DNA of 64,000 bases, from IMG/VR virus record IMGVR_UViG_3300028602_000005, positions 18,137-82,136 of that record, one strand, 5' to 3'. Origin of the DNA: a virus (Duplodnaviria > Heunggongvirae > Uroviricota > Caudoviricetes). The notes beneath the pieces were generated by a model, which was given only the letters and a program-made list of their open reading frames with translations, ran no database searches and was not told the origin of the DNA. Of the stretch, positions 1 to 64,000 are shown piece after piece. How positions within the stretch are numbered: the first letter of the stretch is position 1; each line of letters begins with the position of its first letter. The translations under genes and the position numbers were made by a program.

Positions 1-1
1 A

Positions 2-712
2 GAATCTAATAATGATATTTGTGATGATATCATATGTAGAATTTATAATGAAGGTAATATTGATAAAATTTTAAAAGAAAAAACAATTGAAGAAATAAAA
101 AATGAATTTTATGAAAATAAAGTTTCTCTAATTAATCCATTAGAAAAACTTGAATATGAAAAATTGATTATATATTCTTTTCATTCAAAATTATATAATG
201 CTTTTACTATTGATGATTATTGTTTAAACGATTTATTTTCAAGTTATTTTTGTGATTTTAAAAAATTTGATGACCCTGGAAGAGAATTTGAATTAGTAGA
301 TTTTACTTTTGAAATTGAAATGTCAGCAACATGTTTTGCACAATTTAAAAGACATAGGATGATGACTCTTTTATCATATGGTTATAATAGTGATTTTCTT
401 AGAATTCCAGTTTCATTTAATGAAGATATGAAAAATAAGTTTTTAGAATTGGTAGGATTTGATTCAAAACATGTTTTAGAAAATTATCTTTTAATATTTG
501 ATTCACCAATAGAAGATTATCTTTTAACAAATGCTCATAAAAGAAAAATAATAGTTAAAGTTAATGCAAGAGAATTATATAAAATGGCTAATTTAAGATT
601 AGATGAACACGCTCAATGGGAAATAAAAGAAGTTGTTAGAAAAATGGTAGATCAAGCTAAAGAAGTTGCTCCATATGTTATGATGATGGCAAAAGGAAAA
701 AGTGAATTTTAA
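2..712 (+). CDS. Hypothetical protein, 5'-partial. The reading frame is open from the window edge; the ORF track shows 164-712 from a TTG start.
   Basis: Frame open from nt 2 to the stop at 710-712. No convincing motif: the RHR...S stretch does not fit the ThyX RHRX7S spacing. Confidence 0.45.
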   Translation, partial: ESNNDICDDIICRIYNEGNIDKILKEKTIEEIKNEFYENKVSLINPLEKLEYEKLIIYSFHSKLYNAFTIDDYCLNDLFSSYFCDFKKFDDPGREFELVDFTFEIEMSATCFAQFKRHRMMTLLSYGYNSDFLRIPVSFNEDMKNKFLELVGFDSKHVLENYLLIFDSPIEDYLLTNAHKRKIIVKVNARELYKMANLRLDEHAQWEIKEVVRKMVDQAKEVAPYVMMMAKGKSEF

Positions 713-750
713 AAAACAAAAAAAGAGGACATTGAATTAATTTCAAATGT
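711..750. terminator. Bidirectional hairpin terminator between convergent genes
   Basis: AAAAGAGGACATT-loop-AATGTCCTCTTTT with flanking A and T runs, between + gene end 712 and - gene end 762. Confidence 0.6.
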
Positions 751-761
751 CCTCTTTTTTA

Positions 762-1133
762 TCATACAAGTAAACTGATAAACCTATGAATGTCATCTAC
801 TTTAACATTCATAGAAATGATTTTATTCAAATACTTTTTTACCATAGGTCTTTTCAAATTTGTTAATATAGTTCTTTGTTTGTTTTTTCGTTTTATGAAT
901 AATCTTCTATCGGTGATTGGTATTACATTTATTTCATAATTTTCTGAATTTATTTTTTCGATCAATCTTTTAATTCTTTTCATTTTTTCTTCTGAATCAT
1001 CATTTATGAAAAGAGTTATTTGGAATAAATCATCAGCTTTTTCATCAACAGATTTAATAATGAAATTATTAATGTCAATAAAACACTCAGTTATCGTGTT
1101 AAATGATTGTTCCATTTGAATGAGATTTTTCAT
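762..1133 (-). CDS. Hypothetical protein
   Basis: 123-aa ORF, no overlaps, AT-rich codon usage typical of the window. Confidence 0.45.
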   Translation of the reverse strand: MKNLIQMEQSFNTITECFIDINNFIIKSVDEKADDLFQITLFINDDSEEKMKRIKRLIEKINSENYEINVIPITDRRLFIKRKNKQRTILTNLKRPMVKKYLNKIISMNVKVDDIHRFISLLV

Positions 1134-1154
1134 TTAATCCTCCATTTAGATTTT

Positions 1155-1442
1155 TCAGATCCACTTCCATTTTTTAGGTTCGAAAATTCCATTATTACAA
1201 AACAAATTCTTTTTTCCTCTATAATATAAAGTTTTATTTAAGATATCATAGAGAAAACCGCTATCGAATTCAAACCGTAAAATAATATCTATTTTTGGGT
1301 TTCCTTCAAATACAGAAAATAAACTCCCATCAAAAAACAATTCTGTTTTTGAAGGTAATTCAATTTTTCCACTTTTTATCTTGTCTATTTGATCTTTGAA
1401 CCTGAATATTTCTATCTTGTCCTTAGTTTTTAACTGTACCAT
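1155..1442 (-). CDS. Hypothetical protein
   Basis: 95-aa ORF; GGAGG-like RBS in the reverse complement (aggaggaaact) just upstream. Confidence 0.45.
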   Translation of the reverse strand: MVQLKTKDKIEIFRFKDQIDKIKSGKIELPSKTELFFDGSLFSVFEGNPKIDIILRFEFDSGFLYDILNKTLYYRGKKNLFCNNGIFEPKKWKWI

Positions 1443-1550
1443 AGTTTCCTCCTAATTTAATAGGAAAAAATAAATTCAGATTTATTTTAACAATATATTT
1501 CATATTGATTTTTTTAGAAGTTAACAACCCCAATCATTTTAATTCAAATA

Positions 1551-1563
1551 TTAATATATATAG
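1551..1563. promoter_or_regulatory. Conserved element TTAATATATATAG (motif 1), copy 1
   Basis: Exact 13-mer in a divergent intergenic region, 84 nt upstream of the + gene at 1635. Eight further copies are listed below. Confidence 0.45.
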
Positions 1564-1586
1564 TTTTAAATAATATAATGATCTTA

Positions 1587-1600
1587 TTTAGCGCAAAAAA
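1587..1600 (+). promoter_or_regulatory. Variant of motif 2 (tTTAGcgCAAAAAA)
   Basis: Lies between motif 1 and the ATG at 1635, with the same spacing as the consensus copies. Confidence 0.3.
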
Positions 1601-1634
1601 AATAAATAAATAATAAAATATAAAGGAGAATTGT

Positions 1635-1934
1635 ATGAAAAATTTTAAAAAATATATACACCATGAAAAAGAAGTTTGGGTAGAAATGTCATTAAAAGGA
1701 AAACATAGAGAAAATTGTCTATGTTATTCATGTAAAAAATTTAATACAGAAAATAGAGATAAAAATTGCAAGACAGCAAATACACTATATGCTTTGTGTG
1801 TAGAATTTGATGTAGTAACACCAGTTTATGAATGTCCAAATTTTGAAGAAATTATTTATATTGAACCAAAAGATGAATTAATAAGTTCTCTTTTTGAAAA
1901 TCTTCATCTTGATTATTCTAAAAAGAAGGTTTAA
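1635..1934 (+). CDS. Small Cys-rich protein, hypothetical
   Basis: 99 aa with CxCxxC and CxxxC pairs; AAGGAG RBS 7 nt upstream. Confidence 0.5.
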   Translation: MKNFKKYIHHEKEVWVEMSLKGKHRENCLCYSCKKFNTENRDKNCKTANTLYALCVEFDVVTPVYECPNFEEIIYIEPKDELISSLFENLHLDYSKKKV

Positions 1935-1937
1935 ATT

Positions 1938-2420
1938 ATGAAAAAAATTATTATAGTATCACCACATCCAGATGATGAATTAATAGGTTGTTATGAAATA
2001 ATCAAAAAATATATAAATGCTGAAATAATCATTATTTATACATCAAATGAAATAAACAAAATAAGAAGAGAAGAATGTTTAAAATTAAAAGAAAAATTTG
2101 AAAATATAAGAGGTCAAATGTTTTTAAATACTATACCTTCACCTTTAATATCTAAAGAAATTTCTTATTTTTTAACAGATCCAATTAATGAGTATAATCC
2201 AGAGCATATGAGAATTGGAAATATTGGAGAACAAATGTTTAGAGATGGATTCGATATTACATTTTATTCTACCCAAATGAATGTTCCTTATATTCATGAA
2301 GTTTCTAATCCTGAATGTAAAAGAGATTTATTAGATGAAATATATTCAAGTCAATCGTCTTTATGGAAATATGAGCATAAATATTTTTTATATGAAGGTA
2401 GATATAAATGGATTTTATAA
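1938..2420 (+). CDS. LmbE/PIG-L family N-acetylglucosaminyl deacetylase-like protein
   Basis: N-terminal IIVSPHPDDELIG matches the PIG-L/LmbE zinc-binding (A/S)HPDDE signature. Confidence 0.55.
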   Translation: MKKIIIVSPHPDDELIGCYEIIKKYINAEIIIIYTSNEINKIRREECLKLKEKFENIRGQMFLNTIPSPLISKEISYFLTDPINEYNPEHMRIGNIGEQMFRDGFDITFYSTQMNVPYIHEVSNPECKRDLLDEIYSSQSSLWKYEHKYFLYEGRYKWIL

Positions 2421-2638
2421 AAATAATAGAATTATCAGCAACTATTTTAATATTATTATCAGTTTATTTAATTTCAATTCCAAAGCTCCTAGGTCAAAAG
2501 ATAATGATTATTGGCCAATTGCTTTGGATAATATTTGCTTTTTTAACAAAGTCATATTTTTTCCTAATACAAAGTATAATTTTATTATTTTTTAATATAT
2601 TGGCTATAATAAATTGGAAAAAGAAAGGTATTGATTGA
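2408..2638 (+). CDS. Small hydrophobic membrane protein
   Basis: 76 aa, two predicted TM helices, start overlaps the upstream gene end. Preferred over the nested 2335-2595 ORF. Confidence 0.35.
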   Translation: MDFIKIIELSATILILLSVYLISIPKLLGQKIMIIGQLLWIIFAFLTKSYFFLIQSIILLFFNILAIINWKKKGID

Positions 2639-2853
2639 TGCTTTTGTATAAGATTTTATTTAATGTAAGTCTCGTATATGTTTTGTATGTTTCATTATTA
2701 AGTACTTACAATTTTTTTAAAACTGAAATTGAAGTTTTAAAAAATAAAGAATTAGATGTTTTAAGTAAAATTTTATTTAAATTTTTAAAATTAGGAAGTT
2801 TTTCAATTTCAGTTTTTATAATTTATGTAATAGTAAAGGAATTTTTAAAATGA
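2635..2853 (+). CDS. Small membrane protein
   Basis: 72 aa, hydrophobic; start and stop overlap its neighbours in an operon-like arrangement. Confidence 0.35.
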   Translation: MMLLYKILFNVSLVYVLYVSLLSTYNFFKTEIEVLKNKELDVLSKILFKFLKLGSFSISVFIIYVIVKEFLK

Positions 2854-3788
2854 AACTTTTTATAATCCCACAACTTCCAATTAAAATGAGATATCAAGGA
2901 TTTTGGTGGAGAGAAATGTTTGAAAATTTAAAAGAATATTTTAATGAGGTTGAATTATTAAGTGAATGGTGGTATGAAACAGTTTTAGAAGCATCAAAAG
3001 ATGATTTTTCAAATGTTAGAATGTCGATAAAAACGGAATTAGAACATACAAATGTATTTTTAAATAAATTAGAAGATTTTAAAGAAGATGATATTTTATT
3101 ACATTGCGATCTTAGTTTTCCTGGATTTTTTCATAATATATTACATCACTATCCTATAAAAAATGCTTTTTGTTATTGTCATGCAACTAGTTTAAATAAT
3201 TTAGATTATTTTAAAAATGTAAGAAAAACAAAATGGTTATATGAAAAAGCAACAATTGGTTTATATAAAAAAGTATTTGTTGGGAGTGAATATCATAGGA
3301 AAAAATTAAATCAAAAAAATGTGATAACTGTTGGTGTTCCAAAACCACCATATGAAACTTTTAAAGAAGAAAAAATTTATGATATTATTTCAGTTGCTAG
3401 AAATAATGAACAAAAAATAACAAAAAAATTAGAAGATTTAGTTGAAAAAGATTTTGGTCCAATTATAAGAAAAAAATGTGATACATGGGAAGATTATTAT
3501 AAGTTTTTATCACAGGGAAAAATATTATTAATAACAGCAAAGGAGGAAACATTTGGATATTCAGCACTTGAAGCTAATATGAATAACACTGTTGTATTGG
3601 CACCAAATGCTTTTTCATATCCAGAATTATTTAAAGAAGAATATTTATATAAAGATTATGAAGAGTTAAAAAATAAAATAACTAATATTTTAAATAGTGA
3701 AAATTACAAAGTTCCAAAAATGAATAATATAGAATTAGTAGAAAATTTTTATGAAAACATATCAAAAATAATGAAAGGATCAATATAA
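2850..3788 (+). CDS. GT-B fold glycosyltransferase (GT4-like)
   Basis: C-terminal EETFGYSALEANMNNTVVLAP fits the GT4 E-x7-E motif; 312 aa; ATGA start overlap with the upstream gene. Confidence 0.5.
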   Translation: MKLFIIPQLPIKMRYQGFWWREMFENLKEYFNEVELLSEWWYETVLEASKDDFSNVRMSIKTELEHTNVFLNKLEDFKEDDILLHCDLSFPGFFHNILHHYPIKNAFCYCHATSLNNLDYFKNVRKTKWLYEKATIGLYKKVFVGSEYHRKKLNQKNVITVGVPKPPYETFKEEKIYDIISVARNNEQKITKKLEDLVEKDFGPIIRKKCDTWEDYYKFLSQGKILLITAKEETFGYSALEANMNNTVVLAPNAFSYPELFKEEYLYKDYEELKNKITNILNSENYKVPKMNNIELVENFYENISKIMKGSI

Positions 3789-4123
3789 TGAACCCTAAAG
3801 ATGGTGGTGTTAGTGTATGTGTTAATAAATCACAAGAAAAACCGAGAATTGGAAGTTTATTGTATAATTAAATGATACAGAAATTTTAATTACAACAATT
3901 GAAGATGATATTAGTTTTATTTTTTAAAATTTAGTAGATATATTATCAAATGAGAATTATCCTCCAGAGCAACTTACAAAAGAAACGACATCAATAGAAA
4001 ATTCATGTAAACTATCTGAATATGTTTATAGGTTAAATAATAAATTATCTAAAATACATGATAGTCTTAATGAATTTAAGAATAGAAGTAATGAAGGTTT
4101 AAAATAAGAAAGGATATTTAAAA

Positions 4124-4402
4124 ATGGATTATAATAAATTTACAGATAAAGAAACTGAGTGTGGAATTTTACAGAAAATTGATGATATAGAGAAAGAATT
4201 ATTTGGTTTGTGTAATTCTATTTCAGATCTTATTACAACTCTTTCAGTAATTTTTAAAGAAGGTAATTTAACAGTATTAGGTGTTTTTTCTAAAAAAGAT
4301 GAAACGAAATCAGAGATTTTCCATCAATTAGAAAATATAGAAAATTCAATTATTAAATATAGTAATATAATTTCAGATATTAATAAAAAAATAGATTTAT
4401 AA
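4124..4402 (+). CDS. Hypothetical protein
   Basis: 92-aa ORF, predicted helical. Confidence 0.4.
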   Translation: MDYNKFTDKETECGILQKIDDIEKELFGLCNSISDLITTLSVIFKEGNLTVLGVFSKKDETKSEIFHQLENIENSIIKYSNIISDINKKIDL

Positions 4403-4421
4403 AGGAGATTTAAAAAAAAGA

Positions 4422-5432
4422 ATGAAAAAAATTTTAGTGACTGGTGGTTGTGGTTTTATTGGACATCATTTTGTTGAACACTTTATAAAGGAAACAGATT
4501 GGGAAGTCATTGTTTTAGATAAACTTTCAGAAGCTTCTCATGGTTTTAATAGATTGAGAGATATAGATTGTTTTAATGAAAAGAGAGTAAAAATATTTGC
4601 AACTGATTTAAATGTTCCAATTAATGACGGAATAAAAAAAGAAATTGGAGAAGTTGATTATATTATTAATATGGCAAGTGAAAGTCATGTAGATAATTCA
4701 ATTGTGAATCCAGTTCCATTTATAAAAAACAATATTAATCTTGTTTTGAATATGTTAGAGTGGTTGAGAGAAATGAAAAATGTTAGTAAATTCGTGCAGT
4801 TTAGTTCGGATGAGACAATGGGAGTCGCACCATTAGGAGTTAATTATAAAGAAGGTGATAGAATTAATCCTGGGAATCCATATTCAGCAAGTAAAGCGGC
4901 ACAAGAAGCAATTGTAATGGCATATGCAAATACTTATCAACTTCCTATAATTATTACAAATACAATGAATGTTATTGGAGAAAGACAGGATGTTGAAAAG
5001 TTTGTTCCTATGGTAATTAAAAAAGTTCTTGATAATGAAACAGTTACAATTCATGCTGATAAAACGAAAACTATCGCAGGATCAAGATTTTATATTCACG
5101 CAAGAAATGTCGCAAAAGCAATTCATTTTATTCTTGACAATGTTAATGAAAAAATGGATAAGATAGATGCAAGTAAAGGGAAATTTCATATTGTGGGTGA
5201 AAAAGAAATTGATAATTTATCTCTAGCTCAAATGATTGCGAAATCTTTGAGAAAAGAATTAAAATATGAAATGGTAGATTTTCATTCTTCTCGTCCAGGT
5301 CATGATTTAAGATATGCTATGGATGGAACTAAAATGAAAAATCTTGGATGGGAACCACCGATGACTATTGAAGATAGTTTACATAAAGTAGTTCAATGGA
5401 CAATTAAACACTCACAATGGTTGTTAAAATAA
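4422..5432 (+). CDS. NAD(P)-dependent sugar epimerase/dehydratase, dTDP-glucose 4,6-dehydratase-like
   Basis: Rossmann motif VTGGCGFIGHH at the N-terminus, catalytic YSASK (YxxxK), length 336 aa; AAGGAG RBS. Confidence 0.75.
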   Translation: MKKILVTGGCGFIGHHFVEHFIKETDWEVIVLDKLSEASHGFNRLRDIDCFNEKRVKIFATDLNVPINDGIKKEIGEVDYIINMASESHVDNSIVNPVPFIKNNINLVLNMLEWLREMKNVSKFVQFSSDETMGVAPLGVNYKEGDRINPGNPYSASKAAQEAIVMAYANTYQLPIIITNTMNVIGERQDVEKFVPMVIKKVLDNETVTIHADKTKTIAGSRFYIHARNVAKAIHFILDNVNEKMDKIDASKGKFHIVGEKEIDNLSLAQMIAKSLRKELKYEMVDFHSSRPGHDLRYAMDGTKMKNLGWEPPMTIEDSLHKVVQWTIKHSQWLLK

Positions 5433-5453
5433 TCATTTGGAGGTCTTTGAAAA

Positions 5454-5978
5454 GTGTTTAAAACTTTTAACGATTGGCTGTTCGATGGAAACATCAAATC
5501 AGAAATTCCAAAAGAATTAGTGAAATATAATTCACCAATAACTAATAAATATGTTATAAGTCTTTTTTTAAATACTGGATTTTTTAATTATTACTTAAAT
5601 AAATATATGAATAAGAATAATTTATATTTTTTAAAAAGAGAAGATGTTTTTAATTTCGTTAAGGAATTTGTTATTAAAAATAAATTTACAAGAAGACATA
5701 TTCCATATCTAAAAAGATATTATTCAAAAAATTTTAATACATATGATAAATTGAGAGAAATATATCCTGAAATGAAAAATTCAGATATAGTTCTATTATG
5801 TGAAATTGTTGAAAATTCTGAAGATAAAGATAAAATATATTATTCTTTAGGTATAACTAAAGATTATGAAAAAGAAAAAATCAAAAAAAGTGATAAAAAA
5901 AATAAAGAAATTAAAGATAAATATTCATTAAAAGATTTAATGAAAAATTTTAATATTATAATGGTAGAATCTTCTTAA
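5454..5978 (+). CDS. Hypothetical protein
   Basis: 174-aa ORF with a K-rich C-terminus. Confidence 0.45.
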   Translation: MFKTFNDWLFDGNIKSEIPKELVKYNSPITNKYVISLFLNTGFFNYYLNKYMNKNNLYFLKREDVFNFVKEFVIKNKFTRRHIPYLKRYYSKNFNTYDKLREIYPEMKNSDIVLLCEIVENSEDKDKIYYSLGITKDYEKEKIKKSDKKNKEIKDKYSLKDLMKNFNIIMVESS

Positions 5979-5989
5979 AAAAATAATAT

Positions 5990-6021
5990 GGGATAAGGAT
6001 CTTTTAATAGATCCTTATCCC
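5990..6021. terminator. Bidirectional hairpin terminator
   Basis: Perfect 12-bp stem GGGATAAGGATC / GATCCTTATCCC with a TTTTAATA loop, between convergent genes at 5978 and 6090. Confidence 0.65.
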
Positions 6022-6089
6022 TTTTAATAAATATGATAGCATTATAATTATTTTTTCAAAATTTATTTTAATTTTATAATATAATTAAT

Positions 6090-6713
6090 TTATATACAAT
6101 TTGCTTCTAATTCAGAACACATTTCCTTATGAAAATTAAATTGATTTAATTCTTCATCAGAATTTATTATCCTCTGAGGATTTTCGGTTGATTCATATGT
6201 TGACTTATTATGATCATATGCCCCCAATCCATTACATTTTTCACACATTTTTATTTGTGCTGTTTCCAATGGTCTTATTGTTTGAATCAATGTACCGAAA
6301 CCATTACATCGTGGGCAAATTTTTCCTTCATGTTTTTTTGTTCTTCGATAAACATATTTACCTGTACCTTTACATACTTTACATTTTTCTCCAGATTTAT
6401 CTATTCCATCTTTACATATCCTACAAGTAACAGTGAGTTTGCCACTACCCAAACAATCAGGACAAATTGATTTTACATCATATGTATCATATGATACTTT
6501 AACTCCAAAACCATTACATTCCTCACAACCATTTTCAACCGAAACAAAAATAAGAGGAACTTTTTTTGCTATTTCTAAAAGAATAGAATTCTTTTTTTCA
6601 ATTTCCTCTTTTGTAGGGTTTGATTTAATAAATGAATTGATAAATTCATACATCTTTATTTTGTTGATGGTGTTTGGAAATTCAAAACTTTGTTTTTCTT
6701 GGCTTTCACTCAT
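6090..6713 (-). CDS. DnaJ-type zinc-finger (CxxCxGxG) repeat protein
   Basis: Five or more repeats: CEECNGFG, CPDCLGSGK, CKVCKGTGK, CPRCNGFGT, CEKCNGLGA; 207 aa. Confidence 0.6.
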   Translation of the reverse strand: MSESQEKQSFEFPNTINKIKMYEFINSFIKSNPTKEEIEKKNSILLEIAKKVPLIFVSVENGCEECNGFGVKVSYDTYDVKSICPDCLGSGKLTVTCRICKDGIDKSGEKCKVCKGTGKYVYRRTKKHEGKICPRCNGFGTLIQTIRPLETAQIKMCEKCNGLGAYDHNKSTYESTENPQRIINSDEELNQFNFHKEMCSELEANCI

Positions 6714-6809
6714 TTTATTCTCCTTAAATTTATTTAGAATAGAAAAACAAAAAAACAGATTTAACTAAAAATATTAACCTCCTATAAAAATATTTTATTA
6801 CTTCAAAAA

Positions 6810-6822
6810 TTAATATATATAA
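6810..6822. promoter_or_regulatory. Motif 1 copy (TTAATATATATAA)
   Basis: About 100 nt upstream of the polymerase ATG at 6913. A motif-2 variant acAAGAACAAAAAAc follows at 6869-6883. Confidence 0.45.
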
Positions 6823-6912
6823 TGTTTTGTTTTTAACATAAAAGTTTTATAGCACATAATATAATATTACAAGAACAAAAAACTATTGAACAGAAAGGAA
6901 TTATAAAAATTA

Positions 6913-9900
6913 ATGTTTTGTATTAAGTCTTCTTTTGCTGATTGTTTTTCTTGTCCTCTCATAAATGCAAATTCTTGTATTCTTGAAACAAATTCCAAGG
7001 AAAATTTAAAAGATATTGATGTAATATTTATATCTGAAAATCCTGGAAAAAAAGAAATAGAATCAGAAATCCCATTAACAGGAAAAGCTGAAAAAATTTT
7101 CAGAAAATATTTTGATAAATACATTAAAAATGAATTTAAATGGGTTTTAACTAATACAGTTTTATGTATTACATTAAATCCTGATGGATCTACAGGCGAT
7201 CCAACTGATGAAATTATAGATAAATGTAAAGAAAATTGTTTTAAAATTATTGAAGAATGCAATCCTAAATTAATAGTTTTATTAGGAACAATTCCAATGA
7301 AAGCATTTGGAATTGCTTCACATGGTATTACAGATTTAAGAGGAAAATTATATAAATGGAGAGGATATAATCTTTACTTAACTTTAAATCCTTCTTTTAT
7401 AAACATACAAAAAAATTATGAACCAAAATTTGAGGAAGATTTTATAGAGATAGGTAAACTTTTAAATATTAAAAAAGGTAGAGAAAGTGGTAATTTTCAA
7501 ACAGAAAAAGATAAGAAATTAAATTTATATAAATCGGGTAAAATAGGTCCATATTATTATAAAATACCTCAAAAATATTATACAGAAGATTATAAACTTA
7601 TTGATGTTCAATTTTTATCTAAAGTTAAAAAGGTTGTTTATATATTTAGAGATAAAAATAATGAAAAATTCTATCATTACGAAAATGATGATTATTATTG
7701 TTATATTCCTAGAAATGATAATGTTGAAAAATTAAAGGTTATTTCATATGATGATCTTGAACAAATAAAAGTTCCTTATTCTGAAAAATATTCACTTGAT
7801 CCTGAAAGTACTTATGAGGGTGATCTAAAGATAACAGTTAAACACACTCATGATTATTATTTACAAAAAAAATGTGATGAACCTGAAATTGATTTAAATA
7901 TAGTTTATTTAGATATTGAAACTTTTTCAGAATCTTTAGGACATTCAAATGTAAATGACGCAGAAGATTATGTTGTTATGATTACAACAAAATTCAAAAA
8001 AGAATTGAAAACATTTGTTATCGATCCTAAGTATTTAATTAAAGATAATAAACAAGAAATAAAAAAAGATCAAAATACATTAATTTTTAAAAATGAAAAA
8101 GACTTATTAACAAATTTTGCAAAATATATTCTTTCTATAAATCCTGACATCTTAACTGGATGGTATACTAATTCATTCGACTTACCTTATATAATAAATA
8201 GAATGACAAAAAACAGAATATCCCCAGAAATTTTATCTCCATTAAAACAAGTTTATTGTGATTTTAATGGGTATGTAGATATTGCTGGAATGATTTGTTT
8301 AGATATGATCGAACTATATAAACAATTTGTTCAAAATAAAAGAGAGTCTTATAGTTTGGATGCTATTTCAAATATTCATATAGATGAAGGAAAACTTGAA
8401 AAATCTTCAGATTTTAGTAAATTATATAAAACCAATGTTAATAGATCAATTGATTATAATATTCAAGACGTTATTCTTTTAGAGAAATTGGATGAGCGAT
8501 TAAAACATATTAAATTAATGGACGAACTAAGAAAAATTTGTAAAGCTCCTTATAGATCTGCTACAAGTCAAATGGGTCAATTAGATTCTCTTATTTTATC
8601 TTTCTTAAAGGTTCAAAAACTTTGTGCAAAAAATAGAGTAGTAAAAGAAAAAGAAGGATTTAAAGGGGCATTTGTTAAAGAACCGATTATTGGATTACAT
8701 GATTATTTGGTAGACTTTGACTTTACATCACTATACCCATCAATTATTATGACTTTAAATATTGGGATTAATACATTTTTTATGAAACTTAAAAGAGAAG
8801 ATCTAGGATATGAATTAACGTATAATAGAGATGCTTTTCCAGAAGAAGTTGATATAATCTTTAATCCGGTAGAAAATAGTTATGAAAAAAGAATTAATAA
8901 GAATGAATTATTTAAACTAATAAATGATGAAAATTTATGTTTCTCTATAAATGGATGTTTTTTCAAAAAAGATCAATTATCATATTATAGTACTATATTA
9001 GAATTACTTTTAACTTCAAGAAGATATAATAAAAAATTAATGTTTGAATCAAAAAAGAAAAAAGATGAAAACGCTGAAAGTCTTTATGATATAAAACAAA
9101 AAGTTTATAAAGTGTTGGCAAATGCATTATATGGAGTGTTAGGAAATCCTTATTTTAGATTTTTCAATGTTGATTGTGCAAAATCAATTACTTTAACTGG
9201 TCAGGAAATGATTAAAAATTCTATTATTGAGGCTGAAAATTATGTTGATTATTTAAAGACAGGTAAACATATAAAACCTGAAATTATAACAAAGAAAGAA
9301 ATAGAGAGTAATCAATATGAAAGACCTGCAAAGCATATAGTAACAAGTGATACAGATAGTTTATTTATCACATTTGAAAATATAATAAATAAAAAAGATG
9401 AAAACATTATAGAAAAAATAGATAAATATTGTGTTCAAGTTCAGAAATTTTTAAATGAAGAAATTATAGCACATTTAGTTAAAAAACACAACATAGATAC
9501 AACAATGAATAAACTTGAATTAAAAAATGAATTAATTATAGATAGAAGTTTATTTTTATCTAAAAAGCATTATGCGATTCATGTTATTAAAAGAGAGGGA
9601 GTTTTAATAAATGAAAATATTTCTATGGGTTTAGATACAAAGAGATCTGATTATCCTTCATATACGAAGGAATGTTTAGAAAAACTTATAGATATGATTT
9701 TGAATGATAAATCGTTTTCAATTATCAAAATCTTTGATTTTATAGAAGATGTTAAAAAAGAATTTGCAATTAAAATAACTAAAGGTGATAAAACAGTAGC
9801 AAGACCTGTATCATTTAATAAAAAAATAGAAGAATATAAATCAATAACTCAGGCTGTTAGAGGAATGGGGTATTGGAATGATATTGAATATGTTGCTTTT

Positions 9901-10170
9901 CAAACAGGATCTAAAGGTTATCTTTTTCAAATTCATGGAATAGATTTAGAAAAAGCACCTGAAAATGTAAAAAATAATTATATTAATAAATATTTAAATA
10001 ATGGTAAATCTATTGATGTCATAGTTTTACCTGAAGATGAAGATAGATTACCAAATTATTATATAGTTAAAAATAATGAAATGTTAGATTTCGCATGGAA
10101 AAAAAGATATGAACTTCTTCTTGATCCAATAATTAAAAATAATGAAAAAACTGACCCACTTACATTTTAG
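6913..10170 (+). CDS. Family B DNA polymerase with 3'-5' exonuclease and an N-terminal family-4 uracil-DNA glycosylase-like domain
   Basis: N-terminal 190 aa carry a CxxC...C cluster, a GEAPG-like FISENPGKKE, and an HPSP-like LTLNPSF. Exo I is YLDIETF. Pol motif A is DFTSLYPSII, the KxY region is YGVLG, and motif C is VTSDTDSLF. Total 1085 aa. Confidence 0.85.
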   Translation: MFCIKSSFADCFSCPLINANSCILETNSKENLKDIDVIFISENPGKKEIESEIPLTGKAEKIFRKYFDKYIKNEFKWVLTNTVLCITLNPDGSTGDPTDEIIDKCKENCFKIIEECNPKLIVLLGTIPMKAFGIASHGITDLRGKLYKWRGYNLYLTLNPSFINIQKNYEPKFEEDFIEIGKLLNIKKGRESGNFQTEKDKKLNLYKSGKIGPYYYKIPQKYYTEDYKLIDVQFLSKVKKVVYIFRDKNNEKFYHYENDDYYCYIPRNDNVEKLKVISYDDLEQIKVPYSEKYSLDPESTYEGDLKITVKHTHDYYLQKKCDEPEIDLNIVYLDIETFSESLGHSNVNDAEDYVVMITTKFKKELKTFVIDPKYLIKDNKQEIKKDQNTLIFKNEKDLLTNFAKYILSINPDILTGWYTNSFDLPYIINRMTKNRISPEILSPLKQVYCDFNGYVDIAGMICLDMIELYKQFVQNKRESYSLDAISNIHIDEGKLEKSSDFSKLYKTNVNRSIDYNIQDVILLEKLDERLKHIKLMDELRKICKAPYRSATSQMGQLDSLILSFLKVQKLCAKNRVVKEKEGFKGAFVKEPIIGLHDYLVDFDFTSLYPSIIMTLNIGINTFFMKLKREDLGYELTYNRDAFPEEVDIIFNPVENSYEKRINKNELFKLINDENLCFSINGCFFKKDQLSYYSTILELLLTSRRYNKKLMFESKKKKDENAESLYDIKQKVYKVLANALYGVLGNPYFRFFNVDCAKSITLTGQEMIKNSIIEAENYVDYLKTGKHIKPEIITKKEIESNQYERPAKHIVTSDTDSLFITFENIINKKDENIIEKIDKYCVQVQKFLNEEIIAHLVKKHNIDTTMNKLELKNELIIDRSLFLSKKHYAIHVIKREGVLINENISMGLDTKRSDYPSYTKECLEKLIDMILNDKSFSIIKIFDFIEDVKKEFAIKITKGDKTVARPVSFNKKIEEYKSITQAVRGMGYWNDIEYVAFQTGSKGYLFQIHGIDLEKAPENVKNNYINKYLNNGKSIDVIVLPEDEDRLPNYYIVKNNEMLDFAWKKRYELLLDPIIKNNEKTDPLTF

Positions 10171-10181
10171 GAGAAATTATT

Positions 10182-10871
10182 ATGGTTTTTAGATTACCAA
10201 ATGGAGAGATTATTAAAGATGTTCATCTTTGTGAAATTATAGAAACATTTCAAGGAGAAGGTCCAGATTCAGGAAAAAAATGTTTGTTATTAAGATTTAA
10301 ACATTGTAATAAAAATTGTAAATGGTGTGATACTAAAAATAAACTATCAGAATTACCTGAAAAAAAATATGAAATTTCTGAAATAAATGAAATCATCAAA
10401 AATAGAAAATTAATGGTTTTAATAACTGGTGGAGAACCAACTTTTTCTTTAAATTTTTTAGAAACTTTGACATTATTAAATGAATTAGATACATATTTGT
10501 TTAATGTTGAGACAAATGGAAATAATATAATAAATTTAATTAATAATACTAAAAATATAAAAAAAATTAAATTTATATTTTCACCTAAAATTTTTGATGA
10601 TAATGAGTTAAAAAATAATTTATCCATTATAAAAGAATTGAAGGATAATAAAAAAGTTTTTATAAAATATGTTATTTATGAAGAAAATAAATATAACGAT
10701 TATTTTTTAAATGAGTTGTATAAATTAAATATAAATGATAGAGTTTATTTAATGCCATTGGGTTCATCTAAAGATGAATTATTTAATAATTTTAAATTTG
10801 TTTTAGATTATGCTTTTAAATATGATTTCAATTTTACCTCAAGAGATCATATTATATATAACTTTAAATAG
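10182..10871 (+). CDS. queE: 7-carboxy-7-deazaguanine synthase QueE (radical SAM)
   Basis: ETFQGEGPDSG...CNKNCKWCDTK reproduces the QueE signature (FxTIQGEG then CxxxCxxCDT); GGEPT further on; 229 aa. Confidence 0.8.
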   Translation: MVFRLPNGEIIKDVHLCEIIETFQGEGPDSGKKCLLLRFKHCNKNCKWCDTKNKLSELPEKKYEISEINEIIKNRKLMVLITGGEPTFSLNFLETLTLLNELDTYLFNVETNGNNIINLINNTKNIKKIKFIFSPKIFDDNELKNNLSIIKELKDNKKVFIKYVIYEENKYNDYFLNELYKLNINDRVYLMPLGSSKDELFNNFKFVLDYAFKYDFNFTSRDHIIYNFK

Positions 10872-10879
10872 GAGGATAA

Positions 10880-11155
10880 ATGAGGTTAGATAACGATAAA
10901 GAATTTGGTGTGTGTGTTATAACAAGAGAAAATGAAGATATTGAATCTTTAATAAGAAGATTCAGAAAAAGAGTTGCTAAAAACGAAATTATAAAGACTT
11001 ATAAATCTAAATTAGAATTCTTAAAACCTAGTAAAAAAAAGAAAAAGAAAAGAGTTGAGGCACAAAAAAGAAGAGAAAAAGATCTTTTAAAAATTCAAAA
11101 GAAAATGTCAAAAAGAAAAGGAGATTTTAAAAATGAATATGATAGCAGCAAATGA
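10880..11155 (+). CDS. rpsU: Ribosomal protein bS21 homologue, phage-encoded
   Basis: VITRENEDIESLIRRFRKRVAKNEI... followed by a K/R-rich tail; length 91 aa, typical of S21. Confidence 0.65.
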   Translation: MRLDNDKEFGVCVITRENEDIESLIRRFRKRVAKNEIIKTYKSKLEFLKPSKKKKKKRVEAQKRREKDLLKIQKKMSKRKGDFKNEYDSSK

Positions 11156-11405
11156 TCATGTAATTGTAAAACTTAAACTTGAGTCTGAAGAAACACGAAA
11201 ATCAGGAATCGTATTACCATCTACTGTTAAAAAAGAACCACAAGCATATGGAACAATTGTATCTATTGGTCCTAAAGTTGAAGATACTTATGACATAGGA
11301 GATATTATCATGTGTCATAAATCAGCAGGTCAAGATATTATATTTGAAGATGTAATATATAAAGTATTAAAGGAACCCGAAATTTATTGTAGAATTGAGG
11401 GATAA
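11133..11405 (+). CDS. groES: Co-chaperonin GroES (Hsp10) homologue
   Basis: Pattern VIVKLKLESEETRKSGIVLPSTVKKEPQAYGTIVSIGPKVE...GDIIMCHKSAGQDIIFEDVIYKVLKEPEIYCRIE matches GroES along its whole length (90 aa). Confidence 0.75.
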   Translation: MNMIAANDHVIVKLKLESEETRKSGIVLPSTVKKEPQAYGTIVSIGPKVEDTYDIGDIIMCHKSAGQDIIFEDVIYKVLKEPEIYCRIEG

Positions 11406-11408
11406 TCA

Positions 11409-11654
11409 ATGTTTGATCTGGGTGATTTTTCTTTTAGTTTCATAGATTTAGGATTTAAAATTGAAAATAATTCTTTTTATTTTTGGATTGATTTACTTTC
11501 AATTGGTGATTATGAAAATAGTAGATCTTTATTTAAAGTAGAAACAGATCCTAGTGGTGTTTATTTAGGATTATTTTTCATAGATATTGCAATTATTAAA
11601 AAAAGTTTCTTAAAGGAACATATGAATGATAATGATAAAGAGGATATCGAATAA
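11409..11654 (+). CDS. Hypothetical protein
   Basis: 81-aa ORF. Confidence 0.35.
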   Translation: MFDLGDFSFSFIDLGFKIENNSFYFWIDLLSIGDYENSRSLFKVETDPSGVYLGLFFIDIAIIKKSFLKEHMNDNDKEDIE

Positions 11655-11670
11655 TAAAATTTGAGGTTAA

Positions 11671-13047
11671 GTGATGGGAACTAATTATGTTGTAGCTGGA
11701 TTTAAAGCAATGGCAGACTATACAGATAAATTTATAAAATCTGAATATTTTGATGATCACTTTACCAGAGAAGATGTATCAAACTTCTTTTTTAAAAACT
11801 GTAATAATTTTCTTCATGGTTTTGGACAAAATTTTAAAAATAAAAAGAGGTTTGATAAACACAAAAAATTCGAAGCAAAAACCTTAAGTAAGTTTAGAAG
11901 TTATAAGTTTTTTGATAAATCTTACTTTTGGGTAGATAGTTCAGGATTTCAAATTTCTATTGGAATATTATCAAAAGAAGAGGCTGAAATTCTGAACTAT
12001 CTTTATTATGAATTTTTATGTGAAGAGGTGGATAAATATGATAAAGCATTCATATTGGATATTCCACCTGGCCCTGGATGTCAAATATTTGATAATTTTA
12101 AATCTGTATATGATTGGAATTATAGATCTTATAAAAAAGCATCTTTACTATCGGAAGAAGTAAGAAATAAAATAGTATATGTTCATCATTTTAGAACACC
12201 TAAATTATGGGAAATATATTTAGACTTATTAAGAAGTAATGATTTTTATAAAAGCTTTACAAAGTTTGCTACAGGAGGAATTGTGGCGAATATGAGAAGT
12301 GATATGATTATTCCTTGTATAATATATGTTTTACCGTTAATCCCTTTATTAAATGAAACTATAAAAAATGGAAGAAAAAAAATAGAGTTCCATATTTTAG
12401 GTGGAGCCAATTTTAGGGATATTTTATTTTATGAATTATTTAGGATTCATGTAAAGAAGATTCATGATATAGATTTAATAATAACATTTGATTCATCTGG
12501 ATTATTCAAAGGATTAATGATGTCTAGATTTTTATGGATTGAATATGAAGGTGTTATGAGAAAAGTCGATATTAGAACTAATAACATAGATATGAGATTT
12601 GAAGATAATATTAAAGTAATAGACATCTTCAGATATGGTATAAATAAAATGGCAAGAGAAAATAATTTTAAAGAAATAAAAATTGATAATATATACGATG
12701 ATACAACAGGAACTTTTTCAATAGAAAATAGAATTTACTCTTTATTATATATGTTGTATATGTATTCTGAAGTTCAAAATAATATGAGAGATTTTTCTGA
12801 AAAAGTTTATGAATTTTATGATAAAGGTGAAATAGATATATTTAATCTTAATGTGGAAGAAATGACTAAGAATTTAAATTCAGGTAAAATTACTAAAAAA
12901 CAAAGGTCTAAATCATATAGTGTTTCAAATTCACTTGATATGTTAACTTCATTGGATGAAGAATATTGTAAATACATTATTGATAAATGTTTAAGTAAAG
13001 ATGAATTTACTAATTTAGATAATAATTATGATATATTAGAAATTTGA
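11671..13047 (+). CDS. TGT-fold protein, candidate DpdA-like 7-deazaguanine DNA transglycosylase
   Basis: VDSSGFQ matches the catalytic DSGGFQ of tRNA-guanine transglycosylases. HILGGANFRDI resembles YLMGVGxPxDL, and ITFDSSG resembles the MFDCV region. Lies next to queE. Confidence 0.5.
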   Translation: MMGTNYVVAGFKAMADYTDKFIKSEYFDDHFTREDVSNFFFKNCNNFLHGFGQNFKNKKRFDKHKKFEAKTLSKFRSYKFFDKSYFWVDSSGFQISIGILSKEEAEILNYLYYEFLCEEVDKYDKAFILDIPPGPGCQIFDNFKSVYDWNYRSYKKASLLSEEVRNKIVYVHHFRTPKLWEIYLDLLRSNDFYKSFTKFATGGIVANMRSDMIIPCIIYVLPLIPLLNETIKNGRKKIEFHILGGANFRDILFYELFRIHVKKIHDIDLIITFDSSGLFKGLMMSRFLWIEYEGVMRKVDIRTNNIDMRFEDNIKVIDIFRYGINKMARENNFKEIKIDNIYDDTTGTFSIENRIYSLLYMLYMYSEVQNNMRDFSEKVYEFYDKGEIDIFNLNVEEMTKNLNSGKITKKQRSKSYSVSNSLDMLTSLDEEYCKYIIDKCLSKDEFTNLDNNYDILEI

Positions 13048-13054
13048 GGTTAAA

Positions 13055-13333
13055 ATGAGTTTAAAAAAATTATATGAAGAAAGAACAAAAAATTCATTAA
13101 AAATTGAATTAGGAGAAGAATTATGTAATGAATGTAATGGAATTGGTGTTTTCTGTTTAAAAAAATTTAAAGATGATGATGAAAATAAATATCCCGAAAT
13201 TTATACACCATGTATTAAATGTAAAACAAAAGGAAAAATTAGATGGACTGAAAAAATATTAGGAATAAAAGGAGAAACACCACATTCGGAATTTTATATT
13301 AAAGAGTTTTACCTTTTAAAGAAATTGATGTAA
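13055..13333 (+). CDS. Small CxxC zinc-ribbon / DnaJ-Zn-finger-like protein
   Basis: CNECNGIGV and CIKCKTKGK in 92 aa. Confidence 0.5.
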   Translation: MSLKKLYEERTKNSLKIELGEELCNECNGIGVFCLKKFKDDDENKYPEIYTPCIKCKTKGKIRWTEKILGIKGETPHSEFYIKEFYLLKKLM

Positions 13334-13336
13334 ATT

Positions 13337-13750
13337 ATGATTTTAATGTTGAGGTTATTGAAAATGACAGAAATAATATTTAAAACAAAAAAATTAAGCA
13401 AAGATGAAATAATAAAATTAGAAGATAGAATAGCTAAACCTATAATAGATGAAAGTCTTTCTGAATATTTATGTCCAGAATGTAGAGGATTAGGATTATT
13501 AAGTTTAACATCATTTAAAAAAGAATCTAATAATAAAAAGGAAATAATTGATGAATTTATTGTCTCATGTAGAAAATGTTTCGGTAAGGGAAAATTAGTG
13601 AAATTTACTACTTTATCAAATGATATAAATTATGTAAGTGGCTACTCAGGATTCCAAAATTTTTATTATGCTAATGTAAATTGGACATGTGTAGAATTTA
13701 TAAAAAAAGATGATGAAATTTATCAAAATGATAGTATAAGGAGATTATGA
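13337..13750 (+). CDS. Small CxxCxGxG zinc-finger protein
   Basis: CPECRGLGL and CRKCFGKGK in 137 aa. Confidence 0.5.
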   Translation: MILMLRLLKMTEIIFKTKKLSKDEIIKLEDRIAKPIIDESLSEYLCPECRGLGLLSLTSFKKESNNKKEIIDEFIVSCRKCFGKGKLVKFTTLSNDINYVSGYSGFQNFYYANVNWTCVEFIKKDDEIYQNDSIRRL

Positions 13751-13754
13751 TAAA

Positions 13755-15248
13755 TTGGTCACAGAAATATTTTTAAATAACTGTTTTACAGTTTTATTAA
13801 ATAAGAATATAAAAAAAGATATTGTGAAAGATATAAAACAAATTTTATATTTTTATTTTGAAAACAAAAATATAGATATACCTATAACTGTAAAAACTAA
13901 AGTTGATTGTTTAAAAACAATATGTAGTTTAAAAGAAGAAAATAAATCTATAGATAATATAATAGACAGTATTTCATTTTCAAAAAAATATGAAGACTTT
14001 CTAGATTTTCTTAATACTGTAAAAAATGTTAATTTAACAGAAGAGGAAATAGAGGATAATATTGAACAAATAAAATTAAGATCTAAATTAGTTTCTCTTT
14101 TACCACATTATGATAAATTAGATAATTTTATTGATGCATTTAAAATTGGAAATTTCGATTCTTTAGATAAAGCAATTAAGGATTATGAAATTTTATCAAA
14201 AGAAATGTATTTAGATGTTTCTAAAAGTAAAAGATCGGAAGATGTTGAAAAATGTTCAAGTTTAAATTTAACTGAAGATTCATATGAAAGTGTAGTTGAG
14301 CAAATAAAACTTAAATATGATAGATCTAACACAGAACCTACAGGGTTTAAAGTTTTTGATGATAAAGTTTTAAATGGTGGTTTTGCAAAATCTCGATTAT
14401 ATATTTTTGGTGGAGGTAGTGGCTCTGGTAAATCTACTCTAATTTTAAATTGTTTTGCTAATCAGATTTCTGGAAAAACAATAAAGGGTGAAATAATAAA
14501 AGTTTTAAAGGAAAGAGAAAAAGATAATAAAGAAAATAAAAAAGAAGTATATATTTATATAACTTGTGAAAATCAGGTTGATGAAACACTTTTAAGATTG
14601 GCGCAATATTTTGGAGGAAAAACTGAAATAGGAATTCTTAGGGAAGTAAAAACAGCAGAAGATCTTTCAAAAGATATTAAAAAAAATATAAGAAAAAATG
14701 TAATACCAGTAATAAAATATTTTCCCAAGTATTCTTTAAGTTGTTTAGATATAAGAAATATAGTTGATGAATATGAATCATTATATGGCAAGGGTTGTGT
14801 TAAGATGTTATATGTTGATTATTTAGATATTCTTTATTCTGATTTTAAAACAGATCTTTTAAGATTAAGTTTATCACATATTACATCTGAATTAAAAGAT
14901 ATATCAATTGATTATAATTTTCCGATAGCTACTCCAACACAATTAAATAAATCTGCATATGGATCAAGTGAATCAAAAGATTTCAAATTAAATATGATTA
15001 CTGAATCTTCAGATAAAGTTAATCATTCAGATTTTATTGCTATAATGATGAGAGATTCAACAGATTTGAATCTTTTACATATGAGAATTGGTAAAAATAG
15101 AAGTGGTATGTCTGAAATTTCCATAGATTTTAAAGTTGAATTTAAATATTTTAGAGTTCTTAATGGATATGTTTTATCATCTGAAAATGTGGATGAAAAA
15201 ATAGAAAATCCCAATAAACCTAAGAGTTTTAATGTTTATGACTTATGA
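13755..15248 (+). CDS. DnaB-like replicative DNA helicase (T4 gp41-class)
   Basis: Walker A in the DnaB context, VLNGGFAKSRLYIFGGGSGSGKSTLILNCFANQ; 497 aa with an N-terminal helical domain. Confidence 0.7.
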   Translation: MVTEIFLNNCFTVLLNKNIKKDIVKDIKQILYFYFENKNIDIPITVKTKVDCLKTICSLKEENKSIDNIIDSISFSKKYEDFLDFLNTVKNVNLTEEEIEDNIEQIKLRSKLVSLLPHYDKLDNFIDAFKIGNFDSLDKAIKDYEILSKEMYLDVSKSKRSEDVEKCSSLNLTEDSYESVVEQIKLKYDRSNTEPTGFKVFDDKVLNGGFAKSRLYIFGGGSGSGKSTLILNCFANQISGKTIKGEIIKVLKEREKDNKENKKEVYIYITCENQVDETLLRLAQYFGGKTEIGILREVKTAEDLSKDIKKNIRKNVIPVIKYFPKYSLSCLDIRNIVDEYESLYGKGCVKMLYVDYLDILYSDFKTDLLRLSLSHITSELKDISIDYNFPIATPTQLNKSAYGSSESKDFKLNMITESSDKVNHSDFIAIMMRDSTDLNLLHMRIGKNRSGMSEISIDFKVEFKYFRVLNGYVLSSENVDEKIENPNKPKSFNVYDL

Positions 15249-15289
15249 TAATTTTATTTAGCACATTGCTAAGTTTTTTAAGAAAAAAA

Positions 15290-15302
15290 CTTAGAACATA
15301 AA
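15290..15302 (+). promoter_or_regulatory. Motif 2 (cTTAGAACAtAAA), 58 nt upstream of the ATG at 15361
   Basis: One of 12 intergenic copies of the cTTAGAACA(a/t)AA element, found 40-70 nt before + strand starts. A degenerate copy tttaGCACA lies at 15257-15266. Confidence 0.45.
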
Positions 15303-15360
15303 TTAAAACTTAGATATTAAAATCCTATAAAATTTAGGGATATTGGAGGATATTTAAAAA

Positions 15361-16206
15361 ATGAAAAAGTCTTATAAAGAACTACTTAAAGAAGCAATTA
15401 TGGAATATGATACTAAAGCTATGGATTATAAAGGTCCAATGACTGATGCCATTATCAGTTTTAAAGGCGAAGGAGAACTTGAAACTCATCGTAAAGCAGA
15501 TGATATAGCTTCAATTCTTGAAAGATATTATACAAGAGAAGATGCTGAAAAAGATATTGAAGATGCTGAAAATGAAAATGAAATTTCAACTGGTGAAGAA
15601 CCTGATGATGTTGAAGACACTATGGATGATTTAGAAAAACAAGTAACAGAAGATTTTGATGCACCAACATATGAAGAAACTAAAAATAAAGGAAATACAA
15701 AAGGCAAAGAGGAAGGTGGTGGAGAAAAAGCAGTTAAAGATAATAGAAATCCTGAAGATCGAGATGAAACTTTTGATGTCGATGAAGTTTCTGAAGATCT
15801 TGAAATGGAAGATATTGTTATTGAAAAACTTATCAGAGAGCTTGAAGAAAAAGATGAACCTAATACACCACAAGCCGGTATTGATCCTATAGATGATGAC
15901 AAAGAAGAAGAAGAACTTACTTCTGAATCTGTTGTTACAGAAGATGTTCTTGATCTTTTAGATGAAGAATTTTCTTCTATTTTAGAACAAGAAGAGGAAG
16001 AAGAAAAAGAAGAAGAAAAAGAAGAAGATAAAAAAGAAGAAGAAGAAGATGAAGATCTAGATGTAGATAAAGAAATAAAAGAAAGTTTTTATAAAGATGA
16101 AATAGAAAATGCATTTAGACTTTTGGAACAAGAAATAGAGGGTGATGAAGAAGAAGAAGAAGAAGATGAAGAAGGTGCTCATCGCAGAACTGTTGACGAA
16201 GATTAA
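15361..16206 (+). CDS. Highly acidic D/E-rich protein
   Basis: 281 aa with long EEEEKEEEKEED stretches. The antisense and out-of-frame ORFs here are low-complexity artefacts. Confidence 0.55.
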   Translation: MKKSYKELLKEAIMEYDTKAMDYKGPMTDAIISFKGEGELETHRKADDIASILERYYTREDAEKDIEDAENENEISTGEEPDDVEDTMDDLEKQVTEDFDAPTYEETKNKGNTKGKEEGGGEKAVKDNRNPEDRDETFDVDEVSEDLEMEDIVIEKLIRELEEKDEPNTPQAGIDPIDDDKEEEELTSESVVTEDVLDLLDEEFSSILEQEEEEEKEEEKEEDKKEEEEDEDLDVDKEIKESFYKDEIENAFRLLEQEIEGDEEEEEEDEEGAHRRTVDED

Positions 16207-16234
16207 TATAATAAAATTTATATAATAGAAACAA

Positions 16235-16269
16235 AGAGAGTAGAGATATTTTCTCTACTCTCTTTTTTT
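16235..16269 (+). terminator. Rho-independent terminator
   Basis: AGAGAGTAGAGA-loop-TCTCTACTCTCT followed by TTTTTTT, directly after the stop at 16206. Confidence 0.7.
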
Positions 16270-16822
16270 GCATCGGAGAATTGAAATGTATGAAATAGAA
16301 ATTAAAGAACCAAATAATTATTTGACAGTAAATGGAAAAATTTCAAGAACACCTTTCAAAGCAAAAATATCCGAAAATCAACTTAATATTTTAAAAACAA
16401 AATTGAGATCTTTAGGAATAACAAATTATATTGTTATAGATTTAGATAAAAAAAATAAAAATGAAATTATTATTAAAACAAAAGATATTGAAAAAAATAT
16501 TGAAAATGTAAATAAGTTAGATGTTAAGTTAGAAGAAAAAAATAAAGATTATAATTTTTTAAAAACTAAACCTAAAGAAAAAACTATAACTGTTGACAAT
16601 ATATTATTAATGAAAAAAACTGAAGAAAGAAATATTGAAATAGTTAATAATATAGAAAATAACTTAGAACAAAAAAATGATGTTATATTAGAAGATATAA
16701 TTTACGAAGAATCTTCAGTGAATCCAATAAAAAATTTTGATTGTGAAATAAAAATAGAAGAACTCTTTGATAGATCAAATGAGATTATAAAAGATTTATT
16801 GATAGTAGATGAAAGGACTTGA
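16268..16822 (+). CDS. Hypothetical protein
   Basis: 184-aa ORF, start overlapped by the terminator T-run; N/K/E-rich. Confidence 0.45.
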   Translation: MHRRIEMYEIEIKEPNNYLTVNGKISRTPFKAKISENQLNILKTKLRSLGITNYIVIDLDKKNKNEIIIKTKDIEKNIENVNKLDVKLEEKNKDYNFLKTKPKEKTITVDNILLMKKTEERNIEIVNNIENNLEQKNDVILEDIIYEESSVNPIKNFDCEIKIEELFDRSNEIIKDLLIVDERT

Positions 16823-17073
16823 ATATAATGAAAAAAATAAAAATATATTTAAAAAACCAAGATCCTTTAGAATTTTTTGATAATGATGATTCAGATCTTG
16901 AAGAATATCAAAAAAAAATAATTAATGCTTTTAAATCAGAAGAAATAATAACTTTTGGTGTTACGGAAAAAATGGTAACTTTAAGACCCTCATATATAAT
17001 TGGAATAGAAACATTAAATATATTAGAATTTAAAAAAGAAAATGATGAAGGTTATTTAGAAAATGAATCCTAA
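16819..17073 (+). CDS. Hypothetical protein
   Basis: ATGA overlap with the upstream gene; 84 aa. Confidence 0.4.
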   Translation: MNIMKKIKIYLKNQDPLEFFDNDDSDLEEYQKKIINAFKSEEIITFGVTEKMVTLRPSYIIGIETLNILEFKKENDEGYLENES

Positions 17074-17521
17074 TTTAATAACAACTATATTAAATATTTT
17101 TATTTTAATAATTTTTTTTGTCTTGTTTTTTTATAATCGAGAAAAAAAAGTTGAAAATACTAATATTAAAACTTTAGATTTTATAGAATATATGAGTATT
17201 TTAAGATATTCTTTAGAAAAATCTTATGATATCATATATAAAAAAGAATTAATTATTTATTCAATAGAAGGATCTAAAGTTGATCAAGCAAATTTAGAAA
17301 GATATACTAGATCTTTTGTTAATATCGTTTTGAGATTTCTAGGTCCAAAAATAAAAAACGAATTAGTATCTCTTTTTGGTGATGAAGACACATTATATTT
17401 TCATATTGCAGAATATTTTAATGTTAGATATGAAAGCGATGAAATTTTTAAAGAAACTTCAGATGGTATAATGAACATTGAAAATGATTCAAGAGTTGAA
17501 GATTTCTTTAAAAATCAATAA
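17063..17521 (+). CDS. Hypothetical protein with an N-terminal TM helix
   Basis: ILNIFILIIFFVLFFY hydrophobic segment; 152 aa. Confidence 0.45.
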   Translation: MNPNLITTILNIFILIIFFVLFFYNREKKVENTNIKTLDFIEYMSILRYSLEKSYDIIYKKELIIYSIEGSKVDQANLERYTRSFVNIVLRFLGPKIKNELVSLFGDEDTLYFHIAEYFNVRYESDEIFKETSDGIMNIENDSRVEDFFKNQ

Positions 17522-17545
17522 TTTTTTTATTTGGAGTTTAAATAA

Positions 17546-18340
17546 ATGACAAAAAAGGCAGTTGATTTTTATTTAGAATATTTGGATGAACAATTATCAT
17601 CAAAAATATCTAATATGGGAAAAACTACAGGTAAATATATAGGTCAAGGATTCAGAACAAATTTTATATGGTCTTTATTAATAACTCCAGCGATTTTTGT
17701 TTCATGGAGAAGTGCCGGTGCTATTATTAGTGGTGCTTCTAGAAAATGTGGTATTTTTGGAAATTCTAAAGGAAGAACATCATGTAGTTGTAGGGAAAAA
17801 ATAAAGGGATATAGAAAACAAATAGAAATATTAAATGGAATAAAAAATAAATGTAATCAAACTAAAGACCCTCAAAAATGTAAAGATTTGATTGAAATTA
17901 AAATTGAGAAATTAGAAAATAGACTTTTAATACAAGAAGAAAAATTAAGATCAATAGTTGGGGAAACAACAACAGAATCTATATTACCTGTAATAGGTTC
18001 TTTAGGATCATTAATAATGACTGGAATAATAGTAGATAAGGCTATATTTTTATCTTGGAGAACTGCTAGTGCTTTATGGTCTGAATCAACAAGAAAATGT
18101 GGGATTTATAAAAATACCCCTCAAAGAGAAATATGTGTATCGAAATATAAGTTATCAGCTTTAAATAAGCAACTTAATATTTTAAGGTCCATATTTAACT
18201 CTTGTGGAAAACAAAAAAATCCAGAAAAATGTAGAGAAAAAGTAGAAGAAAAAATAAAAAATCTTAAGATAAAAATACAAAAAGAATTAGATAATATAAG
18301 TGCTGCTCAAAAAGAGCAAAGTGAAAATGAAAATTCATAA
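17546..18340 (+). CDS. Hypothetical protein with an internal twofold duplication (Cys-containing repeats)
   Basis: The two halves align: AIFVSWRSAGAIISGASRKCGIFGN...CKD against AIFLSWRTASALWSESTRKCGIYKN...CRE; 264 aa. Confidence 0.5.
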   Translation: MTKKAVDFYLEYLDEQLSSKISNMGKTTGKYIGQGFRTNFIWSLLITPAIFVSWRSAGAIISGASRKCGIFGNSKGRTSCSCREKIKGYRKQIEILNGIKNKCNQTKDPQKCKDLIEIKIEKLENRLLIQEEKLRSIVGETTTESILPVIGSLGSLIMTGIIVDKAIFLSWRTASALWSESTRKCGIYKNTPQREICVSKYKLSALNKQLNILRSIFNSCGKQKNPEKCREKVEEKIKNLKIKIQKELDNISAAQKEQSENENS

Positions 18341-18345
18341 AAATT

Positions 18346-18357
18346 TTAGAACAAAAT
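18346..18357 (+). promoter_or_regulatory. Motif 2 (tTTAGAACAAAA), 58 nt upstream of the ATG at 18415
   Basis: Conserved element, see the motif-2 family. Confidence 0.45.
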
Positions 18358-18414
18358 AAAAAGAAAATAATTAGGTAAAAAGATCATTTTTACTATTAAA
18401 TGGAGGAATAAATT

Positions 18415-19077
18415 ATGTTTGATAAAGATGGTGTTATTGAAAGTTATCTGGAAGAGTTAGATGCTATTGCTGAATCAATTCGATTTGAATTTTCTGAAAA
18501 ATATTTGTTAGAAGCTAAAACTTCAAAAGATTCAGATATTCTATTAGAAGAATTTCTTTTAGAATTTAATAAAGTTCAAAGACAAATGATTGGAGAATAC
18601 AATAAAAATAAAAGAAATATATATGATTCATTCAAAAATCGTTTAGCTAATGCTACAACTGATGCTCAAAAAAAGGCACTATTAGATTCTAGAAAAGCAG
18701 GCTTAAAAGCTTTAAGTAAACAATATGAAGCAACATTAGGTAAATTGGGTCTTATTGTTGCAAAAGTTTTAGAAACTGGAGAGGCTATCTTCAGACCAAT
18801 TAAAAGTACCGCACAAAAAGCAAGTAAATATGTTTCAAAACAGGGAGCAAATGCATATGCAGGTATAAAGAAAGCAGGTATTGCGATTACTCCTAAAACA
18901 ACTAAAGGCAAAATAGGAGTAGCTGCTGCTGGTGTCACTACAGTGGGTGGTGCTGCTGCCGTTTATAAAAGATATTTAGCAAAAGCTAGTAGAGCTTGTG
19001 CTGGTTTAAGTGGTGAAGAAAGAAAAAAATGTATTCAGAAATATAGAGATCAAGCAAGAAGTGCCACACAGGGATAA
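18415..19077 (+). CDS. Hypothetical protein, Ala/Gly-rich C-terminus
   Basis: 220-aa ORF; GGAGG RBS. Confidence 0.5.
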   Translation: MFDKDGVIESYLEELDAIAESIRFEFSEKYLLEAKTSKDSDILLEEFLLEFNKVQRQMIGEYNKNKRNIYDSFKNRLANATTDAQKKALLDSRKAGLKALSKQYEATLGKLGLIVAKVLETGEAIFRPIKSTAQKASKYVSKQGANAYAGIKKAGIAITPKTTKGKIGVAAAGVTTVGGAAAVYKRYLAKASRACAGLSGEERKKCIQKYRDQARSATQG

Positions 19078-19096
19078 AAAAGGGTAAAATTTAATA

Positions 19097-21034
19097 ATGC
19101 CTATAAAAGATTCGTTTAATAAGTTAAAAACTTCCATCATTGGTACGAAGACAACAGATATTGATCATAAACTGGATATTGCTGTAAAAGATATTATATC
19201 TTATAAAAGCACTCAAGGAAGAAATTCCTATATTGATTTAATGAAACATATGATTTCAAAATCATCTGGTTCATTTCAAATTAATAATCATATGCAGAAT
19301 GTTCAAACACCTGCTGCCTTCGGCCAAGCTGGAAGATTAAGTCGATACAGATCATACGATTCAATTGTAAATATGATCAATTATTGTAAAAGGGCATTAG
19401 ATGTTTTAACTGATAATATCTTATCACCTGATGATATCACAAAAATTTCTCTCGATGTTTATAGTGAGGAATTAATAGAAGCTAATGCTGAGATAGATAC
19501 AAATGTTAAAGATGTTGAAGAAGTTATTAAAAAAATAGGATTAGAAGATAAGCTCGATATCATAGTTACCAATACCTTAAAATTGGGAGATTTCTTTTGT
19601 GAGATTGGGACATCTAAAACAGCATTGACCAGTAATTCTTCTTTTTTAAGAGAAAGTGGTAATATACTATTTTCTGAAAATAACTCTATTGAAGAGTTTG
19701 AATCGGAATATATTTTAGAAGGTATTTCTCCAACTGGATTACCTGTGGAGAAAGAAAAAAAAGAAGTTACTTTTAGAATAGATTATTCTTCATTAGATGA
19801 ATATAAAAATTATATTAATGAAGATGATAATTCTGATAAAAAAGATAAAGGTTCAGTAAATTTAAATGATATATGTCTTCTTTTATATGAACCCAGAAGA
19901 GTTATAAAACTTCAAAGTGATATGTATCCTATTTGTTTGGGGTATTTAATATTTCCTACTTTAACTGTTTCTCCTCAATTAGCCGTTCAACAACAAGCGG
20001 TTAATATGATTTGTCAACAGATATTAGATAATGTTTTTAAAAAAATACCTACTATAAAAAATGTAGAAGTAAATAAAGATGATATTAAAGAAATAATTAG
20101 TTATATGTTAAAAAATATAGATACAAAAAATATAAATTTAAGATATATTCCACCAGATAGAATGGTTCATTTTCATGAAATATCTACTATAAATTATCCT
20201 TATGGTGAAAGTATTTTTGAGAATGTTCAGTTTTCTGCAAAAGTTTTAATCGCTCTTGAAACAGCATTGACTGTACAGAGATTAAATAGGTCAACAGAAA
20301 AAAGAAAAGTTTCTGTTGATATAGGTTTACCAAGGGATGCTAAAAAATTTATAGAATCTATTAAAGAGTCTTTAGGAAAAAGAAAAATATCTTTAGATTC
20401 TTTTGGAAGTGTTGATACAATACCAAGTATGGTCAGTACTTTTGAAGATATTTATATTCCTCAAAAAGACGGAAAATCTTATGTAGATATAGCTGGATTC
20501 ACAGAAGGTAATGTAGACATAAGAAATAAAGTAGATGAATTAAAATTTATTAGAGATCAAATTGTGGCTGGTTTAGGAGTTCCCCCAAGTTTTGTGGGAA
20601 TTGAAGAAAATCTATCAAATAAAGCTGCGTTATCAGAAGAAAATATCTTATTTGCGAGAACTGTTGTTGCTCATCAAAAACCACTTACAAAATGTATAAA
20701 TGAATTACTTCAAAAAGTTTATAATTTAATAGATCCGACAAAAGCTTTAACTATCTTAGATACAGTAAAAGTAAATTTACCATCGCCTAAAAGCTTACAA
20801 TATGAAAGAGAAGCTAAATATACAGGAGATTTAGTTAGTCTGGTTCAATCACTTGAAGGAATTGGTATTCCTAGAGATTATTCAATTAGTAAATACTTAA
20901 CAAATATTGATATGGCAGAAGTTAAACAATGGCAAATTGATAAGAAGATTGATAAATCTCTTAAAGTAAATCAAGGAGAAGACGGAGGTGATTCAGGTGG
21001 TGGTTTAGGTATGGGTGGCTTAGGAGGCTTTTAA
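19097..21034 (+). CDS. Portal vertex protein (T4 gp20-like)
   Basis: IYIPQKDGKSYVDIAGFTEGNVDIRNKVDELKFIRDQIVAGLGVPPSF parallels the T4 gp20 region [50 protein letters not shown]. 645 aa, immediately upstream of the head module. Confidence 0.75.
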   Translation: MPIKDSFNKLKTSIIGTKTTDIDHKLDIAVKDIISYKSTQGRNSYIDLMKHMISKSSGSFQINNHMQNVQTPAAFGQAGRLSRYRSYDSIVNMINYCKRALDVLTDNILSPDDITKISLDVYSEELIEANAEIDTNVKDVEEVIKKIGLEDKLDIIVTNTLKLGDFFCEIGTSKTALTSNSSFLRESGNILFSENNSIEEFESEYILEGISPTGLPVEKEKKEVTFRIDYSSLDEYKNYINEDDNSDKKDKGSVNLNDICLLLYEPRRVIKLQSDMYPICLGYLIFPTLTVSPQLAVQQQAVNMICQQILDNVFKKIPTIKNVEVNKDDIKEIISYMLKNIDTKNINLRYIPPDRMVHFHEISTINYPYGESIFENVQFSAKVLIALETALTVQRLNRSTEKRKVSVDIGLPRDAKKFIESIKESLGKRKISLDSFGSVDTIPSMVSTFEDIYIPQKDGKSYVDIAGFTEGNVDIRNKVDELKFIRDQIVAGLGVPPSFVGIEENLSNKAALSEENILFARTVVAHQKPLTKCINELLQKVYNLIDPTKALTILDTVKVNLPSPKSLQYEREAKYTGDLVSLVQSLEGIGIPRDYSISKYLTNIDMAEVKQWQIDKKIDKSLKVNQGEDGGDSGGGLGMGGLGGF

Positions 21035-21760
21035 ATGTCAAATATAGATTATTTTAAAGATAAAAGAATAGAACCTGAAAAAAATTTAGAAGATTTAGTA
21101 GATGATGATGAATATAAAACTCATACCGATCCTATAGCCTTTGAAGATATCAGTGTTTTTTCAGATGAACCTATAAAAACTTCACCCAAAAAAAGAAAAA
21201 TAAAATTACTACAAGGTCATGATATGGAAAAGGCTAAAAAGAATAGAGAAAAAGCTATAATAAAATTAGAACAAGCGACTCAAGTAAAAAGACCTAAAAA
21301 TGAAGAAGAAAATTATGAAGAAGATGAAAATCAAGAACAATTACCACAGGGGGATTTAAATGATCCTAATATGATGGGTAATGATGCTGCTGGAATGAAT
21401 GGTGGTATGGGAATGGATGGAATGGGTGTTGGAATGGGATATGGACCTACAGATCCAGAAAAAGAACCAAAATCTGGAAAAGAAATTGGAAGAATTTATG
21501 AATTAAAAAAAATATATTCTAGATTATTATCTATTGAATCTCATCTTTCAATTAGTTCAAATATAGTTCTACAAAAATTAAGAAAATATGTAGCTCAAGC
21601 TATAGATTTATTTGAAATGATAATTTCAAATTCTCATGTTTTGAGAGGAAGAATAGATGAAGTTATAATTCAATATTATAAGTTTTTAGAAGAAGTTTTT
21701 GATTTAATGAGAAAATTTTATGAGTTAGAAAAGAAAAAAGAAAATAAAGATAAAAAATAA
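21035..21760 (+). CDS. Prohead core protein-like (gp67/gp68 position), Gly/Met-rich
   Basis: Position between portal and protease as in T4; low-complexity GMNGGMGMDGMGVGMGYG; acidic N-terminus. Confidence 0.45.
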   Translation: MSNIDYFKDKRIEPEKNLEDLVDDDEYKTHTDPIAFEDISVFSDEPIKTSPKKRKIKLLQGHDMEKAKKNREKAIIKLEQATQVKRPKNEEENYEEDENQEQLPQGDLNDPNMMGNDAAGMNGGMGMDGMGVGMGYGPTDPEKEPKSGKEIGRIYELKKIYSRLLSIESHLSISSNIVLQKLRKYVAQAIDLFEMIISNSHVLRGRIDEVIIQYYKFLEEVFDLMRKFYELEKKKENKDKK

Positions 21761-21788
21761 TTTTATTTTTTTATGGAGTATTTAAAAA

Positions 21789-22463
21789 ATGTCTACATTT
21801 CTAGTGATAGAATCTTCAATTTTTCAGGAAGCAAAAGTTATAAAAAATGATTCAAATAAAGCTGTTTTTAAAATGGTTATGCAAACAGCCGATGAAGTAA
21901 ATCAAAATAAAAGATATTACGGCCTTGATGTTTTAAAAGAAGCTATGAAAAATTGTGATACTAGAATGAAAAGAAGATCTTTTTTAGGGGAGCTTGATCA
22001 TCCTTGTCCTTCAGGAAATGGAGTTTTTGATGGTGTGAGACAAACATCAGTTCAACTAAAAGAAGCATCTCATTTAATTAGAGATTATGAATTTAATGGT
22101 AATAATTTGATAGGTGAACTTGAAACTACAAGTACTCCGAATGGATTTACTCTATTAGGATTATTAAAAGATAAATGTGGAATAGGTCTAAGTATGAGAG
22201 GTATGGCAGAATTAGATCGACAACCAAAAATGAATATTGTCAAATCTCCTCTTTATATCGTTACTTTTGATAGCGTTTCAATGCCTAGTCATAAAACTGC
22301 TACTGTTGATTTTAACAATTTAAGATTTGAATCACTTAATGTCATTCAAGAAAATCATAATTGTAATACAATTTGTACTCCTGACGGTCAATGTTTTCTT
22401 ATGGATTATTTTGATAAATTAGTTGAGACAAAAATGATTACATTTTTAGATAGATGGATATAA
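21789..22463 (+). CDS. Prohead core protease-like (T4 gp21 position)
   Basis: Synteny gp20-gp21-gp22-gp23; GELDHP His-containing segment; 224 aa, similar in size to gp21. Called from my recollection of the family, not a computed alignment. Confidence 0.5.
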   Translation: MSTFLVIESSIFQEAKVIKNDSNKAVFKMVMQTADEVNQNKRYYGLDVLKEAMKNCDTRMKRRSFLGELDHPCPSGNGVFDGVRQTSVQLKEASHLIRDYEFNGNNLIGELETTSTPNGFTLLGLLKDKCGIGLSMRGMAELDRQPKMNIVKSPLYIVTFDSVSMPSHKTATVDFNNLRFESLNVIQENHNCNTICTPDGQCFLMDYFDKLVETKMITFLDRWI

Positions 22464-22521
22464 GTTAGATGATCTTGCTTCAAAAATGTGCTGAGCTAAT
22501 ATAAAAAATGAAATTTAGTAA

Positions 22522-22836
22522 GTGAGGGAAATAATGAGGATATTTGAAAATTTTGATGAAAAAAACTTAGAACATAAAAATAAAGAAAAGTTTGTTGTAT
22601 CCATTGCCAAAAAGGTTAAAGAAATTTGTAAAAGAGATAAAAAAAATTTTAAATCCAAAGAAGAAGATATTAAAGAGTTAAGAGAAAAAATAAATATTAA
22701 AATAAAAAAAATCGATGATTTATTAATAAATTCAGAGATTGCAAAAAAGGATTTAAAATTTAAGACTGAATCTATTTTTAATGAAAATAAAGTTTTAAAA
22801 AGTTTGATTTCTGAAAAATTAAGGATTGAATTATGA
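22522..22836 (+). CDS. K/E-rich coiled-coil protein, scaffold-like
   Basis: Alpha-helical charged repeats. Preferred over the antisense ORF 22515-22868, which is hydrophobic low complexity. Confidence 0.45.
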   Translation: MREIMRIFENFDEKNLEHKNKEKFVVSIAKKVKEICKRDKKNFKSKEEDIKELREKINIKIKKIDDLLINSEIAKKDLKFKTESIFNENKVLKSLISEKLRIEL

Positions 22837-23252
22837 TAATAATCAAAAGTGAAATATTTGATGATCAATTATTTGAAAATTTAGATTTGGATTCAGCAAA
22901 ATTAAATTTGGCAGATGAAGTTATAAGAGAAGTATCAAAAGAAATAAATAATGATAATTTTTTAGAATTTAAAGAATTAAAAATTTTAAATTCAAATTAT
23001 GAAAATAAAAGAAAACAAGCTTTTGAAATTAGAAAAGATTTAAAAGAAGTTTCTAATAGTTATTCAAAACTGAAAAAGGTTAACGAATTATTAAAAAAAG
23101 TAAAGATAATTATTGAAAGTGGAATTTTTGAAAGAGATAGTAATTTAAAGCATGAAATTACTATTTTAATGAGAGTTATTGAAGACCTGCCAGAAAAAAA
23201 GTTAGATATGTATTTATTGGAAACTATTAATATTATAAAAAAAAGAATTTAG
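22833..23252 (+). CDS. Scaffold (prohead core) protein, gp22-like
   Basis: ATGA coupling to the upstream gene, helical K/E-rich, directly upstream of the major capsid gene as in T4. Confidence 0.5.
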   Translation: MIIIKSEIFDDQLFENLDLDSAKLNLADEVIREVSKEINNDNFLEFKELKILNSNYENKRKQAFEIRKDLKEVSNSYSKLKKVNELLKKVKIIIESGIFERDSNLKHEITILMRVIEDLPEKKLDMYLLETINIIKKRI

Positions 23253-23281
23253 TTCTTTTTATATCAGGAGGTCTAAAAAAA

Positions 23282-24733
23282 ATGAAGGAAATTCTACAAG
23301 AAGTTTATAGAACCACAAAAAAGATTACAGGTGTTGATCCCTCAAAACCTGGAAATATTAAGCAGATCATAACAGAAGATGAAACTTTCAAAACTTATGT
23401 TGAAGGTCTTGCTGAATCACTTGAAAAGAAGGATAAAGCCGCTTTCATGCAGCTTGCTGAAAATACAAGAGTGGGTTTACTTGAAAGTTCAATGTTCGGT
23501 ATAAATCCTTATGAGTCTCTTACCCTTCCTATTCTTAGAGTTTTTTATCCTAAACTCATTGCAAAGGAAGCTGTTACTGTTTCTCCTATGGATAAACCAG
23601 AATGTGTGAAACCTTTCGTTAGAGCTACATTTACTCCTTCCAACAGCGTAACTCAGTATGATGCCCCTGTTGTAGGAACAGATATTTCAAGAGGTGCTGG
23701 AATCGGAACAAGTGTTGCCGCTACAGTTAACGTACCTCAGTCAGGTTTTAATGTTCTTAATGCTATCAGCGCAGGTCTTACTTCTTCTCAAGCTCACCTT
23801 GAGAGAGATTTTGAAATCACTGGCGTTTATGATGGAACTACATGGGTTGATGTTTCAATCGTTCCTGCTGTTGAAGGTCATTTTTCACAAACTGTTACAA
23901 TAAGTGGTTCAACTGACGTTGTTTCTGGAAAAGTAGATTATCTTAATGGTACTCTTGCTATTTCAGTCACAAATGACCTTGTTACTTCAGTTAAATACAA
24001 AGTTACTTGTTCTCTGGAAGAAAACAGAATCAATCCTAGAAGTGAGATCACAATTGATAAGGTTAGACTGTATGCCAGAGACAGACAGATTTCAACAACT
24101 TGGACACTGAATATGGAACAGGATCTTAGATCACTGTTTGATATTTCAATCCAGGCTGAAATGGTCAATCTTCTGGGTCAACAGATTGCCACAGATATCG
24201 ATAGAGAGATAGTTAATGCTCTTATTACCGCAAATACTGCTCTTAATGCTTCAAATCACACAGGTTCATTTACCAGAACTCCACCTGATTCATATACCTG
24301 GGGAATCAAAATTTGGCATGAAAATATTGTGTCAGAACTTAATGAACTTAGTGCTGTTATTTACAATTCAACAAATATTGACAATGGAAATACAATCCTT
24401 GCCAACCCTTATGATGTTGCTATTTTAGAAGATATTAACGGTTTTGCTTATACTGGCACATCAGCACTTGATGGTGATGTTGGTTATAGAACCGCTACTG
24501 TTCAAGGCGGAAAATGGAGAATTCTGACAAGCTCAATCGTAACTCAAGGCACAATGGTAATGGTTTATAAGCCAGCAGATGAAATAAAATCAATTTATTT
24601 CTATTCTCCTTATATTCCTGCTATTCTGCATCCTTATCCTCTTACTTATACTCCATCACTGACAATCCTCAGCAGATATGCAACTGCTCTGGTGAGACAG
24701 GGTGGAATTGCTGCTCTTACTATTGGGGCATAA
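23282..24733 (+). CDS. Major capsid protein, T4 gp23 family
   Basis: EQDLRSLFDISIQAEMVNLLGQQIATDIDREIVNALIT parallels T4 gp23 AQDLRAVHGMDADAELSGILATEIMLEINREVVDWINY. Strong GGAGG RBS. Higher GC and biased codons point to high expression. Confidence 0.85.
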   Translation: MKEILQEVYRTTKKITGVDPSKPGNIKQIITEDETFKTYVEGLAESLEKKDKAAFMQLAENTRVGLLESSMFGINPYESLTLPILRVFYPKLIAKEAVTVSPMDKPECVKPFVRATFTPSNSVTQYDAPVVGTDISRGAGIGTSVAATVNVPQSGFNVLNAISAGLTSSQAHLERDFEITGVYDGTTWVDVSIVPAVEGHFSQTVTISGSTDVVSGKVDYLNGTLAISVTNDLVTSVKYKVTCSLEENRINPRSEITIDKVRLYARDRQISTTWTLNMEQDLRSLFDISIQAEMVNLLGQQIATDIDREIVNALITANTALNASNHTGSFTRTPPDSYTWGIKIWHENIVSELNELSAVIYNSTNIDNGNTILANPYDVAILEDINGFAYTGTSALDGDVGYRTATVQGGKWRILTSSIVTQGTMVMVYKPADEIKSIYFYSPYIPAILHPYPLTYTPSLTILSRYATALVRQGGIAALTIGA

Positions 24734-24747
24734 GTTAAGTTTATATT

Positions 24748-24775
24748 GAGAGGGTATTAATTTACCCTCTCTTTT
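24748..24775 (+). terminator. Rho-independent terminator 1 after the capsid gene
   Basis: GAGAGGGTA-ttaatt-TACCCTCTC followed by TTTT. Confidence 0.7.
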
Positions 24776-24826
24776 ACCTCCCAAATTCATTTGGGCCATT
24801 CGTGTTTTAGAAGATCGCTACCTAGA

Positions 24827-24856
24827 ATAAAACCAGGATTAAATTCCTGGTTTTAT
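24827..24856. terminator. Terminator 2 (hairpin plus T-run)
   Basis: AAACCAGGA-ttaaat-TCCTGGTTT followed by TATTTT. Confidence 0.6.
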
Positions 24857-24860
24857 TTTA

Positions 24861-24898
24861 CGCAAAAAAACAGAGACTATAATAAATCTCTGTTTTCT
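24861..24898. terminator. Terminator 3 (hairpin plus a long T-run)
   Basis: CAGAGA-loop-TCTCTG followed by TTTTCTTTTTTTT. Also serves the convergent - gene ending at 24978. Confidence 0.6.
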
Positions 24899-24977
24899 TT
24901 TTTTTAAATTCTCACCCCCTGTTTATTATCAATCGGTTTTATGGGGAATGATATAACTCTTGTCTTCCTTCCACATG

Positions 24978-25490
24978 TCATTTTATTTTCCTCCTCCAAA
25001 GTTTAGATTCTTTATAATTTATGTTAGCAAATTGTAGAACAGTTAAATAATCCTCATAACTGTTCCACTCCTTTTTTTTCCTGGAAAGTATTCGACTTTC
25101 AAAAATCATGTTTGAACTTTTTCTAAAATCAATCCATGATTTTTCCTCTTTTTGTTTGCTTATTGAATAAGCAACTTCAAGAGAAGCCTGTAAAAGTCCA
25201 TCAAATATTTCTATCTGACTTTTATCCAAAATATTTTTTAATCGAGGATATTTATCTTCATCTTCGTAATAATTAAAACATCCTTTTTTATATTTTGGAA
25301 ATAACTCACAAAAGAGAAAGTCCATCATGGACCTATATTTATTCATAGTTTCATGATCAGATATGTAAATCAATGCTTTTTGATACTTTGTTTCATTAAG
25401 CATTTCTTCAGTTCCTTTAAATATGGTTTCAAACTGATCATCTGATATAACTTCGCATTCTTGATGAATTGAAAGAGACAGACTTAACAT
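24978..25490 (-). CDS. Hypothetical protein
   Basis: 170-aa ORF; RBS aggagaaataaaatg in the reverse complement. Confidence 0.5.
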   Translation of the reverse strand: MLSLSLSIHQECEVISDDQFETIFKGTEEMLNETKYQKALIYISDHETMNKYRSMMDFLFCELFPKYKKGCFNYYEDEDKYPRLKNILDKSQIEIFDGLLQASLEVAYSISKQKEEKSWIDFRKSSNMIFESRILSRKKKEWNSYEDYLTVLQFANINYKESKLWRRKIK

Positions 25491-25548
25491 TTTATTTCTC
25501 CTTTCGTGTGTATATAAAAATAAATATTTTTATTTTAATCATTGATTA

Positions 25549-25561
25549 ATATATATAGCTT
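25549..25561. promoter_or_regulatory. Motif 1 copy (TTAATATATATAG)
   Basis: 84 nt upstream of the ATG at 25633. The motif-2 copy tTTAGAACAAAAAA follows at 25584-25597. Confidence 0.45.
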
Positions 25562-25632
25562 ATACCCCAAAAGTCAGAAATATTTAGAACAAAAAATTAA
25601 TAAATATAAGTAAATTGGAGTTACAATAATAA

Positions 25633-26460
25633 ATGAATATATCTAAAAAACTTGAAGAGATTTATTTAATAGAAGAAAATTCTTTTATAAAAGATTTATA
25701 TAATAAAGATATGGAATTATTTAATGAAATAATACAAGAAAGTTTAGTTACTAAGGTAAAAATAGATACTTTAGTAAAATATACAAAAAAGAATTTAAAA
25801 AATATTGAAAATAGTTTAATAGATTATGGAGTAGATATAAAAAGAATTAAAAGAAAATCATTAAACCTTGCAACTTCTTTAAGAAGTGATTTAAAAAAAA
25901 GAGAAGACCCTGATAAAATAGAAAAGAAAATAATAAAAGAAGGTAGAGAAATTATAAAAGATGAAATAATATTATTTAAGAAAAATTTTGATGATAAATC
26001 TTTAATCGAAAAAATACTTTTAAGTGTTGTTATTCTTATCTTAATAATATTTTTAAGTTATTTGGGATTTTCTATTCTTTCTTTCTTTTTTGGTGAGTTT
26101 GCGGCATTTATTGTCTTTAGTATTGCAATTGCTCCAATGATTGAAGAATTTGGAAAAAGATTAGCTATACATGGAAAATACCCTTGGTTATATACAGGAA
26201 TATTTTCTGGATTAGAAATGTTAGGTTATGTAATTGGTTTTATGAAAATGGGAGGAAATATTTTACCTTATATAATTTTGAGATTAATAGCAGTATTAAT
26301 GCATTTTTCAACAACATATGTTCAAAAATATTTTATGGATAAAAAAGAACAAGATATAAATTATACTGATATGGGATATTTTTTAGCTATATTAATACAT
26401 AGTTCTTGGAATTTATTAGCATTAATATTCAATGAAGAATTAATCGCTATTGTTTCATAA
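25633..26460 (+). CDS. CPBP family (CAAX protease/Abi-like) intramembrane metalloprotease
   Basis: Multiple TM helices. Motif 1 EExxxR as MIEEFGKR, an H-containing AVLMHF segment, and HSSWN (HxxxN) as motif 3. Confidence 0.5.
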   Translation: MNISKKLEEIYLIEENSFIKDLYNKDMELFNEIIQESLVTKVKIDTLVKYTKKNLKNIENSLIDYGVDIKRIKRKSLNLATSLRSDLKKREDPDKIEKKIIKEGREIIKDEIILFKKNFDDKSLIEKILLSVVILILIIFLSYLGFSILSFFFGEFAAFIVFSIAIAPMIEEFGKRLAIHGKYPWLYTGIFSGLEMLGYVIGFMKMGGNILPYIILRLIAVLMHFSTTYVQKYFMDKKEQDINYTDMGYFLAILIHSSWNLLALIFNEELIAIVS

Positions 26461-26497
26461 AAATTTAAAAATAAATTATATTTAAGGATTTAAAAAA

Positions 26498-26866
26498 ATG
26501 AAAAAAAATTTTCTGTTTTTAAAAGAAGATGTTGTTGATATAAATGATTATAGAAATAAAATTAAAAACCAAAAGAAACCACCTGAAGATACTCTTGTTA
26601 AACTTGAAAGAGAAATAGCAAGATGCCAAAAAGAATTTAATCAAGCATGGAAAGATTATTGGAAAACTAGAGATAATATGTTGAAGAATTCAAAAAGAAT
26701 AAATAAGGGTTTAGGCTTTATAGCAACTACTGTTTTTTTATCAGTTTTGTTAATTTTTGTTAGGGCAACATATAATCTTTATTTGAGTAAATATGCTAGA
26801 AAATGTATAAAATTTTCTGGAAATAAAAAAAATATTATGTATATTAGAAATGAAAATATTCTTTAA
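26498..26866 (+). CDS. Hypothetical protein with one TM helix
   Basis: 122-aa ORF; TM segment GFIATTVFLSVLLIFV. Confidence 0.4.
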   Translation: MKKNFLFLKEDVVDINDYRNKIKNQKKPPEDTLVKLEREIARCQKEFNQAWKDYWKTRDNMLKNSKRINKGLGFIATTVFLSVLLIFVRATYNLYLSKYARKCIKFSGNKKNIMYIRNENIL

Positions 26867-27024
26867 ACAGAAACAAATTAAAATTTTAAAAGATAATATT
26901 AAATTTTGTAAAAATACAAAAAATTCTGTAAAATGCCAAGAAAAAATATATAACAAAATAAATAAAATAGAACATGATATAAAAATATTAAGAAATACTG
27001 CTAATGAATTTAAATCTAAAAAAT

Positions 27025-27083
27025 AGTGAGGGTGGGATTCGAACCACACGACATATTTCAACTCTACCACTGAGTTACGCTCA
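27025..27083 (-). tRNA. tRNA-like element, truncated and non-canonical (no anticodon arm)
   Basis: The reverse complement reads GTGAGCG-TA-ACTC-AGTGGTA-GAGT ... GTGG-TTCGAATC-CCAC-CCTCAC-T: a clear acceptor 5' strand, D-arm and T-loop GGTTCGAATCC. Only about 11 nt lie between the D and T arms (59 nt in total). Followed on the - strand by TATTTTTT. Confidence 0.4.
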
Positions 27084-27105
27084 CTGAGGAGTAAACCTCT
27101 CATAG

Positions 27106-27118
27106 TTTAATATATATA
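27106..27118. promoter_or_regulatory. Motif 1 copy (TTAATATATATAG) next to the tRNA-like element
   Basis: Lies 23 nt from the tRNA-like 5' end. On the + strand it is followed by the motif-2 variant tTTAAACAAAAAAA (27144-27157) and then the hairpin cluster. Confidence 0.4.
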
Positions 27119-27157
27119 GTTATATTGTAAAATTACAGAAAATTTAAACAAAAAAAT

Positions 27158-27396
27158 AATGCCCATTCCTTATTTATAGAGGTGAATGGGCAAATCCTCT
27201 TTTAATGTGGCATTGTTTAGTCATAAGCAGATAGTCACCATCTGCTTAAAGAGAATATAATTTTTAAAGTGGCAATTCTCATCAACCACTTATCTATTTT
27301 TTTTCAGAGGAATATATAAAAACCTCTAGATAAGTTTATAAAGGAAAACTTATCTAAAAACTGAAGAGGATAACACTAATCAATTTAACTTCATTT
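27158..27396. ncRNA. ORF-free, hairpin-dense region; candidate structured ncRNA or protein-binding/iteron region
   Basis: Hairpins at 27163-27193 (GCCCATTC/GAATGGGC), 27225-27247 (AAGCAGAT/ATCTGCTT), 27306-27327 and 27328-27355 (AGATAAGTTT/AAACTTATCT). Three AGATAAG/CTTATCT boxes. Bounded by motif-1 copies at 27106 and 27397. Confidence 0.35.
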
Positions 27397-27409
27397 ATTA
27401 ATATATATA
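27397..27409. promoter_or_regulatory. Motif 1 copy (TTAATATATATAG)
   Basis: Exact 13-mer between the hairpin cluster and the 3' end of the - gene at 27436. Confidence 0.4.
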
Positions 27410-27435
27410 GTATTTTTAAAAAATTTCAGAATTTT

Positions 27436-27720
27436 TTACTTTAAGAGATATTTAATTTCGCCTATTAATTTAATATATTTATTATATAAATTATTAACAT
27501 CTTCATCAGAATTTATTATGCCAAATGGAGAAACCTGTGATAATATTAAATTAACCTCTTGTGCTTTATTTAATAACTCATGAATATTTGGAGGAACTTC
27601 AACTTGAGATATTTTTTCTACAAATTTCTTTTTAAATTCTAAATTGGATTTACCTTCATTTAAAAGACTTGCAATACCTTCCATTTTATTTCCTTTATTC
27701 TTTATCGTTTCATTTTTCAT
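27436..27720 (-). CDS. Hypothetical protein
   Basis: 94-aa ORF; GGAG-like RBS in the reverse complement. Confidence 0.45.
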   Translation of the reverse strand: MKNETIKNKGNKMEGIASLLNEGKSNLEFKKKFVEKISQVEVPPNIHELLNKAQEVNLILSQVSPFGIINSDEDVNNLYNKYIKLIGEIKYLLK

Positions 27721-27752
27721 AAAAACTCCTTAAGAAAATTTTTAAAAATAAA

Positions 27753-28541
27753 TTAAAGATTTAATATATCACCCTTTTCTAAAATTCCTCTAAAACCACT
27801 ATTAAAAACTTTTTTAGTAAAATTAAAATCATAATGTAATAGATGTGTAAGGTACATTTTTTCTTTAATTTTTGGAGGAATGGATTTACATAAAGAATCA
27901 AAACTAATATGTGCATCTGATTCAGAACCAACTTCACAATCTTGAATTATTATTGTAGCATCTCTATAAATTGGTAATAAATCTGCCAAATTTGATTTAT
28001 TCATATCTGATGTTATAAAAATATAATCTTGTTTATTATTATAATATAACAAAAGACCATATGATTTTGATTGTAATCCAGAATTCACATGAATATGTTT
28101 TAATTCTATCGGTAAAATATTATCATCATATTTACCAATACCTAATATATCAAAATAAAAATCTGGATATGTGAATCTATTACTTATACAATCCATTTGA
28201 TTAAAAATAATTGAAAATAAATTTTTGAAAATCTCCATTGATGGGATTATTAATTTTGGTTTTGGAAGACCTAAAAAATGTCTCATGTATCCAAAATAAG
28301 GAATACCTCCAATATGATCATTGTGACAATGAGAAATAAAAATTTTGTCAATATTACCAACATTCAAGTCAATTTTGTCATCAATATTTAAATCACGTAA
28401 GGCATATTTAAAATCTGGACCACAATCAAATAATAGTTTTTCTTTGTCATCATTTTCAAAAATATAAGAGGAACAATAGTTGTCCTCACTAAACAAATTA
28501 CCACTTCCTAAAACTAGTAATCTAGCCATTTTTATCACCAA
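27753..28541 (-). CDS. Metallo-beta-lactamase-fold nuclease, RNase Z (ElaC)-like
   Basis: LLVLGSGN...LLFDCGPDF...IDKIFISHCHNDHIGGIPYF follows the RNase Z pattern (LGTG...LIDCGEGTQ...ITHLHGDHxxGL); 262 aa, the short-form size. Confidence 0.55.
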   Translation of the reverse strand: MVIKMARLLVLGSGNLFSEDNYCSSYIFENDDKEKLLFDCGPDFKYALRDLNIDDKIDLNVGNIDKIFISHCHNDHIGGIPYFGYMRHFLGLPKPKLIIPSMEIFKNLFSIIFNQMDCISNRFTYPDFYFDILGIGKYDDNILPIELKHIHVNSGLQSKSYGLLLYYNNKQDYIFITSDMNKSNLADLLPIYRDATIIIQDCEVGSESDAHISFDSLCKSIPPKIKEKMYLTHLLHYDFNFTKKVFNSGFRGILEKGDILNL

Positions 28542-29185
28542 TATTTCTTAATGAAATTTATTAATTTTGAATATTTACTCTTTATTATCGGTAATGCTGA
28601 TTTATAAATTTCTTCATATACATTTTTATATAATATGAAGAATTCAATTATTTCTTTTTTAACTTCTTTAATTGTTACATTTTTAATATTATTATCATGT
28701 TTAGTAAAATCATTATCATAATTATTATCATCATTACTAATTTTATTATGATCTGTATCTTTTACTATAAGATATATATCATTATTTTCGAAATCTTTAA
28801 TAATATTTAAATTAAATGTTCTTATTATAGGTTTAATAGGTGTTTTCACTCTTGATATAAAATTTTTTTTTGAATAGCTATGAAATATTAAATCAGTGAA
28901 AACTCCTGGATCATTTATAAATATTTTTTCAGAATTATCACTTAGATTTATGGAAATATTTATTCTTATTAGATATTCATTTTTTTGAGATGTTTTTATA
29001 TAACCAATTATATATAATATATTTTCATCATCATGAATATCTAAATACTGTCCTTCCTTATTGTTTACCCCTAAAACATTTAAGTGATTTCTGTATTTTA
29101 AATATTTTTTATCAAATAAATCTTCATCTATAACAACAAGTTTAAAATCCTTTTTATTAAATCTATCAGTTATTATTCTTTCCAT
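28535..29185 (-). CDS. Hypothetical protein
   Basis: 216-aa ORF, translationally coupled to its neighbours. Confidence 0.45.
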   Translation of the reverse strand: MERIITDRFNKKDFKLVVIDEDLFDKKYLKYRNHLNVLGVNNKEGQYLDIHDDENILYIIGYIKTSQKNEYLIRINISINLSDNSEKIFINDPGVFTDLIFHSYSKKNFISRVKTPIKPIIRTFNLNIIKDFENNDIYLIVKDTDHNKISNDDNNYDNDFTKHDNNIKNVTIKEVKKEIIEFFILYKNVYEEIYKSALPIIKSKYSKLINFIKKYW

Positions 29186-29192
29186 TTTATTT

Positions 29193-30548
29193 TCACCAAT
29201 ACATTTTTGTTAATTTAGACCAATCTCCCTTTTTTCTTCCAATTTTAGCACAGGGTTTTCCATTTAACATAACACCATCTGCTGTAAAATCAACATTAAA
29301 ATTATTAACAATAGATGATCCAATTCCGACATCATCAAATGGAACTCCTAAATTTATAAAGTTTTTTATTCTCTCTTCTGTAAATCCACCTGAAATAATA
29401 ATTTTTAAATTTTTAAGTCCAAGAGAATCAAATATTTCTCTTGCTTTAAAAACCAATTCAGGAGAAACTCCTGTATTTCCAATAATTTTATTAACTGAAT
29501 TATCCCATAGATTTCCAGAAGTATCAAACCTTACACCATAAAGTTTGTTTTTACCTTCACCTATTAAAGAATCTATATAATTATCATAAAATTCAGGACA
29601 TTGAAATTGAAAATGTTCCAATTTAGTTTTATTTGAAATTATATAATTATAATTTTCTATACAACTTAATTCATATAAATAAATATTTTTTTTATTTTCT
29701 ACAATATCAGAAAGTTCATTATAAATAATTTCAAGTGTAGTTTCGATACAATCATTATCCCAATCTACTAAAACAATTCTATTTACACTTGGATCAATAT
29801 TATTATCAAATGCTTTATATGCCTCATATGTATTTCCATTATATGATCCTATGAGTAAATGAGGAATAGTTCCCATTCCTTCAATATTAAAAAGTGATCC
29901 ATTTGCATCTGTTGAAAAAGATTTTACACCACCTGTTATAGCTGAAGTTCCATCAATACATTGTGAACCATGATATCTAAATCTGGCAGGAAAGAAAAAT
30001 ATTTCATGTTTTCTATTTTTATCTGAATCCAGAATTTTTTTTATTCTATTTACAGATGTCGCTACTGCTGATCCTTGAGATAAACACCCCAAAATAGGAG
30101 TTTCTAAATGAGCAAAATACGCAGGATTTCCAATAAATCCTAAAATTATTTCCTTATCTTTAATATCAAAACCTTCTTTTGGAAGAAAATATACTTCAAC
30201 TTCTTCTGTTTTTTGAATCCAAAGTTCATCTAACTCTTCATAAAGATTTTTCATCTTCAAAAAATTTTCGAAATAATTTACCATATTTATTTCTCTTAAA
30301 TTAATCATAATATCTGAGAATATTGTTTTGGCTTTATTATAATCTGAATAATACCCAATACAATCGTATAAAAATGAAAACACATGAGTCATTCCAGAAA
30401 GAATACAATCTTTTCTTGGAAAGAATTGATATTCCATAATATCATTTTTATTATCTTTCAAAAGGATTTCCTGTGTTCTCATGAAATATTTATCTGAATA
30501 ATATCCAAGTCTGATTGCTGCTTTTTCTAGAAATGTTCCAGTAAACAT
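29193..30548 (-). CDS. Nicotinate/nicotinamide phosphoribosyltransferase family protein (PncB/NadV-like)
   Basis: 451 aa. N-terminal YSDKYFMRTQ matches the DSYK/TDxYxxTM start of NAPRT/NAMPT enzymes. GG-rich phosphoribosyl-binding segments (IISGGFTEE; GVPFDDVGIGS). Confidence 0.6.
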   Translation of the reverse strand: MFTGTFLEKAAIRLGYYSDKYFMRTQEILLKDNKNDIMEYQFFPRKDCILSGMTHVFSFLYDCIGYYSDYNKAKTIFSDIMINLREINMVNYFENFLKMKNLYEELDELWIQKTEEVEVYFLPKEGFDIKDKEIILGFIGNPAYFAHLETPILGCLSQGSAVATSVNRIKKILDSDKNRKHEIFFFPARFRYHGSQCIDGTSAITGGVKSFSTDANGSLFNIEGMGTIPHLLIGSYNGNTYEAYKAFDNNIDPSVNRIVLVDWDNDCIETTLEIIYNELSDIVENKKNIYLYELSCIENYNYIISNKTKLEHFQFQCPEFYDNYIDSLIGEGKNKLYGVRFDTSGNLWDNSVNKIIGNTGVSPELVFKAREIFDSLGLKNLKIIISGGFTEERIKNFINLGVPFDDVGIGSSIVNNFNVDFTADGVMLNGKPCAKIGRKKGDWSKLTKMYW

Positions 30549-30552
30549 TTTT

Positions 30553-30867
30553 TTACTCTCCTTTTTCTTCTTCCTTTTTAATTTTTATAGATTCAATTTG
30601 ATCCTCAAGGAAACTTATCTTTTCATCAAGATCTTGTGTTGCTTCTGAAAATTTTTTTATTTCTTCTGTTATTGTTTCTTCTTCTTTTAATATATTATAT
30701 TTTTCTTTTAATGATTTATAAGCATCGATTTTCTTTTCCAGTTTTTCAATATCTTCTGAAAATTCATTTTTATTTTTATTGTTACCTTCATTTATTTTTT
30801 TGTAAATTTTAATACCAAAATAACTTAGTAAAAATGCTACTACTAATACACAAAATATATAAAACAT
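30553..30867 (-). CDS. Membrane-anchored coiled-coil protein
   Basis: N-terminal TM helix FCVLVVAFLLSYFGI followed by E/K-rich helices. Confidence 0.45.
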   Translation of the reverse strand: MFYIFCVLVVAFLLSYFGIKIYKKINEGNNKNKNEFSEDIEKLEKKIDAYKSLKEKYNILKEEETITEEIKKFSEATQDLDEKISFLEDQIESIKIKKEEEKGE

Positions 30868-30879
30868 TTTATTTCTCCT

Positions 30880-31335
30880 TTATGTTAATACTTTTATTTC
30901 TTCAAAAGAAATGAATCCTCTAGGAAGTTTTCTTATTTCTGAACTAGGTACTTTATATTCTTTTTCCATTTTAATATATTCTTTAATTCTATATGAAAAT
31001 GATTTAGGTGCAATAAGACCAAATCCTGAATATAAAATTGGATATTTTACTCTTCGTTTTCCTTTTACAGTAATAATAATCCAATCACAATCACTAACTT
31101 CATGATTTGCAAAACTTATAGCATCATATATAGATTCAAAACAACATATTCCAGCCGAATCAGGAAAAGCTTTTATTATTGAATTTTTTTTGTATTTAGG
31201 AAAAAATATTTTATCTTCATGATTAACTTTAAGATCATTTCTTTTTGAACTTATCATTTTTTTAAAAATCATATAATTTGTTCCAAATCTTGTTCTTTTT
31301 TCAACTACTTTAAATGCTGTTATTTCATCTTCCAT
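30880..31335 (-). CDS. Hypothetical protein
   Basis: 151-aa ORF. Confidence 0.45.
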   Translation of the reverse strand: MEDEITAFKVVEKRTRFGTNYMIFKKMISSKRNDLKVNHEDKIFFPKYKKNSIIKAFPDSAGICCFESIYDAISFANHEVSDCDWIIITVKGKRRVKYPILYSGFGLIAPKSFSYRIKEYIKMEKEYKVPSSEIRKLPRGFISFEEIKVLT

Positions 31336-31406
31336 TTTTCACCTCAAAAATAAAAAAATGAGGTGGAGATAATTTTTCCCACCCCATTACTATCTATTGA
31401 ATTTTA

Positions 31407-32585
31407 TTACTTCTTTTCTTCTGAAACTGCTCCTTTGGGAATTGATAGATCAAGACCAATCATTTTTGCAGCAGCCATATTAAGAGTAGTCAGAAACTGT
31501 GCTGTTTGAGCATCAAGATTTGTTCCTTTTCCTCCTGCTCCTCCTCCATCGTAATAATATGTCGGAACATTACGCATCGAATATGCTTTTGCATTAACTT
31601 CTGCCATATATTTCATTGCATCAAGTTTTTTATCCAAAGCACCATCAGCAGCGAGAACAAGTCTTTTTCTTTCAGATTCACCTTCTCCAAGAAGAATCTG
31701 TTCTTTCTTTGTGAATTCAGCAGCTTCCTTTGCAAGTGACGCAACTGCTTTTTTCTGTTCTGCTTCAATCACTCCAACTTCCTTCAACTGTTGTGCTGCG
31801 ACAACAGCTCTGATTTTCTCTTGTTCTTTCTCATATCTTGCCAATGCGACCTTTGCTTTTCCTTCTGCTTCAATTGTAAGCTTATTTTGTTCAGCCTCTT
31901 GTGCCTTTGCTTTTGCAGTCGCAACAGCCATCAAAGCTTCTTGCTGTTTCGCAATCTGTTCTCTGACCTTGGGTGAATAATCAAAGACTTTAACTTCAAA
32001 GTTTTTAAGTGTTATTCCTGTTCCCTTCAGAGGATTAAATTTGTAAACAGGATTACCATTAGCATCGAGTTTTTTAACCTTAAATAATTTTTTGATTTTT
32101 TCTCCACTTATGAGATCTGTGATTTCTCTTTCTTCATCCTTTGTTTCATACAGACCATTTTCAATCTGTTCAATAGATGAATTAATAAAATCAGGTCTTT
32201 TTGAAGAATAACTTTCTTCAGCGGTCATTAAATTTGCTGTTTGTCGCAATACATTTCTGACAGTTGGAAGAATAAGTTTATGTTCAAGTTCTCTATAATT
32301 TCTATATCCAGATTTTATTATCAGATTTATAGCATCTGTTTCAGAAATAGGCAGATTAATACGGCAAGTTCCTGAAATATTACAAGTAGATCCATCAACG
32401 AATCTTACTTCAATGCTTCGATCAATATTTTTTCCTTCCAGTAAATCTTTTATAAAATAAAAAGTTTCTGATACTGGCCAAGTTTCAATGTCTCCAAACA
32501 TTTGTGCTTTCCACCCAGGAGTCATATGCAACCATTTTACCTGAGACAGCAGCCTGTTTAATTTGATATGTTCCGCTTTTAACAT
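31407..32585 (-). CDS. SPFH/band-7 (flotillin/YqiK-like) domain protein
   Basis: TPGWKAQMFGDIETWPV resembles the SPFH N-terminal PGlhfkiPf segment. Long A/E/K/Q coiled coil (KAKAQEAEQNKLTIEAEGKAKVALARYEKEQEK). The GC is higher than in the surrounding genes. Confidence 0.65.
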   Translation of the reverse strand: MLKAEHIKLNRLLSQVKWLHMTPGWKAQMFGDIETWPVSETFYFIKDLLEGKNIDRSIEVRFVDGSTCNISGTCRINLPISETDAINLIIKSGYRNYRELEHKLILPTVRNVLRQTANLMTAEESYSSKRPDFINSSIEQIENGLYETKDEEREITDLISGEKIKKLFKVKKLDANGNPVYKFNPLKGTGITLKNFEVKVFDYSPKVREQIAKQQEALMAVATAKAKAQEAEQNKLTIEAEGKAKVALARYEKEQEKIRAVVAAQQLKEVGVIEAEQKKAVASLAKEAAEFTKKEQILLGEGESERKRLVLAADGALDKKLDAMKYMAEVNAKAYSMRNVPTYYYDGGGAGGKGTNLDAQTAQFLTTLNMAAAKMIGLDLSIPKGAVSEEKK

Positions 32586-32694
32586 TTGTGATTATACTTC
32601 CTGAAAATGCAACGGCAATTATTATAATAACACACATTATAATATATTTACCATAACCACCCTTATTTTTCATTACATCACTAACTGTCTTCAT
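32485..32694 (-). CDS. Small TM protein overlapping the SPFH start in the +1 frame; may be the N-terminal TM part of the SPFH protein separated by a frameshift
   Basis: TM helix YIIMCVIIIIAVAFSGSIIT. The two frames share the ATCAAATTAAAC region; canonical SPFH proteins begin with such a TM helix. Confidence 0.3.
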   Translation of the reverse strand: MKTVSDVMKNKGGYGKYIIMCVIIIIAVAFSGSIITNVKSGTYQIKQAAVSGKMVAYDSWVESTNVWRH

Positions 32695-32726
32695 TCTGAA
32701 AAAATCTCCTTTATGATTTTATAATT

Positions 32727-34430
32727 TTATGATTTTTTAATACTAATACTGAATAATTTATTGTCTTTGAAAAATGTAAGTCCTTTATAATTTTTAGATA
32801 GATGAATATTATTAATATTTGGTGAATTTACTTCTCTTATTGTTTTATTTTTATAATCATTGAAAAATATTCTCATTTTATTATCATCAATCATTAGGAC
32901 GCAAACATTATTATTTAATACGGTAAAGTTTAAATCAATATTAGTGATATCAATATCTTCGTAAATTTCATAAAACATATGACTATCACTAAAAATTAAA
33001 GTAAAACGATTTAATTTATTATCTTTTCTTACAATTACAACTGCTACTTTATTATCATATTTTACATCAAGTACTTCACAACCATCCAACTCTTTTATAT
33101 GAATATCATAATATAAACTATTTTTTCCTTTATTTGAGATTGGAATCCCAAAAAACATTTTTCCTAAAATGTTTTGAATTAACATATTTTCAAATAATTT
33201 TGTAGAGTTGGGCATAACTGAAATTGTTAAAACATTTGAAGTAAAACATTTATATCCGCTTTTAAGTTTTAATATTTCCACCTCCATAAATTTATTTTGG
33301 TACTTTACATACAAACTATTTTTATAAACTTTGAAATCATCTGCTTTTATATCAGTTTTAGTTATTGATCCAGAATTTGAATCCATTATAAAAAGATCCT
33401 GTTTAGCATCTGTTGTTATAAAAATTGGATCTAAATTTGGTTCGATAAATAAGACTTCTGTTTTTATATTTCTTAATGGATATTTTTTATCATCCAAATA
33501 AATAAATTCTTTTGTTCTTATTATTTCTTTAGAAAACAAAGATCTATGATATATAATATCTGAATCAAATGTTTTTAATTCAGTTATATCAAAATCTGTT
33601 AATGAGAAAACATAACTTTTAACTTTAATTACATTTATAGAACTTGAAATAGCTGGTGGTGGTGTTCTTTTTCCATTTTCAAAAATATCAATATACCAAT
33701 TTACATATTCAGATGGAATTACATCAAATCCTCGAATATTTTTTGGTAAATTGCTGATATTTTTATTGAATATGGAAATATTAGATCTCATTCTATCAAA
33801 TATATTATCTACATTTGGGTGCTTTCCTGCTTTGAATGGATGAACGCCCAAAAATAACCAACATGATAAAATGGCAAAACTATACCAATCTGTTAAAACA
33901 TCAAAATAATTTTTTGTTCCATCAGTCATTGTTGGTGAATAGGCTGAAGCATTAAAAGATGTTGTTTTATAAGAATCAACATCTATAAATATAGGAATTT
34001 CAAAGTTATTATCTATCATAAAATTAAATTCATTCATATCGACAACTAAACAATCTTTTTCATGAATGAATTCTATAGTTTCAACAAATTTATCGATGAT
34101 TTTTACTATTTGTTTTTCATCAATATTATTTTGTTTTCTAAAACCATTAGAGAATAATGCACATATGGCAGTTTTACTTTCAACGAAATTCATTGAAAAA
34201 CCAACTCTATCGTTTTTATCATTAAAAATCATATCCAATGGTTTTATTATATTATCTTTATTTAAAACAGATAATTCATCAAATTTTTTAACAGGAATAA
34301 CTTTAGAAATATCTCTATAAATTTTGTAACATAAAAAATCTTTTTTATATATTAATGCTTCACTTCCTTCTCCCAAATAATCATTATCATTTAATTTGAT
34401 AACACTATTTTTGGTGTATATTGTGGGCAT
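32727..34430 (-). CDS. Eukaryotic-like Ser/Thr protein kinase with a C-terminal domain of unknown function
   Basis: Gly-loop LGEGSEALIYK, beta3 Lys in CYKIY, catalytic-loop-like IHEKDCLVVDMNEFNFMID, DFG-like IDVDSY, subdomain IX DWYSFAILSCWLFLGVHPF. 567 aa. Confidence 0.55.
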   Translation of the reverse strand: MPTIYTKNSVIKLNDNDYLGEGSEALIYKKDFLCYKIYRDISKVIPVKKFDELSVLNKDNIIKPLDMIFNDKNDRVGFSMNFVESKTAICALFSNGFRKQNNIDEKQIVKIIDKFVETIEFIHEKDCLVVDMNEFNFMIDNNFEIPIFIDVDSYKTTSFNASAYSPTMTDGTKNYFDVLTDWYSFAILSCWLFLGVHPFKAGKHPNVDNIFDRMRSNISIFNKNISNLPKNIRGFDVIPSEYVNWYIDIFENGKRTPPPAISSSINVIKVKSYVFSLTDFDITELKTFDSDIIYHRSLFSKEIIRTKEFIYLDDKKYPLRNIKTEVLFIEPNLDPIFITTDAKQDLFIMDSNSGSITKTDIKADDFKVYKNSLYVKYQNKFMEVEILKLKSGYKCFTSNVLTISVMPNSTKLFENMLIQNILGKMFFGIPISNKGKNSLYYDIHIKELDGCEVLDVKYDNKVAVVIVRKDNKLNRFTLIFSDSHMFYEIYEDIDITNIDLNFTVLNNNVCVLMIDDNKMRIFFNDYKNKTIREVNSPNINNIHLSKNYKGLTFFKDNKLFSISIKKS

Positions 34431-34442
34431 TTCTAAAATCTC

Positions 34443-35303
34443 CTATTTAAGAATAATGCCAGATATTGAAATATCATCCATATTTTTTATTCCTTTTTCA
34501 TTCAATTCTGATAAAAGGCTTTTCATTCTTCTTGTCAGAAATTTTCCTTTTTTTGTTTTGAAATTAAAAATTTCTTTAAGAATATCAAATTCACTTACTT
34601 TTTTATTTCCTTCTAAAAAGCTACCCAATCCATCTGACATAACAAAAATACTTTCTAACTCTTTTTTATCTTCTCCTTCTACCGTAATTGCAGATATTAC
34701 AGTTGATTCTTTTATATTAAATTCATCTACTTGATAATCTAAAACTTTTTCAAAATTTAAATCGCATAGAGTGAATTCATCTTTAATTTTATCTTGAATA
34801 TTAAATTGTGACACATATGTTTTCATATCTAAAATATTACATCCATATATTGGATAAAATGGTGTATTTTTCGGATAAGTATATTTATGAATAGCGAATG
34901 CATTATTAAATTTTTTAACTATATAACCATCTCCCATTATAATAACGATAATATTATCTTTTAATTTTATATTAATAATAGAGGTTGCTAATAAAGAATT
35001 TATATTTTCTACAGTTGAAAAAAATTTTAAAAAATGATCAAGTTTAAAAAGAAATTTTGAAACAATAAAACTAATAACTCTTTGAGTATCATTTGATATT
35101 AATTTTAAATTATCAAATTCTTCATCGATTATTTTATCGATAAGAACACACATTATTCTAGATCCAATGTCTGTTCTATCTCCAGATGAACATCCATCAG
35201 AAATCATAGAAATTGAAATATCATCGCTAAATTTTCTATGATATGCATAATCTTCACATATAGGATGTGATTCACATCCAAAAAAACAAGAATCTATTTC
35301 CAT
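34443..35303 (-). CDS. PP2C-family Ser/Thr phosphatase
   Basis: SDGCSSG resembles the DGHGG motif, and IFVMSDGLGSFL matches the PP2C SDGLWD signature; 286 aa. Confidence 0.55.
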   Translation of the reverse strand: MEIDSCFFGCESHPICEDYAYHRKFSDDISISMISDGCSSGDRTDIGSRIMCVLIDKIIDEEFDNLKLISNDTQRVISFIVSKFLFKLDHFLKFFSTVENINSLLATSIINIKLKDNIIVIIMGDGYIVKKFNNAFAIHKYTYPKNTPFYPIYGCNILDMKTYVSQFNIQDKIKDEFTLCDLNFEKVLDYQVDEFNIKESTVISAITVEGEDKKELESIFVMSDGLGSFLEGNKKVSEFDILKEIFNFKTKKGKFLTRRMKSLLSELNEKGIKNMDDISISGIILK

Positions 35304-35385
35304 TTTAATTCCTTTCTAAATTTAAAAAAAGGATTGGTCATAAAATTTAATATGACCAATCCTTTCAAAATATATTTTTTAAAAA

Positions 35386-36129
35386 TTAAAAAGTAGGAAC
35401 CGATCTGCTTGAAGTTCCAACATAATTCATTTGAGAAGATACAGATTGTGAAATGAATCCGGCTAGATGAGCAACACTTCCATCTCTTACATCTTTAATA
35501 TCTCTGAAAGCATCAATTCCAGCTTCTTTTTGAAAATTCTCAAGTTTATCTTTAAAATATTTATCCTGAAGATTTACTCCTATAAGAATAGTTGTAAGTC
35601 CTCCTTTTGAAACTTCTATTTTTGAAGAATTTTTCAATGCCTCTCCAACACTCTCAGCCGTTTTGAAAGTGTGAGAATCATTATTATCTCCATCTGTTAT
35701 ACATATAATAATGCCATTTGTATCAAAATCCTTTTTTGTAAGATCTTCTGAATATGAATTAAAAGATGCAATAGCAGATCCAAACGCATCAAAAAGAGGA
35801 GTTCTCCCATCACATCTAAAAACTGGAATATCCTTATCGAAATCAATAGCATGAAGTTCTTTATATCCAAAAACTTCTACTACGCCATTGAGTCCAAATG
35901 TTACAAATCTTAAAAGAACATTATAACTCTTCGGATGTTTTTGAAGATCTTTTATTGACAGAATAAGAGCATCCCTCATTGCTTTTGCAAAAGGTGCGAC
36001 ACTTCCTGTAACATCAAAAAGAATTGTGACTAAACAATATTCCGTTTCACCCAATTCATCTGGAACAACATATGAGAATTTAAAGCTCCCATTACAAATT
36101 GATCCAATACCCATAACATTTTCACTCAT
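35386..36129 (-). CDS. von Willebrand factor A (vWA, TerY-like) domain protein
   Basis: MIDAS-like LFDVTGSV (DxTGS) plus downstream T/D residues; 247 aa. Confidence 0.6.
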   Translation of the reverse strand: MSENVMGIGSICNGSFKFSYVVPDELGETEYCLVTILFDVTGSVAPFAKAMRDALILSIKDLQKHPKSYNVLLRFVTFGLNGVVEVFGYKELHAIDFDKDIPVFRCDGRTPLFDAFGSAIASFNSYSEDLTKKDFDTNGIIICITDGDNNDSHTFKTAESVGEALKNSSKIEVSKGGLTTILIGVNLQDKYFKDKLENFQKEAGIDAFRDIKDVRDGSVAHLAGFISQSVSSQMNYVGTSSRSVPTF

Positions 36130-36162
36130 AGTAAATATTAGCTCCTTTTTATTTTTTTATTT

Positions 36163-36960
36163 TTAAAAATTATCTGTTTTTATAATATTTGCGCCAGCAG
36201 ATTCAAATTCCTTAAGGAATTCTTCTTTAGATTTTTTACCACTTCCAACGGCAGATGTTGTGTCTTCTATGATATGAATTTTCTTTATGTTTTCTTTACT
36301 GAAATTTGAAATGATATCGATGAGTGTGAATGCGACACAGAAATCTGCTGCTTCTCCTGTTATCATAACTTCATCGAAGTTTTCCAAAAACATAAGAAAT
36401 TCTTTATTAAGCATTGTTCCTGGATCATCTGCTCTTGGGACATCAGCTTGAAGAACACTATAATGTTCCGAAAAAATATTGGACCCCTTTGTATAATACT
36501 GAGGTGGAATCATTTTGGAAATTTCCCATTCATGAATTGATTCAAGAAGTTTTGAATCAACACAATAACCAGGAGTTCCTATGATACAATGTTGAGGCCA
36601 GATCATAAGATTGTATCGGTTATTGGCTTCAAGTTGATTTACATAATCTTCAAGAATGGACTGATAAGGACTAAAAGATGCCTTAAAATTTCCATCTTTA
36701 ACATCTTGATTTGTTATCACCGTAAAAGGATCTGGATGATTTCCTTTTTTATCAATCCACATAATGCTGTGGGCAACATGTAATGGATGATGAGAATCCA
36801 AAGAAACAACTAACCTGTCAAATGCATGTTTATGTTTTTTGATAAAATTCGATAGAACTGACATGTCTCTATCTGCCCCATTAACAAAAAGTGATCCGCT
36901 TGGATTGGAAAAATCATATTGTGGATCAATAACAAAAAGAACTCTCTTAACCTTAGACAT
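36163..36960 (-). CDS. pncA: Isochorismatase-family hydrolase, nicotinamidase (PncA)-like
   Basis: VLFVIDPQYDF matches the VIDMQNDF start, and WPQHCIIGTPG matches the catalytic-Cys motif WPxHCvxGtxG; 265 aa. Confidence 0.7.
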   Translation of the reverse strand: MSKVKRVLFVIDPQYDFSNPSGSLFVNGADRDMSVLSNFIKKHKHAFDRLVVSLDSHHPLHVAHSIMWIDKKGNHPDPFTVITNQDVKDGNFKASFSPYQSILEDYVNQLEANNRYNLMIWPQHCIIGTPGYCVDSKLLESIHEWEISKMIPPQYYTKGSNIFSEHYSVLQADVPRADDPGTMLNKEFLMFLENFDEVMITGEAADFCVAFTLIDIISNFSKENIKKIHIIEDTTSAVGSGKKSKEEFLKEFESAGANIIKTDNF

Positions 36961-37027
36961 TTAAAACTCCCTTCGTAAATTAGATTTTTTAACTAAAAAT
37001 AAATATACCTTCAAGATTTAATATATA

Positions 37028-37040
37028 TAGATTTTAATTA
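37028..37040. promoter_or_regulatory. Motif 1 copy (TTAATATATATAG)
   Basis: Lies 68 nt from the pncA start. Followed on the + strand by the hairpin at 37064-37086. Confidence 0.4.
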
Positions 37041-37063
37041 TAAAAAAGAAAACGAAAAAAATT

Positions 37064-37086
37064 ACTTGGTGGCAATGCCACCAAGT
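37064..37086. terminator. Strong 10-bp hairpin (ACTTGGTGGC-aat-GCCACCAAGT)
   Basis: On the - strand it is followed by AATTTTTTTCGTTTTC. Candidate terminator for a - strand transcript of the ORF-free region 37090-37450. Confidence 0.5.
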
Positions 37087-37089
37087 AAA

Positions 37090-37450
37090 TAAAGCCATTA
37101 TATATTTTATATTTTTAAAGCAAAAGCCTCTGACTTTCAAAATCCTTGTAATACAGATCATTGCCATCATACCAATTCAAGAACAGTTTTCGCATGTTAC
37201 CAGTTATCCCTTCAGTAGATTTTTTAATGCTAATGATCCCCAAGCAATTCCACTGTTATTACAGAATTTTAAAAGTCTGCAATAACAAGTTTCATAGGTT
37301 CACCACCTTTCATATTTATTTTTTAATCCCTTAAATAGCCCTCAATGAAGTTTGGGGTAATCGGATGGGATTAATACCGATATACCTTCATTAAGGAACA
37401 TTTTTAAAATTGACACGATAACAAACATGCCACTTATATTATTTCAATAA
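37090..37450. ncRNA. ORF-free region of about 360 nt with locally higher GC and nested helices; candidate structured ncRNA
   Basis: No ORF on either strand. Nested pairings include AATGAAG...CTTCATT enclosing ATCGG...CCGAT. Flanked by motif-1-like TTATATATATAA at 37452-37463 and the hairpin at 37064-37086. Confidence 0.3.
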
Positions 37451-37451
37451 G

Positions 37452-37463
37452 TTATATATATAA
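37452..37463. promoter_or_regulatory. Motif-1 variant (TTATATATATAA)
   Basis: Just 3' of the dCMP-deaminase-like gene and adjacent to the ORF-free region. Confidence 0.3.
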
Positions 37464-37483
37464 TTTAAAATTCTATACTGAAA

Positions 37484-37864
37484 CTATAATTTTTCAAAAT
37501 CAAAATAAGGATATTCGCTGATACTATAATAAATTTTTTTAATTCCAACATGTTCTATATATTTCATACAGTTCTTACATGGTTTTGAAATTTTAAATCT
37601 ATTTCCTTTACTTATTCTTAAAACTAACATATAAGAACCTTTAAGAGATGTTTTTGCTTTTATAATTGCATCAACTTCAGCATGAATACTTCCTTTATAA
37701 TTTTGAAATTGTGGGTGTAATTTTTTAACAGACTTATGAGGATAATTATGACCTTTTGAAATTATTTTTTTACCTTTAAATATAACACATCCAACCTTCC
37801 AAAAATAATCAGTTTTTAAAGCTTCATTTACAGCTAAATTTATTATAGTATCAGATATGTTCAT
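37484..37864 (-). CDS. CMP/dCMP deaminase-family zinc enzyme
   Basis: HAEVDAI (H-A-E) and PCKNC (PCxxC) zinc-binding motifs; 126 aa. Confidence 0.7.
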   Translation of the reverse strand: MNISDTIINLAVNEALKTDYFWKVGCVIFKGKKIISKGHNYPHKSVKKLHPQFQNYKGSIHAEVDAIIKAKTSLKGSYMLVLRISKGNRFKISKPCKNCMKYIEHVGIKKIYYSISEYPYFDFEKL

Positions 37865-38222
37865 GAAATTCTACACAGTCTTCTTCAAGTTTAGAAATTT
37901 CTGTTTCTTCAATAAATTTAATAAAATCTTCTTTTATATAAAGTTCATTAGAATCGTATTCACATAAAAGGATATCTTTATCATTTTTAGCTCGTACTAA
38001 CATTCCTCCAATTATTCCAAAAAATTCTCTACTTTTAAACATTTCAGTTGCATAATTAAAATCATTTCTATGAAGTTCATCCTCAATTAAACTTAATGTA
38101 TTTTCTAAATTAGATTCTTCTTCTTTATTTAAAACTAAAAAGTTTAATAATTCTTTTGTATTATTTTTTTTATCTATTTTTACTTCAATAATATACTTCA
38201 TTTTAAGAGCCTCTATTTTCAA
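37851..38222 (-). CDS. Hypothetical protein
   Basis: 123-aa ORF overlapping the downstream gene start by 14 nt. Confidence 0.45.
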   Translation of the reverse strand: MKIEALKMKYIIEVKIDKKNNTKELLNFLVLNKEEESNLENTLSLIEDELHRNDFNYATEMFKSREFFGIIGGMLVRAKNDKDILLCEYDSNELYIKEDFIKFIEETEISKLEEDCVEFHEHI

Positions 38223-38229
38223 AATTTTT

Positions 38230-38241
38230 TAGAACAAATTA
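38230..38241 (+). promoter_or_regulatory. Motif 2 (TTAGAACAAATT), 50 nt upstream of the ATG at 38281
   Basis: Conserved element. Confidence 0.4.
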
Positions 38242-38280
38242 TAAAGAATATGAAAATTAAAATATTGAAAGGAAATTTAT

Positions 38281-39003
38281 ATGAGCGAAGATAATAATCT
38301 GATACTTAGTAATGAAGAAGATAAAAACAAAGATAATTTTTATGATGAAGAAGGGAAGGTTATTTGTCAAATTTGTAAAGAAGCATTTACAGTCATAACT
38401 GCCACTCACCTTAAAAAAAGACACAATATGTCTGTTAATGAATATAAAGAAAAATATAATTCACCAGTAACAAGTAAATTTTTTGGTGAAATGAGAATGA
38501 AGAAAAGAGTTAAAAGAACAAATTCAAATATAAAAGAAAATGAATCTAATATTGATAATGATTTATCTAAAGAAATATTTGAATCAACTGGAAATATGTT
38601 TCAACAATTAAAAGATAAAATAAAAGGAATAGATTTTTCAGATAAAATAAATAACATAATTGAAAAAAAGAAAAGTTTCATTGGGAATATAAATAATATT
38701 CCTTATGATAAATTAGATTTATTAAACTTTTTAATTTTAGAATTTGATGAAATTTATAACAACTATTGGGTTGAAAAAATTATACATAGAGAATTAGTTT
38801 ATAGACTTATAACAGATATTGCTTGTCCTTCTTTAAAAATTGATTTTGAGTTCCCTAATGCTTTTTGGCATAATTACGATCAACCAAAAATAGTAAGAGA
38901 TAGAATTCTAAAAGAAGATGGATGGAGAATAGTTAATATAAATCAAACTAATCCTAAAATAATTCATTTAGAAGAAGAACTATCAAAACTAAAATTAATC
39001 TAA
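38281..39003 (+). CDS. Hypothetical protein
   Basis: 240-aa ORF; N-terminal CQIC...H...H may form a small zinc finger. Confidence 0.5.
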   Translation: MSEDNNLILSNEEDKNKDNFYDEEGKVICQICKEAFTVITATHLKKRHNMSVNEYKEKYNSPVTSKFFGEMRMKKRVKRTNSNIKENESNIDNDLSKEIFESTGNMFQQLKDKIKGIDFSDKINNIIEKKKSFIGNINNIPYDKLDLLNFLILEFDEIYNNYWVEKIIHRELVYRLITDIACPSLKIDFEFPNAFWHNYDQPKIVRDRILKEDGWRIVNINQTNPKIIHLEEELSKLKLI

Positions 39004-39007
39004 ATTT

Positions 39008-39020
39008 CTTAGAACAAAAT
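39008..39020 (+). promoter_or_regulatory. Motif 2 (cTTAGAACAAAAT) without a downstream + strand gene
   Basis: Followed about 40 nt later by the terminator at 39058-39078. May drive a short (about 50-nt) RNA. Confidence 0.35.
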
Positions 39021-39057
39021 AATACTTAGGATTAGTTACTATTAACTATGTTATTAG

Positions 39058-39078
39058 AATGTTATAAGGGTCTTTTTA
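39058..39078 (+). terminator. Rho-independent terminator (GGGTCT-tttt-AGACCC followed by TTTTC)
   Basis: Seen directly in the sequence. Confidence 0.6.
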
Positions 39079-39094
39079 GACCCTTTTCTTTAAT

Positions 39095-39481
39095 TTATAA
39101 TTCTTTAAATATTTCTAAAAATTCTTTTTCTTCAGCAAGTGAATTTAATATCATTTTAATAGCCATTTTTTTAATCATTGATTCAGCATCAGCAATTTTA
39201 CAACGAAATTTAATGTTTAAAATAATACCACTTGTATCTTCAACAACTAAACTATATGTGTTATGGATATTAATTATGATTTTAAGTTTTAAAATTGGTG
39301 CAGATCTTGAAAATAATTTAACATAACAAGATGATTCAAGTTTATCTATTTTTTCCCAATCAGTAAAAATCATTTTTTTAACCTCTAAAAAATATTTTAA
39401 TATAAGGAGGATCTTTAAGATCCTCCTTTTTAATATTTTTTCATTAATATTAATATATCCTTTTTTTTGCACAACTTTCAA
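39095..39481 (-). CDS. Hypothetical protein
   Basis: 128-aa ORF. Preferred over the overlapping + ORF 39048-39326, which is hydrophobic low complexity. Confidence 0.4.
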   Translation of the reverse strand: MKVVQKKGYININEKILKRRILKILLILKYFLEVKKMIFTDWEKIDKLESSCYVKLFSRSAPILKLKIIINIHNTYSLVVEDTSGIILNIKFRCKIADAESMIKKMAIKMILNSLAEEKEFLEIFKEL

Positions 39482-39707
39482 GAAAATCGTATAAATATCT
39501 CTCAGCTAGTATTTTTGCTTTTTCTAAACTTTCATCTATATTTCTACCTCCTATCATATGACCTGTTTTGAAATCTCTCAAAACAATATTATAATTACCA
39601 TCCAATTTTTTTACGACCCTTAGTTTTAATATAGGTGAAGTTCCTTCTTCAAAACTAACAATCGATTCAAAGAATCCATCGTCTTCTCTAAACTCTGTTA
39701 ATTTCAT
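39450..39707 (-). CDS. Hypothetical protein
   Basis: 85-aa ORF. Confidence 0.4.
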   Translation of the reverse strand: MKLTEFREDDGFFESIVSFEEGTSPILKLRVVKKLDGNYNIVLRDFKTGHMIGGRNIDESLEKAKILAERYLYDFLESCAKKRIY

Positions 39708-39860
39708 TAGAATATCCCCTGAAAATCTTTTGTATGTTCTACAGAAAGGTTATGAAATTTTATTGTTGACTCCTTTTTATGTTTTCCTTTTATTGGATGT
39801 TCTTTCCCCAATACTTCTCCTTTTTCGTTCACATGTTGATGAAGAATATTTCCGTTCTTT

Positions 39861-40922
39861 TCAAAAATCTTTGTCATCTTTATCCTCCTCTTTCATATAG
39901 TTTATTTTGCTTTGATTATCTGCCCATTTCAAAGGACTATCATCTCTTAAGTGGTTTAAAATTAAATCAAATACTCTATCCTGAATTTCATTACTCATCT
40001 TAAGCCTTTTGCATATCCAAAGGGCCATTTCTGCGCCTATAAGATCATGTTCAACATAAGTTGAACGATCTTTTTTATTCTCTCGTACAAAAGGTTTTCC
40101 TATATCATGAAGCAATCCTGCTAATCTTAAAATAGGATCTTTTTCAAGATGATAAATCATAGATACAGTGTGATCCCATAAATACATTCTATGGAATTTT
40201 GAATTTTGATCATAATCCTTTTGTATAGTTAATTCTGGAATAATGTATTGCATAAGATTTGTCATCATAAGAAAATCTAATGCATAGCCCACATTATCAC
40301 CCATAAGAATTTTAAATAATTCTGAAGAGATTCTTTCTTTAGATATATGTCTCAGCTTTCTTTTTGTTTTTGAAACAGTTCTCCAAATATCATATTCAAT
40401 ATCCATATTTAAAGTTGAAGAGAATCTTGCTGCTCTCAACATCCTTAAAGGATCTTCTGTAAATCTATGTTTTGGATTTCCAACACATCTTATTATTTTT
40501 TGTTTTAAATCTTCTCGACCGAAAAATGGATCAATTATTTTTGTTGAACCAACTCTTTTAGCCATTGAATTTATTGTGAAATCTCTTCTTGATAAATCAG
40601 CAGAAATATCATTAACAAATTCAACAGTTGGCTTTCTATTGTCCTTTTCATATTTTTCTGTTCTAAATGTGGTTATTTCAATCATATTTCCTTTGATTGT
40701 AAATCCCACTGTTCCAAATCTTTTTCCGACAACATATGCTTTTGAACCAGCAGATTTTATTTTTTCTTCAATTTCATCAGGAGAGAAAGAAGTTGTAAAA
40801 TCAAAATCTTTTGGTTCTTTTCCCATAATTTGATCTCTTAAGGTTCCTCCAACATGATATATGGGAGCACCTTTACCAAATATTTCTATAATTCTCGCAT
40901 CAACTTCTTCAATTGAAATCAT
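39861..40922 (-). CDS. cca: CCA-adding tRNA nucleotidyltransferase / poly(A) polymerase family with an HD domain
   Basis: N-terminal VGGTLRDQIMGKEPKDFDFTT (the GG and DxD polymerase-beta nucleotidyltransferase motif), RRDFTINS, and the HD-domain motif LLHDIGK near the C-terminus; 353 aa. Confidence 0.75.
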   Translation of the reverse strand: MISIEEVDARIIEIFGKGAPIYHVGGTLRDQIMGKEPKDFDFTTSFSPDEIEEKIKSAGSKAYVVGKRFGTVGFTIKGNMIEITTFRTEKYEKDNRKPTVEFVNDISADLSRRDFTINSMAKRVGSTKIIDPFFGREDLKQKIIRCVGNPKHRFTEDPLRMLRAARFSSTLNMDIEYDIWRTVSKTKRKLRHISKERISSELFKILMGDNVGYALDFLMMTNLMQYIIPELTIQKDYDQNSKFHRMYLWDHTVSMIYHLEKDPILRLAGLLHDIGKPFVRENKKDRSTYVEHDLIGAEMALWICKRLKMSNEIQDRVFDLILNHLRDDSPLKWADNQSKINYMKEEDKDDKDF

Positions 40923-40932
40923 TATTTTCTCC

Positions 40933-41643
40933 TTAATTTTCTAAATACATCCAACAATCTCCATGTCTACAATCAGGAAGACAAGTCCATTTACAATTCT
41001 CATAAACTCCTGTATTGAATCTATGAAAATGACCAAAATACCATAATTTAGGTTTGTATTTTTCATAAACATATGAAAGAGCAATCCTTGAAGGATCATT
41101 TATTTTTTTATCTTTCATATACCCAATTACTTCCATATTTTTAATTTCAAATTCTTGAGGGGCAGTATGACTTATAATTATGTCAATATTTATATCAGGA
41201 AGATTTTCAATATCTTTTTGTGATATAGTTTCTTCTGGAAACCAATCTAATCCAGGAGTCCTATAATCTTTATCAACCGATAAAGCACCCCCCATAAATA
41301 AAACATTTCTCCCATCTTCAAGTGTTAAATAAGAACCTCTTTTCATATAAAACACATTTGGAAAAATCTCATTATTTTCCAATTTTAAAAGAGATTCATG
41401 ATCTTCATGATTTCCATCACATAAAAAAACATCTGTTTTTCCATTTTTTACTTTAATACTTGGAAACTTAGGCCAAAATCCAAAATCTCCACATTGAAAA
41501 ACTATTTTTGGTAATCTTCTATTAATAAGAACATTCAAAAAATGAAAATAGCCATGTGTATCGCCAATTATTATAATATCTTTATTTACATTATTTTTAT
41601 CCTGAAACATAAAATCACCTCTTAAAATATTATTTATTTTCAA
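40933..41643 (-). CDS. Calcineurin-like metallophosphoesterase
   Basis: IIIIGDTHGYFH (GDxHG), CDGNHEDHE (GNHE), and a later histidine pair (GHFHRF); 236 aa. Confidence 0.7.
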   Translation of the reverse strand: MKINNILRGDFMFQDKNNVNKDIIIIGDTHGYFHFLNVLINRRLPKIVFQCGDFGFWPKFPSIKVKNGKTDVFLCDGNHEDHESLLKLENNEIFPNVFYMKRGSYLTLEDGRNVLFMGGALSVDKDYRTPGLDWFPEETISQKDIENLPDINIDIIISHTAPQEFEIKNMEVIGYMKDKKINDPSRIALSYVYEKYKPKLWYFGHFHRFNTGVYENCKWTCLPDCRHGDCWMYLEN

Positions 41644-41650
41644 TCATATA

Positions 41651-41663
41651 TTAATATATATAG
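41651..41663. promoter_or_regulatory. Motif 1 copy (TTAATATATATAG)
   Basis: Divergent junction. The motif-2 copy cTTAGAACAAAAAA at 41697-41710 lies 48 nt upstream of the ATG at 41758. Confidence 0.45.
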
Positions 41664-41757
41664 TTTTTTAATTAAAGATTTATTTTACAAAAATAACTTA
41701 GAACAAAAAATAAAGACTGTAGTACCTATCGTTTTACTCTTTAGGAGAATAACATCA

Positions 41758-43050
41758 ATGACAATTACCCCTAGTCAGTTAAGAAATATCGATCCATTTG
41801 CTTCATATAATAGTAATGCTGTCAATACTTTAACAAGAATGATAACAAGAGGATCAAATTGTATTTTTGGAGTTGGTTCTTTAGATGTTTCAATATCTGA
41901 TGGAAGAACATTAACATTATCAACTGGAAAATGTTTTAAAGATGACGTTCTAATTGAAATTACATCTGAATTCACTATAGACGTAACAGATTCTAGTTTT
42001 TATTCAAATGGTTCTTTTTCATATGAAGGAATATTTTATGTTTGTTTAAATTATACATATGTTAAATCAAAACCTGCTCCTCAAGCAACTATTAGAATTT
42101 TGGATAAAAATCAACATGCTCAATTAACAGGAGGAACTAACCTTTTATTTTTAAAGGCTTTTAAAGTTGAAACAGTATTAAGTGCTTTAACTGTTACTGA
42201 GGTGTACAATTATGATCCAGATGATACTACTGTTAAAAGAGAATATCCTATTTTAGATTGTGGAATTGAACACACACTTCCTACATTCGTAGCAAGTAGA
42301 GATGAATCTAGACTTGTTTATTGTCAAGATACTGAAATGTTTTATTATGGTGCTTCTAATAGATGGGAAAGTTTTTCAGGATTAAGAGAAAATGCAGATA
42401 CAAGAAATATGAGTGTCGGATATTTGGGATATTTTTCTTCAGATTCAACAATTCATGCAGCAATTGCGACAGCTTCAATTTCATTTGCTGATTGCGTTGT
42501 TGTAAGTATTGGGGAAATGGGAAATGTTAAATTATTTGGTTATGTAGAAAATATTCCTATACAAAGTGGGATTACAATTGTTGCGGGAGATGATTTATAT
42601 TTATCATCAACAGAAGCAGGAAAATGTACTAATGTTCAACCAGTTACAAATATTCAATTTTTGGGAACTTGTGTTGAAAATAATGGTAATGGAACACTTG
42701 ATATGTGGTTTAATCCAAACGGATTATTTGCACTTTCATTATCTTCTATTGAAGGGAGAGTTTCTCAAAATGAATCAGATATATCAAATTTACAAGCTGC
42801 TTCTTCTGGAAATATTTCAAAATATTTAACATTTAATGTAACATCATGGATTTTAGATGGGACAACTGGACTTTATTATGCAGATATTAATATTTCTTCA
42901 ATAGGGAGACAATATTTAAATATTACATGTTATGACGTAAGTGACAATTCTATTGTAATTCCTTATAATATTGTTGCCACAAGTACTTCATCGAAGAGAA
43001 TTTGGATGCCTGTGAACGGAATTGATTTAAACATTATTGTATCAGGATAA
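41758..43050 (+). CDS. Putative tail fibre / virion structural protein
   Basis: 430 aa, S/T/N-rich and beta-rich composition, directly upstream of the collagen-like fibre gene. No specific motif found. Confidence 0.4.
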   Translation: MTITPSQLRNIDPFASYNSNAVNTLTRMITRGSNCIFGVGSLDVSISDGRTLTLSTGKCFKDDVLIEITSEFTIDVTDSSFYSNGSFSYEGIFYVCLNYTYVKSKPAPQATIRILDKNQHAQLTGGTNLLFLKAFKVETVLSALTVTEVYNYDPDDTTVKREYPILDCGIEHTLPTFVASRDESRLVYCQDTEMFYYGASNRWESFSGLRENADTRNMSVGYLGYFSSDSTIHAAIATASISFADCVVVSIGEMGNVKLFGYVENIPIQSGITIVAGDDLYLSSTEAGKCTNVQPVTNIQFLGTCVENNGNGTLDMWFNPNGLFALSLSSIEGRVSQNESDISNLQAASSGNISKYLTFNVTSWILDGTTGLYYADINISSIGRQYLNITCYDVSDNSIVIPYNIVATSTSSKRIWMPVNGIDLNIIVSG

Positions 43051-43086
43051 AATATTTATCTTTTTTCAAAGAGGATTTAAAATAAT

Positions 43087-45504
43087 ATGTCAATTATAAC
43101 ACTCATGGGTTTATCTGGATATTCTGGATTTTCATCATATTCTGGAATTAGCGGATATTCTGGATTAAGAGGATTTTCAGGTTATTCTGGAATTGACGGA
43201 ATATCAGGTGAAGCCTATTTACATACACAGACAGAAGGTTCTCTAGCTTGGAATGTTGTTCATAATATGAACAGTAGAAATATAACAGCCACAATTTATG
43301 ATTTAAATTGGAATCAAATAATCCCAAGTGGGATTCAATCTCTTGGTCAGTCTGCATATGTGACATTTTCAACTCTTGAAAGTGGATATGCTGTCGTTTC
43401 TTCTGGAGCAGGTGGATCTGGATATTCTGGTATTTCAGGATATGTTGGCGCAACTGGTCCAATTGGATTTTCAGGATATAGTGGAATAGGGACTTCTGGA
43501 TATTCTGGAGTTCAAGGACTTTCAGGATATTCTGGAATTAGAGGATCATATTCTTCTTCTGGATATTCAGGTATTTCAGGTTACTCAGGAATAAGCGGTA
43601 TTAGTGGATATTCATCATATTCAGGAATTTCAGGTTACAGTGGATTTTCTGGATTTTCAGGATATTCTGGAATTCATGGTATTTCTGGATATTCTGGATA
43701 TAGTGGAATCTCAGGATTTAGTGGTATTTCTGGCTATTCTGGAATTGAAGGATCATATTCTGCATCAGGATATAGTGGAATTTCAGGATATTCTGGAATT
43801 CCTGGTATTTCTGGTATTTCTGGATATTCTGGTAGAAATTATAGTTGGCAAGGACAATGGTTATTTGATACAACGTCTTATTTAGAATTAGATTTAGTAA
43901 CAAATGGTGGATCAACATTCTCAGCAATAATTGATCATATTTCAGATCATGATAATGAGCCTGGAATTGGAGTAGATTGGGAAACATATTGGGCTTTAGC
44001 TGCTGAAAAAGGGTCATCTGGATATTCAGGGACAATAGGTCAGATTGGCGTTTCCGGCTATTCTGGAATTGAAGGGGCATATTCAGCATCAGGATATTCT
44101 GGTATTTCTGGATTTTCAGGTTTATCTGGATATATTGGTGAGTCTGGTTATTCTGGAATTTCTGGATATAGTGGTATTTCTGGATATAGTGGAAATTTAG
44201 GAGTCCCTGGATCATCAGGATATAGTGGAATTTCAGGTATTTCTGGATATTCATCATATTCTGGAATTTCTGGATATTCTGGATTAAGAGGATTTTCAGG
44301 GTATTCTGGAATTGAAGGGTATCCTGGAGGTGATGGAGTCTCTGGTTATTCTGGAGCATTTGGTGTTCCTGGATCATCAGGATATAGTGGAATTTCAGGT
44401 ATTTCTGGATATTCATCATATTCTGGAATTTCTGGATATTCTGGATTATCATCATATAGCGGTATCTCTGGTTATTCTGGTTTTTCTTCATATTCTGGAA
44501 TTTCTGGATATTCATCATATTCTGGAATTTCTGGATATTCTGGAATTTCTGGAACATCTGGATATTCAGGAGCAAGAGGCATTTCAGGATTTATTGGAGA
44601 AACTGGAACATCTGGATATTCTGGAGCAGTTGGAAGAAATTACTCTTGGCAAGGACAATGGTTATTTGATACAACTTCTTATTTAGAATTAGATTTAGTT
44701 GTAAATAACGGTGGAACATATTCTGCCATAATTGATCATAGTTCAAATAATGATAATGAGCCTGGAGTTGGAGTAAATTGGGAGTCTTATTGGGCAATTG
44801 CATCTGAAAGAGGAGTATCAGGATACTCAGGTTTAAGTGGATATTCTGGATATTCTTCATATTCTGGTTTATCAGGATATTCTTCATATTCTGGTTTATC
44901 AGGATATTCTGGAATTTCTGGATATTCAGGAGTTATTGGAATATCAGGTTATTCTGGAATATTAGGCATTTCTGGATATTCAGGTTTAAGTGGATATTCT
45001 GGAATTTCAGGTTATTCTGGAATCGCTAGTATGACATCTTTAATTGAAGATACATCACCACAATTAGGCGGTAATTTAGATTTTAATGAAAAAGGAGTTT
45101 TCTTCAATTCAAATATTTCAATAAATAATGGATTTAATGGTTTCATTGAAATAGATTCAACTGCTTCTGTTGATATTTCATTTAGTGAATTAGTTTATTT
45201 AGATGAATATGAAACTATTTCAAAGGCAGATGCATCAGATGAAACATCTTGCAGTTCTATTTTATTTTTGTCTTTAGGAAATGTAAATTCTGGAGATCAA
45301 ATAAATCTTTTAAAATATGGATATATAAGAAATGATGTTTGGAACTGGCTTAATATTGGAAAACCAATTTATGCTTCAATCACAGAAGGATCTATTTCAC
45401 AAGATAAACCTGAAAATACTGGTGAAATTGTCAGAGTTATCGGATATGCTGCAAAATCAAATGTTATATTCTTTGATCCAGATAATACTTGGATTGAAAT
45501 TTAA
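43087..45504 (+). CDS. Collagen-like (Gly-X-Y) repeat tail-fibre protein with two duplicated non-collagenous insert domains
   Basis: Long runs of GYS GIS GYS GFS triplets. Duplicated inserts RNYSWQGQWLFDTTSYLELDLV...NEPG(I/V)GV(D/N)WE. Globular C-terminal domain. 805 aa. Confidence 0.7.
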   Translation: MSIITLMGLSGYSGFSSYSGISGYSGLRGFSGYSGIDGISGEAYLHTQTEGSLAWNVVHNMNSRNITATIYDLNWNQIIPSGIQSLGQSAYVTFSTLESGYAVVSSGAGGSGYSGISGYVGATGPIGFSGYSGIGTSGYSGVQGLSGYSGIRGSYSSSGYSGISGYSGISGISGYSSYSGISGYSGFSGFSGYSGIHGISGYSGYSGISGFSGISGYSGIEGSYSASGYSGISGYSGIPGISGISGYSGRNYSWQGQWLFDTTSYLELDLVTNGGSTFSAIIDHISDHDNEPGIGVDWETYWALAAEKGSSGYSGTIGQIGVSGYSGIEGAYSASGYSGISGFSGLSGYIGESGYSGISGYSGISGYSGNLGVPGSSGYSGISGISGYSSYSGISGYSGLRGFSGYSGIEGYPGGDGVSGYSGAFGVPGSSGYSGISGISGYSSYSGISGYSGLSSYSGISGYSGFSSYSGISGYSSYSGISGYSGISGTSGYSGARGISGFIGETGTSGYSGAVGRNYSWQGQWLFDTTSYLELDLVVNNGGTYSAIIDHSSNNDNEPGVGVNWESYWAIASERGVSGYSGLSGYSGYSSYSGLSGYSSYSGLSGYSGISGYSGVIGISGYSGILGISGYSGLSGYSGISGYSGIASMTSLIEDTSPQLGGNLDFNEKGVFFNSNISINNGFNGFIEIDSTASVDISFSELVYLDEYETISKADASDETSCSSILFLSLGNVNSGDQINLLKYGYIRNDVWNWLNIGKPIYASITEGSISQDKPENTGEIVRVIGYAAKSNVIFFDPDNTWIEI
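43834..44013 (+). repeat. Copy 1 of a direct repeat of about 180 nt (non-collagenous insert domain)
   Basis: Highly similar to 44634-44813 (identity judged by eye, not computed), within the collagen-like CDS. Confidence 0.6.
44634..44813 (+). repeat. Copy 2 of the direct repeat
   Basis: Protein segments RNYSWQGQWLFDTTSYLELDLVVNNGGTYSAIIDHSSNNDNEPGVGVNWESYWA against copy 1. Confidence 0.6.
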
Positions 45505-45517
45505 TAAGGAAAAATAA

Positions 45518-46153
45518 ATGAATATTTTAGGGATATCACCAATTAAAGTTTTAGGAAAATCTTCTGATAATATTAGTAAAATGTGTGGAAGTCAGATGAG
45601 CACTCCTATTGCTCCTGGAAGTGAAATATATTATCCAATTGAAGGAACAGATGATGGATATTGGTGGGGAGTTAGTGTTGCCCCAAATGACGATCAATTA
45701 GCCATAGGAAATTATTCATCAAATCAACAACATTCTTGGGCCATATTTCCAAATATAACTATCCCTAAAGGAGCAACAATAACAGAGGCTTATATTAAAT
45801 TTACATCTTGGAATACTGAAGTTGGTGAAAATGTAAATGCCTTAATTTATGGAAATGATATTGATAGTCCAGTTTATCCCGCAACAACACTTATTGCAAA
45901 TGCTTTAGATTTAACAACAAATTTTGTAAATTGGAATAATATTGAAGCATGGATAGACGGAAACAAATATAACACACCAGATATAAGTTCAATAATTCAA
46001 GAACTCATCGAAAGAGAAAATTATATTGTGAATAATACATTGATGATAATTTTTAAAGATAATCTTAGTGATTATAATGCAAGACGACTTCCCTCTTCAA
46101 TAAATTATAATTCTGGAACAGAAAAAGCAGAACTTCATGTTTCTTGGTCATAA
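45518..46153 (+). CDS. Hypothetical protein, possibly a fibre-associated or carbohydrate-binding structural protein
   Basis: 211 aa, W/N/T-rich, follows the fibre gene with an AGGAAA RBS. Confidence 0.4.
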   Translation: MNILGISPIKVLGKSSDNISKMCGSQMSTPIAPGSEIYYPIEGTDDGYWWGVSVAPNDDQLAIGNYSSNQQHSWAIFPNITIPKGATITEAYIKFTSWNTEVGENVNALIYGNDIDSPVYPATTLIANALDLTTNFVNWNNIEAWIDGNKYNTPDISSIIQELIERENYIVNNTLMIIFKDNLSDYNARRLPSSINYNSGTEKAELHVSWS

Positions 46154-46221
46154 AAAATTCTTAGCAAATTATTCTTAATATCCTAACAAATATAAAAAAG
46201 TGAAAGGATAGTTTTTTCAAT

Positions 46222-47166
46222 ATGAAAACTATATTAGTTACAGGTGGTTCTGGTTTTTTAGGATCACATTTATGTAAAAAATTATTAGATTTAAATCATT
46301 ATTTAATTTGTTTAGATAATTTTTATACAGGAAGAAAAAAGAATATAGAGGAATTAATTGAAAATCCAAATTTTGAATTAATTAAAAGAGATGTTATTTC
46401 TCCACTATATTTAGAAAAAGTAGATCAAATTTATAATTTAGCTTGTCCCGCATCACCAATTCATTATCAAAAAGATCCTATAAAAACATTTAAAACAAGT
46501 ATTTTAGGTGCGATGAATATGTTGAATTTAGCAATTGATAATAATTCAAAAATATTACAAACATCAACAAGTGAAGTTTATGGTGATCCAATTGTTCATC
46601 CACAAAAAGAAAATTATTGGGGAAATGTAAATCCTATTGGATTAAGATCAAATTATGATGAAAGTAAACGTGGAGCAGAAACGCTTTTTATGGATTATCA
46701 TAGAAAATATAATTTAAAAATAAAAATTGTAAGAATTTTTAATACCTATGGCCCAAATATGCATCCAGATGATGGAAGAGTAGTCAGTAATTTTATAGTT
46801 CAAGCCTTAAAAAATGATCCAATAACAGTTTATGGTGACGGAACTCAAACTCGATCTTTTTGTTATGTTGATGATATGATATATGGATTAACTTTAATGA
46901 TGAATTCTCATCCCAATATAATTGGTCCAATTAATCTTGGAAACCCAGAAGAATTTACAATATTAGAATTGGCAAATAAAGTAATTGAATTAACAAATTC
47001 AAAATCTAAAATTATATATAAACCACTTCCATCTGATGATCCAATTAGAAGAAAACCTGATATTTCTCTCGCTGAAAGTTCATTATTCTGGAAACCTTAT
47101 ACAAAATTGGAAGATGGTCTTATTAAAACAATTGAATATTTTGAAAAAGAAATTTCCCAAAACTAA
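46222..47166 (+). CDS. UDP-glucuronate decarboxylase (UDP-xylose synthase, UXS)-like short-chain dehydrogenase
   Basis: [15 protein letters not shown]...[18 protein letters not shown] is the characteristic UXS N-terminus (LDNFFTGRKRN), with a later YDESKR YxxxK motif. 314 aa. Confidence 0.75.
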
Positions 47167-47176
47167 GAACAAAAAA
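47163..47176 (+). promoter_or_regulatory. Motif 2 (CTAAGAACAAAAAA) overlapping the UXS stop codon, 38 nt before the ATG at 47201
   Basis: Conserved element. Confidence 0.4.
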
Positions 47177-47200
47177 TAAAAAAGAAGAAAGGTTAAGAGA

Positions 47201-50200
47201 ATGAAAATTACTTGGTCTTGTTATATGCATCCGTTTTCTTCTATGGGTGTGATAGCAATAAATGTATGTAGAGAATTAAATAAACTTGGTTATGATGTCA
47301 GTATTAATGCTTTAAATGCAAAAGATCAAAATTTCTATTTAGAATCATTCCCTCAAGATACTCAAGAATTTATTCAAAAAGGTTTTAGAGAAGACTCTTT
47401 GGGTATTTTTTTTGCCTATCCCGATATTTATCCTTCCGTAAAATGTAAAGTTAATGTTGGTTATACTGGAGCAGATACAAGTGGATGGTACGTAACAACA
47501 CCAGAAATCACTCCTGCTCAAATTTGTAATAAATATATGGATTATATGTTAACCCCTTCACGTTTCAGTATGAAATATATGATTGATAACGGTGTTAAAA
47601 AAGAAATTAGTGTTTTTCCACATGGGGTTGACCTAAATATTTTTAGATCTTTTATACATCATCCAAATAAACAAACTAATAAAAAAATATTTAATTTTTT
47701 ATATGTAGGTGAATTATCTAAAAGAAAAGGAACCCAAGATTTAATAGAAACTTTTATTAAAACATTTGGTTTTGATCCAAATGTAAAACTTATTTTAAGA
47801 GCAAATACACATATGTTATATTATGGTGGAGAAGAAATAAGAAAACTATGTGAAAATAGATCAAATATAGAGTTAAATTGGGTAGATGCTGGTCAAGAAA
47901 ATGTGGCAGAATTTTATAAAAAAGCTGATATGTATGTTTACCCTACAAAAGCAGATTGGTTTGGAATGACTCCTATGGAAGCTTTGGCATCTAATATTCC
48001 AGTTATAGCTACTGACTCTGGTGGGTATATTGAATTTTTGAAAGATTGTATTATACCCTTAAAATCAAAACTTGTTAATATTGAAAATAATCATCCATAT
48101 ATGAAAGGAAAATGGTTTCAGATAGATAAAGAAGAATTATCAGAAAAAATGAAATATGTTGTAGAAAATAAAAGAGAAATATGTGGATGTGAATCTTGGA
48201 AGTATTCAAATATATTAAAAAATTATACATGGGAAAAAGTAACAAAAGATTATTTAGTTCCATTCTTAGAAGAAGTTAAATCAGAAAGATTTACTGAAAA
48301 ATATAAATCAATAGAAAAAAAGGAAACAAAAATGAATAAAAGAGTGACAGTTGGAATCCCTACAAAAGATAGACCTGTTGAATTATCACTATTACTAAAT
48401 TCATTATTAGATCAGACATATAAAGATTTTGATGTTATCATTGTAAATGATTGTCATACTAATCTTTTTAATGAAAATACAACAGTAAGAGCATTGATCA
48501 ATCTTTTAATGCAAGCAAAACATGGTGTTGAAGTAATTGAGGGAGATAGAAAAGGACCACATTATGGAGGTCAAAGAATTTTAGAAAATTCAAAAAATGA
48601 TATTATTTTAAGATTAGATGATGATGTTGCTTTAAGACCCACATTTATCGAAAATTTGATAAAACATTTTGATGATCCTAAAGTTGCTGCTGTTGGTCCT
48701 ATTTATTTAAATCCTCATGAAATTATTAAAAATCAAATTATTGATCCAAAGTTTTCTTATGAAGATAAAGTAAATATGGGAAAAGTTTATTGGGATGAAA
48801 ATGGAATGTTATTTTTAACAGGATATAATCAATGTGTTATGCATCCAGATAAAAAACCTATTGAAACTCAACATTTGAACTCAGGATTTATGTATCGTAA
48901 ATCAGTGGCAAAAGAAATTGGAGAATATTGTTTAGATTTATCAATAGTGGGTCATAGAGAAGAATCTGATTTTTCATATAGAATGTTTCATGCTGGATAT
49001 AAACTTTTAATTGAACCAAATTCTATTGCGATGCATTATCATCCTATGATTGGAGGGATTAGAGAAACAAAAGGAACTTATCATGGAAAAGATAATTGGG
49101 ATCATGATGAAAGAATATTTATTCAGAGAATGGAAAAAATTCTTCCAAGATCAAAAGAGTTTGTTGATAAAACAAAAGTCGGAATTGTTCTTTTAACAAG
49201 TAGAAAATCAAGACAATTTTTACAGATTTTAGAAGATATAAATAAATATACAAATCATCCACATGAAATCGCCATAATTAATAATGATGAAGAACAACTA
49301 GAAAAAGATGTATTAGATAAAATCTTAAAATATCAAACTGTTAGATTTGCTTATACTACTGAGAAACATCTTTCTGTAAGCGAAGCAAGAAATATTGGAT
49401 ATAAAAGTATTTCAAAAGATATTGAATATATTTGTTTCATTGATGATGATGCAAGAATATTAGGAAGATATAATCAAAATACAGATTGGTTAGATTTTCT
49501 ATATCAGAAATTTAATTCTGAACCTGATGTTGGAGCAGTTGGTCCTATTTTAACATGGTTTTCTTTACTTCAATCATATGTTTTATCTGTTTCTTGTTTA
49601 TTTACAAGTAGAAAAGTTCTTGATGTTGTTGGTTTATTTGATAATAATTTTGGAAATAAAGCAAAAGGAACTTGGGGATATGAAGATGTTGATTGGTCAT
49701 ATAGAGTAATTCAATCTGGATTTAAATTAAAAGGAGTTGAAGATAATTATTTTCCATTTTATCATGAAGATACAACAAATAAGGAAAAAGCAGATTGGCA
49801 AGAAGAAGGATTAATAAAGGCATATGATATATTAAAATCAAAATATGATATAGAAGAAATTAATAAATATTGTAGAACTGTATATCCATTTACAGATTTA
49901 CAAATGGAATATATGACAAGAGTAAAAACTAAATTAAATATCGGATGTTTTTATATGTATTTAGAAGGATGGACAAATATCGATATTAATTCCGAAATTC
50001 CTTGTGATAAGATAATGGATATGAGAGATATTAAAAAGAATTATTTAAAAGATACAGTAGATATAATTTTAATATCACAAGTTCTTGAACATATAAATAA
50101 AGAAGATGGTATTAAATCATTGGTTGATATTCATAGTGTTTTAAAACAAGGTGGTCATTTAATTGTAGAAGTTCCCGATTGTGGGGATTTAGAAGAAAGG

Positions 50201-50404
50201 TTAAAAAAGGGAGAGATAAATGAAAGTGAATTAAGAGTAGCAAAAGAGGGAACTCCATCTTTTCCATATCAAGTACATGAAGCAGAATATACAGAAACTG
50301 AATTAAGAGAAATTCTTGAAGGGATTGGTTTTTATGTTTTTCCTAGAAATATAATTAGTTCAGATATGATTAATGCCATTAGATTTGATTGTATAAAGAG
50401 ATAG
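47201..50404 (+). CDS. Four-domain glycan-biosynthesis protein: GT-B (GT4-like), two GT2 (GT-A) domains, and a class I SAM methyltransferase
   Basis: The GT4 E-x7-E motif lies in MEALASNIPVIATDSGG. GT2-1 (about aa 380-620) has VGIPTKDRPV and the DxD motif in LRLDDDV. GT2-2 (about aa 655-880) has VGIVLLTS and the DxD motif in FIDDDARI. The MTase (about aa 900-1067) has LNIGCFYMYLEGWTNID...ILISQVLEHI...GGHLIVEV. 1067 aa. Confidence 0.7.
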   Translation: MKITWSCYMHPFSSMGVIAINVCRELNKLGYDVSINALNAKDQNFYLESFPQDTQEFIQKGFREDSLGIFFAYPDIYPSVKCKVNVGYTGADTSGWYVTTPEITPAQICNKYMDYMLTPSRFSMKYMIDNGVKKEISVFPHGVDLNIFRSFIHHPNKQTNKKIFNFLYVGELSKRKGTQDLIETFIKTFGFDPNVKLILRANTHMLYYGGEEIRKLCENRSNIELNWVDAGQENVAEFYKKADMYVYPTKADWFGMTPMEALASNIPVIATDSGGYIEFLKDCIIPLKSKLVNIENNHPYMKGKWFQIDKEELSEKMKYVVENKREICGCESWKYSNILKNYTWEKVTKDYLVPFLEEVKSERFTEKYKSIEKKETKMNKRVTVGIPTKDRPVELSLLLNSLLDQTYKDFDVIIVNDCHTNLFNENTTVRALINLLMQAKHGVEVIEGDRKGPHYGGQRILENSKNDIILRLDDDVALRPTFIENLIKHFDDPKVAAVGPIYLNPHEIIKNQIIDPKFSYEDKVNMGKVYWDENGMLFLTGYNQCVMHPDKKPIETQHLNSGFMYRKSVAKEIGEYCLDLSIVGHREESDFSYRMFHAGYKLLIEPNSIAMHYHPMIGGIRETKGTYHGKDNWDHDERIFIQRMEKILPRSKEFVDKTKVGIVLLTSRKSRQFLQILEDINKYTNHPHEIAIINNDEEQLEKDVLDKILKYQTVRFAYTTEKHLSVSEARNIGYKSISKDIEYICFIDDDARILGRYNQNTDWLDFLYQKFNSEPDVGAVGPILTWFSLLQSYVLSVSCLFTSRKVLDVVGLFDNNFGNKAKGTWGYEDVDWSYRVIQSGFKLKGVEDNYFPFYHEDTTNKEKADWQEEGLIKAYDILKSKYDIEEINKYCRTVYPFTDLQMEYMTRVKTKLNIGCFYMYLEGWTNIDINSEIPCDKIMDMRDIKKNYLKDTVDIILISQVLEHINKEDGIKSLVDIHSVLKQGGHLIVEVPDCGDLEERLKKGEINESELRVAKEGTPSFPYQVHEAEYTETELREILEGIGFYVFPRNIISSDMINAIRFDCIKR

Positions 50405-50405
50405 A

Positions 50406-50735
50406 ATGAAAAAAGATTATGATGATTGGGTACTTAGAAATATATTGAAAATTGAAGATTTAAAATTCAATCATGATGGATTTTTTATGTCTGCTTTTTT
50501 GGCAGTTTATTATTATCCATTAGATATCTCAAATGGAAAAATATTAAAATTTATAACTGAAAATGAAGATAATTTAGAGACTATCGTTATTTATGACAAT
50601 ATGATTATAAAAGTAAAACATATAGAATTTAATATAAAAGAGTTTTATTCAAAATTCTTTTTAACGCTTGAAGGTTTTGTTTATGATGAAGAAGATGAAG
50701 AAATTTTAGAAGATGATAATTTTGTTTATAATTGA
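50406..50735 (+). CDS. Hypothetical protein
   Basis: 109 aa, ATGA-type coupling to the upstream gene. Confidence 0.4.
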   Translation: MKKDYDDWVLRNILKIEDLKFNHDGFFMSAFLAVYYYPLDISNGKILKFITENEDNLETIVIYDNMIIKVKHIEFNIKEFYSKFFLTLEGFVYDEEDEEILEDDNFVYN

Positions 50736-50749
50736 AAGGATAATTTAAA

Positions 50750-51582
50750 TTGAAAGAAATTAAATTATGTGATTATGGTTGTGGTAATGAAGCCAAATTT
50801 TATTTTTCAACTGTTAAAAAATGGTGTTGTAGTAAACACCAAAATAATTGTCCAGAATTAAGAAAAAAATTAGGATTTCCTAAAGGAAATAAAAATCCAA
50901 AATTATCTAAATTGATGAAAGGAAAAATACCTTGGAATAAAGGTGTTAGTGGATATCATATTCATTCAGAAGAATGGAAAGAAAAAATATCAAAATTTAT
51001 AAAAGAAAGACCTATAAGTGAAGAAACACGGAAAAATTAAGTGAATCAAAACTTGGTAAAAAGGGAATAATTCCATCTAATGAAACCAGATTGAAAATGT
51101 CAATCAATAATGGATCTAAAAGACCAGAAATTAAAGAAAAAATTGGAGAAGCCAGTAGAGAAAGGTGGAAAAATAAGGAATATAGAGATAAAATAATGGC
51201 TACTTTTACAGAAGAAAGAAGAAAAAATATGAGTGAAAGAATGAAAAACGGTGGGCATAAACATGCTATAAAATTTATAAATAAAATATCTAAGGAAGAA
51301 TTGAAGTTAGGAAAATTAGTTAAAAAATTACATCCTAATTGTGAATATCAATATTCTGTAATTAATTATGATTTAGATATTGCTTTGCCAGAATATAAAA
51401 TCGGAATAGAATTTGATGGTTATTATCATTTTCATACAGATGAAGCTAAAAAATATTTTAAAAAAAGAAGAAAAAGAATAGAAAAAGAAGGATGGAAATT
51501 ATTAAGCTATACAATGTATGAAAAACTTCCAAGTTTAGATAAATTAGAAAAAGATATAAATATTTTAATAGAAGGGGATTAA
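50750..51582 (+). pseudogene. Homing-endonuclease-like gene (NUMOD3 repeats plus a DUF559/Vsr-like PD-(D/E)xK nuclease domain) split by a -1 frameshift in an A5 run
   Basis: ORF 50750-51040 ends with ...SEETRKN*. The shifted frame continues ETRKKLSESKLGKKGIIPSNETRL... with more NUMOD3-like h-S-E-E-T-K-K-K-i-S units. The C-terminus has IEFDGYYHFH...KKRRKRIEKEGWKLL, the DUF559 signature. Confidence 0.5.
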
Positions 51583-51588
51583 TATAAA

Positions 51589-52671
51589 ATGAAAGTAGTT
51601 TTTTATTCAAATAGAATGGAATTTGATCGTTATGATATGGAAACTGTTGGTATGGGTGGTTCTGAATCTGCTCTTTGTAACATAGTCAATAATTGGATCA
51701 AACAATTTCCTAAAGACGAAATAATCATTTATAATGGAAAAAAAGAAAAGAAAAAATATAATGATAATGTAATATTTAAAACAATAAAAGATTTTGATAA
51801 TGAAAAAAGAAATTTTGATGTCCATGCTTTTATTTCTTTAAGGGACCATCAACCATTTTTTGAACCATTCATAGATGCAAAATTTAAATTTATGTGGTCA
51901 CAAGATAATATGAAAGAACTTTCCCTTCAAATATTGAATGATAATGAATATGCAAAAAACAATATAGATGGAATATTTGTGATAAGTAATCATTCTAAAA
52001 ATGATATTGGTTTATATTTTAATAAACCTATTTATTTACAAAGAAATGGTTATAATGATGATTGGATTAATTGGATGGAAGTTGGATCTGTATATAGAAA
52101 ACCAATTGCTGTTTATTCTTCTACTCCTTTTAGAGGTCTTGATATTTTAGCTGAATTATGGCCTTATATTTATAATGGATGCAAAGAGAGAGGAGTTGAA
52201 CCAATATTAAAAGTTTTTTCAAGTATGTCATTATATCAGCAATCTGATGATAATTTTAGAAATTTATATAATAAATTAAAAAGTTTACCAAATGTTGATT
52301 TAGTTGGAGCAATCCCACAAAAAAAATTATATGAAGAGTTACATAAAGCAAGAACAATGTTATATTCAAATAATTTTGAAGAAGCGGGATGTATGGCAGT
52401 TTTGGAGGCTTTAGCTTGTGGGGTTGAAGTAATTACAACTGACTTAGGAGCATTGGCAGAACAAGTTAAAAATGGAGTAAACGGATATACGATTAAAGGA
52501 AATGCATATTCAGAAGAATATCAAAAACAATTTATAGAATTGGGGATAAAATCTCTACATTCAAATGATTGTGGAATAAGTATAACAGAAAATCATGATT
52601 TAATTTTTTCATGGAAAGATCAAGCAAGATTAATGAGAGAAACAATAATAAAGGAGTATTTAATAAAATGA
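51589..52671 (+). CDS. Glycosyltransferase, GT-B fold (GT4-like)
   Basis: C-terminal FEEAGCMAVLEALACGVEVITTD fits E-x7-E; 360 aa. Confidence 0.5.
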   Translation: MKVVFYSNRMEFDRYDMETVGMGGSESALCNIVNNWIKQFPKDEIIIYNGKKEKKKYNDNVIFKTIKDFDNEKRNFDVHAFISLRDHQPFFEPFIDAKFKFMWSQDNMKELSLQILNDNEYAKNNIDGIFVISNHSKNDIGLYFNKPIYLQRNGYNDDWINWMEVGSVYRKPIAVYSSTPFRGLDILAELWPYIYNGCKERGVEPILKVFSSMSLYQQSDDNFRNLYNKLKSLPNVDLVGAIPQKKLYEELHKARTMLYSNNFEEAGCMAVLEALACGVEVITTDLGALAEQVKNGVNGYTIKGNAYSEEYQKQFIELGIKSLHSNDCGISITENHDLIFSWKDQARLMRETIIKEYLIK

Positions 52672-53468
52672 TTAAACCTTTTACTTTAGTAGCAGTTCCT
52701 TTTAAGGGAAAACCTGAATTTGTATTAGAATTTTGTCAAAGTCTTATTAGAAGTTATGCATCTGGATTTTCATATATGGTTATTTTATTTGACGATGGAT
52801 CAAAACCAGAAGAGGTTGAATATATTTATAATACATTAAAAAATATGAAATGTCCTTATAGTGTCGTGGCTAATTCTAATAATGTTGGATATACAAGAAA
52901 AGTTTATGATATTTTTGAATATGCAAAATCTCAAACTGATTTTACTCACGTTTTATTAGCTAATAGTGATATTAAATTAAATCCTCAAACATTTGAAACG
53001 ATAATAAAAAAATCAATATCTAATGAGAATATTGCAGCAGTTGGTGGTAAAATATTAGATTATAATAAAGGAGAAGTAATTCTTCACACAGGAACAAGAT
53101 TAGAAAATGGAGAAATAGTTGATCCTTATTGTGGTCTTCAGAGAAATGATCCTAAAACAAATTATACAGAGAGAAGATTATGGGTTAATGGATGTTTTAC
53201 AATGTATAATTTAAAGATATTGAGAAAAGAAAATTTAAATTTTAATCTTGATTTTTCACCTGCATATTTTGAAGAAGCTGATCTTATGACTGAATTAAAT
53301 CTTAAAGGATATAGTGTTTTATATGAACCAAAGGCAGAAATAAAACATTTTGTTAATGGAACAATGAATGAAAAAAGATCAGAAAACGAAGCACATTTTA
53401 ATAGAAACTGGAACAAATATCTAGAGAAATGGAAACCATATTTTAATTCACCAAAATTGAGGTTTTAG
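52668..53468 (+). CDS. Family 2 (GT-A) glycosyltransferase
   Basis: ATG at 52668 with an AAGGAG RBS and ATGA overlap; the ORF-track start at 52611 lies inside the upstream gene. FTLVAVPFKG...ILFDDGS is GT2-like, with an LANSD acidic motif. Confidence 0.55.
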   Translation: MIKPFTLVAVPFKGKPEFVLEFCQSLIRSYASGFSYMVILFDDGSKPEEVEYIYNTLKNMKCPYSVVANSNNVGYTRKVYDIFEYAKSQTDFTHVLLANSDIKLNPQTFETIIKKSISNENIAAVGGKILDYNKGEVILHTGTRLENGEIVDPYCGLQRNDPKTNYTERRLWVNGCFTMYNLKILRKENLNFNLDFSPAYFEEADLMTELNLKGYSVLYEPKAEIKHFVNGTMNEKRSENEAHFNRNWNKYLEKWKPYFNSPKLRF

Positions 53469-53481
53469 AAGGGGATAATAA

Positions 53482-54372
53482 ATGAATCACAGTGAAAAAG
53501 TTAGAGAATTAGCAAAAATGTTTTTAAGAGATAATATTGGTTATCTTGGTGGTGATTATGATTTTATGGATAATGTAAGAATTAATAAAAAAGAAATAAG
53601 TAAATTTTATATTCCACAAATTAAATATAATCGTGAAATTTCTGGTTGTGTAGAAAATGTATTAATATATTTAATATTCAATTCTATTAATTTTTGTTAT
53701 TGGTATGGTAGTAATTCAATTTATCCAGATCAAGTAGATAATAAAAGCGGAAATAGTGGTTCATCTTTTCTTTTATATTTAGTAGAAAGTAGTGTAAAAG
53801 AGGGTTCTTTTGATGATATTTTTGAAACACTTGTTGAAAAATTGATAAAATATAAAATACCATATCTAAAAGATAGAATTTTAAATTTAAAAGAAATTTT
53901 AATTGATGGAAAAGAAAACACACAATCATTTAAATATATGATAGAATTTAATAATAATAATAATGCTCAATATATTTTAAACAAATTAATAAATAATTAT
54001 CCAATATCATTTGCAGACGATATGTTTTTAAAAAGAGCACAGTTGCTTATAAAAATGTTATATGAAAATTTTGGATTTTTTCAAGATAATATTAATACAA
54101 TAACTGTTCCTGCTGATTATCAAATACCAAAAGTGCTTGAATATTATAGACTCATAGAGTATGATGAAAAATTAAAAAATATTATTAAAAATAAAGAATT
54201 AATTCCAAAAGGATCTTCTCTTGAATGTCAAATTAGAGCAGCAACAATTTTGACTTGTGATTATCTTGCAGAAGTAAATAATATTAATACATGTATGGTT
54301 GATACATTTTTATTTAATGAAAAAAATAATATATATAATCCATTTCATTTAACAATAACAACAGATTATTAA
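53482..54372 (+). CDS. Hypothetical protein, possibly DUF2419/Qng1-like (queuosine salvage family). Low certainty.
   Basis: NSINFCYWYG and ADYQIPKVL resemble segments I recall from the Qng1 family. This is a recollection, not a computed match. 296 aa. Confidence 0.3.
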   Translation: MNHSEKVRELAKMFLRDNIGYLGGDYDFMDNVRINKKEISKFYIPQIKYNREISGCVENVLIYLIFNSINFCYWYGSNSIYPDQVDNKSGNSGSSFLLYLVESSVKEGSFDDIFETLVEKLIKYKIPYLKDRILNLKEILIDGKENTQSFKYMIEFNNNNNAQYILNKLINNYPISFADDMFLKRAQLLIKMLYENFGFFQDNINTITVPADYQIPKVLEYYRLIEYDEKLKNIIKNKELIPKGSSLECQIRAATILTCDYLAEVNNINTCMVDTFLFNEKNNIYNPFHLTITTDY

Positions 54373-54398
54373 AAATAAGAAAGGAAAATAAAAAAAAT

Positions 54399-55628
54399 AT
54401 GGAAGACAATTTTTTAAATGATTTAATGAATGATCCTGAATTGGAAAAGGCACTCGATAAAGTGACAGAAAATCTAAAAAAACAAACAGATGAAGAAATA
54501 GTAAATAACATATTAAAAAATGCAGAAGAAGAAAAAATTATAGAAGATGAAGATGATGATGTTGTCATTATGAGTGATGATATTAGATTCGAAAATGAAA
54601 CAGAACAACCATTCAAGAGTATGTTGTATGCTCATGATGGAATGACAATTGATGAATTAATGGGTGGAAAAAAACCTAAAGATGATGATGCGTTTGTTAT
54701 AATTGCAGACGGCGGCGTGGGCGATAATGTGTGCATTTCTCCGATGATAGAATCAGCAAAAAAAACCTATCCAAATAAGAAAATTATTGTTGGAGCATCT
54801 CATCATGAAGTTCTCATAGGAAATCCAAATATTGATGTTCTTTATAATTTAGGTTTTCCAGGAGATTTATTTGATAAATGGGTAAAGCCTTTAAAACATT
54901 TTGGATCAGTCATTAAGAGAGATATTTATAATGCTTGCGCTCATAAGTTATTTCCAGGTCCATTGAGTATGATTTGGTGTCATTTATATGGAGTTCCCTA
55001 TTATGGAGATAAAGTTAAAATATATTTAAGTGAAGATGAAGAGAAAGAAGCAAAACAGTTTTTAAAGTCTTTCCCTAGAGATGTTATTTTTATTCATGGA
55101 ACTGGTGCAAAATTAACATTTAATCCATCAGTTCAAATTACTCCAAATAAAGATTGGTTTCCTGAATATTGGGAACATTTAGTGGCTGAATTAACTAAAG
55201 ATTTTGATGTTGTTCAAGTTGGTGGTCCTCAAGAATCACCAATTAAGGGGGCAACAACATATCTAATGGGGCAAACATCTTTAAGACAGACAGCGGCACT
55301 TTTAAAACAAAGTCTTACTTATGTAGCAATTGATAGTTTTGTTGGTCATTGTGGAGCCGCTGTTGATAAAACTGGAGTTGTTTTATTTGGTAGAAGTAAT
55401 CCATATATTGCTGGTCATGCTGTAAATAAAAATATGTTTGTAAAAGGATCATGTGAAGAAAATGATTTATTCTGTGGAAGACCTCAAGGATATTTCGGTG
55501 ATGCTGAAATGTTTCAAGGTCAATTAAGACCTTGGGTTTGTCCTCATAGAAGTTGTATGAAAGCAATTAGACCTTCAAGAGTTTTAGAAGAAGTTCTTAA
55601 AATAGCTAAAAAGGCAAAAAAGAAATAA
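54399..55628 (+). CDS. GT9-family (heptosyltransferase-like) glycosyltransferase
   Basis: FVIIADGGVGDNVCISPMIESAKK matches the GT9 N-terminal motif (h-G-D-h-h...P). Two Rossmann-like halves. 409 aa. Confidence 0.5.
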   Translation: MEDNFLNDLMNDPELEKALDKVTENLKKQTDEEIVNNILKNAEEEKIIEDEDDDVVIMSDDIRFENETEQPFKSMLYAHDGMTIDELMGGKKPKDDDAFVIIADGGVGDNVCISPMIESAKKTYPNKKIIVGASHHEVLIGNPNIDVLYNLGFPGDLFDKWVKPLKHFGSVIKRDIYNACAHKLFPGPLSMIWCHLYGVPYYGDKVKIYLSEDEEKEAKQFLKSFPRDVIFIHGTGAKLTFNPSVQITPNKDWFPEYWEHLVAELTKDFDVVQVGGPQESPIKGATTYLMGQTSLRQTAALLKQSLTYVAIDSFVGHCGAAVDKTGVVLFGRSNPYIAGHAVNKNMFVKGSCEENDLFCGRPQGYFGDAEMFQGQLRPWVCPHRSCMKAIRPSRVLEEVLKIAKKAKKK

Positions 55629-55630
55629 AT

Positions 55631-55918
55631 ATGAAAGAATTAAAATTTCAAAATCCAACTTTTAATGATGGAGAAAATGTAACTATCAGAAGAGGGGATA
55701 AATGGAATAATATTAAAGAAGCTTTAATCAATGGCAAATCAGTTAATTTAAAAACAGAATTAATACGTTTCAATGAATTAACTGATTTGCATATTAAAAA
55801 TGAGCATGATCCCAAATGTAGAAGTATTGAAGGTTTATTTGAAGTAATGTCTGAATTGTATTATGGATTTAATAAAGATGAATACGTAACTATTATATAT
55901 TTTATCTGGAAAAACTAA
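55631..55918 (+). CDS. Hypothetical protein
   Basis: 95 aa, 2 nt after the upstream stop. Confidence 0.45.
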   Translation: MKELKFQNPTFNDGENVTIRRGDKWNNIKEALINGKSVNLKTELIRFNELTDLHIKNEHDPKCRSIEGLFEVMSELYYGFNKDEYVTIIYFIWKN

Positions 55919-55926
55919 GAACATAA
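55914..55926 (+). promoter_or_regulatory. Motif 2 (CTAAGAACATAAT) overlapping a stop codon, 50 nt upstream of the ATG at 55964
   Basis: Conserved element. Confidence 0.4.
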
Positions 55927-55963
55927 TATTATAAAGATTATTAATTTAAATAGGAAATATAAT

Positions 55964-56374
55964 ATGAAAGAAAATATAGTAGATAATTATTTGAATTATT
56001 TAAATGAAGGTATTTTAAAAAAAATTCCAAAATTTTTAAACAAAGATGTAAAAGATGTTTTTAAATTTGGTAAAAAATCTAAAGAAATTCCTCGTTTGAA
56101 AAATACTACAAAAAAACTAACAGACGTTGAAAAAATAGAGAATAAACTTAAAGATATGAGAGAAAAATTAAAAAAATCTGTTGGTGATGAAGAAGCAAAA
56201 AAATATTATAAAAGACAATTATTGATATATAAAAAAGCATATGCTGCATCAGATAAAAGTACTGCTATAAAAAAAGTAAATGACGCCAAGATTAATAAGA
56301 AATTCATAATGGATAAGCATAAACGTATGAAACAACAACAATTGGATGCAATTAGAAAATCTAAAGGAAAATAA
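55964..56374 (+). CDS. Lys-rich hypothetical protein
   Basis: 136 aa, K-rich and helical. Confidence 0.45.
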   Translation: MKENIVDNYLNYLNEGILKKIPKFLNKDVKDVFKFGKKSKEIPRLKNTTKKLTDVEKIENKLKDMREKLKKSVGDEEAKKYYKRQLLIYKKAYAASDKSTAIKKVNDAKINKKFIMDKHKRMKQQQLDAIRKSKGK

Positions 56375-56385
56375 GGATAACATTT

Positions 56386-56973
56386 TTGAAAAAACTAAAT
56401 AGTTTATATAAATTAAACTCTTTAGGTTTTAATACTCCAATATTTATTCCAATATATAAAAGATCAGATCTGATTAAGAATATAGACCAAATAAAATTAT
56501 TATCGCCATTATCAATCAGGTCTGATCACCCCACTAAAGATGGAATAGTCTTTCCATTTTTTCCAGATCAATCTTTTGAAAATGCATTAATTCATATAGA
56601 AGAAATATTAGATAAAGGATTAATTGCAATTGTTCAAAAAAGTGTAAATCCTAAAGAAAGTTCAATAGCTGGAAAATATTTAAAATATGAAAATTACGGA
56701 ATAATTGAATACTTTATTGGTGTTGGAACTATAAGAGAAGAAATGGAAGGATTGAATAATAATCTAAGATATGTAGAGTGTAATGATAGAAAAATATTAA
56801 ATAGATTTATAACACCAGATATTGAACCTTTTATTACTGATATAAATAGTCAGATAATAAGAGATACATGGTGTTTAATTTCACCATGCTGTATTGAATG
56901 GGCAATTTATCCATATGAAATAGGAATGTTAAACAAAAAAATAATATTTTGGGAAACTTATAAATTAAAATAG
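56386..56973 (+). CDS. Hypothetical protein
   Basis: 195 aa, TTG start as given by the ORF track. Confidence 0.4.
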   Translation: MKKLNSLYKLNSLGFNTPIFIPIYKRSDLIKNIDQIKLLSPLSIRSDHPTKDGIVFPFFPDQSFENALIHIEEILDKGLIAIVQKSVNPKESSIAGKYLKYENYGIIEYFIGVGTIREEMEGLNNNLRYVECNDRKILNRFITPDIEPFITDINSQIIRDTWCLISPCCIEWAIYPYEIGMLNKKIIFWETYKLK

Positions 56974-57002
56974 ATGATGGACCTTTAATTAAGATCCATC
57001 AT
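56973..57002. terminator. Bidirectional hairpin terminator
   Basis: GATGATGGA-loop-TCCATCATC between convergent genes at 56973 and 57082. Confidence 0.55.
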
Positions 57003-57081
57003 CCAGAGTCAAAATTAATTATCTCTACTCAAGAATAGATTTTTAAAATTTAATCTATCCTTATTATTTAACATTATTTTT

Positions 57082-58383
57082 TTAATCTTTTGGATCTTTA
57101 ATTACAATATTTTCTTTTAAAAGTCTTTTATTGTAAAAGTTAAGAATATCCCAAAGTTTTTCAAATTTAAAATCACACTTTGCTGTTCTTATTATATACA
57201 TTCTTTGTCCTTCAGTAAGAGAGTCCCAATATTTTTCATAATCAAAATTTGGATTTGAAATGCAAAGATTAAAATCTACTTCATCTTTATAGTCTTCAAT
57301 ATTGAAGTTCTCATTATATATGGATATTAATTGTTTTTCATAGCATGTTAATTCATTCCAATATTTTTTAAAGTTAAAGAAAGATAAACTACAAACCATA
57401 TCTCTCAAAAAGTTACTCATTCCATACCAATATTTATCAAAATTAAAATTTTTTTCTTGCATGTGAATTAGTTTTATTTTTTCAGTATCATTCATTATAT
57501 CCCAATATTCTTCACAACTAACATTATTTTTTAATAAAAATTTCATTCTAAAACTATCATTTGTTTGCCATTCTTTATCTTCAAGAGTCATAAAGTTATT
57601 ATTTTTTATAACGAAACATTTTTCTTTTGTAGTTAATTCTTCCCAAAAATCTTTAAAAGGAAAGTCTTCTCTTTTAATTGCTAAATTTTTTAAATATGGA
57701 CATAAATCATTCCAATATTTTTTAAAATTGAAATTTTTATTATTAAGTATTATAAATGATTTTTGACTTTCATTTAATGTAGTCCAATAATCTTCATAAT
57801 TAAAATATTTAAAATATACGAAATATCCTGGATCAGCATTAAAGTTTTGAATAATCCTTTTGAAATTCAATCCTTCTAAATGATAGTAATTTGATAACTC
57901 ACTTGATGTAAGTTTATTAAAATTTTTATTTACAAAATCTGCATTTACATACCTTGATAAAAATCGATTTACAAAACATGGTTCATTTTTTGTAATATAA
58001 TCTTTTAAATATTCTATATATTTGGTTAAATCAATTTTTTCTGATGTTAAAAAGAATTTCTTACATCGAGCTTTATTATCTCTAAAAATAATTTTATTGT
58101 TTTCTATTGGAATATAACATTTGAAAATATTAACTTCTTTTTCTATAGATGAAACTGAAAAATATTTTATAATAAATCTCATTGCCTCTTTTTCTTCTAA
58201 AAATACATTTAAACCAAATGAACATTCAATATCTGAATCATCTACATCAATAGCCCCATACCAATGACCAAAATCATATCTAAAATTTTTCATATAATTA
58301 AGTCCGTCTTCATATAAAGCTTTATATCCTATATAACATTTTTTATCTTGAAATATTACTTCTTCCATTTTATTTCCTTTCAA
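57082..58383 (-). CDS. Tandem-repeat protein, paralogue A (about 27-aa W-containing repeats: NFxF-K-(K/E)-YW..L(S/T)..EK..I...N)
   Basis: At least six repeats, for example NFNFKKYWNDLCPYLKNLAIKREDF, FPFKDFWEELTTKEKCFVIKNNNF, NFNFDKYWYGMSNF, FNFKKYWNELTCYEKQLISIYNENF. The N-terminal domain is shared with 59080-60468. Confidence 0.6.
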   Translation of the reverse strand: MKGNKMEEVIFQDKKCYIGYKALYEDGLNYMKNFRYDFGHWYGAIDVDDSDIECSFGLNVFLEEKEAMRFIIKYFSVSSIEKEVNIFKCYIPIENNKIIFRDNKARCKKFFLTSEKIDLTKYIEYLKDYITKNEPCFVNRFLSRYVNADFVNKNFNKLTSSELSNYYHLEGLNFKRIIQNFNADPGYFVYFKYFNYEDYWTTLNESQKSFIILNNKNFNFKKYWNDLCPYLKNLAIKREDFPFKDFWEELTTKEKCFVIKNNNFMTLEDKEWQTNDSFRMKFLLKNNVSCEEYWDIMNDTEKIKLIHMQEKNFNFDKYWYGMSNFLRDMVCSLSFFNFKKYWNELTCYEKQLISIYNENFNIEDYKDEVDFNLCISNPNFDYEKYWDSLTEGQRMYIIRTAKCDFKFEKLWDILNFYNKRLLKENIVIKDPKD

Positions 58384-58438
58384 AGTAAAAAATAGATGAT
58401 GAGTTTTTAATAACCCACCATCTATTTTATATAATTTT

Positions 58439-58852
58439 TTAAACTTCTATAATTCGATAACAATAAACCATTTCAATATTTGGTTCATCATATAAGTATT
58501 CACATTGAGATTCTTGAACTCCTATATATGGACCCCATTTATGCCATCTCCATCCGCCCTCTGGAGATTGATTTTCTTTTTTTATGGGAGTAATAGAAAC
58601 TACAAAATTTCTATTTTTATTTTGTAATTCTGGACATTGGTCTATGATTTGTTCATAATTATCACAAACTCCATAACAATTAAAATCTCCCAAGTCTGGA
58701 TAAGTATCTATTGAGCTAATCATATGCTCAAGAGAAAAATGACCTATTTCATAAACTCCTTTTGTAATTCTTTTCACTCCTTCTGGATTTTTGTTTAGTT
58801 TCGCTATAATTTCCCCTATAGGATGAGAAAAAAATTTTACATCTACAAGCAT
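58439..58852 (-). CDS. Hypothetical protein
   Basis: 137 aa, W/C-containing (GGWRWHKWGPYIG). Confidence 0.45.
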   Translation of the reverse strand: MLVDVKFFSHPIGEIIAKLNKNPEGVKRITKGVYEIGHFSLEHMISSIDTYPDLGDFNCYGVCDNYEQIIDQCPELQNKNRNFVVSITPIKKENQSPEGGWRWHKWGPYIGVQESQCEYLYDEPNIEMVYCYRIIEV

Positions 58853-58865
58853 TTAAATTTCCTTT

Positions 58866-59054
58866 CTAAAATTTATCTCTAATTTCTAAAAGTTTAAATA
58901 GAATATCATTAAAATCTTTAATTTTTTCCTTTGGGTATTCAGCAATACCTGGAGCAGTTTTAGTAATGATAACATCACTTAAACATTCAATAGCTAATTG
59001 AATGTACTCCTTTGTGTTTTCTAATTTCCTATCAGCTTCTGTTTCATAAGACAT
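58866..59054 (-). CDS. Small hypothetical protein
   Basis: 62-aa ORF, tightly packed between its neighbours. Confidence 0.35.
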   Translation of the reverse strand: MSYETEADRKLENTKEYIQLAIECLSDVIITKTAPGIAEYPKEKIKDFNDILFKLLEIRDKF

Positions 59055-59079
59055 AGTAATATCTACTCCTTTTATTATT

Positions 59080-60468
59080 TTATAAAAGATCTTTTAAATT
59101 ATCACCTTCGATAACAGTCTTTCTATCTAGTGTAGATTTGGTTTTTTCAGTTAAATATTTATAATATTTTTTGAAATTAAAATCTTTTCTATTTAATGCA
59201 ATTCTATTTTGTTCTGATTGATCCAATTCAATCCAATATTTTTTATAATTAAAGGTTTTACAATTTATTATTGAACTTCTTCTATACATAGACTCTAATT
59301 TATATAAATCTAAATTTGGATCGAGAATAAAATTTTCGTTAAATTCACAAATTATAGATTTTTCATCTTTATTAAGTTTATCCCAATATTTGATAAAATC
59401 AAAGGTAATAAAATTACGTAAAACTAAGGATTTTTCTTCAACAGTCAATTGATTCCATAATAGATCAATAATATCTTGATTTTTTTCTCTTGAAATATAG
59501 CGTTTTCTAACTGAAACATTTAATAATTCAAAATATTCATAATAATTTTCCAAATCGGTTCTATTATTAAGATAAATATCTTTTAATCTCCAATTTAAAT
59601 CATTATATTTAACCCTTTTATTATACTTTGCAATTGTAATTTTTTCTTCTTCTGTTAATTTTTTCCAATGTTTTTTGAAATCGAAATTTAATACTTTATA
59701 ACATACAACATATCTTTCATAAAAGGATAGATCTAGCCAATATTCACCAAAATCAAAATCTTCATTAAAAATTAAAAAATTAGATATTAGACTATCATCT
59801 CTAATTATTTCTTTTATAAATTTTCCAGATTTAAAGTATTTACTTCTGAATAGATAATTCTTCTGTTTTATTGTTAACCTATTCCAATTTAATTCATAAT
59901 CAAAATTTTTATTTAATAAAAAATCAAGATTATCAATTTTATGAATATTTTTATTTTCTGAATTTGTATAATAAAAACTTTCTAACTCACCTCTTATACA
60001 TTTCCCACTTTTTATGTCTTTACCTAATTGTTTAATTAATTTTTTCAAACTTATTTCTTTTTGAATATACATATATTTAGTTCTAAATTTATTATCATCT
60101 GTAAAAACAAAACAATTTTCTTTTATATCTGGACAAATACATTTAAATATTTTTATTTTTTTATAGAAACAGGATATTGCAAAATTAAAAGCAGAATCAA
60201 AATCTTTGAAAAGATTAATTCCATATGAACATGAAATATCTCTTCTTAAATCAACATCTAAAGATCCAAACCATTTTCCTTTCGAATATTTAAAATTTTT
60301 CTTGTAATTTGTCATATCTTCGTTTAAAACTTTGTACCCTACAAAACAACTCATTTTTTTAAAAAAAACATTTTCAGTATTTCCAACATTACCTATTATC
60401 ATCATTCTAACATTCCTTTCTATTAAAAAAATAATTAATAATTTATTATTTATAATGTTTTCATTCAT
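59080..60468 (-). CDS. Tandem-repeat protein, paralogue B
   Basis: Shares its N-terminal domain with paralogue A (CFVGYKVLNEDMTNYKKNFKYSKGKWFGSLDVD against CYIGYKALYEDGLNYMKNFRYDFGHWYGAIDVD). Repeats include NFDYELNWNRLTIKQKNYLF and FDFKKHWKKLTEEEKITIAKYN. Confidence 0.6.
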   Translation of the reverse strand: MNENIINNKLLIIFLIERNVRMMIIGNVGNTENVFFKKMSCFVGYKVLNEDMTNYKKNFKYSKGKWFGSLDVDLRRDISCSYGINLFKDFDSAFNFAISCFYKKIKIFKCICPDIKENCFVFTDDNKFRTKYMYIQKEISLKKLIKQLGKDIKSGKCIRGELESFYYTNSENKNIHKIDNLDFLLNKNFDYELNWNRLTIKQKNYLFRSKYFKSGKFIKEIIRDDSLISNFLIFNEDFDFGEYWLDLSFYERYVVCYKVLNFDFKKHWKKLTEEEKITIAKYNKRVKYNDLNWRLKDIYLNNRTDLENYYEYFELLNVSVRKRYISREKNQDIIDLLWNQLTVEEKSLVLRNFITFDFIKYWDKLNKDEKSIICEFNENFILDPNLDLYKLESMYRRSSIINCKTFNYKKYWIELDQSEQNRIALNRKDFNFKKYYKYLTEKTKSTLDRKTVIEGDNLKDLL

Positions 60469-60480
60469 TAATATATATAA
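60468..60480. promoter_or_regulatory. Motif 1 copy (TTAATATATATAA) abutting the - gene start codon
   Basis: The motif-2 copy cTTAGAACAAAAT at 60508-60520 lies 38 nt before the ATG at 60558. Confidence 0.45.
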
Positions 60481-60557
60481 TAAAAGATTTTTAAATTTAT
60501 TCTTTTACCAAAATTTCTTAGAACAAAATATAAAATATATATTTTTTCGAAAGGTTT

Positions 60558-60956
60558 ATGAGAATGATTACTATTGATTTGAAAAAAGAAAATGAAATGG
60601 AATATGACATAACAGAAAATTTGATAGTTCTAAGAGCTTTCTTTATAATTCAACCTGAAGATATAGATTATTCATTTATATTTCAAGGAATGGTTGATAA
60701 TGTAAATAAAAAAATTAAATTTAGGATTCCTAAGTTAGAAGATAAGATAAAAAACGGAAAAGGTTTATCTTATTTAGAAATTCATGATGATAAATATAAA
60801 CTTTTATACAATTGTAGGGAAGAAATATTATTAAAGTCTGAAATGAATGTTGATCCAAAATTTGAAAAAAATCAAAATCTTTTTGACTTTACTAAATTAT
60901 CATCAAAAACTAATACAATTACTTTAGTTGGAAAAAATATTTTAACAAAATCATAG
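60558..60956 (+). CDS. Hypothetical protein
   Basis: 132-aa ORF. Confidence 0.45.
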   Translation: MRMITIDLKKENEMEYDITENLIVLRAFFIIQPEDIDYSFIFQGMVDNVNKKIKFRIPKLEDKIKNGKGLSYLEIHDDKYKLLYNCREEILLKSEMNVDPKFEKNQNLFDFTKLSSKTNTITLVGKNILTKS

Positions 60957-61045
60957 TTTCTCCTTATACAATTTTCCAAATTTAATTTGGATTTATTTAA
61001 ATAAAATTAAATATAAAAAATACGTAAAAAGTATGGAGAGAAACA

Positions 61046-61336
61046 GTGATGTTTACAAACAGATTTGTACAAAATCTATTAAACAAAATTCTTTCAGAAG
61101 ACTCATCAGAAGTAATATCGGAATTAAAGCTTCTTATTGAACATCTAGAAAATAAGAACGATCCAGATCCAGAAGAAATTATCTTAGTAAATACCTTATA
61201 TCAATTTTTAGAAAAGAACAATATATTGAAAGCGCAATTAAAGCAATATATTAGAGAATCTAATAAAAGTTCTATTGGATCTAAATTAGATGATTTTTAT
61301 CAAAAAATTGAAATTAAAAAAACATTTGAATTTTAA
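61046..61336 (+). CDS. Hypothetical protein
   Basis: 96-aa ORF; GGAGAG RBS. Confidence 0.45.
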   Translation: MMFTNRFVQNLLNKILSEDSSEVISELKLLIEHLENKNDPDPEEIILVNTLYQFLEKNNILKAQLKQYIRESNKSSIGSKLDDFYQKIEIKKTFEF

Positions 61337-61347
61337 AAGAGAAAATT

Positions 61348-61695
61348 ATGAAATTAATAGATAAATATTTATTATTTCTTACACATGAAAATGCATATTT
61401 TAATTTTAATGATGATAGATATGAAATTTACGCTAAATTGAAAAGTAGACTTAAGAAATGTAATATTACTAAAGATAATTTACCTATGAGTGAAATAAAA
61501 ATGTTAAAATGTAGAATATTGGCTCTTGGAAATTCAATTAAAAATTTTGAAAAATCTAAAAATAAATGTAAATATGAAAAAAATCCAGAGAAATGTGAAA
61601 ATAGATATGATTCTGCTCAAACATCACTGAGGAAAAAAATAGATTTTTACACTGAACGTATTAAAATTGTTAGAAGAAAAAATAAATTATTTTAA
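61348..61695 (+). CDS. Hypothetical protein
   Basis: 115 aa with C...C pairs. Confidence 0.45.
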   Translation: MKLIDKYLLFLTHENAYFNFNDDRYEIYAKLKSRLKKCNITKDNLPMSEIKMLKCRILALGNSIKNFEKSKNKCKYEKNPEKCENRYDSAQTSLRKKIDFYTERIKIVRRKNKLF

Positions 61696-61721
61696 TTTAG
61701 TTATTTAGGAGATATAAAAGT

Positions 61722-62207
61722 ATGGTAGAAAAAGATAATAAAAATATTACCACACTTAGAATAAATGATTTTAAAATGTTAATGGATGCATATAAAAATA
61801 ACGTAGCAATGTCAACTACGGTTTTCCAACAACAAAAAAATATTACTGAACATCAAAATTTAATAATAGAAAAACAAAGAAGAATATGTGAAGATTTAGA
61901 AAGAATTATTGAAAAATTAGATAATCATTCTTTAGATAGGGTTAATAGATGTAATGATATTTTAAATTTAATAAGAGATGTGAAAAATGAATTAAATAAT
62001 ACTCATATAGAAATAAAAAATAATCAAACTGATATAAGAACAAAACAAGAAGGATATTATTATTCAATAAAAAATAAAATAATTTTAATGACGGTTGCTC
62101 TTTCTACTGTTTTTCTCTCTCTACTGTCTTTCGTTTATGTAGTATTTAGTAAATTTGAAATTTTAAATAATATATCCGATAAATTCAATAAACTAATTGG
62201 GGGATAG
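61722..62207 (+). CDS. Coiled-coil protein with a C-terminal TM helix
   Basis: TM segment LMTVALSTVFLSLLSFVYVVF; AGGAGA RBS. Confidence 0.45.
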   Translation: MVEKDNKNITTLRINDFKMLMDAYKNNVAMSTTVFQQQKNITEHQNLIIEKQRRICEDLERIIEKLDNHSLDRVNRCNDILNLIRDVKNELNNTHIEIKNNQTDIRTKQEGYYYSIKNKIILMTVALSTVFLSLLSFVYVVFSKFEILNNISDKFNKLIGG

Positions 62208-62213
62208 TAATAC

Positions 62214-63080
62214 ATGAGAAAGTTAAAAGTAACTATTTTAAGTGATAAAGATGATCATGTAGATTTTTTAACCGAAGTAATTAAAAATGAAAATGATCTT
62301 TTTTACTGTTTGAATCCAGATTTAACAAGACTTAAGATAGAAGAAAATATTACCTTTCCTAATATCATAATTGTAGATTATGATTTAATATTTAATGATA
62401 ATATTTTGAAAAGTCTTGAAAATTTAAATATTCCTATTCTAATTTTAATGAATAAATGTTTCCATCAAATAACTGATTTTGAATTAGATATTTTAAAAAA
62501 TGTTAAAATATTTGATTTTGCAAAGTTTCCTTTAAATGAAAGATTAATGCTTAGTAAAATAAAACTTTTTTTAAATATTTATGAATCTAATAGAAAGAAT
62601 ATAATGGAAAAGAATGATTTAATAAAAAATATTTGGAATATGATAAATTATTGTAATTTGTATTTTGTAATGTTTGATAAAGATATGACTATTAAATTAT
62701 GTAATCACCATCTTTCAAAATCTTTAGGAATTGATGATGAATATTCATTAATCAATAAAAACTTTCTTAATTTTGTATCAGTTGAAGATACATTTAAAGT
62801 TAAAAGTTTATATTATGATATGTTAACGAATAAGAAACCATATGCTGAATTTTTATTTAACATAAATACGACAAATTCTATAGAAGAAGTTATGTGGTTT
62901 AATTGTTATGTAAACACTGATGTTAATTTAATTTCAAGTATAGGAATTCCTAAATCATCTAAAACAATTGATGATAATATAGATTCATTAAGGTCTTATT
63001 ATCAAGAAGTAATAACTCAAGATAGAATTATGATAAATGCCTTAAAGGATATGGTTAATGAAAATAAAAATAAGTTTTAA
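62214..63080 (+). CDS. Receiver (CheY-like) domain plus PAS-like domain protein
   Basis: N-terminus: KVTILSDKDD...NIIIVDYDL...IPILILMNK follows the REC pattern (acidic pair, phospho-acceptor Asp, hydrophobic beta5). The middle region has PAS-like alternation (LYFVMFDKDMTIKLCNHHLSKSLGI...FVSVED). Confidence 0.4.
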   Translation: MRKLKVTILSDKDDHVDFLTEVIKNENDLFYCLNPDLTRLKIEENITFPNIIIVDYDLIFNDNILKSLENLNIPILILMNKCFHQITDFELDILKNVKIFDFAKFPLNERLMLSKIKLFLNIYESNRKNIMEKNDLIKNIWNMINYCNLYFVMFDKDMTIKLCNHHLSKSLGIDDEYSLINKNFLNFVSVEDTFKVKSLYYDMLTNKKPYAEFLFNINTTNSIEEVMWFNCYVNTDVNLISSIGIPKSSKTIDDNIDSLRSYYQEVITQDRIMINALKDMVNENKNKF

Positions 63081-63096
63081 GGAGAATTAAAATATA

Positions 63097-63591
63097 ATGG
63101 AAGCAACAGTTTTAAATTGTATAGCTACTGAATCTTATCCAAGATTAACTTTAATAGAATATTCATATGAAGCTGGAATAGGAGGAGGAATAGGATTTCC
63201 AGAATTTTTAGAATTACCTATAATGGGTGCTTCAGAATGGAGCATGTCTGGTCCAAGAAAACAACAGGCTACTACTTATAATGGTGGTGGATATATTATT
63301 GAATTGAAGTCTTTTTCTATTTCATGTTTATCAACTAATTATAATATTTCATTATTTAATAAAAGTGGGGCATATGCTTCATTAAATGATTCCATTTATG
63401 AAATATTAAATTATACTGGTATAAATAAAGCTCATTCAGATAATGATTTAGGTTATATGGCTATAGCGAACAGAGATGACACAATGACTAATAAATTATA
63501 TCTACATTTAATAAATTATGCCGAAGGTGAAACTGGTCCTATTTATATATCTTTAAATTATTTTATTTTACAAAATAGATTACAATCTTAA
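63097..63591 (+). CDS. Hypothetical protein
   Basis: 164 aa; AAGGAGA RBS. Confidence 0.45.
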   Translation: MEATVLNCIATESYPRLTLIEYSYEAGIGGGIGFPEFLELPIMGASEWSMSGPRKQQATTYNGGGYIIELKSFSISCLSTNYNISLFNKSGAYASLNDSIYEILNYTGINKAHSDNDLGYMAIANRDDTMTNKLYLHLINYAEGETGPIYISLNYFILQNRLQS

Positions 63592-63623
63592 TAAAATCCA
63601 ATTCGTAGTATTGGAGTATTTTA

Positions 63624-64000
63624 ATGGCATATAGAGTTAAACCTGTAGATTCTGAACTCCTTGAATTAATTGAAAGATTTAGGAGATATGATTGGCAGGA
63701 TAGTGTTAAAAGTAAAGATGTTTCTTCACCACCGGAACATCCAATTGATTTAGATAGATATATAGTTTCAGTTGGATCAACTGGTGATTGGTCTGGTCAA
63801 GATAATAAAATAGTTGAATATTTTCTTGAAAGATGGAATTTTGTAACTCCAAATGATGGTTTTGCTACAACAGTTGAAGATGAAGAAACTTTGTATGTTT
63901 ATAGAGGAATATATCCCGATGGAAATTGGGAGGTTATGGGAGATAGTGCTTTTGGTCTTCCTGAAGGTGGAGAAGAAGGAGATATTCTCTCTAAAAATAG
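63624..64000 (+). CDS. Hypothetical protein, 3'-partial (runs off the window)
   Basis: ATG at 63624 preceded by GGAG. Frame open to the window end (MAYRVKPVDSELLELIERFRRYDWQDS...). Confidence 0.4.
   Translation, partial: MAYRVKPVDSELLELIERFRRYDWQDSVKSKDVSSPPEHPIDLDRYIVSVGSTGDWSGQDNKIVEYFLERWNFVTPNDGFATTVEDEETLYVYRGIYPDGNWEVMGDSAFGLPEGGEEGDILSKN

Follow-up and report, generated by a model that had tools for sequence, protein, structure and literature searches.

Nicotinamidase and archaeal-type nicotinate phosphoribosyltransferase genes of a jumbo phage as the probable entry half of a Preiss-Handler NAD+ salvage pathway

The stretch of DNA analyzed here (64,000 nucleotides, hereafter the window) probably encodes the opening half of a Preiss-Handler NAD+ salvage pathway carried by a phage, within one "NAD island". 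Its nicotinamidase gene opens a cassette that continues with genes for a von Willebrand factor A (vWA)-like protein, a PP2C phosphatase, and a protein kinase, and this cassette is conserved across more than 100 large phages in IMG/VR.

Results

The source is an uncultured, divergent T4-like jumbo phage represented by a contig of 280,160 bp with 25% GC (ENA ERZ27250894 k141_2544144), on which the phage hallmarks Gp23 capsid, Gp20 portal, and family B DNA polymerase were identified. Both open reading frames (ORFs) of the original prediction were recovered on the minus strand: a PncA-like gene at 36163..36960, encoding 265 aa that include WPQHCIIGTPG, and a phosphoribosyltransferase (PRTase) gene at 29193..30548, encoding 451 aa. 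As predicted, they share a minus-strand block (27436-38222), with the vWA, PP2C, and kinase genes between them. The block is tightly packed, with intergenic gaps of -14 to 141 nt and one exception of 523 nt upstream of the PncA-like gene. A terminator-like hairpin upstream of this gene (37062..37088, minus strand; 12-bp stem with six G-C pairs, then a T run) probably marks the start of a new transcription unit, as judged from a consensus match only, and a Shine-Dalgarno sequence (AAGGGAG, likewise a consensus match only) precedes the ATG at 36960. Another such hairpin (35327..35366, minus strand; 16-pair stem, then a T run) lies between the vWA-like and PP2C genes. The suggestion that both genes exceed their neighbors in GC content held for the PncA-like gene (0.331, rank 4 of 62) but not for the PRTase gene (0.262, rank 25 of 62), the window mean being 0.250. 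Because the other GC-rich genes of the window encode capsid and tail-fibre proteins, raised GC is no evidence of the recent acquisition that had been proposed.

The 265-aa protein is best read, from its sequence and structural model, as a long-form, metal-dependent cysteine nicotinamidase. Its PDB sequence matches are nicotinamidases without exception, as are the top 13 Foldseek PDB matches of its AF2 model (pLDDT 90). The Cys/Asp/Lys triad on which the original prediction depended is present and invariant; D12, K158, and C208, together with the metal ligands D55, H57, and H124, are retained in 75-76 of 76 relatives and align with the catalytic and zinc-binding residues of yeast Pnc1. Fold, triad, Asp-His-His metal site, and WPxHC motif are common to the phage protein and the canonical nicotinamidases (yeast Pnc1, 2h0r; A. 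baumannii, 2wta; M. tuberculosis PncA, 3pl1), but identity in structural alignments is only 16-23%, and the phage protein scores under the curated family cut-offs (PRK11609, 47 bits versus 174) and had no match in a Pfam scan. The phage family further differs from canonical PncA in a well-folded insert of ~50 residues (about residues 65-118), within which P76, F79, T80, Y106, and L110 are invariant. The same long form also occurs in bacteria, there without the vWA/PP2C/kinase trio.

The first member of the trio, a vWA-like protein of 247 aa (35386..36129, minus strand), keeps its MIDAS motif intact and ends in a conserved Ser-rich tail. Among 79 family sequences, D39, S43, T110, and D146 are 100% conserved and the tail residues S227, S229, and S231 95-99% conserved; the protein itself matched no Pfam or PADLOC model, and the family profile weakly matched integrin alpha-2 I-domains (E ~4e-3). 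It is followed by a PP2C-type protein phosphatase of 286 aa (34443..35303, minus strand; Pfam PP2C_2, 47.2 bits versus a cut-off of 24), whose metal-binding DG, DG, and DD motifs do not vary among 13 relatives, and by a Ser/Thr protein kinase (32727..34430, minus strand) that combines a kinase domain (residues 1-255; Pfam Pkinase, 36.5 bits versus 31.7) with a C-terminal beta-propeller-like domain (residues 280-567). There is no variation at kinase residues D131, N136, and D150 and almost none at K36, and the AF2 model (pLDDT 87.7) retrieved the LRRK2 kinase-WD40 and the Vps18 and WDR41 propellers with Foldseek. The same three domain types in the same order make up the bacterial TerY-P triad (TerY-like vWA, PP2C, and Ser/Thr kinase), which has been proposed as a phosphorylation switch and validated as an anti-phage system. 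The phage trio likewise has intact MIDAS, PP2C, and kinase catalytic residues, but it is phage- rather than host-encoded, is nearly always preceded by a nicotinamidase, is matched by none of the PADLOC TerY-P models, and has a kinase that ends in a beta-propeller, where the bacterial kinase has an OB-fold or zinc ribbon.

The 451-aa protein is best read from sequence comparisons as an archaeal-type (subgroup B) nicotinate phosphoribosyltransferase (NAPRT), rather than as PncB/NadV, a quinolinate PRTase (QPRT), or NAMPT. The "PncB/NadV-family" assignment made earlier was not confirmed: Pfam PF04095 was not matched, and matches were limited to archaeal-type NAPRT models and the N-terminal QRPTase domain. 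All nine NCBIfam matches are NAPRT models, the best being PRK07188 (E 4.9e-66; 223 bits, under the 378-bit cut-off) and another PRK08662; PDB matches include 2i14 and the T. acidophilum NAPRT 1ytd; in the alignment to the E. faecalis NAPRT 2f7f, the invariant GT-x-P-H230 falls on GTHAH. The protein is 40-44% identical to NAPRTs so named in NCBI/UniRef from Thermotogota-type genera (Marinitoga, Thermosipho), and a tblastn search with it against 50,697 GenBank phage records gave no match. Among 80 bacterial loci with B-type NAPRT, a PncA of ~180 aa is the commonest neighbor (28 loci), and in 22 the pncA gene immediately precedes the PRTase gene in the same orientation, the two often overlapping. 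This bacterial pncA-NAPRT operon (Thermotogota, Omnitrophota, KSB1, and others) encodes the same enzyme pairing as the phage, with NAPRTs 40-46% identical to the phage protein. There the two genes neighbor or overlap each other and the PncA is short, whereas the phage genes are 5.6 kb apart, with the trio and other ORFs between them, and the phage PncA is of the long form.

That the large protein is instead a QPRT, NAMPT, or Namat-like ADPR-PP transferase seems highly improbable. Pfam matched it only through the N-terminal domain QRPTase_N (24 bits, under the cut-off), 2i14 was deposited with a QPRT-type name, and sequence alone cannot reveal the substrate. Against these points, the nadC and NAMPT profiles, like PF04095, gave no match; the profile search proposed to separate NAPRT from NAMPT returned NAPRT models only. 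NCBIfam, PDB, and bacterial neighbors also speak against a QPRT and against an unrelated TIM-barrel enzyme: the bacterial orthologues follow pncA, away from nadA and nadB. In phages the protein is never found alongside PncB but does occur alongside NadD and NadE, and Pfam scans of nearly all window ORFs of at least 100 aa found no PRPS-like Adps partner for a Namat.

Linkage was counted in 63 non-redundant PncA-centered viral loci and in 80 kinase-centered loci, with NAD genes scored within 10 kb. The nicotinamidase is followed by the vWA/MIDAS protein, PP2C, and propeller kinase in 53 of the 63 IMG/VR loci. From the kinase side the linkage is reciprocal in 72 of 80 loci, six of the eight exceptions being truncated upstream, and the order nicotinamidase (N), vWA (V), PP2C (P), kinase (K) holds in 57. 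Each of the four cassette gene clusters is present in 71-76 of 85 loci; the next commonest neighbor occurs in 16. These counts overturn two features of the original prediction, which took PncA and the PRTase as a unit and a "TerY-P triad" as something separate: the constant partners of the nicotinamidase are the vWA, PP2C, and kinase proteins, and a B-type PRTase accompanies the cassette in only eight of the 63 loci.

Of the 63 loci, 20 have a NAPRT of any type no more than 10 kb from the PncA-like gene, and around the kinase NAPRT was found in 31, NadD in 19, and NadE in 22 of the 80. The association of NAPRT with the nicotinamidase appears to exceed chance, given that the B-type PRTase had no match in the GenBank phage records; at these frequencies, most cassettes would work without a phage NAPRT nearby. 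Recurrent neighbors are canonical PncB (TIGR01514, 324 bits versus a cut-off of 269.55), NadD (NF000840, 171 versus 150), NadE, Nudix, NADAR, PARP (four of 63 loci), and LigA (10 of 80 kinase-centered loci, within or close to the island). Canonical PncB and B-type NAPRT never share a locus (0 of 63 and 0 of 80). NAD-pathway genes are often interleaved with the trio, as in the array N-V-PncB-NadE-P-NadD-K of loci L203, L215, and L222, and another locus (L193) carries B-type NAPRT, NadD, PP2C, kinase, PncA-like, vWA-like, and NadE genes on one strand. Across loci, the same type of array has taken up three different kinds of NAPRT as well as NadD and NadE.

Discussion

Triad and NAPRT models support the first two Preiss-Handler steps as originally proposed. 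The nicotinamidase would convert nicotinamide to nicotinate and ammonia, and the subgroup-B NAPRT would join nicotinate and PRPP into nicotinate mononucleotide (NaMN), which NadD and then NadE, supplied by the host or by the rest of the 280-kb genome, would carry on to NAD+. A search for NadD, NadE, and NMNAT homologues found none in the window or in the 81.6 kb of contig inspected; we therefore infer that the encoded route ends at NaMN and relies on host enzymes. Infection by another jumbo phage, PA5oct, raises expression of the host's pncA-pncB1-nadE operon (PMC7318152). Related large phages have PncB or B-type NAPRT, NadD, and NadE added to or interleaved with the cassette. We therefore read the whole as a single NAD island, whose phospho-switch trio most probably serves to regulate or sense something connected with NAD+ salvage. 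Gene order is what ties the trio to NAD+. The benefit may be a sustained NAD+ supply during infection that feeds phage NAD+-consuming enzymes, and the recycling of nicotinamide set free by NADase-type defences.

Preiss-Handler genes of jumbo phages, comprising a pncB-nadD-nadE cluster and a mention of phage pncA, were reported in 2024 (PMC11662467), and therefore the route is not wholly new; the novelty first suggested for it survives only among experimentally shown counter-defence pathways. The "NAD-jumbo phages" of that bioinformatic report share the chemistry (nicotinamide/nicotinate to NaMN to NaAD to NAD+) and pncB-nadD-nadE-type clusters, and loci related to the window carry all four enzymes. 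The window differs in covering the first two steps only, with an archaeal-type subgroup B NAPRT in place of canonical PncB, a long-form nicotinamidase with its ~50-residue insert, and a junction with the vWA-PP2C-kinase trio that is absent from the paper's account. We found no description of the trio-nicotinamidase linkage in the literature. Three routes of phage NAD+ reconstitution have been shown experimentally, NARP1 (Adps and Namat), NARP2 (Nampt and Nmnat), and NARP3 (PnuC and NadR), in all of which phage enzymes rebuild NAD+ from breakdown products or precursors, with nicotinamide as input in NARP1 and NARP2, as here. The predicted difference from NARP1 and NARP2 was borne out and extends to NARP3, as the window contains none of the six proteins that define these pathways and the phage route would run through nicotinate and deamidated intermediates in four steps.

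A counter-defence role is plausible, and one specific form of it is a real if tentative possibility that would sharpen the salvage reading rather than exclude it: a fourth NAD+ reconstitution pathway, drawing on the nicotinamide that TIR, SIR2, SEFIR, and DSR NADases produce and switched on by the trio when the host triggers NAD+ depletion. The three NARP pathways provide precedent, and the neighbors NADAR, PARP, and Nudix, like the Apyc1-like protein of this lineage, are of a conflict type. However, a four-step deamidated route is dearer in ATP and needs NadD and NadE, both missing from the window, and the LigA genes at the island are explained just as well by plain cofactor supply. The 43 of 63 loci without a nearby NAPRT would suit a nicotinamidase that mainly clears nicotinamide, an inhibitor of ADP-ribosyltransferases, PARPs, and sirtuins, and so keeps phage NAD+-consuming enzymes active, with NAPRT an optional add-on and NAD+ synthesis not the purpose. 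Yeast Pnc1 keeps Sir2 active in this manner, through nicotinamide removal, and PARP-like and NADAR genes recur beside the cassette. We nevertheless consider clearance unlikely, since the extra genes are downstream Preiss-Handler enzymes in pathway-complete sets, pointing to NAD+-ward flux, PARP is present in so few loci, and scans of the window turned up neither an ART nor a sirtuin.

Still less probable is that the PncA-like protein hydrolyses another amide as effector or partner of a phage TerY-P-like conflict system, for example in superinfection exclusion, with NAPRT an unrelated metabolic neighbor. The anti-phage function of bacterial TerY-P, the insert absent from canonical PncA, and a linkage to the trio far stronger than to any NAPRT would favor such a role. 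It is opposed by the invariant nicotinamidase metal site and triad, by best structural matches that are nicotinamidases, by the recruitment of three NAPRT kinds, NadD, and NadE into the same array, by the lack of PADLOC TerY-P matches, and by the long-form PncA of bacteria that have no trio. NAD+ salvage remains the preferred reading.

The window holds a reduced form of the island, in which four unrelated ORFs part the kinase from NAPRT. This lineage-specific insert (30553..32694, minus strand) comprises a 104-aa coiled-coil/TM ORF, a 151-aa ORF, an SPFH/Band-7 protein (31407-32585; Pfam Band_7, 37 bits), and a 69-aa ORF; SPFH was found again in only three loci and the remaining ORFs are unique to this contig, and the insert is probably outside the core system. 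Two genes after NAPRT, a metallo-beta-lactamase-fold protein (27753..28541, minus strand; Pfam Lactamase_B, 43 bits) resembles the anti-Pycsar protein Apyc1 (Anti-Pycsar_Apyc1, 37.6 bits, under the 50-bit cut-off). Its membership of the system is uncertain; in one other locus (L171), an Apyc1-like gene directly follows B-type NAPRT.

Genomic setting of the gene block

The window has a GC content of 25.5% and encodes a Gp23-type major capsid protein, a Gp20-type portal, a prohead protease, a family B DNA polymerase, and a DnaB-like helicase, a set that identifies the phage as a divergent T4-like phage. The source contig (ENA assembly ERZ27250894, k141_2544144) is 280,160 bp long, which makes it a jumbo phage. 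No close relatives were found in 50,697 GenBank phage records by megablast of the 12-kb block or by tblastn of the phosphoribosyltransferase (PRTase), and the PncA-like gene and the kinase gene matched only unannotated uncultured huge-phage or gut entries among the GenBank phage records. The two ORFs of the original prediction, encoding a 265-aa PncA-like protein (36163–36960) and a 451-aa PRTase (29193–30548), were both recovered on the minus strand, in a dense minus-strand block (27436–38222) in which gaps are mostly 4–141 nt. The 523-nt gap 5′ of the PncA-like gene holds a strong terminator-like hairpin (37088–37062), after which comes a good Shine-Dalgarno match. Just upstream of the block lies a divergent gene for a ROS/MUCR-like zinc-finger protein (38281–39003, plus strand), which is found beside the cassette described below in six loci of the same lineage and may be a transcriptional regulator. 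Rfam and tRNA scans identified no RNA genes in the window, and a sigma-70 promoter scan returned 93 sites versus 86 expected, a result that is uninformative in DNA of 25% GC. Both genes had been described as higher in GC than their neighbors; this holds for the PncA-like gene (0.331, rank 4 of 62) but not for the PRTase gene (0.262, rank 25 of 62), and the remaining GC-rich genes encode capsid and tail-fiber proteins. On the basis of this gene-by-gene ranking, GC content was rejected as a sign of recent acquisition.

A divergent long-form nicotinamidase

When the PncA-like protein was compared by sequence with proteins of solved structure, all matches were nicotinamidases. Residues D12, D55, H57, H124, K158, and C208 align with the catalytic triad and zinc ligands of yeast Pnc1. 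Among 76 relatives from viral contigs, the triad residues D12, K158, and C208 are kept in 75, 76, and 76 sequences, respectively, and the metal-site residues D55, H57, and H124 in 75–76, while H64 is invariant in a 19-sequence alignment. An Asp-x-His motif together with the His of WPxHC forms the metal site that sets nicotinamidases apart from other isochorismatase-like hydrolases. The AlphaFold2 model was confident (pLDDT 90, pTM 0.85), and the top 13 matches in a Foldseek search of the PDB were bona fide nicotinamidases (best 2wta, E 5.9e-13, TM 0.77 on target). The protein had no Pfam match at E ≤ 0.01, PF00857 being among the models tested, and scored 47 bits against NCBIfam PRK11609, under the cut-off of 174 bits. 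The Cys/Asp/Lys triad on which the nicotinamidase reading had been made to depend is present, and that reading stands: the protein belongs to a divergent long-form nicotinamidase subfamily, for which nicotinamide hydrolysis is predicted from sequence and model.

The long form is distinguished by a well-folded insert of ~50 residues (roughly 65–118), and the family comprises 1,305 clusters at 50% identity (E ≤ 1e-30). Fusions within it revealed no informative partner domain. The rare copies from bacteria and mobile elements (loci L166–L169) are adjoined neither by NAD genes nor by the phage-type trio of vWA-like, PP2C, and kinase genes. One metagenomic protein of 1629 aa (P0246), which looks eukaryotic, combines ankyrin repeats and an ion-transport domain with several stretches matching the long-form PncA profile, suggesting that the family reaches beyond phages and bacteria.

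An archaeal-type nicotinate phosphoribosyltransferase

The PRTase had been placed in the PncB/NadV family, an assignment that had to be revised. It has no match to PF04095 or NAPRTase_N, in contrast to a PncB from another phage locus (L008:17180–18403), which scored 164 bits to the PF04095/NAPRTase_N domains in Pfam. All nine of its NCBIfam matches are nicotinate phosphoribosyltransferase (NAPRT) models (best PRK07188, E 4.9e-66, 223 bits), with no match to nadC or NAMPT in that database, so that profiles separating NAPRT from NAMPT place it with the former. The score is under the PRK07188 equivalog cut-off (223 versus 378 bits), as is that of a bacterial member of the family, encoded in a Thermotogota MAG (L086; 292 versus 378 bits). 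Relatives with solved structures are P. furiosus 2i14 and T. acidophilum NAPRT 1ytd, and the PRTase is 40–44% identical to ~430-aa proteins named NAPRT by NCBI/UniRef from Thermotogota-type genera (Marinitoga, Thermosipho) and Bacillota MAGs. The strongest functional evidence for the NAPRT identity is genomic context. In 80 bacterial loci encoding members of the PRTase family, the commonest neighbor is a canonical PncA of ~180 aa; in 22 of them its gene immediately precedes the PRTase gene on the same strand, and the two often overlap. The profile matches and this bacterial pncA context led us to reject identities as a quinolinate phosphoribosyltransferase, a NAMPT, or a Namat. The protein is a NAPRT of subgroup B (the archaeal type, as in T. 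acidophilum), with a predicted specificity for nicotinate.

A pattern-based scan of viral sequences with the PRTase alignment resulted in two loci only; HMM searches of loci fetched by other queries gave more. At least two subgroups, each with its own nearest bacterial relatives, can be distinguished among the B-type NAPRTs of phages. Together with canonical PncB, this makes three kinds of NAPRT that different phages have recruited into the same array, a sign of selection for that activity.

The nicotinamidase gene is part of a conserved four-gene cassette

Searching IMG/VR viral contigs for relatives of the PncA-like protein resulted in 144 confirmed relatives and 80 loci that were kept, at least 22 of them on contigs >200 kb. 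These loci and five already in hand (85 in total) were used for ORF clustering. Four clusters, and no others, reached 71–76 of the 85 loci. They are the PncA-like protein (N), a vWA-like protein of 249 aa (V), a PP2C phosphatase (P), and a kinase of 565 aa (K). The neighbor ranking fifth was seen in only 16. As a rule, the four genes lie on one strand in the order N-V-P-K, and the whole trio of V, P, and K was found in 53 of 63 loci after de-duplication at 90% identity. In the reverse test, starting from 131 IMG/VR relatives of the kinase, a PncA-like gene was located within 10 kb in 72 of 80 loci, and six of the eight loci without one are cut off upstream. Thus, the nicotinamidase/NAPRT pair that the original prediction treated as a unit is not what is conserved; the conserved unit is the four-gene cassette. 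Various phages have homing endonuclease genes (LAGLIDADG and DUF723 types; L017:9098–9955, L026:6125–7072, and others) and numerous small ORFans between the genes of the cassette, and the N-V-P-K order survives these insertions.

In the window, the trio genes follow the PncA-like gene on the minus strand (V, 35386–36129; P, 34443–35303; K, 32727–34430). The vWA-like and PP2C genes of the otherwise tight cassette are separated by 82 nt, within which a terminator-like hairpin of 16 pairs with a T run (35327–35366, minus strand) may be an attenuator or processing site. All 79 sequences of the vWA-like protein have the MIDAS residues D39, S43, T110, and D146, the PP2C retains its metal-binding DG and DD motifs, and in the kinase D131, N136, and D150 are invariant and K36 is nearly so. 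Judged by these residues, the trio looks catalytically competent. At its C-terminus the vWA-like protein has a Ser-rich tail (residues 225–247), in which S227, S229, and S231 are 95–99% conserved among the 79 relatives and Ser or Thr predominates at positions 232, 234, 239, and 243. The tail is a plausible phospho-acceptor and a candidate substrate segment of the adjacent kinase.

The trio shares with TerY-P systems the gene order of a vWA protein with a MIDAS motif, a PP2C, and a Ser/Thr kinase. At E ≤ 0.01, however, PADLOC TerY-P models matched none of the three proteins; what PADLOC did return were weak matches of a generic kind, to kinases and MBL proteins. In the confident kinase model (pLDDT 87.7), a disordered linker joins the kinase domain to an all-beta, propeller-like C-terminal domain, and Foldseek retrieved the LRRK2 kinase-WD40 region and the Vps18 and WDR41 propellers. 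Bacterial TerY-P kinases instead carry a C-terminal OB-fold (defense type) or zinc ribbon (CoCoNuT type) (PMC11090510). Because of this difference in the C-terminal fold and the absence of a PADLOC match, we describe the trio, previously called a TerY-P triad, as TerY-P-like in architecture and not as a member of the described system.

NAD+ genes surround and interrupt the cassette

The less frequent recurrent neighbors of the cassette are nearly all NAD+ enzymes. They include canonical PncB (TIGR01514, 324 bits versus a cut-off of 269.55), NadD (NF000840, 171 versus 150 bits), NadE of both the glutamine-dependent and ammonia-dependent types, a NadM-like Nudix protein, NADAR, a PARP-like protein with WGR and PARP regulatory domains, and LigA. 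Genes within 10 kb were counted in the 63 non-redundant PncA-centered loci and the 80 kinase-centered loci. A NAPRT of any type was encoded in 20/63 and 31/80 loci, respectively, canonical PncB in 12/63 and 25/80, B-type NAPRT in 8/63 and 6/80, NadD in 10/63 and 19/80, and NadE in 12/63 and 22/80. The two NAPRT types were never found together (0/63 and 0/80): phage loci L193 and L212 combine B-type NAPRT with NadD and NadE, and none of the counted loci combines it with PncB. All of the counted NAD genes are on the strand of the cassette, and they are often interleaved with the trio in an essentially gapless manner. Three loci (L203, L215, and L222) have the array N-V-PncB-NadE-P-NadD-K, and others have PncB-N-V-P-K-NadE-NadD-LigA (L236), N-V-P-K-NadE-NAPRT(B) (L212), or NAPRT(B)-NadD-P-K-N-V-NadE (L193). 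The complete four-enzyme form of the route thus occurs in related large phages.

Chance adjacency was considered and rejected. The interleaving and the pattern of NAPRT recruitment support both enzyme assignments, and they speak for a functional tie between the trio and NAD+ salvage and against a separate module that lies nearby by accident. In locus L008 (7072–8475) and three other non-redundant loci, a PARP-like gene encoding WGR, PARP regulatory, and PARP catalytic domains is located a few kb upstream of the cassette.

The array in the window is a shorter version

The array in the window consists of N-V-P-K, four lineage-specific ORFs including one for an SPFH protein, the B-type NAPRT gene, an ORFan, and a gene for an Apyc1-like metallo-beta-lactamase protein. 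HMMs built from the phage NadD, NadE, PncB, Nudix, NADAR, PARP, and LigA proteins matched no window ORF of ≥50 aa, and Pfam identified no further NAD genes among nearly all window ORFs of ≥100 aa and ~10 kb of flank on each side. The search for NadD, NadE, and NMNAT homologues proposed earlier was therefore negative within the 81.6 kb inspected of the 280-kb contig, and the phage-encoded route there stops at NaMN; with neither NadD nor NadE, the window does not contain a complete Preiss-Handler pathway. The nicotinamidase/NAPRT pair itself is credible, and its enzyme assignments are well supported; the interpretation first placed on it holds in part.

The metallo-beta-lactamase-fold protein (27753–28541, minus strand) resembles the anti-Pycsar nuclease Apyc1 (PF23023, 37.6 bits, under the 50-bit cut-off). 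Its gene is two genes past the NAPRT gene in the window and directly past the B-type NAPRT gene in another locus (L171), and its product may be a counter-defense protein that degrades cyclic nucleotides.

Relation to known pathways and possible function

Phage NAD+ reconstitution has been experimentally shown for NARP1 (Adps and Namat), NARP2 (Nampt and Nmnat), and NARP3 (PnuC and NadR; PMC13464706), none of which uses the deamidated (nicotinate) route. None of their proteins was found in the window: Pfam scans detected no PRPS-like or PF04095 protein that could represent PRPS-like Adps or NAMPT-like Namat, Pfam scans and HMMs detected no NAMPT or cytidylyltransferase-like protein, and neither the PnuC transporter family nor the NadR family appeared in the window scans. 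The predicted difference from NARP1 and NARP2 is thus borne out. The claim that the route is new holds only in this respect, as Preiss-Handler genes, among them a pncB-nadD-nadE cluster, were described in jumbo phages by a metagenomic study of 2024 that also refers to phage pncA (PMC11662467); the idea that phages encode a deamidated route is thus not a new one. A 2022 survey of viral NAD+-ADPr systems listed only NadV, NadM, and NadR as phage NAD+ synthesis enzymes. In contrast to the system found here, the 2024 paper mentions no kinase, phosphatase, or vWA protein. Searches of open-access full texts for a phage nicotinamidase/PP2C/kinase/vWA cassette, recent TerY-P work, and "NARP4" found nothing, an absence that is not proof. 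The first enzyme of the route is almost always tied to the vWA/PP2C/kinase trio, and it appears that nobody has linked this trio to NAD+. The more interesting result is accordingly the widespread, conserved linkage in large phages of a nicotinamidase, and often of the whole Preiss-Handler pathway, to a TerY-P-like phospho-switch, which offers a possible handle on the mechanism of such switches.

In the proposed scheme, the long-form PncA would deamidate nicotinamide and the B-type NAPRT would convert nicotinate and PRPP to NaMN, after which NAD+ synthesis would be finished by NadD and NadE of the host or by phage copies elsewhere in the genome. The trio would act as a phosphorylation switch, regulating or sensing something connected with the NAD+ salvage pathway. 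Fold, catalytic residues, gene linkage, and gene order are established by the analysis; the substrates, the reliance on the host, and the regulatory role are inferred. As to the purpose that we infer, the data fit two: a supply of NAD+ for phage enzymes (LigA and PARP, for example) and recycling of the nicotinamide released by NADase defenses. Depleting NAD+ is one of the main ways in which bacteria resist phages. During infection, the cultured jumbo phage PA5oct raises expression of the host pncA-pncB1-nadE operon (PMC7318152), and large phages therefore benefit from a nicotinamide/nicotinate route. A bolder reading, which we consider rather unlikely, is phosphorylation-gated NAD+ reconstitution, in which the trio would sense infection stress or NAD+ collapse, switch on or assemble the four-enzyme Preiss-Handler pathway, possibly via the vWA Ser tail, and so defeat NADase immunity; the phage studied here would then have a pared-down version that relies on the NadD and NadE of its host. 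Such a system, if real, would be without precedent as a regulated phage NAD+ reconstitution pathway and would give a TerY-P-like trio its first assigned function.

Other genes of the phage

At the N-terminus of the family B DNA polymerase (6913–10170, plus strand, 1085 aa) is a domain of the uracil-DNA glycosylase superfamily (residues 34–172). Just past a radical SAM gene, homologues of ribosomal protein S21 (PF01165) and Cpn10/GroES (PF00166) are encoded at ~10880–11405 on the plus strand (18943–19468 of contig region L250). A CCA-adding/poly(A) polymerase-type nucleotidyltransferase with an HD domain adjoins a calcineurin-like phosphoesterase (39861–40922 and 40933–41643, minus strand); tRNA genes were not found in the window. 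Just past window position 64000, a single ORF of 3179 aa follows the last window gene (10528–20067 of contig region L249) and has no Pfam match on record. Sugar-modification genes at 2850–5432 and 46222–55628 (plus strand) encode several GT1, GT2, GT4, and GT9 glycosyltransferases and two NAD-dependent epimerase/dehydratases. A 1067-aa GT4, GT2, and methyltransferase fusion is encoded at 47201–50404 and a queuosine-salvage (Q_salvage) protein at 53482–54372, both on the plus strand. An 805-aa collagen-repeat protein (43087–45504, plus strand) matches phage tail-fiber families, and its gene, with a GC content of 0.344, is among the most GC-rich in the window.
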